55,473 bases of DNA, filler included, from Circinaria calcarea (GCA_051942165.1; 2 parts of 2 records of this genome joined end to end with filler, not necessarily neighbours in it); one strand, 5' to 3'; shown: positions 1-55,473, counted from the whole stretch's first letter. Numbers and translations: made by a program. The notes: generated from the sequence alone by a model not told the origin.

Positions 1-199
1 GAAAAAAGGGGGCGTGGGGGGGTTACATTCCCTCCACTCTTTCTGCTTCGGAGCGTAAGCCCTCGTAGTATTCGGAGGTAAAGGCAGGGGGGAGGAGAGA
101 AAGGACGGCGGAGGGAGGACGCGAAGATGTTCCTGTAGACATGATTAGTCATGTGAAAAAGAAAGAAAGAAAGGAGCAGAGGAAGTGGGAAAATACTCT

Positions 200-404
200 G
201 TACCCCGCGCCAAAAAAAAATTAGGTCTGCCAGTATTAGCAGACCTTTGATATCACCTTTAGCGCCGTCATCCATCTGTCATCCACGCCAAAATGTGCCC
301 CAAAAATCAGGTCTGCGGGGTTATGGTATAAAACCGGCCTAGAGCGCTGTAAATTAGGTGTGGATAGGGGCGTGGATGACGCCAAGACCTTTGATACCAG
401 TATA
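200..404. mobile_element. Possible transposon terminus (subterminal repeats)
   Basis: Direct repeat AGACCTTTGATA (241-252, 385-396), inverted repeat GTCATCCACGCC (278-289)/GGCGTGGATGAC (369-380), and AAAT(T/C)AGGT three times. The block ends at ...ATACCAG|TATATA. No transposase is visible. Confidence 0.3.
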
Positions 405-543
405 TATTAAAGGTCGAGCGTCGTATCGCAGCCGAGCACTGCGACCTCATGGTTCATGGAGGGCATAGGTGATGAATTATCTTGAAAGAGCATCTTAGGT
501 TTCAACCTACGCCGGCGAGAACAATATCGATAATCTAACCAAA

Positions 544-1413
544 ATGCTCCCGGTCACCGCTCAGCTCATCACCCTACCATCAGGCCGTATCCTGTGGACT
601 GAGATCTACGGGGCCTCGTCCTCACTCTCTCCTGCGATATCATTCGCCAATGGCATGGCCTCAACCACCAACGCCTGGTCCTCATTAATCCATGCCCTCC
701 CTCCCTCCTTCTTCGCCACACACACCATCATCCTGCACGACTGCGCCAACACCGGTAAATCAGCATACCAGCCCTCTCTCCCGCCCCCCACACTCTCCAG
801 CCTCGCTACCGAAACTCGCCAACTACTCGAGCACCTGGGCTTCACCTCCGCATTCTATGTGGGCCACAGCTTCGGCGCGCAACAAGGCTTCGTCGCCGCG
901 GCGCAGGACCCGTGGTTCTGGGACGCCCTGCTGCTGCTTGCCCCTCAGACCGACCGCGTCACTCCGCGCACTGTCACGTCCATGCGGTCTATCATGGACG
1001 TCTTCGCCGCAGATCGGGACACGGCGCAGTACGCGAACGAGATCTACGACACCCCGGGTGCTGCGCTGCACAAGCGGAGTGGGATCTATGGCGCGCTGGC
1101 GAGGGAGATGTGTCTGAGGCAGCGGAGTGAGGGGCTTGCGCTTGCGTTTGACGCGCTGCTGGGCCCGCGGGAGGGGGATTTTCGTTGGGAGGAAATGAAG
1201 ACGAGGGTGGTTATGGTGTTTGGTGGGAAGGACTTGATTGCGCCGCCGAGCGAGGGCAGCTATGCGCTGGGGAGGCTCAACGGGGTGGAGGGTGCGATGG
1301 CGGAGCTGGTTATTCTGGAGGAGGCGGGGCATTGGATGAATTGGGAGTGCGAGGACAAGATCGTGGAGCAGATTTTGCAGTTGGTTAGCGGCGGTGAGGT
1401 TGTTGATCAGTGA
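544..1413 (+). CDS. Alpha/beta-hydrolase (enol-lactonase/esterase-like), intronless, 289 aa
   Basis: Nucleophile elbow VGHSFGA, acid in FGGKDLI, His in EAGHWM, and the HDCANTGKS strand-loop typical of Abhydrolase_1/6. Confidence 0.9.
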   Translation: MLPVTAQLITLPSGRILWTEIYGASSSLSPAISFANGMASTTNAWSSLIHALPPSFFATHTIILHDCANTGKSAYQPSLPPPTLSSLATETRQLLEHLGFTSAFYVGHSFGAQQGFVAAAQDPWFWDALLLLAPQTDRVTPRTVTSMRSIMDVFAADRDTAQYANEIYDTPGAALHKRSGIYGALAREMCLRQRSEGLALAFDALLGPREGDFRWEEMKTRVVMVFGGKDLIAPPSEGSYALGRLNGVEGAMAELVILEEAGHWMNWECEDKIVEQILQLVSGGEVVDQ

Positions 1414-1625
1414 GAACATGAGTGTACCTAATGATTGGAATGAATTCGCAATCTCGTTGAGCATTAGGTGCACTGGCTTGTATGTTGAAGGCCTCCAAAT
1501 ACTATATGTGGCATTGCATTCTGCCTCGTCTAGTTATCTAGTCTCTAGTATTCAGGCACCCATAACCACATCACCTACCTCTCCCCAAGCACCACATGCA
1601 GCTTCTCGCATCTCACGCGTATGTT

Positions 1626-3698
1626 CTAGGGATGATGGACCTTGATCTGAACACTCTTACTCCCTTTCGCATAGAAGGGAACGATGTAATCAAAGTTCAT
1701 ATCCACATCTCTCTCCCTGATTGTATCATACAACTCAAGCGTCGGATACTGCTGCTTGCCTGTGCCATCGTAAAGGTCGTATTTACGAAAGATACCCGCG
1801 CACATGGTGTAGAGCTCCTGGTAAGCGAGGTTGATACTGTAGGCTCGTTAGCTATTTATCTCTAAGCGACGCAGCTGATATGTCGATGCTTGCGCGGCGC
1901 TTACCCAAGGCAATTCCTCGATCCACGCGAGAATGCGATCAGGTACTTATCCAGCCTAGGATTTTCGATCCACCGCTCTGGTCGGAACTCTTTAGGGTTG
2001 AGGAAGAATTCCGCATTCGTGTGAGTGATCTCGGACGTCATGGACATCGGTGTCCCAGCTGGAAAGACGTAATGTAAGCCGTTTCGAGCGTAGACTACGG
2101 GTACTTCGGGCGAGACTCGCGCCATGCGGGTGATGACGCCTGGGTGGCAGCGAAGACACTCCTGAATCACAGCTCCAAGGTACGGAAGTTGCTCAATCTG
2201 GCTGAAGTCGATGAGTACATCTGGGTCTGGGAAGGTGGCGATCAACTCTTCTCTAAGCTTTTTTAGGCAATGGGGATTGGCTAGAAGCTCGAAGACTGCA
2301 GATGAAAGTGTCGACGCGGTAGTATCCTAAAAAGCAGCCATTAGCCAATTAGCCTCAATTCGGCAGCCTTTCTTCATGTGTGTTTGTCATGTCTTTTGCT
2401 ACGCTGCATCTGAAAACGTACCTGCCCCGCTAGTACTGTAAGTTGAGCTTCATGGCCGAGTCGAGCCGTTGCTTTCTCTTCCTCTGGGAGTCTGCTCTTC
2501 AGGACACCATCGAATATGGTATTTTTGCCTGCATTCTTGTCCTTTGAGTTCTTGATCTCATCGATCTGTGCCATCCATCCCTAACATTTATTAGTCACGC
2601 ACCGCGAATCTGATCCGGAGAAGATACTCGCTGCTCGTAGATGCCACATATCGGCCAATCCCGGCATTAGCATCGTGACCACGGCTGGGGGAAGTGCCTC
2701 CATCAAAGGACCCAGCCAGCCAAAGTGCATCAAAGCGGGACTTGCAAGGAATGTGGACTCAATGCCTTTGAAGAATGGCGCGTTGTAGTCTTCATAGTCC
2801 ATAAAGTTTGTGGACTTGCCGAAAGCCCATTTCGTGATAATATCGCTGGTTGCTGCTTTGAACACGAAGAGCATGGGCATGATCTCGCCGGTCTTGGAAG
2901 CGTTCTCCATCCTTGCTAGCAGCTTCTTCAAGCTGGTTTGTATGAAGGGCTCTGCGGCACGGACACTCGACTTAGAGAAGAAATTCGCCATGGCGCCCCG
3001 CCTTTTGCGATGTGTGTCGTGCGCGATAGTTGCGACCATTGACTCCTTTGCTGTTTCTCTATCAGCCTCCGCGACTGCGTAGCGAACGCGTAGAGCTAAC
3101 TCAATGTCTTCCTCCCAGTGAATCTGTACTTGTCCGTCTTGCGTGAAGAGCCGGTATAGATAGTATCTATAAATTCAGGGTCGCTGCAGTGTATTTCATG
3201 GGGGTTAATCCTGATGACAGGGCCTTTGGCAAGGATCAATGAGTTGGCGCATTGTTCACACAGCATATAACTTATAACTTACCATACTGCTTGTGTAACG
3301 CTTGTACCTTCCATACGTACTGACCTCCGAGCCATAGATCGTAATAAGCCTCATACCATGTTGTCATCGCTACGGAGTAATATCAGCCACCAGCCATATC
3401 GTACCGCCTTGGAAGTAGCATACCTGCTAGCTTTGGGCCCGGGATGCCCGCAAGCGGATCGAAATATACTAAAAGTCATGGTCAATTGAGGAGCTCTCAG
3501 GGCGCGCTGGAGGGTCTTACGGCGATATATCGCGCCACAGAAACAGTAGGTAGCCCATAGTGCCAGAACTGTATACAGCGTTGAGACACTGAATACACCC
3601 TCCTTATAGATTGAGTGAAGCGTTGGTGACTCTATGGCTGTTCGAAAATATTCTTGCACCTTTGGCACCTTGCTGCTGATCGCCAACATTGAAGCCAT
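1626..3698 (-). CDS. Cytochrome P450 (CYP58 clan, Tri4-like), 8 exons
   Basis: Spliced model [10 protein letters not shown]...[16 protein letters not shown]...[13 protein letters not shown]...AGQDTTA...QECLR...PERW...[10 protein letters not shown]...QIKVHHP*. Seven introns, one of them GC-AG (2581-2631). Confidence 0.92.
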
Positions 3699-4215
3699 GG
3701 TTGCTAATATTGGGTGGTGAACAATCAATTTCACAAAATCGATGTCTCATACACTCCGTCGCTGTAGGATAAATATCCCAATCATATACTCCCTTCAATT
3801 GCTGGCGCTATCTGGCAGGGTCTTTTTTTGCAATCGCCATTCTGTCGATTGTCAGACTAGCTGTTTGAGATGCATATGGGCGACGAATCCAAATCTGCAT
3901 GAGAGAGCAGATGGTCATGATTATTCTCGCAAGCCAGATTAGCGTGCCAATCTGCAGCCTTTGCGTCCTGCGTTCTCTATACGGAGTCAAATAAACGGCC
4001 CTGTACGTCAGACAATCGCCAGCATGATCGGCATAGAGGAGAAAAATGCCCCAAACAGGGATAATATAAGCTAGGGCACGAGGGCGAAGTTGTCCTTCAT
4101 ACCTTAGGTAAGGTAAGCATTGTATTCCTGCAATGCACTACGTTCAAGGATCATGGAATTTTCTGCATGTTCATGTAACTAGGTAAGAGCAAGAAAGTTC
4201 GCTAAAATACTGGTC

Positions 4216-4229
4216 GGCTTACGTAAGCC
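4216..4229. promoter_or_regulatory. 14-bp perfect palindrome GGCTTACGTAAGCC (TTACGTAA bZIP-type site) in the divergent P450 promoter
   Basis: Palindrome seen directly. Near-matches TTAGGTAA (4104-4111) and CTAGGTAAG/CTTACCTAG (~4179, ~4333) lie in the same intergenic region. Confidence 0.35.
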
Positions 4230-4875
4230 CCAACAGCATGTCTAGAAGTAGCAAATACTAGCGTCTCAGCATAAGCGCTAGCGTAATGGCACGAAGATGT
4301 GAGGCGCTGTTCGGAAAGTTTCTCTTTATCGTCTTACCTAGACTAGCGGCCGAGGTTCCCAATGTGACGGACTCGGGCGCTTTGGCTTTGTTCAGGAGTG
4401 ACAAAATTGCTTGGAAGAGGTAGATAACACCAACAACCATGAGGTCTGCTTGCTGACACCCCTGCTGCCCTTTTCTTGGACTAGCGCGTCAGGGTTCTGT
4501 TGACAGCTCATGACACATGTGACGGAGTTCTCAAAATATTCTAGTGTTTTGAACTTGAAAAGATCGTCCTTATCGATAGATACTGCTGATATGTTGTGTA
4601 CATGCTTGTCACCCTTCGAGTCAATCAGTGCATTCTCGGGGATAACTTGCATCACCGACATGGTCGTAAGCCTGCTTGGGAAGTGTAACGCATCGCCACG
4701 TTTCGCTGGACCTAGTAAGCTTCGTCTTATACAGATAAAATGTGGCCCTTGGTTCATCTCTCCTCTGGCGAATAAAGTGGTGGCTAAACAATTACGTTCA
4801 TAAGGAGCAAAATTGTTTACAATTGTTTGGCTAGGACTACACTTGCAGAAGGCGTTGAGCAGGTGATCGATAAGG

Positions 4876-6670
4876 ATGGATTCTATCAATCAACGCTTGA
4901 ATGAGAAGGGGCTCTCCGTTCCCGTTGTGGTAGGAGCTCTGGTAGGGAGCTATATAATATATTTTCTGGGCCTTGGAATCTATAGAGGTTGGTGGAGACG
5001 ATGAGTCTATGCTTTTACAGAAAATCAAGGTATTGACGACAATGCAGTATATTTTTCGCCGCTGGCCAGATTTCCAGGTCCCAAGCTCGCAGCGTTCACA
5101 ACCTTGTACCAAGCATACTACGATATATGGCTTCATGGACAGTATTTTAAGCAGATCGACCAGCTCCATCAGCAATACGGTATGCTTTCAATCGCACTGA
5201 ACAGCAGCTCGGTGTTCTGATTCTGGCAGGCGGCATTGTGCGCATTAATCCTCATGAGCTTCATGTTAATGATCCTAGCTTCATCGATGAGCTGTACGCG
5301 GGGAGTGCAAAGAAGCGCGACAAGTATAAATGGGCTGGTCGCTCGGTCCTCCGTATGCATCAATTTGATTGCGAGTAATTCGCGGCTAACGTCTATAGTT
5401 CCCGACTCACTTGTTGCCACGGAGCCGAATGATCTTCACCGTCGGCGGCGTGCAGCATTGAACCCATACTTCTCGAAAGCGCGAATCAGGCAGCTTGATC
5501 CTGCCGTTCAAGACAGTCTCCAGCATCTATACAAGCGACTGGACGAGTCTGGCGAGGCCGACAAGGTCTTTCCAATTAGTTTGGTCTATAAGGCTGCGAC
5601 ATGCGATATCATAACCAAATTCTGCTTTGGAGTCTCGACAGATTACATGGCCAAGGATGACTATCAGCATACTTACTTCAAGGCTGTTGACCATCATCTC
5701 CACAACTCTTGGTGGATGACTTATGTTTCGTGGCTGGGCCCGCTCATGGACGCAACACCGGCGTGGATTATGGGCTGGACCTATCCCGGTCTTAAGTCTC
5801 TTTGGGAGATGCACTCGGTACTTGCTGTAGTTCATCTACAGATACCATGAGCTGACAATTCCACAGCGATGGGCCGCTCAGATAGAAAGTATTCGATGTT
5901 CTGGCAAATTAGACAGCAATGGGACAGTATTCCATGGACTGCTCAACAGTGACCTTCCTTCTCCCGAGAAGGCCAATGCGCGTCTGCGCCAGGAAGCACA
6001 GCTGCTTGTCCTAGCCGGCCAAGACACAACCGCTTACACTCTGTCCTCTGTTACCTTCGAGCTCCTGAACAATCCAGAGATGTTGGGCAAGCTGCAAGCT
6101 GAGCTCGTAAAGGCCCTCCCGGAATCAAATACGCCTTTGAACTCTGCTCAACTCGAGCAATTGCCATACCTCACCGGCATTATTCAAGAGGGCATCCGCC
6201 TCCACCCTGGCGCACTCGTCCGACAAACTCGCGTCGCCACAAACGAAGACCTTTTCTTCAAGGACTCTGAGACTCAGAATGAGTGGATAATCCCTACCGG
6301 CACCCCAGTAAGCATGGACGCACGTTCCTGCAATCTGAACCCGAAGGCCTTTGCCGACCCGCACATGTTTATTCCCGAGCGCTGGATTGAGAACCCGCGT
6401 ATCGATAGATACATGCTTAGCTTCTCGAAGGGCACTCGTATCTGTCTAGGCATGAATTTGGCGTACTCCGAGCTGTATATGATCCTTGGCGGTATCTTCC
6501 GGCGTTATGAGCTGTATGATGGCACGGGAAAGCAAACTGCGCCGACGCTTGCGTTACATGATACTTATCGCGCGCGCGACGTTGACGTTACTTACGACTG
6601 TCTCGTGCCTTTTCCTCAGAAGGGGAGCAAGGGTATTCAGATCAAAGTTCGCACCGGCGCGAAGGCGTGA
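4876..6670 (+). CDS. Cytochrome P450 (CYP58 clan, Tri4-like), 5 exons; paralog of 1626-3698
   Basis: Spliced model [12 protein letters not shown](TM helix)...[14 protein letters not shown]...VRINPHELH...AGQDTTA...QEGIR...PERW...[10 protein letters not shown]...[10 protein letters not shown]. Confidence 0.93.
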
Positions 6671-7531
6671 GCCATGGCTCGCCCTCCCGTGGTGGGAGTG
6701 ATCGTAGTGCTGTGGTCTATATTGAACTTGGGCTCGGAAAGCAGATCGTGGGCTCGACTATGAGAGCAGACAATTGATAGATGACCTCGTATACAGACCA
6801 ATGCGCGCGCATTCAGCCTATAAGGGGAATGGAGGTGCAAAGGCCAGGCCAAAGCACCAAGTAAAGTCATGTACCTTACGGAACAGCAATATGCTGCGCC
6901 AATACCGCAACGCAAATGGCCAACAAGCATGTGATTTTATTGATATGTGGACGAGGCAGTCGAGGTGGAGGCTGTGGCAGGCGTGTACTCTGTTGCGGGG
7001 CATTGCGTGTATTGGTGTCGTAGGGTGTAACTATCGAGGATATATCGGTAGAGCTCTTATTTGTGGAGTATGAGAAGGAAAGAAGGTATGGAGGAGATAT
7101 GCTGCGCGGTGGGCAGGAGTAGGACCAAGGTACCTTAGAGGTACATTCATGTATGTGACGATAACCGGCGGGGATACCAAGATGCGGAACACATGCCCTT
7201 ACCCTAACGTCACCCCCTACTAGTGAGGTATTTATATATCACTTCCGTTTTTAAAACTCACCGCCGTGACACCCGCCTCAGGTGCTGTGTACAGATGGTA
7301 TAGTCGTCCTGTGGCCTGCATGTACATGACGGGGTTTCGATTTTTCGAAATGGAAGCGAGATAAGTGAGGCAAGTGAGGTAGAGGGGATATTGTCAATGT
7401 CTTGAATCATGACCATAAACAGCAAGGCGCAGGCGTTATGAATATCGTTAAACAGCAATTTTATAGAGATCTAACATTCGCACTAAGTCAAGCAATCTAA
7501 CAACACCAAATACTACGCCATCTGTCTCGAT

Positions 7532-10500
7532 CTATGCTTGCATCTTCGTCACTATTTTTTCACACAACGCCGTCAAGCTACTCGCGTTCGTGATCTCCAG
7601 CACCGTAACCTCCACAGCAAGCTCCATCCTGATCCAATTCCTAAGCTCCACCGCAGACAACGAGTCGAGGCCATATGTTGACAAGCTCTTCCCGGGCTCC
7701 ATGGACTCGCTGAGTCTCAACGTACGCTCGAACTTGGACCCAACTGCCGCCACAGCCGCGTCCAGCATAGCAGCTGGCTCGGCGCCGGAGCTGCGTAGGA
7801 GCAGGAGCGCCTGCACATCTTTCTCTGCGCTACTTGTCGTGCTTGCACCCTCACCATCGCTGTCGGGCCGGAAGAGATGCGAGAAACGTGCGTCGTTCGC
7901 GAGCTCCGAGTCGGCGGGTTGCGGTACCGGGATGCCGGTGATGAGCTGCGCTGCCGAGGCTGGGTTTATCGTTGCTGATTGCTGTAGGATGCTGAGGCCC
8001 AGGATCTTGTGCAGCACGTACTCATTGATGCCGGTCCACTGGCGGTCGTCAAAGTGCGAGGCCATCCCGCCTTGTTCAGCAACGTAGCCTACGTCCTCGA
8101 TCACGCCGAGAGCGACGCTGTGGGTGACGAGACCTTGGTTAAGGCGGTAGGAGGCGAAGGCGTCGAGGAACACGTTCGCGGCGGAGTAGTTGGCTTGGCC
8201 CTTTTGACCGACAATGCCGGAGATGGAGGAGAGCAGGGTGAAGAATTTAAGGGGTCTGGAGAGTGAGAGCGAGGCGTGGTGGAGGTTCCACGTTCCGGTG
8301 ACTTTGTTGGAGATTGTTGTATGAAATTCTTCAACAGTCATCATTTCATAAGGTTTATCCTGTGTGTGTTAGTATCGGCGGTATAATGGTGGAAGACGTT
8401 ACTTGCTCTGAGCACCATTGCTCCTTGAACGATACCCGCGACAGGGTACTTGGAATCCCGGAAAGCCTTCTTGACACCTTCGAGACTGGTCACGTCGACC
8501 GCTGCCTCCTGCACTTGACAGCCGAGTGCGTTGCAGTTCATCACGACCTTCTGAGATCGTTCATCAGAAATGCCGCTTCTGGACATCGCAACAATGTTCT
8601 TGGCACCGTGTTTCGCTAGGTAGATGGCAAGACTGCCACACAGACCTTTAAGGCCACCAACAATCACGTATGACACTTGGTCCTCGAGAGTGATCTTGTT
8701 CGGGGGTGGTCGTACTGGGACATTGACCTTAATGTCATCATGGTCCCCGATGACGATTTTCCCAATGTGCTTTCCGCTTCGCATGTAGGCAAAAGAGGAA
8801 GGTATATCAGCGAATGAGTAGGTAGTGATGGGGTGAATTGGCTTCAGATGGCCCTCGTTAACTAGCTTGAACGTGCGCTGAAGCAAGTCGTTAATGAGAG
8901 AGTCCTTGATATGCTTGCCGTATGAGAAATCCACCGCACGGAACGAGCAATTTCGGTCAAATGGTTCCATGGATAGGAAATTTCGGTCGACAATGTCCTT
9001 TTTACCAATCTCCACCATATTGCCACCATCTGCGCAGATCCTCCATGACTCGTCGAGGAGTTCGCCAGTGAGAGAATTGATGATAACGTCGATTCCATTG
9101 CCTTTAGTAGCTGCCATGATCTTGGAAGCGAAGTCTGTGGTGCGTGACGAGAACATTCGCTCGTAAGGGATCTTGAAGGTTTCGTGCAAGAACTGGCGCT
9201 TGTTCTCGGTGCCAACCGTCACGTATATTTCAGCTCCGATCCATTGAGCTAACTGGATTGAGGAAAGACCAACCCCCCCAGCTGCAGAGTGGATGAGCAC
9301 GGATTGGCCCTTTGAAAGCCCGCCAACGTCGAACAGTGAATACATAGAGGTCAGGTAGACTAGCGGAATCGTCGCAGCATCCATAAAGCTTATGTTTGCA
9401 GGAATATGGTGTATCCGTTCGATTGGGGTTTGAATCCGATTTGCGAATGTTCCGTTCTTCAGAAGGGCGACTCGATCTCCAACACGAAATTTTTCAGCTC
9501 CCTTCCCAACTCGGCGGACAATACCTGATCCCTCAAGACCAAGCAAATGCTCGTTCTCGGGAACAATGCCCATTGTCACGGCGACGTCCTTGAAGTTCAG
9601 GCCCGCCGCTTTGATATCCACTTCGACGTGACCGTTTAGAACCGGTAACTCGTCAACGGACATTTCTGAGTAGCATAGAGAGTCCAAGGTTCCTAGACGC
9701 TCGGCTCGCAGCATGGCCACGCCTTTGATATCTTGCAGTGAGCGGGTAACGGGAGATCCGCCCAACTTTTCGTTGCTCTTTGCTGTGTTTATAAGCTCAT
9801 CTGGCACTATCCGATTGATATGGATAATACTGCCTCTCTCAACAAATTCACTTTCAATTTGAATTTTGGCTGGTGCTTTTAGGAAGACGCGTAAGACCCG
9901 CTCGACTGCAAGATACGTAGATGGGCTTGTGTTATATTCAACGTCAAGAGTAATCAAGTCCGCTCCTCTGTCTTCAGCTCGAATTGTGCGGAACAAGCCG
10001 TGGACCAGAGCATTGTCAGGCTTTGTGATCTTCATCTGAGACCCTACGGTGACCCAGAGAAGCCTATTGTTTTGAATAATCAGACGAAGTGCAGTCCACT
10101 GTGATGCATTAATCGTAGTGAGCACAGGAGAAACTGTCTCATCTAGCACGAGGACAATGCTTTTGGGCTGTAGATGGGGATATGGGTAAAAATGCTCGGT
10201 GACCTGCCAATCCGATTGCTCCAGAATAGTTTTCAGGTCGTTGCTAAGACGTCCAAGCTTGGATAAATGCACGACACTGACTTTTTTGGTTGAAGTAGCG
10301 TCGGTAGTCTGCGATGTAGCTTTGCAAATGAAGGCTTTACTCTGCGGTACTTGAAGGACATTGCTGTAGCCGCAATTTGCAAGTGAGGAGACGATTAAGA
10401 AATCCTCGGAAGCCCCGGTGGCCTCCTCGAAGGCGTTTCTGGATAGCTCAGGCTGCTCATCGACCATAACTGCGCTAGATGCACTGCTGTCACCTTCGGA

Positions 10501-13500
10501 AGCTGGCGTCGAAGGCTCTCCTTGCTGTTCCGAGAACACAACAAAAGCATCGTCGGAAAGACTCGATCGCACCGTGTTTCCGATCTTGGCAACAAGCTCT
10601 TCGCTCAATTTCGGGACCTTGATGATAGCAAGGTCGTAGTCGGCACCTGGCAACGACGATCCAAGTTTCGAGACATCGACGAGATCGAAGGATGTCCGTT
10701 TGTTCATCTCGTAGTTATCCTTTGCATCTATCAAGGATTTGGCATCAAATGAGACATGTGAGTATTGGGTGTAGCTGGAGCGAGTAAGAGCGCTATCGTT
10801 CGAGAACCACAAACTTGTCATGTCATCAGCTACGCAAGATGCTTCCAGTACTTTCACTGCCGGCTTCTTATGTGCGATAAGGTCGATGAGTTGCTGAGTA
10901 CCCCAAGTGCTTTCGTTGTTTGCAAGCGAGTATAGCTGGTCTTGGGAGATGAAGGTGATGTCGGGTCGCCAGATGGTCCGATTATAGATGTGACGATCGT
11001 GCATATCCTTGCCTAAATCGAGCTTGTGGTACCGAAGACCGTCCATCTTGAGTAGGATCTTCCCGCTAGTTGGGTCGAAGACCGAGCAGTCTGAGAAGAA
11101 GCTCTTTGCCTCCTCCGTCCTTCCTCGACCTGTATACTCAGATCTAGCGTGGGAAATACCTTCAGATACGCCAGAAATCTTCGGATAGAGCACCAAGTTA
11201 TCAATCGTGGCAGGAACCAAGACTGCATTGATTGTGGCTCTCTCCCCCGCCCATAGAGAAGGCGTGACGGTTTGGAAACACCCGTCAATTGCCGCAGGAT
11301 GCATTGGGTAAGTTGATTGAGGTGAATGGATAGATTCGGGCTCAACTAGAGAGAGAGAAGACCTGCTCTTCCTCTGCCCGGCAATAGTCTCAATGAAGAG
11401 TTGAGGTTGAAACGCCGGGCCAAACCCATATCCGACTTCAGTCTGGGCCTTGTACCACAAATGAGCAGGGGTTGAGTACCGGAGCGGTGCGAGGTCTTCC
11501 TTTGAAGCAAATATCGGATTTATGTCCTCAATCCGGATCAGTCCCATACAATGCGTCATGAAGTTACCATCGTTCGACGAGGACACCGCAAATTCATACC
11601 ACGTATTCTTAGTCCCAGCCAACTGATTTAGCGAAAGAGTTGTCTTCGCTGCTATGCCCTCTTCGAGGACAAGAGCTTTATCGAATTTGATATTTCGAAG
11701 ACGATACTGCAAGAAATCGGCAGTCTGCGCACCGAGGTTGGCGTCCTGTACTGTACTAGCTTGATACAAAGCCTCCATTGCCATAGAAATATAGCCAGAA
11801 GCAGGGAATACTATGTCTGAACCCATCTTGTGATCTCTTAGCCATGGGAGCCTGTCAAGCAAAATCGTCTTCCTGAAAGCCGGAGCATGCCATGGAGTCG
11901 ACAGTATCTTAGTCCCCAGTAGATCATGCTCAAGAAACTGTCTAAATCTCCAGTCTCTGCTAGCTTGACTCTCATGCCAATATTTGTTGGTATGATTCCA
12001 AACGTAGTTCGGAAGATCTACAATCGTAGATGGCAGAGACAAACTCGAGTCCTGTTCGTTGTTGACTTCTGCAAGAGCAATGGGAGCTCCAGCGATGAAT
12101 AATTTTCCAGCCATGCTGAAGATGGAGTTTATCGAGTCAACACCACGACTCAAGGTAGCACAGTATTGTATTTTGGATCCTTCTGCTCCCATATGCTCTA
12201 TTATCTGTGACGTGGGACCAGCGAGCGCGCCACTAGGGCCAATTTCAATCAAGAAATCAGCTCCATTACGGCCCGATAGCATTCCTCGGCAAGCCTCCTC
12301 AAACCTTACACTAGACACCATGTTAGACTTCCAATAATCAGCATCAGTTGTACCTGAAAGCTTCTGTCCCTGGACGGAGGAGAACATCTCTACGCTGCCG
12401 ACCTTGTCCTTGAAGGGTGTGTAGTTTTGCTCTAGTAGTGCATGGTACTCTTGTCCAATTTCAGACATGAATTTGGAGTGATAACCGAGGTCGACTTCCA
12501 GTAGCCTGGCAAAATGACCATCCTTGACAAGCTTCTCCTTGACTGCCTCGAGTTCGGCAGTCCTACCAGACAAGGTGACGCTCTTGGGGCTATTGTAACA
12601 GCCAATTTGCACCTGGCCTTGAGCCTCGATCAGATAGCCTTGCACGGCATCAGGCCTTAGCCCGACCGCCAGCATGCCTACCTTTCCTTGGCCATCTCTC
12701 TTGATATTCTTCGCGGATTGACCACGGTAGAAGGCAGCTTTGACGGCATCCTCCTCGCTCATATAGCCAGCCGCGCACGCCGCGGCAATCTCACCTGAAC
12801 TGTGGCCGACGACGCTCTGGGGCTCAACGCCCCATTGTCGGAGCACATCGATGAGAACGAGCTGTAACGCTGTGACCAAGGGCTGCGAGAATTCCGGTAG
12901 ACGTAAATGCTCTCCAGTGCGCGCTTCTGTCAGCTCGGCAAGCAATGTCCATGATGGCGGAGTTGGCAGGGACTGAAGAGCGGCGTCGAGTTTTTCCAGT
13001 AGCGGCTTGGCAGACGGGAATGTGTCGACCACAGCTTTTCCCATCTGCGACCACTGAGCACCCTGGCCGGTGAAGACGAAGCCAATGCGAGGCTGTTCAC
13101 CAGACTTTTTACCATGAGTCAGCGTCTTCGCCTCAATCTCGCATCCACGGGCCACAATGTAGCCTCGATGGAAGTGGTGGCTACGCCTGGCAGCCAAGGT
13201 ATAGGCCAGATCCCTCAGCTTCGTCTTCACCTCCAGATTGCTGAGATGCTGGTCTAGTGTATCGACGTATGCCTGAAGCGAGGATGCATCGTTTGCTGAA
13301 AAGACAAGAGTGTATGGTCGACCAGACTCTGTCTCGTCATAGATGTCGTCGTCTTGCGACAAGTATGAAGAGACGTGTGCAGGAGCGTGATCTGGCCGCA
13401 GCATCTTAGTTTCATCGAGGATAATATGGGAGTTGGTTCCACCATATCCGAAAGAGTTGACACTGGCACGACGGAATTCAGAATTTGGCCAAGGAATCGC

Positions 13501-14943
13501 AGTGCGACTGGCTCGGATTCGTAGCTCCTCGAAGTTGATTTTTGGGTTCGGTGTCTCGAAGGTAGGGTTCCCAGGAATGATGCCATTCTCAATGGCAAGT
13601 ATTGCCTTGAACAATCCGCTCAAGCCAGCAGCTGGCTCTGAGTGCCCAAGGTTACTTTTGATTGAGCCAATGATTAGAGGTGCAGATGCCGGGCGGCTAT
13701 CGGAGAAGACGCTCGAGACACCTCCAACCTCTAACGGGTCGCCAGCGGGCGTACCTGTACCGTGGCATTCCAGGTAGGAAGTTGCTCCAAAGTCTTCAAT
13801 GTCGGCATTAGCATAGGCGGCTCTTACCGCTGCTGCTTGTGCAATGGAACTTGGGGCTGCTATGCCGGGTGTTCTACCATCGCTATTTATTGAAGTGCCA
13901 CGTATCACAGCTCTGATAGGGTCCCGGTCTCTTATGGCATCGTCGAGACGCTTTAGGATGACAGCGTTGACTGCTTCAGCCTTGATATATCCGTCTGCTT
14001 TCGCATCGAATGTATGACAACGCCCGGTCGGACTGTGAGCTTGGCCGATTGGACCAGTGTCCATAACATGCTCTGGGCTGAGGTATAGATTGCTTGCCGC
14101 CACGATAGCCGATGAAATTTCTCCTGTTTGCAGATATCTTGCGGCCATATCAACACCGACAAGACTGCCAGAGCATGCGGTATCGACTGTGACACTGAGG
14201 GGGAACGCTTCGTCAGCATTTCAATCCATAGCGGGCAAGTGAGCGCAACTTACCTAGGACCTTTAATATTCAAGAAATGAGATATACGGTTGCTCAGAAT
14301 GGCTCTGCCAATTCCTACTTCAATCGATGGAGGCCTGTCTTCCGGATCCCTACTCTGCATATCGTGATAGTCTTGTGAATCAGCCCAGAACTTTCGGAGC
14401 ATTTTGTGTTTCCTTACCTGAGGCATACGATCCAATAAAACACCCAACAGGCGCTCCGTCTATTGATTCCAAAGACACACCGGCATTTTCAAGTCCTTCA
14501 TAGATGACTTCAAGAAGCTGGCGCTGATTTGGGTCCATGGAAACTGCTTCATCCCTTGAAATTTGGAAGCTGAATACGTTAGTGATTCATCTTACACTAT
14601 GGACGATATGTTGTCAATTATCTTACAATGATGCATCAAATCTCTCGAGCTTTACATCCTCCAGAAACATGCCTCCCGGCGGTCTCATCGTACCCGGCTT
14701 CTTTGAGCCGTCATAGTGCCCTTTTAGATTGAAGCGAGACTCTGGCACGTCGTTGCTGGCAACACCGCCTCTCTCGAGGAAATTCCATAACGCCCGCGGT
14801 GACGTGCAATTTCCGGGAAGACGACACGCCAGTCCAATGATTGCTATGGGCTCCTGGACGAACTTCTCCGGTTTCTTCGCCGTCTCGGAGGACTCTCGCT
14901 GGACCTTACTTGGCCTTCCATTCCCAGCGTGATCGAAAGGCAT
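7532..14943 (-). CDS. Highly reducing iterative type I polyketide synthase KS-AT-DH-(pseudo C-MT)-ER-KR-ACP, 5 exons
   Basis: [93 protein letters not shown]. Three GT-AG introns in the KS and a GC-AG intron at 8360-8406. Confidence 0.96.
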
Positions 14944-15916
14944 TGTTAGCTGTTATGGTATTGGCTGACCACACTTCGTCGAAAAGCCCCCGCAATGCTT
15001 CTTATATTGTCGAAAGCATTTCTGATTTAAACCACAGGCTACAAGTCGCACAGTTTACACACCGGTGATTTTGGGTCTGCGTAGACCCTTATAGAGATTT
15101 GGCTTTCAGCGCTGGTAGATCACCATGATCCTCGTCCTCTGCCTCTAGCCAGGGCGAGAGATTTGAATGTCAATGGCTTAGCAATAAAATAATCTGCACA
15201 GGTACCTACTACCCATCTTCGCTCGACTACTCTATGGCCCTTTTGTTGGCTTACTAGTGTTTGGACCTGTTGTAACAGTATAACAATAGACTTTGTAACT
15301 AGCAGGCCTATAACGCGTCTTGATTACACCCCTTCCAGGCTCCAGGCTCCAGGCCACATAAAGGATGGTCTTTTGCAGCCTCGTCTACTTACTTGGCTCG
15401 TAGGAAGAGCTTATCTTGATTATTTTCAGCAGTTGCTGATAACGATTCGCACAAACACGAGCTTGAGCCTCCAGCCCACGTCCAGTCTGCAGGGATTTCA
15501 TATATACTCCACCATGGCTGACACCCTGCATATCATGAGCCATCAAGGTTTAGAGATAAGCCATGGATCCTTAGGCGTAGGAAGGGGTTGGCCTGCGTAA
15601 GAACGAAGGCAGTATGTTTCGCATCGATAACGCTCGAAGGCGATTGAATGCAATCAGACATGGGAATTGACGCGATGCTACAATGCAAAGGTATTATCAA
15701 TCTTAACCGGACTAAGCTCCGTATCTTTGCATGGTGGAGCTTCAGCTCCCCTAGGTACCGTGGCTAATATGCTTCTTCGTCAAGCTTGTCATTTCTACTC
15801 ATTGACTTCTCAAGCATGCTCTCCACTCTACGGCCTCTTACATTCTTCTCCCAATTTTTCAACACGACATTAGTCCTCCAAACACTCAATCCACCAGACG
15901 TTACTCGATTATCAAG

Positions 15917-16882
15917 ATGCCTTCTGCAATTCATTCTATTTCATATGAGGATGTCGAATTCAAGACCATCGACGGACTCATATTACGAGGCTCGCTGTAT
16001 CCCGCAGCTTCGAGAGGCGCTGCCGTCATCATGACACCGGGATTCAACTGCGTGAAAGAAATGCTCTTACCTGAGGTCGCCGAAAGCTTCCAGCGTGATG
16101 GGTTCACTGTTTTGACGTATGACCCTCGAAGTATTGGACTCAGCGATGGTCTACCACGTAACGAAATCGATCCTATGAAGCAAGTCGAAGATTACTCTGA
16201 TGCTTTGACATTCCTCGCAAAGAATCCGCTGGTCGATCCCTCTCGGATTGCTTTCTGGGGCATGTCTTTCTCGGGCTCTGTCGCAGCCTGCGCTGCAGCC
16301 CTCGACAAGCGTGCCAAGCTCGTTATCATGATCTGTCCATTCGTCAAATTTTACACCGACGAGAAACGCATCAAAGTCCTTGAGAAAGTGATGGCAGACC
16401 GAGTATCCCAATCCAAAGGGAACAAGTCTTTCAGCGTTATTCCGTTCAACTCAAGTGGCGACAATCCTGCTGGTATGGCTTTGGGTGGCGGGCAGGAAGC
16501 TTATGAATTCATGACCAATGTTAAGGAGCGCGGCGCGACCAACTTCGAGAACCGAACGACTATTCAGAGCTACTACAAGATTGCTATGTGGCAACCATGG
16601 GGACTGATGGACTACGTTAATCCGACGCCTGTCATGATGCTTATACCCCAGAACGATAGGATCTCAAGTCCTGAGGATCAGAAGAATGTGTTCGATGGCT
16701 TCAAGGGCCCGAAACATGTATGTTTGGTGCCGAACAAGGGCCATCTCGATGTTCTCAGTGGAGATCGGTTCTACGAGCTCATGAGAGAGCAAGTAGAGTT
16801 CATGGATAAGCACTTTAGGGGGAAATATGAGCCTCGTTGCTGTAGCTTACAAAGGATTGGCATGAACACTTGGGGAGCATAG
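15917..16882 (+). CDS. PKS-partner thiohydrolase/thioesterase (Bref-TH, DcsB, ApmlB, Af380 family), 321 aa
   Basis: N-terminal EDVEFKTIDGLILRG, TPGFNCVKEM, YDPRSIGLSDGLPRNEIDP. Predicted triad S117 (WGMSFSG), D247, H276 (KGHL). Divergently transcribed from the PKS. Confidence 0.9.
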   Translation: MPSAIHSISYEDVEFKTIDGLILRGSLYPAASRGAAVIMTPGFNCVKEMLLPEVAESFQRDGFTVLTYDPRSIGLSDGLPRNEIDPMKQVEDYSDALTFLAKNPLVDPSRIAFWGMSFSGSVAACAAALDKRAKLVIMICPFVKFYTDEKRIKVLEKVMADRVSQSKGNKSFSVIPFNSSGDNPAGMALGGGQEAYEFMTNVKERGATNFENRTTIQSYYKIAMWQPWGLMDYVNPTPVMMLIPQNDRISSPEDQKNVFDGFKGPKHVCLVPNKGHLDVLSGDRFYELMREQVEFMDKHFRGKYEPRCCSLQRIGMNTWGA

Positions 16883-18232
16883 TTGGCGCTACAATTCTAG
16901 ACAATGAGAAATCAATTTGATCGAATCTACCGCGTCTTCCGGACCATGTTTAGATCGCCTCGATATGCCTAAACAGGACTAAGTAGATTTGTAGCCAGCT
17001 GCATATTACAGGGCATGATAGATCAGTTGGCCTAATTTGGACGTATACTACCCTCCATAGTCCCTTCGAACTCGAATAGTACGGCAAGAGGGGCAAACTA
17101 GCTCGAGGCAGCAGCCGCCATCCAAGCCTGCCGCTCGGGGTATATTGTCCCTGGTTGCGCAACGGCGCTATAAGACGCAACGATTTCGGATCCTTACCGG
17201 CTCTCACTTGCTCGATGTCGCAATCTCGCAATAGAGTATGCAGCAAGGAGTAAGCAGTCATCAGTACGCACACCTACTTCAGGTCAGAATATCTTACCCC
17301 AGACTCTTGTTTCGGACCTCGGTCTACGAGATCTAATGCATTCTCGAGCACTCTTCTGCCGGGGATACAGAAGACAGAGAAGCAGTGAGCAGTGAGCAAT
17401 AAGCAGCGAGCAAGAAGTGGTGAGCAGATCGGCAGCGAGCAATAAGCCGCGAGGTATGATTGGAGAGAAGATCAGCAGTACGATAACGGTGTAGTATTGT
17501 GAGGCTCAATAGTAAGCGTGCATGCTGCTGCCGCAAACAGTGTGACTGCTGTCACGGACCGGCCCGGGACTAGGGTGTACATCAGCGGTATCTAGTCTAG
17601 TTCCCGCTACCATCCGGCCGGCGCCAAGTGTTTGTTGATTGTTTAGCTCAAATGCTCGTGCATATCGCTACCTTACGCCCAAGTCAATTGAATCTGTGGA
17701 CTTGAGTCCGGAACCAATGTCCGGAGCGAGATATTCGGGTCCGAAGCATGAGCGTGGCCAGTGGGTATAAAGGTTACTTGCGGTCTGCAACAATAGTGAG
17801 GACCAGTGCTGGCAATAGTTGGATAGTCCAGTCTGACAGTGCAGTCTACAAAACGCAGACCGGACTATAAACTTGGTCTGAGGGGGGAGACTAGATTGTA
17901 GTCTAGTCTGGCGCTAATAGACTGTAGTCTGGACTGCAGTTTACTAAGTAGTTTTGGTAATAGTATAAAAATCGAGAAAGTATGTATAATTCGAATACAA
18001 TTAAACGAAAAATCTTTATCTCCGTCGATTTTCACTAGTTTTCCATCAATCACCTACGCTCCCACCCCGCTACCGCATCTCTACAGAGTCTTATTAGAAT
18101 GCCTGATGCTATTTCTGTTTTAAATGATACTAGTAGTAATTCCCCTTCTTCCTTTGCCTTAGCCAGGTGATCTGTAATCGTCCCAGTCCCTCCGCTGCAT
18201 TTATATTTCTTCTCTTTTAATCGATTGTAACA

Positions 18233-20252
18233 TGGCTGGCAATGCCACCACTTTGTTCCGTCCGGATCGATCCAAGATTTTTCGGGTCCAAGAGGTCCTG
18301 GACGAGAAAACCGCCAGATGGCGGAGCCTTAGGCGCGGGTAGAATCGAGAAATTGGGTCGAAAATAGATTGACTAAGGAGCACAAGATTATTCTGGCCAA
18401 TAAACAGGATCTTCATCGCGAGTCTATTAAACGCAAGGCTGCAATGATTTCTACCTGGATGGAAAAGGGTTCCGATCCTTCAATCAAACGTCGAAAATCT
18501 ACGGCAGAAGAAGACAACTTAGATCCGACAGTACTACGAGAACTTTACGGCCGATATTTAGTGGCGATGAACTTGCCGATCAACCACTGCGAAGCCGAAG
18601 AAACCCGGGTTTGGCTCTAGTATTTACGTCTAGCGGCTAATAATCTTCTGCCTAGATCTCACAACACTATCGCAAAGAACTTACGACAAAGTTTTGATGA
18701 TAAGAAGAGGATTATATAAAAGGCATTATAAAACGTTATTATTAATATATATATATCTTCTAATGCTTGGACAGGCCCCAACAACGAAGTAATTCTTGGA
18801 ATTATTATCTAATTCTTGGAATTACTATCTAATTCTTGGGATTACTATCTAATTCGTAACTGAGCTACTCGGCCTTCAGCGACTTGTTCTAGATCTCAAA
18901 GAGATCCAGGGATCTCATACCGGATCCAATATGGCTGATATTCTTGCCAAATTATTTAAGGAGTACGGAATTGAACGCAAAATCGGCTATTTTATAATGG
19001 ATGGGGCTTCTAATAACAATACTATAATTAACGATGTATTTCAATATTTGGAAAATGAGCACGAGATCAAAAACTGGTGGTTTTTGATATATCGACTCCG
19101 TTATAATGGACATGTTATAAATCTTATTATTCTGGCCTTTCTTTTCGATGCTGAACCTGCTACTACGGACGACAGAGGACGGAGCGTCCATCGAGGTCCC
19201 CCTCCGACAGAGCTCAGCAAGTGGCAAAAACTTAGTCCTATTAGCAAGTTGCATAACATTATTGTATATCTACAATTTAATACTTTACGCCGGCCAGCTT
19301 ATAAAAGGCTGTCCAATGGTTTGACCTTACGAAGAAATAACACGACTCGATGGAATTCTTGGTATAATATGATTGAAAGAGCTCTACGATTACAAGGAGC
19401 AGTATCTGTTTGGATTACTAGCGAAGAAGATTTAATTAATAATCATCTAACTCCCGCTGGTTGGAAGATCCTGGCTGATATCTACAAATTCTTATAACAT
19501 TTTGCCGACTATACGCTTGCTACTGAAGGTTATAACGATCTTATGGACAGTATACTACCGACAATAGATTTCCTTCTTGATCATATAGAAACCTTTGCTG
19601 CTGAGCTGGCCCGGGGCTATTTAAAATACCTGTCAACACCGCATGGAACAAACTTGCCGATTATTACGCTCTAACTGAAGATACAGCCGTCTACGCCTCC
19701 GCAATAGTTTTTCATCCTTCTCAAAAATAACGCTACATCGAAACAACCTGGTGCAAACAACACGAAATTGATAAAGCTAAGGCAAAAGTGTTAGAAATGT
19801 GGGTAAATGACTATAAACCGAAGACTAGTATTATGACTACGATTACGATATAAGTACCAATTGACCGTGCGGACAGCCTTATGGATAGAAAGAGGGAGAA
19901 TGTTTTAATGAAACGGAAAAGAGCAAAACAAAGAAGCTGGCTTCAACTCGATTAACGTCGGCGATATTTGCAACTTTTAATTATGCCGCTCGATATTCTG
20001 TCAGTCCCGGCCATATCCGCGGAAACCGAACGACTCTTCTCTCAAGCCAAGTTAACAATTACTGATTAGCGAACGGCAATGAGCGTTTCTATGCTCTATA
20101 TAATTTAATGTCTCAAATCCTGGAACAAAAGCCCTTTACTAAATAATGAGGTAAGTTATTTTATCCTAATTAGACGATTATTAACGTGTTTATAGTTATT
20201 GAATATGCCGACACCTACTCCTACGGAAGTTGTTGATTTCGATGAAACATGA
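18233..20252 (+). pseudogene. Inactivated hAT transposase (boundaries approximate)
   Basis: Motifs ISSNAWT (catalytic D to N), MDGASNN, RLRYNGHVINL, NTTRWNSWY, and hAT C-terminal DILSVPAISAETERLFSQAKLTITD*R. Many TAA/TAG stops and frameshifts. Confidence 0.88.
18791..18855. repeat. 20-bp tandem triplication AATTCTTGGAATTA(C/T)TATCT inside the transposase
   Basis: Three near-identical adjacent units plus a partial fourth. Confidence 0.9.
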
Positions 20253-21342
20253 GGATAACTGCATAGGAGGATTGTTGGAGCTACCCAGCATAATCAAAGT
20301 TGTATAGACTTGTAAAAGGAGGCCACTTCTGGAACGCTATACGCGCGACAGTGGAGGCTTATAAATTTGGAGATAAACTGTAGTCTGGACCACAGTCTGG
20401 TCTGGAGGGGCCAAACTGGACTGCAGTTTCAATCTCATGCGTACAGACTAGACTGCAGTCCCAGTCTGGAAGAAATGGCCAGACTGGACTGCAGTCTAAA
20501 CCCCTCAGACCAGACTGTCGGACTGTTGCCAGCGCTGGTGAGGACTGAGGAGCACTATAATTACCAGATAGCGACGGTGCTTTCACTACCAGCCTTGTGG
20601 TTGTGTTAACTACTTATATTATAAACCACGAGGGCCATTCAACAACAAAGTCGTCCTTGTAATGAAGAGTGTAGTGCTTTATGTTTGGTAGCACTGGACA
20701 TGAATGAACGTGGTAAAACCTGATATGAAGCTTCTTATAAAAAAAAACACTGGCTCTACTGTGAACTGTGGCTATTCTAAGTTCTATACGCAAGCTATAT
20801 AACCTTCCTAAAGATGAAGGAAGCTCCATCATCGTGATTAGAATCCGTATTGATTTGGAGACCGACGATCTTGAGGCCGTGAAGAAATTGGAACCAAGTA
20901 TGGCATTGCCGCCCGAGACGAGGTGGTCCGCGGCTTTTTATAGATTTTTGGACCACTTTTGCATAAATCGTTTTGGGTTTAATGAATTTGCACTATGTTT
21001 TGGGTTGAGAATGGAGTATATATTCTAGCAAGTGCGCAGCTCTTATTTTTTGTTTTATATGAGATAAAATTTCTGAAAGAAAGCTATACGAGCCCCCAAT
21101 AAAAAGGTTGCTTAAGAAACTAGAAGTTTTAAGGAACTGGATCTCCTAGGAAACTTCATGCTCCTTAATTTAATCTTAATTTCTTAGGAATTAAATCCCG
21201 CGTTGAGAAAAATAAGGAATTGATGGAAACATTCGCAAGCTAACTTCGTTATGTAGATCTTCTTTTCCACTCTCTAGCTATCCCTTTCAACGGTTTCCCT
21301 GTTCTACACAATCCATGTTATATGTCCGAATCCGTCCCACTG

Positions 21343-23348
21343 TCAGAGCTCCCATTCAGATTCTCGCCGCTGACTCGCACGACATAGTCTTCCGTCACTA
21401 GCCACATCCCATACGTCGTGCCCGACCGAAGCACCGGCATAGAACAAATCATTAGGGTCATACTTCTTCTTGATCTTCAGCAGTTCATTATAGTTGGCAC
21501 CAAAGAAATCATTCTTCCAGTTCGGATTATTCACGTCTGCTTCGTTGATATACGCACCAGAACCAGGCGAGATCCTGTCCAGCTGCGGCACGATATCATG
21601 TGTCATCTTATGCTCCGTCTGCACACCTTCCACAGCAGGCTTTCGCTCATCCCAAGGTCCGACGATGTTTAGAAAGACGAGGGTATCGCGCCAGAAGGAT
21701 GGGACGCTGTTGGTCTGAGGCGTGGTGTTAGTACGCTCATATGACAGCTTGCTGGTCACACCGCTGAGAGCCCAGTCAGGATTGTGAGTAGTGATATTTC
21801 GTAGCGCAGCTGTGAGTGCCGAGTTGTTGTTCTGTACCGTCGAATATGGAATGTTGCGTCCGCCGAGGAGCTCGTTCATCGGATAATTCCCATAAGGTAA
21901 GGCGGGCGTGTAGTGAGCATAGTGCTTATAGAAGGAGGATTTGGAAGTGAACTCTTTGCTGTATGTTATATTCGCCGCCATAAGATGTCTGGCGAATGGG
22001 TTTACTGCCGCTTCAACCTCTGCGGCTGTGTGACTAGGCCATGTTATAAAGTTGAGCCAGAAGCTGGTATTACTGAGAAAGTAGACGAGCTCTAGACCCT
22101 CGTTTTCAATGAGTTTCGGAAGTTCCTGGTTGAAAAATCCCACAGCCTCCCAATAATTATCCGCTGAAACGCCAGACGAATTAAAGAGCATCGTGCCGCC
22201 GCCGATAGGACCATCTTTGTGCGCTTTGGTAGTCAGTGAAAGGACGACGCCATATGTGCCACCTCCTCCACCAGCAAGAGCCCAGTACAGGTCCTGGTTC
22301 TCTTCCTGGCTGGCAACGAGATATCTACCGTCAGCTGTTATAACTTCCCACTTGATAGCATTGTCTGCCGCCAATCCGTACTCCCCTGTCAGCGGGCCAT
22401 GGCCGGCACCTTGAGTGTAACCTCCGACAAGGCCAACAGTTGGACAGGACCCGCCAACCACGCGATACCCTTTAACATCAGCAGCCTGATAGGCTTCGTA
22501 GGCCATCACACCAGCACTAAGCTCGACAACACTGCCAGTGTAGCTTTTACTTTTATACTCCGTGAAGGAGATGTCTTTAAGATTGTGCATCCATAGACTT
22601 AATGCGCCTTTACCGGTCGATCGACCCAGGAAGCTATAAGATCGTTAGCCAATTTATTATATAAGATGAATCTTTGACCGCATATAGCCGTAGGGAAAGC
22701 TGTCTTATTATGTGGCTATTCGTGTCCCATACCAAATATTTGGACATTATAGGGGAAGCCTGACTTACTCGTGGCCGGTGTTCTTGATGACCAAGCGAAT
22801 ATTCTGTTCTTGTGCAAATTTGACGCCAGCAGCAACGTCTTCCGCAGACGTCACATTGATGGCAAAGGAAACTATATTCCCAAGCGTACATGGTGCATCG
22901 CGGGCCGTGTATGGACTGCAGGTATCGTTCAACCAATATGGATTCATGATTGACGTGGGATCCTTCCAACTATTGAATAGGTATTAGGTCATCATACGAT
23001 CACTTATATTCTCCGCGTATGAGACAGATTTCGTTCCCACGATTTTAGAATAGAATGGAGGTCATACTGCATGCCTGCCCAGCCCCAGTTTTCCTGAACT
23101 GTCACACATTTCGCTGCATCGTACGAGTCACCGTGGCATACCTGAGCTGGTAGCACTGCTGCTATAAGTTGACCATGCACTGTAGAATTCAGCTCTGCCC
23201 ATACTTTTGAGCTTGGCCAGTTTTTGTCGCCTGGAATATTCTTGCACGATGTACTTCTGTGAGCTTCGTGTAGAATGTCACCGGCTAAGGAGAGACAGAG
23301 CGAAGATAATACACACGCATTTACCATTAAACGGCGGAAGAAGCCCAT
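21343..23348 (-). CDS. FAD-linked oxidoreductase (berberine-bridge-enzyme/VAO-like) with signal peptide, 3 exons
   Basis: Hydrophobic N-terminus, CKNIPGDKNWP, IKNTGH(D)FLGRSTG (His-FAD), GGSCPTVG..GGYTQGAGHG (Cys-FAD), C-terminal GAYINEAD...KKKYDPNDLFY. Confidence 0.92.
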
Positions 23349-23700
23349 GCTGAGTCGTAATGGTTCAAGAAAACTTTCCAGAATATCCAGCCCCAGTTTC
23401 AATCGAAACAACAAACACACATGATCCATCTTTCTCGTACTGGTAATTATTTTAGTTCGGTAAAAGAGGTATCTTGCTGTCACCACTCAGCTCGCTTACC
23501 AGACGCCTTCGCCACGAGATGGTTTCGATCAAGAAGAATTCTATTCCGTTGGCTGCTTAAGAAGAAGGAATATAATTCCAGAGGCTAGAGCATATCAGCC
23601 GTACCTACTCACCAGGCCGCGAGCTAAAAATTACATCGGGCAGTGAGTAAGTCACAATTTCGATCCCAATCTGTCAGATTGGAGTGGAGAAGCTCAACAA

Positions 23701-23973
23701 TCAGTATCCAGATGCAATGCCCAAACGCTCGATGACCTGGCGGCCTTCGGTAGCAATGGAAGAGAGGGTAGACATGCCCGTGTTGGCGCAGTCGTGCAGG
23801 ACTATGGTGTGCACGGCAAGAAACGAAGCAGGGAATAAGTGGATCAGCGAGCTCCATGCGCTAGTCGTAGATGCTAAGGTAATGCGGCGAACAAGATCGC
23901 AGGAGAGAGAGGATTTGGAGAGGGTTCCGTAGATTCCGATGCACAGGTTGCAGCCGGTCAGAACATCTGACAT
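23701..23973 (-). pseudogene. Truncated, decayed paralog of the 544-1413 alpha/beta-hydrolase
   Basis: ASTTSAWSSLIHLFPASFLAVHTIVLHDCANTGMS aligns with ASTTNAWSSLIHALPPSFFATHTIILHDCANTGKS. It has a 9-codon deletion (AYQPSLPPP) and a TGA just before the GHSFG nucleophile. Confidence 0.88.
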
Positions 23974-24278
23974 TTCAGATCGTTGGTGTGGGTCGTGCTG
24001 CTTATTGAAGATAGCCACCTTTTTAAAATTGTCAGAATGTCAGCGTGCTTGTGTTACGTCCCTGCAGTATTATACCCCTGCCGGATAAGCCGAGGGGCTC
24101 AAAGCTAAGGGTGACGGCCGCTGACGGAGGTTGCTGTCATGGAGTGTTGACACTGACGAATTGTGCTGAGCCCGTATTCAAGCGCGATGGGTTTGGAGTG
24201 GCAGAAATGCCTTCTTTTAATCGTGCAGAAAACTTCTCACACATACCTCTCTGAAAGAACACAACGCGGCCGGCTATA

Positions 24279-25846
24279 ATGGACTCATTTTCTGACTTCG
24301 TCCGGTCTTCTGGCAGCATTACAGCACTGCTGGTAGGTTGACAGCGACATAGGGGCAAGTAGCTTCAACTGACTTTCCCAAGGTTGTTACGATATGCGTT
24401 GGACGGCCTCTTTACAATCTCTTCATTCACCCTCTCCGATCTATTCCGGGCCCGTGGTATACTCGAGCCTCTGTACTCCCGTTCGTCTTCTGGCTAGCGA
24501 CTGGAGAGCTCGCCAGTGCGACTAGGAGGATGCATGAGGAGTATGGCGAAACGCTACGACTTGCGCCTAACAAGCTGTCGTTCATCAATTCTCAGGCGTG
24601 GCTAGACATTCATGGGCATCGTAACGAGAAGAAGAAGGCTTGGTTCGAAAAAGACCCGACCGTGTACTTGCCACGGTTCAACGGAGCGCCTTCGATCGTA
24701 GACGCCAACGAGCAAGATCATGCGAGGTTTCGTCGTTTGCTCGCTCATGCTTTTTCGGAAAAGGCTCTACGTGACCAGGAGCAGATCCTCCAGACCTACG
24801 TCAACTTGCTCATCTCGAAACTCCACGATCAAATTGATGGTCCGTCAAACGGTCTACTCGACATGGCCGAGTGGGTCAATTTTATGACCTTCGACATCAT
24901 CGGGGAGTTGACTTTCGGGCGCTCATTTAGCTGCCTTGAAAGTGGTGAGCTGCACCCTTGGATCGGACTGTTACCAGGAGCGGCGAGAACGATGACCTAT
25001 TTACTTGCCCTCAAGCACGCTCCAGGATTTGTTTTCAATCTTATTGTGGCTATCGTCATGCCGTTCCTCAACACCCGGAGGGAGCACCAGATGTTCACAA
25101 ACGAGAAGATCAAGGTTCGCTTATCCGACCAGACAGAGAGGAGAGACTTTATCACCCCGATCATCAAGGCCAATGACGAGAAGGGCATGACCTACTCTGA
25201 GCTCGAGAGCTCCATTAATCTCCTAGTCACTGCTGGCAGCGAGACGCTCGCCACATTCTTCAGTGGCGCAATCTACCATCTCTCGCAAAATCCTCAAGTC
25301 ATGAAGAAGCTACGAGAAGAGGTACAAAAGGCCTTCAAAGATGCTAAGGACATAACCATGGCCCTAACTCGAGACCTACCATATCTAAATGCGGTTATTG
25401 AAGAGTCACTTCGCATATACCCACCTGCCGCCTTGAGCTTGTCCCGGATTGTCCCACACGGCGGCGCAAGTATCTGCGGTCAGAACATTCCAGAGGGAAC
25501 TGGGGTCGGCGTAACTTCTTGGGCTGCGACTCACTCGCAAAAGAATTTCGCAGCTCCTGAGGAATATGCGCCGGAGAGATGGCTTGGAGATTTGCGCTTC
25601 GGAAATGACGACAAGCAAGCGTCTCAGCCCTTCAGCTTGGGAGCTCGGAATTGCGTCGGCAAGAACCTGGCGTATGCAGAAATGCGCCTCGTTCTAGCTA
25701 GGCTCGCCTTTGACTTCGATTTCGAGCTGCAACCGGACAGCGGCAAATGGATTGTGCAAAAGCTCTTCACGTTTTGGGAGAAACCACCATTGATCATGAA
25801 ACTGACTAGAGCCCATGAAGCGGAGAAGTCAGAAGCATTTGCTTAG
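24279..25846 (+). CDS. Cytochrome P450 (CYP65-like, Tri11 type), 2 exons
   Basis: MDSFSDFVR...|...YNLFIHPLRSIPGP...TAGSETLA...EESLR...PERW...QPFSLGARNCVG. GT-AG intron ~24333-24382. Confidence 0.93.
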
Positions 25847-26494
25847 CATTTACATCCAAAGATCAATGATCCCGCGCGTCTAACGTTGCCCTTGTGCACA
25901 GTGAAGTTATCCGCGAGACTTTTGTGTGGAGATTGTTATTTCGACGGCCATAACCCGTATATATCAGGGACGAATTCAAATCCATCAAAGACGTAGGAGG
26001 GTACGATTTAGCTTCTTCTTGACGTTCGCCGCGTATTAGTCGACCTGGAGCAAAGTGTCAAGTACTTTGATATGAAGTACGCGTTATTCTCCTCAGTTGT
26101 CGATTTTGGGATATGGACCTTGATTCGTGTTCGTGCTTATATAATTTTCTAAATTTCAGCTCTCCTATCTTCGCCTGCAAGACTGCGAGACTGTAAGGCG
26201 CGATGACTGAAATCACCCTGCAAAGGGTTTATGTAGAGCGATAATGAGTAATATTTCTAACTTTTAAACCCCTTGAATTAGCAGAGAAAGAAATTACAGA
26301 CCTTTTATTTTAATATAAATATATTATACCTAGAACTTAATGCAACTATATTGACTATACCCTGAAACGAAATGAAACAAAGTAAAAGGGTTTAACTTCG
26401 GCGTAAGATTTTCCGAACCGAACCAAAATTTTGCGGTGTTCTCATTCTAGCCGCAAAAATTACCGTATTAGGTTTAGCTTATTACTCGATCAGG

Positions 26495-26575
26495 CCTAGT
26501 TTTTCGCTCAATCGAGTCTAGTTTTCCGCTCAATCGAGCCTAGTTTTAGCTCAATTGAGCCTAGTTTTTCGCTCG
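26495..26575. repeat. ~22-bp tandem repeat CCTAGTTTTTCGCTCAATCGAG, about 3.7 copies
   Basis: Units at 26495, 26517, 26539 and 26560, in AT-rich context. Confidence 0.85.
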
Positions 26576-26614
26576 AATAGGAAAAAAACTATTATATTCA
26601 GCGTAACGTACTAA

Positions 26615-27270
26615 CTTTTATGCTGAGCTTATGCTATTTTATGCTTCTTGTTATACTATGCTATGCTGCGTGCTATGCTATATTACGTGCTCTTTCCATG
26701 CTATACTGCGAGCTATGCTATGCTGCGTGTTCTTTCCATACTATGCTGCGAGCTATGCTATGCTGCGAGCTATGCTATGCTGCGAGCTATGCTATGCCGC
26801 CAGCTATGCTATGCTGCGTACTATACTACGTGCCATTTCTATGCGATGCTGCGTACTATACTACGTGCAATTTCTATGCTATGCTGCGAGCTATGCTATA
26901 CTGCGAGTTATGTTATATTACGTGCTCTTTCCATACTCTATGCTATGCTGCGTGCTATGCTATGCTGCGAGCTATGCTATACTGCGAGTTATGTTATATT
27001 ACGTGCTCTTTCCATACTCTATGCTATGCTGCGTGCTATGCGATGCTGCGTGCTATGCGATGCTGCGTGCTATGCGATGCTGCGTACTATACTACGTGCT
27101 CTTTCCATGCTATGCCGCCAGCTATGCTATGCTGCGTGCTTTCGCTATGCTATGCCGCGTGTTTTCGCTATGCTATGCTCCATGCTATACTCCATGCTAT
27201 ACTCCATGCTATACTCCATGCTATACTTTATGCTATACTCCATGCTATGCTTCATATTATACTCCGTTTC
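26615..27270. repeat. Compound TATGC/TGCTA-based satellite with higher-order duplications, ending in (CTCCATGCTATA)n
   Basis: Low-complexity pentamer array that is open in all three forward frames, so it produces spurious ORFs. Confidence 0.9.
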
Positions 27271-27343
27271 ATAGCATATTTCATACCTATATTATTTTAA
27301 TACCCGCAGCCCGTTAAAGTTAGGTGGGCCGCTTAGGCCCACC

Positions 27344-27707
27344 TGTTATGGCGTGCCCGCCATGACATGCACTAGACCGGGTCAGGAAGGACCGCGGGCC
27401 GGAGGAACCTATACCACCGAAAGTGTTTAGTTGTTATGGCGTGCCCGCCATGACATGCACTAGACCCGGTCGGGAAGGACCGCGGGTCGGAGGAACCTCT
27501 ACCACCGAGGGTGCTCAGTGTGCTCATGGTGCTCAGGGAGATGAGCAGAGTGAGCAGGGTGAGCAGGGTGCTCAGTGTGCTCATGGTGCTCAGGGAGATG
27601 AGCAGAGTGAGCAGGGTGAGCAGGGTGTTATATATAGCAGGCTATTCCCGCTCTTTAGAATAGCATGCTTATAGACCGTGTTCAATAGACTCCATACTAT
27701 TGAGCCT
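27344..27707 (+). mobile_element. LTR-like sequence with a duplicated 5' end, truncated at the contig end
   Basis: TGTTATGGCGTGCCCGCC... (~77 bp) starts at both 27344 and 27432. Internal 57-bp tandem duplication (27508-27621), then a TATATATA box and an AT-rich tail. A TGTTA start is typical of fungal LTRs. Confidence 0.55.
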
Positions 27708-27807
27708 NNNNNNNNNNNNNNNNNNNNNNNNNNNNNNNNNNNNNNNNNNNNTTAATTAATTAANNNNNNNNNNNNNNNNNNNNNNNNNNNNNNNNNNNNN
27801 NNNNNNN
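27708..27807. other. Artificial contig-joining spacer (44 N + TTAATTAATTAA + 44 N)
   Basis: Exactly 100 nt, symmetric, with a six-frame stop linker. Confidence 0.97.
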
Positions 27808-27905
27808 CCAGGCCGATGAGGTGACGGTCTTGATCCTTCATGAGCGCTGTCCTGAGAGTATGTCCTGTCCCCTCTCTTCCGCTTCCCTCCTCCGCCAGGG
27901 GCCAT
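27808..27905 (-). CDS. THO2: 5' end of a gene cut by the contig edge; resembles the N-terminus of THO complex subunit 2 (Tho2/Rlr1) of filamentous ascomycetes
   Basis: Translates MAPGGGGKRKRGDRTYSQDSAHEGSRPSPHRP and stays open to the gap. Recognised from memory of Pezizomycotina Tho2 N-termini (KRKRGDR...RPSPHRP); only 32 codons are visible. Confidence 0.55.
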
Positions 27906-28523
27906 CAGGCTGCGCTCCGGAGAGCAGATCTAAGATATGAGGTGTGTATCGCTCTTGTGCATTAGAATACAAGTATCTCGTAGCTGCCTAGAATTGATTG
28001 GTGTTGACGACAGGAATGTTTGTTCCCTGAGGATTATCGAAATTAAAGCTGGCAAGGATTGATTCTGGCTTTGAGGAAGGGAGTGGTAAGCTGAGGATGT
28101 AAGCTGTATACTCAAGGACAGGGTGGAGGGTGACAGCAATAGAGATGCTGAATTGATGCGGAGGCTTTGGTAGAGTTGAACGGTAGCAATAACACAATCG
28201 ACTGTTCCAAAGATCGTTGACAATAAGAGTGAAGAATAGGCCCAAGAGAGTGACAGGGGTCCAGATCACTAGCGCGGATCGCGAAGCGGGACTCCGGATG
28301 GTACAGTCTGTGGGATGAATGCCTTAGCATCGAGCATGCCCACCTCAAGTCCATTAAATACCTCTACTGCTCTTTACCTTCAATCACTTTGTACTAAGAG
28401 GGCATCAGATGGGTTTGATCGACTGCACAAGACTTCTAAGAGTATCTGACTCTGCTCCATTGTCCCTCGTGCGGGAAAGACTGATTCGGCGGCTGACAAA
28501 CTACCAGCTCCTCAAAAACCAAG

Positions 28524-29674
28524 ATGCCGCTCAAGATTCTTGTATGATAACGAGCAAGTAGCGAGGTGTTGAACTCAGCTAAGGCCTGCATCTGCAGTAC
28601 TGGGCCACCGGCTACATAGGTGGAGATGCTCTATGCGATCGTCCATGCCCACCCCGAGTACGAAATCGCGTGCCTTGTTCGCGATAGTGATAAAGGAGCA
28701 CAAGTGGCTGGTCAGCTGTCGAAGGTAAGGCTAGTGTATGGTGACCTTGACAGCTCGGATTTACATGAGGCGGAGGCTAGGGGAGCGGACATTGTGCTAC
28801 GTATGCATCCTCCAGTAATAAATGGCATTCTGTGGTGTAGCTAACATGTGTAGACTGTGCCAATGCAGACCATGAAGGAGCAGTAGAGGTAATTCTCAAA
28901 GGGCTGGCTGCTCGTGACCCTGATAAACCGGGCTACCTGATCCACACCTCTGGAGCTGGCATTCTCATGTTCATTGTTACAGAGAACCGAATTCTTGGTG
29001 AAGCGTCTACCAAGATATATGGTGTAGGATGGAATTGAAGAAGTTACTTCATTGCAAGATTATGCGTCACATAGACGTGTCGACAAGATTGTACTGGCAG
29101 GGGGAACCAAGTATGGATCCAATGTCAATACCGCAATTCTTAGTCCCCCTTGTGTATACGGGAAAGGTCGAGGATCCGATAATCCATGATTCATCCAAAT
29201 TCACGACTTGACCAAGGCCATACTATCCAAAGAACAAGGGGTTAGGTTGGAGCGGGACAAGCATGTTGGAATAACGTCCATGTTCGAGATCTTAGAGACT
29301 TTAACTGGAACTCGTGGAGGCTGCCGCCAACGATGCAGGGAACTCGTCTTGGAATGGCCAGGCTAATATTTTTCTGAAAACGGTGGACATGGCTGGGGTG
29401 AGATATCCCGAAAAATAACTCCCGAAGCGTACAAGCAGGTTTTCCTTCCGTCCGATCACGTGATTTTAGTGACTGGTAAAGAAGCAGACCAACTGAGAAC
29501 TGTCGAATCCCTCATTTGGGGAGCAAACTGTCGCAGCAATGCTATCCATGCACGTAAGTTGCTCGGATGGACGCCAAAGGAAAGAAGCATGGAAGACGAG
29601 ATTCCAGAGTTAGTCAGCAGCGAAGCTCGGCTTTTAGGACTTGTGAAGGGGTAGCTGCGAAAGTTGCCGGATGA
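28524..29674 (+). pseudogene. NAD(P)-dependent epimerase/dehydratase (atypical SDR), frameshifted
   Basis: MPLKIL|TGATGYIGGD...IACLVRD...LVYGDLD...GYLIHTSGAG...ARKLLGWTP. Frameshifts near 28600-28632 and further frameshifts/stops downstream. Confidence 0.8.
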
Positions 29675-30698
29675 ATTGGTGCATTTCGATATTTTTGTTA
29701 GTTATCTGAGGATGTTAGGTAGGCACAGTGGCTCCACCTAATATATACCCTGCGTGTCAGGGACCCCCCGCCTAGCTCTATTGTACAAATGTACAATGGA
29801 GCTATGCTATGCTAGTAAGCCTGTTCGGGGCCAATCTGAGGGCATATATTCTGGACCACCATGGTAGGCCTGCTACTGGGGCTTTACGACATCTGACTTA
29901 TAGTACTGGTGCTGGGCTGCCGTACATAACAATCTTCTTACAGGCTTCACCGAAATGCTCCAAGAGTCTTCCACACGAGGCGTCAGGAGAAACCAGTGTA
30001 TCAAAATCAGGGCAATGGCATCAACTTACCAATCTGACCTGATATGGCTTTCACTGGTAAGGACAAACAATGGATATTACCCAACTTGACATTGTCTCAA
30101 ATCCGGCCCAGCTCACTATGTGGAACACCAGCATTTTGGCATTGTGCTAGAAAGCATTCGCTTGGGACGAAATAATAGAGTTCGAAAAGCCGTACCTCCT
30201 TCCCCTACTTCATGTACGATATAGAATCGGGGACATGCTCTGTTCTGGAGCGAGAGGTATATGGTGCTTGATTTGCGTACATACGAGACGTTACTCTTAC
30301 GTCTCGTAATATTCTGAAGACTTTCTAGTCAGTTGCATTCGAATTGAATCCTTTTGTGTAGTGTTGATATACTTAATTTTGTATGGGATTGATGTCGAGT
30401 TTCTCAGAATTTCTCTGACTTTCGCTGTCTATCGAAGGTAGTCGAGCACCATCTTCCAAGGCACATTCTGAGGATGTTCCTCGTCCTTGCTGGAATACTC
30501 ATCGAAACATTATAGGCATACTATGCTCTTTACTTATAAGCTACCCCTTCATACTGTTCATACTGTTCTCATCCCAGATTCGTTTCCTCAGAAACTAATT
30601 ATTTCCTCAAACACTTCGCATCTACTCTCGAAGACTTCTGTCTTTATTAATTGCTCCATACTATATTTGATCATCTACTGTCTCTTGACAGAAACTCT

Positions 30699-32882
30699 AT
30701 GGCGCCTTATTCACGCCCGCTCAAGGAGAGTAGCAGTGGTATGTCTTTCTTACAACCATCCTCGAAACGTGCTAGGATACCAGTTGTTTAACGGACTGGA
30801 CTGTTGCTGGATAACTCCTGAACGCTATGCTAATACCTGAGAACCCTATAGGAAGGCGGTTTGCACACTCCGACAAGCAGCCTTTGGATGTCCCATCCCA
30901 AGGGCTCGGTAGTCTTTGTCTTCCGCCACTCCATCTATTCAAATCTCAATTCGACGATATGAATCCATTTGGTAGAGCAAAGTCTCAACCTTTCAACTCC
31001 ATCTTTCTAGCATTGGCTCTACAACGGATGCTTAATATTGAAGATATACGACTATATGTTCTCAATTATCCAGATGAGGTAATCCGAGGCAACATCAATT
31101 CTCCCGTTGTAGGTTGTCCTCCTATTTTCTACGCTGCAGCGCGGAACGAATCAAAGGCAATACAAATGCTTGTCGAGTTTGGAGCAGACCCCAACTCTTG
31201 GTCGGTCACATGGAATGTACCTGTGCTTGCATTCGCCATTTTTCAGGCAGTAGCAGGAAACCAGAGCATGGATACTACCAACATAGTAAAGACACTGCTT
31301 GGTGCCGGTGCCTATCCTACCATGATTCCAAGATCTCTATGGGAAGACTACACAAAAACTCCAGAATTGAGTGAAAAAGCAACAAGAAAAGGCATAGACC
31401 CGTCGTGGTGCAACGCCGCTTTCCGATGTCTCTTAGCTCGTACTCTCAATCTCAGCCAAAGGTACTACCTCTGGAAAGCGAATTCGCTAAAGCCGGCAAG
31501 TGCAAGGACGAAGCAAATCGCACTTGCTTACAACATAATCCCTTTACTCGAGATTCCATTCCATATCATTGGCCAGAGCATTGCCACCGACACGATTCTG
31601 TCCCGTGTCTTTGGCTACCTTGCGCTGAACAAGAAAAAGCCCATGGTAATTGTGTTTGCCGGCCCGTCAGGCCATGGCAAAACAGAACTTGCGAGACAAA
31701 TGGAGACGCTTCTATCCTGTTCGGCTATCACCGTCGATTGTACGGAGATGAGGCACGAGACCGACATCTTTGGGGCAAAACATCCTTATGTCGGTGCGGA
31801 ACAAGGTAGTAAGGTAAACAACTTCCTCGCGGAAAACACCGGTCGGCAGTCGATAGTATTCTTAGATGAATTCGAGAAATCAACAAGCGACGCATGGAAT
31901 GCTTTACTTCTCCCATTTGATTCGGGTATGAGCCCCTTATATCTTTTTTTGCAGTCTTTTTTCCTTCTCGTTCTACCCTCTATCAGCCATCCTCAGGAGG
32001 TCTGCACTAAATCTCTAGGGTCAGCTACCCTCGACTGAATCCTCGGGGTACTCCAAATGAACCTCTGGGGTAGGGTACTCGGATCCAATCGCTGCGGTAT
32101 GATGAGTGAGACCCACCTCACTCTACCCCGCAGCTCGTGGTGTTAGGCATTGCCTTCCTTTATTTAGATTAGCTGTGGCTAACTTGCATTGGCGAGATAG
32201 GAAGCTATCGGGACCGTCGAAATGGTACTACTCTGGATTGCTCAAATACAATCTGGATCATTGCTACCAATCTTGTCGATTCGGTCATCGATCGATTCTT
32301 CATTGATCATCTCCAGAATAAGGATCACAATGTTCAAAATGCTCCTCTGCAAGACTTAGATAGCATGATCAAGAAGCAGTTCGCGGCAACCTTCAAGGTA
32401 AGGCAAGGTGTGCAGGGCTATAATTTTCGCTGACTTCTCCATAGGCGCCACTCACGGGGAGGATCTCAATCGTTGTACCGTTCTTCCCGTTCCAGGCCGG
32501 TGAACAGGCCGTGGTAGCTTCAAAATTCATGCTTGATTTTGCTAGACTTCTTCGTGGACCTATTGATCTGGAAAAGAAGAGATTTATTGGCCACCTCGAA
32601 CTACAATTTGAAAACGACACAGAAGTCGCTAGATTTCTAGCAGAAACCGGCTACGAGCGGGGCCTGGGGGCACGCTCGTTAGCTAGGGTTGTGGAACAGC
32701 TTATCGAAACCCCTTTAGCATACGAATATGTTCAGGGTAATGACGAAATCACTATGGAGATGAACGATGGGCCATTACAAAGATATACTGTGAAAGTCGT
32801 ACGTGGCCGAGACGGGCAGAGGACACTCATTGTGGTAAGAGAGAAGTCGATAACGGTGGTCGATGCCGATGAAGAGCTATAA
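30699..32882 (+). CDS. Ankyrin-repeat + single ClpB-type AAA+ (AAA_2) ATPase, 4 exons
   Basis: Exons 30699-30738, 30852-31925, 32201-32397, 32445-32882 splice in frame. Ankyrin-like PPIFYAAARN...MLVEFGADPN and IVKTLLGAGAYP. Walker A GPSGHGKT, Walker B VFLDEFEK, DCSNTIWIIATN, LTGRI, GLGARSL. Confidence 0.85.
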
Positions 32883-34067
32883 CGCAGGTCGTGATGAGCT
32901 GGCCTATAACCAGAACTCAGGGCAAAGTTATGAGAGATATGGTAGGAGTAGCGTGCAGAGACTTTTACGGTCAGAATAAATGCAACTATATCTTAACTTA
33001 ATTTTGCCTATCCTGTCATGTTGTTGTTATTTGTGCTCTGTGATGAAATGTTTACGGTCACGTTGTGCCTGAGCATTGAAAAGGGATTCTGAATGGGTTG
33101 AAGCTGTCGATTTACTATGGGCTTATGGCCCATTGATGATGGCAATGACCCTGCAGCTTTCCCACTTGAGGCGGAGCAGTAAATGAGTGAATAAAGGCTT
33201 CAAGACACCCGCGGGAATGCTCTGCATATAGCGCGCTGATTCTCAGAGCTTCGGCATGATTCCAGCACTTTCCACTAGATTCCAACACTCTGACTCATCG
33301 CCTAGCACATCGCTACCGCTTCTCTGCGGGGACCGAGTACCCGCAACTGTGATTCGCTGGCAACCAAGTCTCTCAATGACGCGGCCACCATCATCCCTCG
33401 GTGGAAACTATACTATTACATAAACAGCTACTTACATGGTTACATATATATGATATATCTAGGTCTCAGCAATATATGACTCGAGGTTTATGTGTATTGG
33501 TCGACTATCTCGGTGATTAGGATTTACAATCTTTTAAAGGTTTGGGGCACAAGGAATTCATATTGTTTCACTGCCCCTCTACATCTCCCCTTTTTAGCGA
33601 TCTCACTTCTAATTTACATATTTCTTTTAGGACTCTTTGTTGCAGATAACGCTAATCGGCTTCTCTGTCCTAATCTTCCTACAATATTAGCAAGAAGACC
33701 TGGATTCTCGCAGCAGCGACCGAACAAGCCGTCCATCCAGAGGCGGGTATAAGAAAAGACCGATATAGTTGTTCCGATTCTCAGCGCTTCATGATCATAA
33801 AAGCCTGAGAAGGCTCAGTGTTGTCCCTTCGATACTTTGAATAGACGCATCTAAGAGCAACATAGACGGGAAACACCTTCGTGCCTTATGTTTCTAAAGC
33901 TAAAAACAAGAGTACGACTTCCTCGAAGACGGCATCGCCAGGTGACCGCAGGCCTGGGGTGATTGAGACATAATAGACCTTAAGGAGATCGATAGGTTTG
34001 AAGGTTGCCTCCTTGTTGATAGGTACGACAACCTCGTTTGCGCTTATGTATTGGTAGAAGTTAACGC

Positions 34068-34379
34068 ATGATATTGAAAACATCAATAGAAATATTAGCA
34101 ACAGCTTCCAGGCAAAAATCTCGGAGTGGGTTTGCGAAAGGGGTGTACGGTCTGCTAGTTGAAGAATATAGAATTTATAAGGAGTCAAGCGCTATTGCGA
34201 AGTCGAATATCTCCGCTGCCAAGCCAAGGGTGATGATCAGTAAGACGGCATGGAACATAATGTTAAATTATGGATGGGTACCGGGTACCGGCCTAGGACC
34301 ACATGGCAATGGCGCGTGAAGATTCATAAAAATAGTGGATCTCATCCTTAAATCACACACTCGCCTAGTTTTGGGATGA
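34068..34379 (+). pseudogene. Decayed G-patch-domain gene fragment
   Basis: KTAWNIMLNYGWVPGTGLGPHGNGA*RFIKI...RLVLG matches the G-patch pattern (hhxxxGWxxGxGLGxxxxG) with an in-frame stop. Confidence 0.55.
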
Positions 34380-35985
34380 CGGTAAGGGTCTTCCCGATAC
34401 ATGATGGTTTGACGCTGCTTGTGACAACAGGTCCATCGCCTGACCACCACGAAACCAGATCGAGGTCCCAGTCAAGGTGTGACCATGTAAGAATTGTAGA
34501 AAACGGCCTGGATAGCAAGAATTTATATAGAAGATCCTCCGAGCGCCAAGGCTACATTTGGTCCAGACTGCTTCCGCCTAACCCAACAAACATCACCGTG
34601 GCCAGGGATGAGATTATTGCCTTGAAGGTATAAGGGAATATCGAAGAGGTAAAGTTATTGCTAGAAGGCCATAGCAGCAGATACAACAAGCTGTAAGAGA
34701 TCACCATCCATGCGAAGATACGCGCTGGAGCATGTCAAGCTCTTACAGAAGACAAGAGAGGCTCAGAGAAAGAGCAAATCGAATTCAGAAGAACAAAAAC
34801 CACCACTTCAAACGCCTTCCCTGGATGTTACTTCACGCCTATGCCACAAATGCGCGGAGTGCATCCGTAACGGTGGCGCATATACCAGAATTCAAGGAGA
34901 ATAACTAACTCCGCTAATAGTCATTTACTAAGTTGTGATTGGTGTGGTAGCTGCTGCGCTTCCACCACTTGCTGGCTGTTTTGGTCCCGCCGGTTGTTCT
35001 GCTCCGGCTTCTGACGCGGCTCCTGCTGTGGATAGATATGCCGATCTTGGAAGTTCGTAAATCATTATCTACTGGAGACGCGTTGATCGCTTTTCTGAAG
35101 GCGGGATACTCAAAGAAAAACAAGGTCCGAGGGTTCTCCCCCGATTTTGTTGACATATAAGTAAGCGTTCGATCCGTCAGTATCGACCAAACACGTGCCG
35201 TAAAATTCCTAAATAGCTTTGAAAGACAGCTAAACAGCATTGGAATCATTCATATCTGAATGCACGGGGGAATCGAATATAGCAGAGTCCAAAATACGCC
35301 AGGCACATATGCCTCTAGGGTACAAAAGGCCGCTGAGAAACGGAGACTGAGACAGGTTAGCCATCCACTAGTTTGCCACGAGAGGTATTATTGGATGGGT
35401 CTAGAAAAAGTTAGAGAGAACCCCTGAAAAATAGTTAGCATGGAGTTTCTCTCAATGTCAGTTTGGGGAGTACAATGGATTTAGGTCTGATCACCATTTC
35501 TTCACAGTTTACTGCATCGAATACAAAGCAGTCGAGGGATTTGGCTCCTGCCAGGACCCCTTCTATTATGCCCATTGCATATAAGCTGCTGGTGCCTTTG
35601 GTGCCCAATGCAATATGTTGCTGGTGCCTCCATATCTGCCGCCAATTTCAATCGCATAAATGGCATCGATTTAATTGCAGATGGGAGACCGGCAAAACCC
35701 TACCGCGCGTCTAAGAAAATTTTAGGGCAGAGTAGAATACAGCAGGACGGAACTAATAGCGAAGTCGAAATAAGAGAATTCGGATATTCCAAAACTTCCC
35801 CGAATTTTTCACCAAAAACCTAATTAACGAGACTAGCCAAATATGGAGATCATTATCCCCTGGAGAAGATAACCCCTAGGGTAGACAGGCACTCTTCAGC
35901 AAGTGCACCTATACCGGCGCCATCTGCGCCTGCGGGGACTGGTCCCAAGCCGCCTCGGAAAGAGAACACTCCTGGCAGTAAGCTA

Positions 35986-36500
35986 ATGGCCAATAGAGCG
36001 TCGAACACAGGGGAGGAGCGGAGAAACATCGCCGCTGCGTTTAACGACCCTCATCACCCGATGCAAATTCTAATTACCACTCTAGCGGTTGGAGGAATAA
36101 TATCCAATCTTCAATATAGCTTTCGAGTGATTATTCGGTTTGAACCTTTTACGAACGCAGATATATTTTACCAGGGAGTCGCTCGTGTCTGGCGGATTCG
36201 CAGATATATAATCAATAAGAAAGAGGTGCTAGTGTTCATCCTGACAACTAATTATAATTACGATCAGATGATGATGATGTTGGGCCAACTTATAAAGCGC
36301 GCCAACGTCACCATTACGCCGGAAGAGATTAGAGCCTACAAGGAAGCCCACCCCGACGACGAATTTGAAGAGTGGTGACGAAGATGGTGAAGAGGCTGGT
36401 AGTACCGATACGGTCAGATCACGCATATTCCGTGGGAAGCTGGAACAGCTCTACATGGAGTCGTGGGGTCAGCGCTCTTCCCGTGCCGAATGGTCAGTAT
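35986..36500 (+). pseudogene. SNF2-family helicase C-terminal domain fragment
   Basis: EERRNIAAAFND...ILITTLAVGGIISNLQ...VIIRFEP...QGVARVWRI resembles degenerate helicase motifs V and VI. No ATPase N-lobe; frameshift near 36375. Confidence 0.6.
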
Positions 36501-37958
36501 CTCTTCCACTAGCTGCAACGCATCAACACCGACACGCGAACCGATCGGATCCCCTTCACTGCCCCTTCGTCGCGCTAAACGCAGATATGGTGCAATGTCG
36601 AGGGGTTAACGGAATCTCACGCAGTAAAGTCAGACCTATGGGAAGATTTTTGGGGAGAGGAGGTGGAGAGGTGTTGGAAGTGCCCCTGTAGACCCGATTA
36701 GGCTTAGCGGTTGCGCTGCTTCCCATAGAGTAAGAGGCGAGCACGCACACATAGAAATGCAAGTAATATTCATACTCTGCATGCCCAAAAGCCTTCGTTG
36801 ACCAAGAGAATAAAAGGGGTTGAGTGGAGTTTTACATAAGGGATTTACGTAAGGGGTTAGAAAAGGGAAGGAGATAGAGAGATGGAGACCGTAGAGTAGC
36901 TTAATTGAAAAGTTCCTAAGGCGGAGGTATGTGGCAATGTGAGGCATGAGCAATATGATGGCTATACGTAGTCGATACGAGACCTTATTGTTACAGGAGA
37001 AGGAACGTGTGCGTGAAAGGTTTCACCTTAAGCTAAGACGCTAATTGGGCGAGGTATCGCTAACCCCTGAGTGTAGAGCGTCTGATCAAGATGTGCTAGA
37101 TATGGAGAGCGATGGACAGGCTGCAGCTGGAGTAACCTTCGCCTAAGCCGAGCTAATCCATATCTCTCCTGGTGCAGGCCAATATCACCTCTCCTAGAAA
37201 GCTGTTCATCCCCGAAGAACCCACCGATTTTCAAGGAAGCGTACCAGATTGGCTATTTTGACTCGGAAATGTATTAGTAAAGCCTAAGCTCTTGGTGCTA
37301 AAGTCATAGCATGATGCCTCTTCGCACTAGAGCTTACCGAGAGCACCTTCAGCTGTATATTAATCTAGATAAAATGGAGCATTGATATTCATCGTGGTTG
37401 TTAGCTTGCGCTGACTGGGGCAGCAAACCACCTGTACCTACCTGTGCATGCTAGGGGAGTCTGGACAGCAACCTGTAGATCTCTGTGATACAACCCCAAT
37501 CATATGCAACTAGCCATGACAGTAGAAAAGGGTTTGTGTGATTGCCTGACTCTTGCGGAGTAGGTACACAAAAATATAATGCATATATTGAAATCCACTA
37601 TTGACAGACAAAGCAGAAACAGTGGGAAATAGATAAAGAAAGAAGATGATCGGTTATGCTGTAAGGCTATTAACTAATGCAGATCCTCCGTGGTGAACAA
37701 TGAACTTGCTGATATTATGTAGCCAATAAGGCAATTGTTAGTATGCATCAACACCTTCAAAACGCTCCGGCATAACACAAAGGCCGCTTGGAAAACCTCT
37801 ACCTTAAAAGACCCTAGTCTCAGTGATTTAGGTTTTACAGTGCTGACTTGGCAACTTACATCTCCCACACCTAACTCAGTCAGACATTGAGTACTGAAAG
37901 CTTACAGTCGATTGATGAACTCTGGCTATTATACTTGCTACCATCATACCTTAAAGTC

Positions 37959-38686
37959 ATGGCCTTCAATCCAGACGCGAAGCCATTTGATCCATCAATT
38001 CAACCGGTTGCGGAGGGAAACCTGAAGTATCTCACTTGTGTACGTCAAGCGTGTCGAGAAAAAATGACCAACCTTAACAACTGTCAGCACTTCTGGCTTC
38101 GCGGACAGTGTCGTTTCAACGAAGACGATTGTCGCTATAGTCATCAATTGACGGGAAAGACCGCTGATATGCCGATTCGTTTGGGCTATGATGGTACGGT
38201 AAAGACTTCTTTCCATTTTCTAAACGGGACGATACTAACTCGACCACAGGTCCAGCTGTGGCAGTTGCTAATGTCAAAAGTCAAAATCCCATCTATCGCC
38301 ACTGGCGCGGACAATCAGCTCTCTCGAATCCAGAGGAGCGGATTCAGAGGCAGATCGCGGAAATTCATGCGAAAGAGACAGCGAGACGCCACGATCAAGA
38401 GAAGGAGGTCCTCAAGGACAACATTATTTGTGGCCAGTCATCGGTGATTAATGCCGGACTTGAAACCCTTATAAAAACAACCGCCAAACTTAGTCAGAGT
38501 TGCGGTACAATCATGGCTATTACTGTAGACAGGAAGGACGTAGTGAAGGAGGTATTTGGGATCCTTGAGATCTTGGCAGAACAACAGAACCTAGCGGCTA
38601 TGCTTGGTGAGGCAAAGGATGAGGTGATCCAGCTTTTAGAGAGCAATAGACTATCTACTCTAGTCAGCCACGAGGAAGATGACTGA
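37959..38686 (+). CDS. PAM2-like motif + single CCCH zinc finger + helical C-terminus protein (paralog A, ~207 aa, 3 exons)
   Basis: Exons 37959-38039, 38088-38193, 38250-38686 give MAFNPDAKPFDPS...LKYLTC-HFWLRGQ-C-RFNEDD-C-RYS-HQLTGKTADMPIRLGYDGPAVAVANVKSQNPIYRHWR... Confidence 0.8.
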
Positions 38687-39198
38687 ATAGAACATTGAGC
38701 TGGAAGAACAGGCATTTTCAAATGCGAAGTGGAGTAGAAAAGGGGAAAGGAAGAAGCTTACACAGTGATGAGAAACTGTAATCGACTTTAAGACCTAACT
38801 GCCTTCAAGGTCTAATAGCTCCTGGTAGTATTTCCGGCCGGTAAAATACTCCAACATACAGACTGAGAGTCTTCTTTGGCAATGCCCGCTCCCATGACGT
38901 AAATGGACAATGGACATATAGACCCATAGTCCAAGGGAAGAACCTATATTCGAGCCCATGTAACGCGTAGCGAGGATGCTGCACCAAATCTCCTTGGAAG
39001 GCCGTAGACCCTAATAGAAAAGGGGTGATCGTGGACGCCTTACGCTACGCCCTATCGCCAACGTCGCCAACGCGGTCACCTGCGTCCACTGTTGTTATTT
39101 CGGATCGCAAACCTCTGGAAAATTCTTTACCTTCTCAATCTCAAAACTCTACCTTTCACCCACCAGACATAGCTCCTTGTCATCTAATCTGGGTGCGT

Positions 39199-40429
39199 AT
39201 GAATCCAATGGCGTACCCCTATGTACCACCAGGGAGTCAGGGTGGACGAAACCCGCGCCTCCAATTCAACCATCCTCTAAGGCCCAAAGCTCCATTTTCA
39301 AATGCGAGCCAACAAGCTTCCACTCCACAGGGTTCGAATCAGCAAGGTCCAGCTATGCAAGGTTCAATTCCGCAGGCATATGGTCATCAGTCACAGAATC
39401 AGCAGCCTCAGGCTCATCAACAACATAGTCATCAACCCCAGGTCCGCCAGCCGCAAGGTCTCCAACCCCATGGCTCAGCTGGATTCGTGCCCGATCCGCT
39501 TCGTCAAAGTCCATATGGCCAGGGTGTAACAGCATCGAACCCGGCTTCTGTTAAGCACATAACCTGCTAGTAAGTACAGTACATCCCAGTCCCAATGTTC
39601 CTGGTTGACGATAGGTTAGTTATTGGGCACATGACGGCTGCATCTATAGCGAAGACCGTTGCCTCTATTCGCACAGGTATGAACTGTTCACTCTGCCCTA
39701 TCATTTAGCTGACACCCCCTAAAGGCACACCGGAAACCAGGCAGAGGCGCCTGTTAGACTGAATCCTCACGGTAACTGAGTATGCTACCTGTAAGCATAT
39801 ATCGCTAACGCAGTAAAGGCCCAGCATTAGCCGGTAGGAACCTTCGCACGCAGCATCCGTTCTACCAGAATTGGCGTGTCAACCAGAATAATCTTTCGGC
39901 CCAAATCAAGACAGCTGTACAGAATCAGATTGATAATATTATCGCGGGTTCGTCAACTCAAAGCAACACGCAGAAAGACGTCAAAGAAACGCCACAGCAG
40001 ATGATGGAAAAGATGACGATCACCGAGCCAAAGGAGAAGAAAAAGAGGCCTGCGGTTGCAACTCATCAGAACCCAGTCAACCCTACATTCGAGGATGCCA
40101 GGGATGGCCTCATCAAAGGCCAGTTCGCATGGATCAGGGCGAGTCACGCGATGAGCTCGCCGGTGGCCAACAGCATTAGATACAATTGTGACCAGCTCCT
40201 CATCCTAAAAGACAAGATGCTTCACGGTGAAGGCACCACTGCCGACGAGACAAAGTTTGAGGAACACATCAACATGCTGATGAAGGCGGCACAAAATGCA
40301 GAGAACGCAACGACAATGCTTGCGGAAGCAAAGATGGAGGCGGATGCAGAACTTCGCCAGCAGGGCCTAGAGCATTTGATCGAGTACGACCCAACTGAGG
40401 AGTTGATTGAGCCTGTGACTGAGCATTAG
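39199..40429 (+). CDS. PAM2-like motif + Q/P-rich region + single CCCH zinc finger protein (paralog B, ~361 aa, 4 exons)
   Basis: Exons 39199-39569, 39620-39676, 39725-39771, 39819-40429 give MNPMAYPYVP...SVKHITC-YYWAHDG-C-IYSEDR-C-LYS-HRHTGNQAEAPVRLNPHGPALAGRNLRTQHPFYQNWR... Confidence 0.82.
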
Positions 40430-43400
40430 TCTGAGCCTTGATCCACTCTATCTTTCTACTCATCAAAAGGGTCAGACATGACAGGTACGCCTTTTCTGCT
40501 CTCTTTACTGGCTCTGACTGCGATACAAACTTAATAATCACAAAATGGCGCTGTCGAGGCAGATGGAGGTAACGAGCTGAGGTCCATTTCCCTTTCGGGA
40601 ATCGGTAAAACTATCCATCCATGCCAAGCTTTCTGGTCTTGTCTGGAAATAGCAAATTTACATGTTCGTGCTATTCAGTGGCTTCTATGATCATGATGGT
40701 GATGGACTATGCTATACACATATGCGACTGTATAAAGTAACAAGTCCCTTGTCGAGAGCTTTTCCGTCCTCTCTCCCTCCACGCCCTGCACCGTCTTGGT
40801 ATTCCACGCATCGCCAAGTACTCCATTCCCTATATTTCTCGACGTCTTCCTCAAGCGTTACCAGACACATATCCCCATCCTAAGAACTGTATCGGACTGA
40901 GAGCTATAGCGATAGCACTGCCAACCGCTATTACACTTATCGATACCCACAAACTCCAAGTCGTATACCTCGAGTCTTACCAAAACCTGCCTTTATCGAC
41001 AAGCTCCGTACTGGCTTTCGGCTCAACTCTCGCTAGTTTGATCTGCAGGTAGATACCAATGCTACGAAACATCGGGCGTATAAGAGCTGTCATCAATAAC
41101 CCTATGCTGAAAGCCTAGAAAGATTATCCGCGTCGATCATGATGCTTAGTTTGGAAACGATTGATGATTGCCCTGTGGTGCCTTCGAGATAGCGGCTGTG
41201 CGGTTCCTCGAAGTAGGATCCGGTACACATGTTTATGTTGATCAGCCTCCTCACTATCTCATCGCTCAAGGCGTTTCAGTACTCTTAATTGCTATACTGA
41301 GGTCTGCTGTAACCTTAAGCTCCTGGTAGCGTATAGCCCATCAATCAACCAACTCAGTGCTATTCCTAGGAACTTTGAGGGTCACCATCCGTGGCGAGAC
41401 ATCGAATTGTGCCAGATTTTCCTGCCTGAGGTTTAGTCAACTGCATCGAAAAGTGGACCTGGACGGTCTCCTATACCGTGGAGATGCCCGAGAAAGGGTT
41501 TGACTGTAAAGAAGGTAAATCGTTATCCATCATACCGGTCAGAGACTTTGGAGGGCCGGAGGAGTTGGTTTCGCATAGCGACAGCAAGATAGCCTCGTTC
41601 CGCGAGGCTATTCCTCCTCAACTGCAGGTGCTCTTGCCCAATATCCCAAGACAAAAGTCGTCTTTCTTCCGGATGCAGCTAATAGTTTATCATCCAATGT
41701 CCTAAATGTTTCAGACTAATTGCGCTTACTCCATACCCCCTCTCCTGCTAGAGCATGCCTGGTTCGAGGACGCGTTATGGCGGGAATTTCCTCATTAAGT
41801 AAGTGAAGTCATAACAGTCGAACGTTAACATATCTAGTCACCTCATGTCTACCTGATGGACACACAATATAATTGTCAAGCGTATTTGCACCAGCAAGGA
41901 GGACTACAAGTGGATAAATTCAACTTTCACCGTCTTGACTTCTTTAGTGCAGTCACAGCTAAGAGCTTCTACGGCCACCCTCTGGTGTATGGGGAAGCTC
42001 ATCTTGACAGCGCCAAGTGTGTTAGAAAATACATCGCGAACAGGCAGATATCTTGGACAAAAACATGTGTGTGTCTCTATTTGCATTGACCCTAGCTATC
42101 CTGCCGATGGTTCCGTAGTACGTTGCCAGCCCGGGATACCCTGCTTGGTAGGGAATGCATAGGAGCTGTCAACCACATCCGTCTCTGAGACATAATGTCC
42201 TCTCCATACCTATGTACTGAGCCTATCAGTCGCGTCTCTCGTCAATGCTTTCCAGGTCGCACAAACATCCTTGCATGGAGATATGGATAAACGACAAACT
42301 AACATCCATACATCTGTACTGAAAATCTAGCTTCTTCGACTGAGTGGCTCATCATGAATATTCCGGAATGCCGAAAGTGACTCTGACCATAGGGGCTGCG
42401 AATATGCTCATATAGTTTATCGAATAAGTCTTTAACCATCCTTCTATCCTATATTATTAGGTTAACAGCTCATATCTGCAACAACCCTATAAAGTATGCC
42501 TAAGACAGTCGACTCCTAATTTGTGACATAGCTGTTTCTGCGGCTCCTAGCGTTAGAAACATAAAAACATCTCGCCGGGACTCCATCCAGTGTTTCGCCC
42601 GCTTAGTGTTTTGAGGCATCTTCTATTACTTGCGGCACTAGAATTTGGTACTGATGCCTAGAATTCGACGTTGGTGACTCGGGGGCCATTTCCCCTTATT
42701 CGATTATCTAAGGTGAGCCTCAAAAAGCATCTGGTCTTGGATAATCCCAGGCTTGTATGTCCTACCGCCAGAAAAGGTCGATCGTTGATCCTCTGGCCAC
42801 TACAGCTTTCGTGCACGATATTAGGATTTATAACCCTGTAAGAGCGTTCTCAATGCCTGAGGACGGACTTATACTCTGGCCAGTGAGTCTGCCAGTCATC
42901 GCTTTGGATCTATCAAACATCAGATAAGGAGGCCGTATGTTGGGCTCCATCGGGTGCCTTTATTCGCCATACCTGTGACCATCTAAGACTCCTGGCGGTT
43001 TATATGGGCCCTTCTAATCTGTCTATGTAAGGTGTGTAACTGAGCGGTGCCTCCAAAAAACATTCAGAGGAATGGAATAGTAATATGAGTCTGTGTGATG
43101 TGTTAGGTCGGCGGTAGCTCCTACACTAATCCGCCTCCATTGTCTCCATACATTGACTTTGTATCTCTGTTTTCATGTGGTTGTGTACCCGATCGGCCAC
43201 AATCGTACACTCAAGAAGAACCTTTCCTTGTCGATATCTGCGTGGATTATTGTTGAAGCATGGCCATCGATCAGCCGCCAGCTGCCTTGATCGTACCTCA
43301 TTGTACTCGCTCATTGCTGCGTATTGGCTTTATTGGAGTGCTTTTGTCTTTGCTAGCTTTAGCTATCATTCCTTCAACTCCTGTCGTTTGCCGTCATTTG

Positions 43401-46400
43401 GGATTCGTTCTGCGAGATAATGAACACAGCGGAGCCCTTTACAGTTCCCTGAGCTCTTCAGTGGCTCTAGCTTTGATACCACCCTCTCGTTAGGCCATCT
43501 CACTCAGCCTCTAACATGTCCAGAAAGCTTCTGAAGCGGGTGCGATTTCAGGTCTCGAATTGTGCAGACTTTGGTCTGGTGATATGAAGACAGGCTGAAG
43601 CATCGATCCGAGGACAGGAAAGTGTCCCCAATATTCGTGCATAATCTCTCAAAACTTGTTCCGATTCTGTTTCGTAGGTTTAACCCCTCTATTGACTGTA
43701 CGGTGGTGGAAGCTGGCATGCCTCATTTGTAACAGTTTAGCGGCGACTGTCTAGTACTCTGACGCAAAACCTGCATTTTCTGACTGATACAAGTTACAGT
43801 GGCTCGCAGTGTGTGGTCGAGAGGCAAGCATATTGGCGAGATGACGGGTGCAATGCCGCATACAAGTTCAATACGACGTTTCCTAAGAGGCGAATGAGTC
43901 TCTCGAAAGACACGGCGGTTTTATGAACTTGATCATCCCTACTCTAGGGTTTGGCAGTCAGTAAATGTATCCCTGGGTAGAATGAGGTTGCATACTTGTT
44001 GGTCGAGCGTGTGGTTCTCGGGTCATGCTGACACGTTTGGTACATTTGGCACACCACTAGTAAACCTAGGTGGATTGGCAAAAAACACTGTGGAGGATTG
44101 CCTATGGGCAACTCAACCTCTCTCAGCTTGAATCGTTGCGGTGACCAAGCCGGCGGTTTCTCTGACTACGATGTTCTAGAGCAGGTCCTTGTACGTTTCC
44201 TACCTTTGTAGGATAGGAAGCACGGTTCAGTGCTTCTTTGGCTGCTACTTTGTAAGCTTAGGAGATGATGGCCCACAGATTCAATGCTGCGGGTGGCAGC
44301 TCTGCTGAAGGGTAGCTTCGAGAGCTCTGTATCCTTTGGCTACTCAGGCGGCCTGGCAGAGCCTTCCCGGGCTTAAGCTTAAGATGTGATGCAGTGTCCA
44401 CCAACGTGAAAACTCAGGCCTGACCATGGTGGACAGGCAAAAAGCTTTCGAAGGTGAATGCTAACGCAGCTAACAATGAGCCGGAGAACGACATCATAGA
44501 ACGGGGGCCCTGGCAAGTCCGTACTATGACCCACAACGGCCAAACCATCCCAAATTCACCACTCCCCAACCCGTATTCCTTGACGCAAGTGCATCATCCT
44601 CTTATTCTTAAGGCCTTGGAAAAGGTAGCCTCTCCTCCATATTCTTAACCCACTTGAGAACTCGAGAGACAGACTTCATCTGTATTTGTTGCAGGGCTTG
44701 GCATCGCAATACGCAATACGCAGCCTCTTTCTTCTCTTTACCCGCAGATACTCAGTCTCTGTTTCCTTATCTCATAGAAGCAAGCTGACGCAGAAGCCTT
44801 TCTTGAGCATCGACACGTTACTCCTCCGACACCTCTTCCACTTCTGCAGTCAGGGAGAGAATCATCTGAGATAAGATAATGATCAAGAGCTATCCTCATC
44901 GATGTCATCCAAAGGACCAGTGAACCTCAGCGGCCACTTCACTGCTTCTTCTAACGTCCACTCTATCTTTCCTTCTTCCAACCCGGCTTTGTGTTCTCCT
45001 TATGGGTGAAGTCGCTCTCGAGCATACATGAAGCTCTGCCTGGCACAAGCAAGTTCAGGGACATATATAGTTGGGAGAACAGCAACTGTTGGATGGGAAT
45101 AATGCGAGCTTGATGCAGTAAGTCAACTTAATAAGGAGTCTGATTGTAGACTAACTATGCACAAGACCCCTCCACGAGCTCAAACGTTTCGAAAGCCCGA
45201 CATGAATCATGGCCAATCCACGGAAAGGTACAACAGTATAACAAAGCATGAAATGAGAGACGTTGGCCTTTAATTTTAGAATACCCTCATATATATGGCA
45301 AGGAAGAACAACAAGTGTATAGCTTGTGGTCGAGGGGTGGTAAGAAGTAAGGTACACCTAATCAGATTTGTCAACCTAATAAGCTTATAGGTCACACCAC
45401 AGTTGTCTAATTTCCATACGCCATGGACATGTGAGATGGAGAAAGAGTAAAGTGTACGGCTACTATAAGGTAGCCGCCAAATACTGGCCCAAACCAGAGC
45501 TGGCTGTCGCCCCCTTCTAGAGGTAAGTTGTGGTTCGTATCTGTGTTTCTCTTCGCATTGCTTGTTTATACCCCTGTTGTATACCTAGTCGTCGATGATT
45601 GCATCACATAGGCTGTTAGGTCTTTATAACAGTATATGATATCTATGATGTCAATGATATCCCTTTGGCTAATCCCCTGACATTGATAGGTCACCAAGCT
45701 AATAGGGCTTCTGACTCTGTTGAGAGACACGGAGGTTGTTATCAAACGATCTATGCTGACTTCTGTTGGAAAGATGACCTGACAAAGACCCGTAACGCCA
45801 TTTATGTCCCCCCCTTATTGGAAGTATCCTTATAGACGCGGCTTCGCAGACGGTACCTTCCTATCCTTGAGAAGGAGGATTAAAGAATGGAACAATCGAT
45901 CATTGACCCGTCACCACTGCTTCGATGTAAAATTCCAGAAATACAAGAGTCGAGCACAAAATGTTGAACAAGGCTATCCATCCCTAGGGATCCAACGCTA
46001 TAGTATTTGCTTAAGGTCCCGACCATTACAAGTCTTTGCCGAGACTAGTTTGAAATACCATAGGTACTGAGTTCATAAGCTCTCTTCATAGACCTTGACA
46101 GCCTCCGTGATTTACTATTCTCATATATATGAGTTGATGTTACGCTCATCCCGTTAAGAATGAGTTTGAGATAACCGTCAAGGATATTTATATCTCATGT
46201 TTCCTTCTCTTATCATTTCTTCTTTTCTGATTTTTTTTTCATATATACCTTGAAGAGTGAAGGCAATGCGAATATAAGCTCTGACATCCCGCGTTGGTCC
46301 CGTGAGGCAGGCGGCTTCTCGGAGCAGATGCACGATGTTCTGGTCCCGCGGGATATAAATGAAGACGGGGAGCTCTGCACAGCTCGTAGCAGGCCACAAT

Positions 46401-49149
46401 ATACGCTGACCTCAGCAAGGTTGCATATTCGGCCATGATATGCCAGTTGGAACGCCCTGGCGAAAAAGGGGTTTCCCACATCCCGTGGTGATCCGGGGAA
46501 GCTGGCCAAGTCTATAATGTGCTGGCCCTAAGAAGTATATATGAGAACTGGGGGCCAAGCACAGTTCGTATGAGACGGTGTTTTTGGCCGTGGTACAAAC
46601 CAGCGATTTACTGGGCACATCTTCCCTGTGCCGTCGTTTGCACGGAGCTGTGGCACGTTCCAGGAGCCCCTGGTTTCTCCCAGCTGCGTCGAATGCCTAA
46701 GGGGACTTCACACAGGTTAGTTATACTCTTAAGAGTTGATGTTAATATACTGATATAGGTATTAGTCTACCTTTGATGCCGTCATCGCTGCCAACATACC
46801 CGGTGGTAAGCTTGATTACAGGCCTATTTCGCTGATAATTTTTGACGGGAAAATATATTGTACCTACTGGGTACGAAATGGAGAATGTGATTTTATTCAG
46901 TAAAAGTATATACTCCGGTATAAGATGTCGGATGTCGATATACTGACGAAAATAGGATTTCGCCACATCCCTCGCTGGTTCCGGGAAGCTGGTGACTTTT
47001 CGGACCAAGTCCATTACCTCGGAACGTTGCCAGGAAGCTCAAAGCTGTACACAGTGCAGGGCGGTCGATCTTTCAAGTGAGGAAGATGACGGTGGTGGGG
47101 CTTCTGTATGCCTGCTTTGTACCAGTAGGTACTCAGGCTCCTCGTATGCCCCATCGTCAACAGGGCACACCTGTACGATCTTATAAGCCATTGACGCCCG
47201 CGCCTGCGCCTACCGCTCACCCGGTCCTTAAGCCTGTCGCACAACTTCAACGTCAACTCCAGACACAGTTAACCAAGGCCGGTGAGCTCTTTGATGGTGC
47301 TCGTGTCACTTTTTCGGTTCATCATAAGCGGATGTTCCAACGTCCTGCTTAATTCCCAAAGCTGGACATTCCAATTTTCCATCCCAAGGCGCAGGACAAA
47401 GGTAATGCTGAAGACTTGTGAGGTGACGATCTCCTCCCAACCGATATAGAAGTCCACGGCATAGGATTCCTTGACCGACGTCTAACTTAAAGACGGATGA
47501 TGTCCGAGGACACCACCACAGAACATGGTACCAAATCCAAACTCAGCAGTTGGCTTCCCGAATCGCTTCAAACCTGGCACCGGATCTCAGAAATCTGTAT
47601 CGCAGACACAGACACTGTCTCTCTTAAATGCCTATCTATTAGCCTTCATCCCGAACGACCGTACCCCGGGAGGTTCTACTGCCTCTATTATCCGAATACT
47701 AGGCGATGATAATGTCCGCGTTTGAGCCTGCAGATGCTCAAGCAAAGAGTTCCACGGACCAACGATGCAAGCATGAAAGAAAACTTCATATCTTCGCTGA
47801 TATGGTCGTTAGCCTTCCTTAAGTGGGCTATATACTTATGGTAGGGATGAGTAATTGTATAAGAGATTAATAAAAGAGAAAAAGCATACCTTACAAGGCT
47901 GTACAAGAATAGGATGAGCAAAGATAAGTATATGGAGTCAAGAACTATCAAGTGCTGCTAATATATGAAAAGCTTCATGGGTTAGTCATAGCAAGGCTGT
48001 GTTTAACCGGCGATATATTGCGCGAGGAAACCTATCAAGTCTTTGAACTGATATACCTTGTGAGTTTGCTCTGGGTTAACCTTCAGTCATTAGTGTTACG
48101 GTAACTGGTTAAGGTTTAAAGGTACAAGGGACGATACGTACCATGAGACATAGTGGGGAGAGGGTACTTTTATGCCATGAAGTATATATGAGAAGAGGAC
48201 CCTGGACAGTGCACGTTAGTGAAAACATTTTATAATTTGAATCCTCGACAGCTGCTCTCTTTGTACTGTGGTGATGTGGATGGAAGACGTTGATGGGATA
48301 AGGTTAGAAGATCAAGGGAAGGGAAGAGAATATACTGACCTCTGTTGCAGGATGACTGACCTGGGATTCACGCAACTCCGTTCTCTGGAAATGGGTGAAT
48401 ACCTCTCGATATCTGGTATGGTCTGGACAATGACGTCGAATCGATGCTCAAGCTCTTCTGGTATCCCCTCTCCTCCGACCTTCATTCCGTTCTAGCGCCT
48501 AAGATACCAGTCCGTCTTTGCTAGGGAATGTTAGGAGCTTGTTCGGGAAGATATGATCCGTACAGCTACCTGACTAGGGATCTAGGCACTGGAGTAGCTT
48601 CCTTCTTCCGCTGGTTAATAGCAGGAGCCCAAGATTGATGTTAACACAGAGATAAAGTAGTAAGCTGCTGTACAATGCAATGAAGTGGGACAGGTTCATC
48701 TCACCTGCTACAACTTGAATACCACGAACAAGGTCCCGCGAGCAAAAAAGCTGTAGAAATAGCCAGGTACCAGGGTATTTTTGCTTGCATGCTTGATGAT
48801 AGGATTGCAATCTCGACCTTTCGTGGTATCAAAGCTTATAAAAAAGTTAGGTTGACGGGCTATAGGGAGTCTTTGAAGAACGAAGAGCCGAGAGTATAGC
48901 AAGCATCTTAGGATAAGGCTGCTTTGAACACTTTTCCAGCATCGCTTCTAGGTGGGTGCACAATCTCCTCGTGACTCCGTTAGGGCTACATGAACACCCT
49001 TCACATTTTTCTTCACGAGAAACGGCAAATCTTCGATCACCAGATTATCACAATCCCATTTGCAAACCTCCTCAAAGAAACTGAAATCTTCTCCTAAACA
49101 TTGTACATATTTAAGCCCAGGCTTCTAACGATTCCTAGAATATAGCAGT

Positions 49150-50100
49150 ATGACCCCCATCCTTCCCCGGCGAGACTCCGTCAAGCACATTACGTGCTTC
49201 TACTGGAATCGAGGCAACTGCCGATACAGTGAGACGGACTGCCTCTACGCTCATCACAGGAACACGGATACAGTGGCAGAGTCGCCTGTACGCGTGGAAC
49301 AAGGTCGTAAGTTACCACTAGCATCAGCTCCTTGGCTTTAGTTTCTACGTCCTTGAGCAGATTAAAAAAGCTCTAATTCCTCTACTTCCTAATATCTAAT
49401 CTTTTCAGAGCCTGCAGTAGCTGGCAGAAACGCACGCAGATCGCAGCCAGAGTACGTCCCTTGGCGAAGTCTACCTGCTCCAGCTACACCGAAACCATCA
49501 ACACAGCGTGCTGTAGCCTCCTCGCGCTCTCCTCAACACCAGCCACCTCAGTTGCCTTCTCAGCCTCCGCCCCAGCACCCACCACGTCAGCAGCAGTTGC
49601 TCAACCAAGTGACTTCTTCCCAGCTACAGCCTCCCCACCTGCAACTGAATTCTCGGCAACAGCTACTCCCTGAGCAACCGTTCCATCAGCAGCTTCCTCA
49701 CCAGCTGCCAAACCTGCCGCGTCGAGTTCACGAATTACGTTCAGGGGACTCCCCACAACCTGTGCGCAGTCCCACTCGACCTAGCAACGTTTCTCCTGCA
49801 GCTAGGGAAAGCCGAAGTCCAGCTACTGTGCCGCCATCTTCGGATACGATGGCCGTCGAAATACGTGCTTTCCGAGAACTACGAGCGATCATCGAGCGGA
49901 CCATCCAGCAACTGGTCACGATGGCCAATGATCTCCTGGCGCACATCCGGCGATTACAGTTGCAGGTCGGACTATTTGGCGCGGTACCGGCCGGCATGCC
50001 TGCATTAGCGCTCGTGGTGGATATCAACAACCTGGTCAGAGCGTACCGAACACTCACTGACCAAATGGATGCAATCCTGAAGAGGTTGCCAGAGGGGTAG
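49150..50100 (+). CDS. Single CCCH zinc finger + Q/P-rich region + helical C-terminus protein (paralog C, ~282 aa, 2 exons)
   Basis: Exons 49150-49306 and 49409-50100 give ...SVKHITC-FYWNRGN-C-RYSETD-C-LYA-HHRNTDTVAESPVRVEQGQPAVAGRNARRSQPEYVPWR... Confidence 0.82.
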
Positions 50101-51578
50101 CGGCAGATGTGGAAGGTTTCCAATCTACTTGCGTATCTGCGGGTTATAGTCCATTGGTCTGGTTCTGGACACGTTCTTCTTCAATTACTGTGGTGCATTC
50201 GTCAGGGAGTTTAATAGGGGTCAGGAATTCGGACATAATCCTACACAGCATTATGGGATTTGCAAGGCTTGCGTGAAAGGATAGGAAGGAGATATCTCAG
50301 AGTTTCTCTTGATGCTCGCGCTAGTGTTTGGAAGGTTAGCGGGTACATAGGTTTATACAGGTAGCAATATCAAGCCACCCACCAATAGCAAAACCAACTG
50401 CTTTGCATGAGCAATTTTGATTGCTACATCCGATTAATACTCTGCAGGCAGTGATGAGACCTTGAACTTGTAGTCACACGATTGCCAGACTCACCTCATT
50501 TGCTACGAGACGAACGGAAGTCGCTCCATGAAGGTAGCCAGGGGCACTGCACGGGACACAAAAAGCATTCCGGGCTTGCCCCAGTTCAAAATAAGCAATC
50601 GACATATCATAATTCAAAGCAACTAGCTATACCATACCATAGTGTGCATATAACAACCCATCCCCCCCCCTACCTTCGTGTCTCATGACGCAGATACAAC
50701 AGATTCTACACCCAAAGCCTGCCAGAAGCCCTGTATCCACATCTACCACCTCACACCATTCCCTCCAAGACCCTAGAGGCCCTTTGGATAGTTTGGATAT
50801 TAAGCCTTGTCTTGCTGCGGCTAGAAATAAACGCAGTCTTCGCGGTGTTCATGGTAGTAGGGTAGATGAATTCGCATCTTGTATTCACAGAGCGGACTGT
50901 CATTTCGACAACATACATAGGATGATGACAGATTTTGTACTGCAAAGTATTAGCCAAGGCAGTCCGCATTCTGCTAGCACTGCTCTAGTACGAATTATGG
51001 ATGACATATCGTAAGATAACTCAGCAGGTATCTCCTCAGTTTGAGATGAGAGAAGCAAAGCGATACTGAGATGTAGGAGAAGAATTGAGAATGCAGTCGT
51101 GTTTCCTGACGTCGCGTGAAGCGCTTATTACTTAATTCAGCGCCTCCCCAAGGCACACCGAGTCCAAGGATTAACCAATCCTTCGTTGGGCTGGTGTGTA
51201 TAATACCGGCAGAGGGTCACTGACTGTATGCGTGTTGGATGGATGCTATTCCATGTCGACGTCTTGTCAGGTCTAGAAGAGAGAAGATAATTGCTCAGAG
51301 CAGAACCATCATTCCCTATGTGGATGTCCCCAACGTAAGATGATAGTGTATGACTATCGATTACTAGACCAAGACCGTATCCGGTTGGTCTCCATATTCC
51401 GAACTCTTCAGGTAATGCCATGCTTTATCTCCAGCAACTTATAATGTCTCATTCTGTCGGTCATGTTCTACTGGCTGTCGATTTTGACATCTTGAAACCG
51501 CATTTACGGATTTCGGAGACAATGCAAGCTTGAGACAGTATCCAGGAAGGTGCCGTGAGAGTTGTGACTTGGTCAATC

Positions 51579-51651
51579 CTGCGTATCCTGGTCATCGAAG
51601 TTTGCACATTTTAATCATCGAAGTCTGCGTATCCTGGTCATCGAATTCTGC
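51579..51651. repeat. 23-bp tandem repeat x3 (CTGCGTATCCTGGTCATCGAAGT)
   Basis: Units at 51579, 51602 (diverged) and 51625. Confidence 0.8.
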
Positions 51652-51957
51652 CATACAGGATAAAAGCCCCTAGTACTTTCCCGTATATATGATGAGTGTT
51701 GAACCGCGCCAAGACCAGCGGCTAGCCATTGGATGTGAAGGGTGGTTGTGATTTCACTTGGAAAGTGTTGGAGAGCTATTATACAACACCTTAGATGTGA
51801 TACGCTTCACTGATGATCTTCATCCACCCTTATTTTTTGTTTGGCTTCTTTGGTTCGATATTTTTTCTACACTCCATACTCTTCTTGCTTCCCACCCACT
51901 TATTCGTACTCCACCTAGTAGAAAAACTTGATCAAGTCGTTCACATCGACCGCTCCT

Positions 51958-52337
51958 ATGGATCACCCGAATCAACATCACGAAGATCTGGCTAGAGAAA
52001 GCTGGACCCCCGTGGTTGTCGTGAACAACACCTCCTCGAGAAGGGTTCAGCAGTCTCAGGCTACCACACATCGTTCGTACTTTCGTAATTCTGTGTATTC
52101 AACTAATGGTTTACATAAATAATAGTTCAGCCGTTGTTAAATGCTCGACCCTCCTCCTCATCGATTAATGTCCAGCCGATACTAACAACGGGGCCCCGAA
52201 CTCGAAGGGAGGTCGTAATCCACAATGACTGGAGCTTTGAGCGTGGTCGGCTTCCATGCAGGGCGATTGACTATGTCTTGGCTCAAGGAGTACCTCCACC
52301 AGTAGCTCAATTGTTACGCTCTGTGGGTTTAACCTAG
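51958..52337 (+). CDS. Small two-exon hypothetical protein, or the 5' part of a frameshifted pseudogene
   Basis: MDHPNQHHEDLARESW...TH|(gttcgt...actaat...ag)|LQPLLNARP...SVGLT*. Coding-like sequence continues in another frame. Confidence 0.35.
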
Positions 52338-54960
52338 ACCCAGACAAAAAGAGACTAGCTAAAGAGGTTGGCAGATTCGAGCAAGCGAGGACAGACTACG
52401 AGACCATGTCGTTGTCCTACAAGGTATCCAAGCTATCTCGTCAACCGCCATTAGCAGAATTCGTCGAGAAATATCGGGTTACGTTGCGCAAGTAACTGCG
52501 CCTCGAGCCGCACAGGGCAACGCAGATACGACAGATACGATAATTTCCCTCGTTGATCTCTGCATGGCTTTGGAGGAGATCATAAGAGGGCATGAGGTGC
52601 AAATAGCAGACATAAATGAGCAGCTGCGAAGTCTGAGAGCTTCGTAACGACAGTAGTTGGAAATGATGGCTATAAGTCTCGAGATTAGTACATAGCATTC
52701 CAGACAGAACCAATTGATAATTGACAAGAGATCTCGAACACATGCGAATGCCTTGAGTTCTAGTAAAGTTTTGCATTCTCACTAAAGTACAGATTTGTCC
52801 ATCGTCAATACATTCAATATCAATAAAAAGGACAAGGGACAATGAGACATGGTGCGTTTACTTTAATGACTCTTGTGAAGTTCTAGTGACAGTAGTCCCC
52901 CAGACAATCTGGAGTAGAGGACTTTCGCTCGACTGCTTACTATGTATGCTATTCTTGGATGAATACCTCGCGCGCAACATGCATAGAGGCATACTCAATC
53001 GGTCAGTGAACTGTCAACAGCTCACTGATACTCCACCAAGGGCGTTTGCACCTACTGCGTTTGACACCTAGCCTGCTGGCTGAACAGGCTGCAGTGGATA
53101 CAATCAAGGTAGCTGATAGGGGTATTCTCGGGAGGATGAACATGATCTGAACAAGCTGTACGTTGAAGCTTCCTTGTCTCGAATTCAGAGTCGAACCACG
53201 TGGCTTTTATACCAGACTGCACTCGTTAAGCGATCCACAGGATGAAGGTCCAGATCATCTCAATAGCATTTGACTAGTCAAACTAGTCAACGAGAACACA
53301 TGCTTACCTGAGGCCACATCAATCACAGTGGAGAGGAATTTTGCGCCAGATAGCAAAGTGCCAGCTGTCACGTAGTGAGCATTGAGTGTAGTGGCGGCTA
53401 GCCGTCTGAACAACTTTCGTGACTGCTTGGACCAAACTTGCGAATCGCGTTCCCTAAATAGCAATAGCTGGCCATGTTTGAAAGTTCGTTATCAAAGTTG
53501 TTTGTAGCTCTTGGTGCTAAATTCGCTTGGCAATCGCTGTATTCTAAGCGCGCTAGGCGCTTCCACCGGCTAGCGCAAGACAACGACAAATTTCGGGGAG
53601 CACAATGTTTTCTCATAAGTTGTATCTAATGCTTTAAAACTATCGCCTTATTGACAAGCCTTTTCTGATCACCTCTTACTAGGTCTGGAGAATGCCGCTT
53701 TTCCTTGCAGGGTTTCAAAGAACCGAGTTTGCATGAATAGAGACAGATAAACACCAAATTTCCCTAGATCTCCTGCTTTACTTTACATGTTCTGCTCCCA
53801 ATTTCTCTTCTTGCTATATTAAGCTTCCATATATATGAGCTACCATCCTAAGTATCCGGTGGTCAAGTGTGTCTTTAAGCAGTTTCTCAATATTTCGATT
53901 TCATCTTATAAAGTCTCCATCCGCTTGAGCCGGACCTCAGGAACAACTTCGTTAGCCTGAGTGTGGAATGGAGATTCTGAATCGAATAAGTCTCTAGTAA
54001 TTGCTCCTTTTTTCATTTTCGTATACTTCCTGCAAGATGTTCATGATTAACTGATATTTTTTGTCCTCTCTTCCACCGCGAATCTTAGTTTTATTGGCAA
54101 TCTCTTCGTGCGGATATTCTCAACTCTCTCTCGTCAAAACGTGGCATATTGCAGATTAGAGTTGATATGCTTATTAAGATCAAGACATGTCTGCAGAAAA
54201 GAATAGCGAAGGTTGGCTATACCGACATTTAGCATATTCCATTCAGGTAAGCTAGGAGATGGAAAGCTCGGTTGAAACCCATTAACTTGAATGGTAAAGG
54301 TATTCGACAGAAATTAAGTGATCTTGGGAAAGGCTGAGGAGTAGTATAGCGCACTGTGGTACGCTTCAACGATATGGCGGAAACTCATATAAGTTAAGGA
54401 CGTGGGGGGACCAAGTCCTTGCGTGAGGTACCTTTTTGAGAGAAAATAAAATCGAACTAGCACATCAAGAAGCACATTCGAATGTGTAGCATAAAGGTTT
54501 GGTTTGTTGGTCTAATTCCTTGCAACTTCCTGCCAATATGGGTGGGTGCTTTTAGTTAACAGTATAGCAAGGTGCTGGGATAGATGTGGCTCTGGAAGGT
54601 TGTAGGTACGGCAAGGTGTTCATGCTCTGATGTTAGTCATCGTAGATGGCGGGCACGACCAGCTAGTCCTTACCTGGCGGGCTAAATACATAAGAAAAGG
54701 GTAAAACCACGAATCTAGCGTGCTGCGTCTCTTCTTTTCAGTACGCGCCTGTTTCTCTCTTCTCCATTCTTTCTTCATCAAATACTCCTCAACGCCTTTT
54801 CTCTATCCTCCACTCCATATTCTGTCTATCTTTCTTCATCGAAATTCGAACCTGCTTTCATTTTTAATTAGAAGCTAGCCAGGACATCAATCCCTCTACC
54901 CTTCGCACCAGATACTAACTACATACCTCACACCATCCATCGAGCATTTATCTTGCAGCT

Positions 54961-55438
54961 ATGGATTTCTTGGACGCTCAACACATGGACCCCGCATACC
55001 AGTCCTGGACGGAAGGACCTCAAACCCATCATACTCCTAGCCATCTCTATCCCTACATCATGCCCACAGACCGCAGTCACAACTGCCTTCTTACCGACTC
55101 TGTCGCCGCTGCTCCAAATATGCCCTACCAAAGCTCATTCCAACTCTCCACAGTTGACGAGCTTTCATCCGACAGCTGCACTCCCACTCTATGTCATTTG
55201 GCATCGGTGGCGTCGAATCGCGTGGAGACGAGATCAGGGTCGTTAGTGTGTTATGACTACACTGGTGGCCTCGCATCTAACGACTTCTACACCAATAACG
55301 CCGGCCCGCAATCAACATCAAGCTCTCAAAATAAGCCTTACAAGGGTGAATGGGAGTTCTCAAGAGGGAAGTGGTGCTATGATGGGTCTTCCACAAGAAC
55401 TGTGCTTGAAGAAGGTAGTCCGGAACCAATATCAAGCT
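54961..55438 (+). CDS. First exon of a hypothetical protein running off the window
   Basis: ATG after a CT-rich leader, 159 open codons, then a GTAAGT donor at 55439. Confidence 0.5.
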
Positions 55439-55473
55439 GTAAGTAAAATGGATTTTGCTGCTCTTCATTCGGT

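What the first reader, a model, noticed from the sequence alone, without database searches (positions are those of the whole stretch)
37959..50100. Clustered three-member family of intron-split single-CCCH proteins sharing an extended ~65-aa domain
Seen: three same-strand genes that only appear after splicing share (V/L)K(H/Y)(I/L)TC-x7-C-x6-C-x3-H followed by T..A(E/D).P(V/I)R....PA(V/L)A..N.....P.Y..WR. All have a phase-1 intron just before the PA(V/L)A motif, and their flanking regions are unrelated. They are intact while surrounding ORFs are full of stops, which suggests selection. Known: CCCH fingers bind RNA, but C-x7-C-x6-C-x3-H spacing is less common than C-x7/8-C-x5-C-x3-H. Inference: an uncharacterised, locally expanded post-transcriptional regulatory or RNA-defence module.
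Basis: partly seen in the sequence, partly recalled or inferred. Interest (0 to 1): 0.75.

Follow-up and report, generated by a model that had tools for sequence, protein, structure and literature searches.

The report
Three clustered fungal single-CCCH finger genes
Three neighbouring intron-containing fungal genes encode members of a widespread but unstudied family of one-zinc-finger proteins that probably bind RNA as pairs, which is of moderate interest, not a new kind of system.

Summary
Three + strand genes splice into clean reading frames: A 37959-38686 (207 aa), B 39199-40429 (361 aa) and C 49150-50100 (282 aa). Each has one C-x7-C-x6-C-x3-H finger, a conserved tail and a phase-1 intron in the codon before PA(V/L)A.

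They are not a private invention of this genome. A profile of the window's exon pieces found 257 proteins. An HMM built only from 64 outside members finds exactly these three loci in the window. Named relatives are all "hypothetical" or "C3H1-type domain-containing" proteins of Eurotiomycetes, lichen-forming Lecanoromycetes and Dothideomycetes. No Pfam family covers the tail or the C-terminus.

The flanks are not unrelated. All three end in a helical hairpin, and the model of A's hairpin as a symmetric dimer passes its controls. A and B start with a PAM2-like peptide.

Best reading: dimeric single-finger RNA-binding regulators, A and B possibly docking on poly(A)-binding protein. Nothing supports an RNA-defence role. 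Whether the trio arose by local expansion, and whether relatives cluster, could not be tested.

The parts
37959..38686 (+). Gene A, 207 aa. Exons 37959-38039, 38088-38193, 38250-38686.
   Evidence: Sequence. Spliced frame has one terminal stop. Intron signals. Outside HMM scores 47 bits, E 2e-13.
37965..37994 (+). PAM2-like N-terminal peptide of A (FNPDAKPFDP).
   Evidence: Pfam PF07145 PAM2 scores 13.9 bits, E 0.045, below the cut-off of 20. It is one of only 3 matches to a loose PAM2 pattern in the six-frame window. The consensus LNxxAxEFxP comes from passages of PMC7356810.
38040..38087 (+). A intron 1: 48 nt, phase 0, directly after the first Cys codon.
   Evidence: GTACGT..CAG with TTAAC 10 nt from the 3' splice site. 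Removing it restores C-x7-C.
38194..38249 (+). A intron 2: 56 nt, phase 1. This is the family-conserved position.
   Evidence: GTACGG..CAG with branch CTAAC.
38252..38308 (+). Second half of the domain in A: PAVA..N..P.Y..WR.
38393..38638 (+). C-terminal helical hairpin of A, the predicted homodimer interface (residues 48-129 of the exon-3 piece).
   Evidence: score 0.48, best control 0.06. Aligns with the hairpin of P0186.
39199..40429 (+). Gene B, 361 aa. Exons 39199-39569, 39620-39676, 39725-39771, 39819-40429.
   Evidence: Outside HMM scores exon 2 at 26 bits (8e-7) and exon 3 at 13 bits (0.0098).
39199..39228 (+). PAM2-like N-terminal peptide of B (MNPMAYPYVP).
   Evidence: Pattern match. 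No Pfam hit.
39570..39619 (+). B intron 1: 50 nt, phase 2, two bases after the first Cys codon.
   Evidence: GTAAGT..TAG with branch TTGAC.
39677..39724 (+). B intron 2: 48 nt, phase 2, just after the finger's His.
   Evidence: GTATGA..AAG with branch CTGAC.
39772..39818 (+). B intron 3: 47 nt, phase 1. This is the family-conserved position.
   Evidence: GTAACT..AAG with branch CTAAC.
39821..39877 (+). Second half of the domain in B: PALA..N..P.Y..WR.
49150..50100 (+). Gene C, 282 aa. Exons 49150-49306, 49409-50100.
   Evidence: Outside HMM scores 81 bits, E 5e-24.
49180..49254 (+). Lead-in VKHITC plus the C-x7-C-x6-C-x3-H finger of C, uninterrupted.
   Evidence: The muscleblind finger is the best PDB match, with the same spacing.
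49307..49408 (+). C intron: 102 nt, phase 1. This is the family-conserved position.
   Evidence: GTAAGT..CAG with CTAAT 9-32 nt from the 3' splice site.
49411..49467 (+). Second half of the domain in C: PAVA..N..P.Y..WR.
49840..50085 (+). C-terminal helical hairpin of C (helices at residues 144-189 and 197-225 of the exon-2 piece).
   Evidence: AlphaFold2 model with pLDDT 75-90 in these blocks.

Best explanation
These are three real, spliced genes of one uncharacterised protein family of filamentous ascomycetes. The family's build is as follows:
- a disordered N-terminus, Q/P-rich in B;
- one CCCH zinc finger with muscleblind-type spacing, preceded by a conserved lead-in (SVKHLTC in the family);
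- a conserved tail (xxTGxxA..P....G, then the phase-1 intron, then PAVAG(R/K)N-x5-P-x-Y-x2-WR);
- a linker, Q/P-rich in C;
- a C-terminal antiparallel helical hairpin.

Most likely mechanism: the finger binds a short single-stranded RNA element. The hairpin pairs two chains, so the dimer presents two fingers, which tandem-finger proteins carry on one chain. In A and B the N-terminal PAM2-like peptide docks on the MLLE domain of poly(A)-binding protein, so these two would link bound mRNAs to the poly(A) machinery and affect stability or translation.

Shown here: gene structure, family membership, family-wide conservation of domain and intron position, the predicted hairpin, and a dimer model that passes its controls. 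Inferred: RNA binding, Pab1 docking and any regulatory role.
For: Gene models are clean.

Family evidence:
- The profile of the window's exon pieces found 257 proteins at E<=1e-3 and 17 at E<=1e-10.
- Of the 203 proteins fetched, 79 are single-finger members with the lead-in: 24 with x7 spacing and 55 with x8.
- An HMM from 64 outside members picks out exactly the three loci.
- Annotated spliced members from Lobaria, Pseudocyphellaria, Mycoblastus and Pleopsidium carry the whole domain, including PAVAG..P.Y..WR.

Intron position: of the 79 members, 21 read across it, 11 carry a 15-20 aa in-frame insert exactly there, 44 stop within 75 residues after the His without the second half, and 3 fit none of these classes.

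The nearest solved fingers bind RNA. Muscleblind-type fingers score E 9.5e-4 to 0.03, ahead of Yth1, RBM22 and CPSF30. With the profile, RBM22 scores E 1e-3 and MBNL2 E 1e-2. CX7CX6CX3H is the pattern of MBNL fingers 1 and 3 (passage of PMC11837677).

Hairpin: P0186 has helices 153-228 and 235-273 at pLDDT 76-95. Gene C has helices 144-189 and 197-225 at pLDDT 75-90. The A and B C-terminal exons align with these.

Dimer of A's exon-3 piece: score 0.48, best of 3 controls 0.06. The mark was reached by 21 of 30 proteins solved as pairs of one chain and by 0 of 23 solved as single chains. Runs agree in at least 88% of contacts, and partner pLDDT is at least 70. The symmetric interface covers residues 48-129.

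PAM2-like peptide: Pfam PAM2 is the only family reported for A's first exon (13.9 bits). A loose PAM2 pattern matches 3 places in the whole six-frame window, and 2 of them are the start codons of A and B. P0030 and P0011, the nearest rows to A and B in the tree, begin with LNxxAxxFxP at residue 3.
Against: No CCCH Pfam model reaches its gathering cut-off on the window pieces. The best are zf-CCCH_PARP12 at 25.5 bits (cut-off 27) and Torus at 17.3 (cut-off 29).

The tail (PAVAG..WR) is modelled at pLDDT 48-59, so its role is unknown.

PAM2 is below threshold. Only 4 of the 203 fetched proteins match the loose pattern, against a shuffle mean of 1.2 and a maximum of 5. C has no such peptide.

The dimer pass is the model's own confidence. 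On eukaryotes the mark was reached by 17 of 29 solved pairs, but by only 1 of the 7 with no older solved relative. Long helical hairpins may pair from general likeness.

Multi-finger relatives of about 1200 aa carry an N-terminal Chromo domain (4 of 5 scanned), which points to chromatin.

No expression, splicing or RNA-binding data were available.
Confidence: 0.55

Rival explanations
1. Chromatin or transcription factors. The finger reads DNA or nascent RNA at chromatin, and the hairpin recruits partners. The proteins act in the nucleus on transcription, not on mRNA fate.
For: The same finger type, with the xxTGxxA tail, follows 161 of 323 fingers in multi-finger relatives. Of 5 multi-finger relatives scanned, 4 start with a Chromo domain. 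One fungal CCCH protein, FoDbp40, is reported to act at a promoter (passages of PMC9742485), but it belongs to a different, highly conserved family.
Against: The single-finger proteins have no Chromo or other chromatin domain. The PAVAG..WR half is absent from all 7 multi-finger proteins checked. The nearest solved fingers bind RNA. The PAM2-like peptide points to poly(A)-binding protein.
Confidence: 0.2
2. One reading: the clustered paralogs recognise foreign or transposon RNA, in the manner of ZAP or PARP12-type CCCH proteins.
For: Gene A's read-through piece gives a sub-threshold match to zf-CCCH_PARP12 (25.5 bits, cut-off 27). ZAP appears far down the PDB list (E 1.6, 0.17). Three diverged paralogs sit in a gene-poor stretch.
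Against: The genes contain no effector domain. No transposon relic was detected nearby: no Pfam hit in 93 flanking ORFs apart from a G-patch, no repeats and no RIP signature. The family is conserved across classes of fungi, and each named relative comes from a different strain or species. That is not the pattern expected of an arms-race family.
Confidence: 0.07
3. Protein-binding adaptors. The finger and the conserved linear tail bind a protein partner instead of nucleic acid, and the hairpin is a scaffold.
For: The tail is conserved yet modelled as unstructured (pLDDT 48-59), which is typical of a short linear motif. The hairpin has no informative structural match: 0 of 500 PDB matches at E<=0.001.
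Against: The aromatic positions next to the zinc ligands are conserved, such as W after the first Cys and LY before the His. From recalled knowledge of the TIS11d and MBNL structures, these positions stack on bases in RNA-binding CCCH fingers.
Confidence: 0.12
4. Not functional genes: chance ORFs or decaying pseudogenes.
For: No expression data. No close orthologue of any of the three was found; the best outside identity in the domain is 43-51%.
Against: All three spliced frames are intact and all six introns have canonical signals. Of 23 strongly conserved family columns, A keeps 16, B keeps 20 and C keeps 21. HMM E-values go down to 5e-24.
Confidence: 0.03

Closest known systems
Muscleblind (MBNL) zinc fingers 1 and 3
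   Same: Identical ligand spacing, CX7CX6CX3H (passage of PMC11837677). Best PDB sequence matches to gene C's finger: 2e5s_A at E 9.5e-4 and MBNL1 at E 0.01. MBNL fingers bind RNA.
   Different: MBNL has four fingers in two tandem pairs on one chain. These proteins have one finger, a different conserved tail and a C-terminal helical hairpin, and no similarity outside the roughly 26-residue finger.
Uncharacterised fungal 'C3H1-type domain-containing' hypothetical proteins, e.g. P0186 (Lobaria immixta), P0194 (Mycoblastus sanguinarius), P0143 (Emergomyces pasteurianus)
   Same: Same lead-in, finger, tail, phase-1 intron position and C-terminal hairpin. This is the family the three genes belong to.
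   Different: No close orthologue was found (43-51% identity in the domain). The window's genes all have x7 spacing, the minority type (24 of 79). A and B have an extra intron at the first Cys and a PAM2-like start.
Fungal multi-finger CCCH proteins, some with an N-terminal Chromo domain, e.g. P0117 (Clohesyomyces aquaticus), P0024, P0034
   Same: Same finger type, with the xxTGxxA tail after 161 of 323 fingers.
   Different: They have 3-8 fingers and 600-1300 aa. A Chromo domain is present in 4 of 5 scanned. None of the 7 checked has the PAVAG..WR half. They were not examined for a hairpin.
PAM2-bearing partners of poly(A)-binding protein (consensus LNxxAxEFxP, PMC7356810)
   Same: A and B begin with [F/M]NPxAxP[F/Y]xP. 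Relatives P0011 and P0030 begin with LNPxAxxFxP.
   Different: The Pfam PAM2 score is below cut-off (13.9 against 20). A has F and B has M at the Leu position, and B has Y at the Phe position. Binding is untested.
TTP/TIS11 tandem CCCH proteins
   Same: A conserved basic and hydrophobic lead-in directly before the first Cys, and aromatic residues beside the ligands. This comparison is recalled and comes from no call.
   Different: TTP has two fingers with C-x8-C-x5-C-x3-H spacing and no hairpin. No significant sequence match was seen.

Membership tests
Uncharacterised Pezizomycotina single-CCCH family (no Pfam entry) | Lead-in, finger and first tail segment, scored with an HMM built from 64 outside members | tested here: met
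   C 81 bits (E 5e-24), A 47 bits (2e-13), B exon 2 26 bits plus exon 3 13 bits. No other locus in the window passes inclusion.
Uncharacterised Pezizomycotina single-CCCH family (no Pfam entry) | Second half of the domain: PAVAG(R/K)N-x5-P-x-Y-x2-WR | tested here: met
   Present in all three and in the family members aligned in A4.
Uncharacterised Pezizomycotina single-CCCH family (no Pfam entry) | Phase-1 intron in the codon before the PAVAG proline | tested here: met
   Found in all three genes. The outside evidence is indirect: 11 of 79 members carry an in-frame insert there and 44 of 79 end there. No fungal genomic DNA was available to check directly.
Uncharacterised Pezizomycotina single-CCCH family (no Pfam entry) | C-terminal antiparallel helical hairpin | tested here: met
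   P0186 model, gene C model, A and B by alignment, and A's dimer model.
Pfam zf-CCCH (PF00642) and related CCCH models | Score at or above the curated gathering cut-off | tested here: not met
   No window piece reaches a cut-off. The best are zf-CCCH_PARP12 at 25.5 (cut-off 27) and Torus at 17.3 (cut-off 29). Relatives are also below threshold. The C3H ligand pattern itself is present.
Muscleblind family | CX7CX6CX3H spacing | tested here: met
Muscleblind family | Two tandem finger pairs on one chain | tested here: not met
   Each spliced protein matched the finger pattern, and the window holds only three finger loci. These proteins work like an MBNL finger at most and are not members of the family.
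PAM2 motif proteins (PF07145) | Pfam gathering score of 20 bits; core LNxxAxx[F/W]xP | tested here: inconclusive
   A scores 13.9 bits, E 0.045. A has F in place of L. B has M in place of L and Y in place of F. Relatives P0011 and P0030 fit the core exactly.
PAM2 motif proteins (PF07145) | Binding to the MLLE domain of poly(A)-binding protein | not testable with these tools
This needs a bench assay.
ZAP/PARP12-type antiviral CCCH proteins | Tandem CCCH array plus PARP-like or other effector domain | tested here: not met
   Single finger and no effector domain. zf-CCCH_PARP12 is below its cut-off.

The most novel reading that the evidence does not exclude
The family is an undescribed class of fungal mRNA adaptors. 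A single muscleblind-type finger with its own conserved tail is made bivalent by a C-terminal hairpin dimer. In the A/B subgroup it is tethered to poly(A)-binding protein through an N-terminal PAM2 peptide. The three linked paralogs, possibly forming mixed dimers, would then give combinatorial control of mRNA stability or translation in lichen-related and other filamentous ascomycetes.
Probability: 0.2. Interest if true: 0.6.

Novelty: new variant of a known kind. Interest (0 to 1): 0.4.

Why it matters
CCCH proteins are little studied in filamentous fungi. This family is spread over several classes of Pezizomycotina, including human-pathogenic Onygenales and many lichen fungi. It is labelled only 'hypothetical' and is not captured by Pfam.

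A defined domain boundary, a conserved intron that breaks many automatic gene calls (55 of 79 fetched members are truncated or read through at it), a predicted dimerisation module and a candidate Pab1-docking peptide together give a concrete, testable model. They also give a way to repair the annotations. Beyond that, this is a family description, not a new principle.

Tried and rejected
- Word-indexed search with gene C exon 1 (longer proteins): 2 candidates, none significant. The exhaustive profile search later found the family, so that blank was a sensitivity limit.
- Cluster look-up for names of ten hits: not answered, because the database was off. Names came instead.
- ESM Atlas: gene C exon 1 gave only generic CCCH clusters (best 0.88). 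P0186 gave 0.77 for unnamed 'C3H1-type' Ascomycota clusters. These are leads only.
- Fold search of the P0186 model against PDB: 0 of 500 matches at E<=0.001, only generic helical hairpins.
- A fourth copy: the marginal half-finger at 46856-46894 (10 bits, E 0.06-0.08) runs into a stop with no usable donor site and was judged chance.
- DNA-level duplication: no repeats of 40 nt or more in 33000-55473, and a blastn self-comparison shows nothing between the three genes.
- Transposon or RIP context: no Pfam hit in 93 flanking ORFs except a G-patch and sub-threshold noise. RIP indices are normal.
- Phylogeny to date the duplications: 82 rows but only 45 columns, and just 2 starred branches. The free tree separates A, B and C, but the constrained tree is not worse (p-AU 0.68 for A+B+C, 0.84 for A+B). 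It gives no answer.
- FoDbp40 (PMC9742485, passages) belongs to a different, highly conserved CCCH family and was set aside.
- Literature: searches found no description of this family. The locus-tag search returned 0 papers. Supplements were not consulted.
- Not done: clustering of family members in related genomes and dN/dS among orthologues. The only genome collection on hand holds bacteria and archaea, so its scan was not used.


Full report
**What is there**

The window is fungal. Its first 26 kb hold a highly reducing polyketide synthase cluster with P450s, a BBE-type oxidase and hydrolases. An AAA/ankyrin gene lies at about 31-33 kb. In the flagged stretch, three + strand genes appear once introns are removed.
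- Gene A has exons 37959-38039, 38088-38193 and 38250-38686, and encodes 207 aa.
- Gene B has exons 39199-39569, 39620-39676, 39725-39771 and 39819-40429, and encodes 361 aa.
- Gene C has exons 49150-49306 and 49409-50100, and encodes 282 aa.

Each spliced frame has only its terminal stop. All six introns are GT..AG, 47-102 nt long, with a CTRAY-like branch site 9-16 nt from the 3' splice site. A and B are 512 bp apart, and C lies 8720 bp further on.

**The observation**

In all three genes a phase-1 intron splits the codon directly before the proline of PA(V/L)A. In A the x7 spacing appears only after a 48-nt in-frame intron right after the first Cys is removed. B has an intron two bases further on and a third one after the finger's His. 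The reported ends, 37959 and 50100, are A's ATG and C's stop.

**It is a family, not a local oddity**

A profile of the window's own exon pieces (alignment A1) was searched against 1.84 billion representative proteins. It returned 257 proteins at E<=1e-3 and 17 at E<=1e-10. Two further searches brought the total fetched to 203 proteins.
- 79 of the 203 are single-finger proteins with the same lead-in: 24 with C-x7-C and 55 with C-x8-C.
- 115 are multi-finger proteins.
- 8 have a single finger without the lead-in pattern.
- 1 has no finger.

An HMM built only from 64 outside single-finger members was run back over all 2663 six-frame pieces of the window. It finds C (81 bits, E 5e-24), A (47 bits, 2e-13), B exon 2 (26 bits, 8e-7) and B exon 3 (13 bits, 0.0098), and nothing else above inclusion. 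A marginal half-finger at 46856-46894 runs into a stop and looks like chance.

Annotated, correctly spliced members from Lobaria immixta, Pseudocyphellaria aurata, Mycoblastus sanguinarius and Pleopsidium flavum carry the full domain, including PAVAG(K/R)N..P.Y..WR. All names given by sources are 'hypothetical protein', 'predicted protein' or 'C3H1-type domain-containing protein'. The taxa are:
- Onygenales: Blastomyces, Histoplasma, Emergomyces, Emmonsiellopsis, Helicocarpus;
- Arachnomyces, Endocarpon, Pyrenula and Cyphellophora;
- many Lecanoromycetes;
- Dothideomycetes: Aureobasidium, Ascochyta, Clohesyomyces.

No Pfam family reaches its cut-off on eight single-finger members or on the 21 rows of alignment A4.

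**The intron is conserved**

Of the 79 single-finger proteins, 21 read straight across the position. Another 11 carry a 15-20 aa in-frame insert exactly there, and 44 end within 75 residues after the His without the second half. The remaining 3 fit none of these classes. This is what unspliced ORF calls over a conserved intron would look like. It is indirect evidence, because no fungal genomic DNA was available.

**The flanks are related**

The C-terminal exons of A and B align over their whole length (E 1e-5). Both also align weakly with P0186, P0190 and P0194. Family alignment A4 shows two further shared features. One is a helix after WR, (D)PEIQEQI..I.AK in the family; A and B have recognisable versions. 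The other is a conserved C-terminal end, K..I..L...GL..L.P.W.

AlphaFold2 on P0186 with A4 gives the following:
- a disordered N-terminus;
- a finger at pLDDT 72-80;
- a poorly defined tail at 48-59;
- two long helices, 153-228 and 235-273, at pLDDT 76-95.

Gene C's exon 2 gives a disordered Q/P-rich linker and helices 144-189 and 197-225 at pLDDT 75-90. The fold search found nothing specific: 0 matches at E<=0.001.

A two-copy model of A's exon-3 piece supports a symmetric dimer through the hairpin.
- The score is 0.48 and the best of 3 controls is 0.06.
- The mark was reached by 21 of 30 proteins solved as pairs of one chain and by 0 of 23 solved as single chains.
- Runs agree in at least 88% of contacts, and partner pLDDT is at least 70.
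- The interface covers residues 48-129.
- On eukaryotes the calibration is weaker: 17 of 29 reached the mark, but only 1 of the 7 with no older solved relative.

**The N-termini**

A begins MAFNPDAKPFDP and B begins MNPMAYPYVP. Relatives P0030 and P0011, the nearest rows to A and B in the tree, begin with LNPxAxxFxP at residue 3. The PAM2 consensus is LNxxAxEFxP (passages of PMC7356810). Pfam PAM2 is the only family reported for A's first exon, but below cut-off (13.9 bits against 20, E 0.045).

A loose PAM2 pattern matches three places in the whole six-frame window, and two of them are the starts of A and B. Among the 203 fetched proteins it matches 4, against a shuffle mean of 1.2 and a maximum of 5. 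It therefore marks a subgroup, not the whole family. C lacks it.

**What the finger resembles**

CX7CX6CX3H is the spacing of muscleblind fingers 1 and 3 (passage of PMC11837677). Muscleblind-type fingers are the best PDB matches to gene C's finger (E 9.5e-4 to 0.03), followed by Yth1, RBM22 and CPSF30. The family profile puts RBM22 (E 1e-3) and MBNL2 (1e-2) first. These are all RNA-binding fingers, and the similarity is confined to the finger.

The first piece of the 'extension' (xxTGxxA) follows 243 of 410 fingers of this spacing in the fetched set, including 161 of 323 in multi-finger proteins. It is therefore a general trait of this fungal finger class. The PAVAG..WR half was absent from all 7 multi-finger proteins checked. 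Of 5 multi-finger relatives scanned, 4 start with a Chromo domain.

**Age of the trio**

Within the domain, A-B share 28 of 71 positions, A-C share 28 of 71 and B-C share 35 of 70. Each has an equal or better outside match, at 43-51%. There is no DNA similarity between them. The 45-column tree places A with P0030, B with P0011 and C elsewhere, with weak support. Forcing A+B+C together is not rejected, and that tree even scored better than the quick free search (p-AU 0.68). Local expansion is neither shown nor excluded.

**Surroundings**

The 8.7-kb gap between B and C and the 5 kb after C have no ORF over 175 aa. Among 93 flanking ORFs the only family at its Pfam cut-off is a G-patch at 34065-34316, upstream of A. 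There are no repeats and no RIP signature. Gene poverty around the trio is real, but it does not by itself argue for selection. The family-wide conservation does.

**Verdict**

These are real genes and true members of a widespread, unnamed single-CCCH family with a distinctive tail, a conserved intron and a dimer-forming hairpin.

The best mechanistic reading is a dimeric RNA-binding regulator, with possible Pab1 docking in A and B (confidence 0.55). A chromatin role (0.2), a protein-adaptor role (0.12) and RNA defence (0.07) are the rivals.

It counts as a new variant of a known kind and is of moderate interest. Still unchecked are splicing and expression, clustering in related genomes, dN/dS, and any binding.

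Noticed in passing
window 1-26000: Secondary-metabolite cluster. It contains a highly reducing PKS (8344-14220 and 7535-8368, - strand; KS-AT-DH-ER-KR-ACP), P450 pieces at 2584-3174 (-), 5221-6667 (+) and 24353-25843 (+), a BBE/FAD oxidase at 21346-22644 (-), and alpha/beta hydrolases at 499-1410 and 15806-16879 (+).
   Followed up: partly
window 30815-32879 (+): ORFs with AAA (AAA_5/AAA_2), a weak ankyrin repeat and a ClpB D2-small domain. This is probably one intron-split gene.
   Followed up: no
window 34065-34316 and 35824-36375 (+): A G-patch motif above the Pfam cut-off (24.9 bits against 22) and, 1.5 kb downstream, a degenerate Helicase_C-like ORF (14.3 bits, E 0.049). These may be exons or relics of RNA-processing genes just upstream of gene A.
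   Followed up: partly
window 26600-27810: Diverged tandem DNA repeats (72-76% identity, units offset by about 90-360 bp) next to two 44-base runs of N at 27708-27751 and 27764-27807. This is probably an assembly gap in a repeat.
   Followed up: no
window 46286-46333 and 46967-47014 (+): Two ORFs share a 16-residue peptide, IPRW(S/F)REAG(G/D)FS(E/D)Q(M/V)H, with 12 of 16 identical (E 6e-8 for the pair). There is no DNA-level repeat and no Pfam hit. Unexplained.
   Followed up: partly
window 40430-49149 and 50101-55473: Gene-poor stretches on either side of gene C. No ORF exceeds 175 aa, no Pfam family reaches its cut-off, and there are no repeats or RIP signature.
   Followed up: partly
proteins P0024, P0034, P0058, P0013, P0117 (database hits, not in the window): Fungal proteins of about 1100-1200 aa with an N-terminal Chromo domain and 2-5 fingers of the same class, each often followed by xxTGxxAxPPG. 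P0117 is named a Chromo domain-containing protein by one source; the other four were not looked up.
   Followed up: partly
proteins P0168-P0182 (database hits, lichen fungi): Teloschistales and related lichen fungi encode 600-840 aa proteins; the five checked (P0168-P0171, P0177) each have five fingers of this class and no PAVAG motif. They were the strongest scorers with profile A3 because of the repeated fingers.
   Followed up: no
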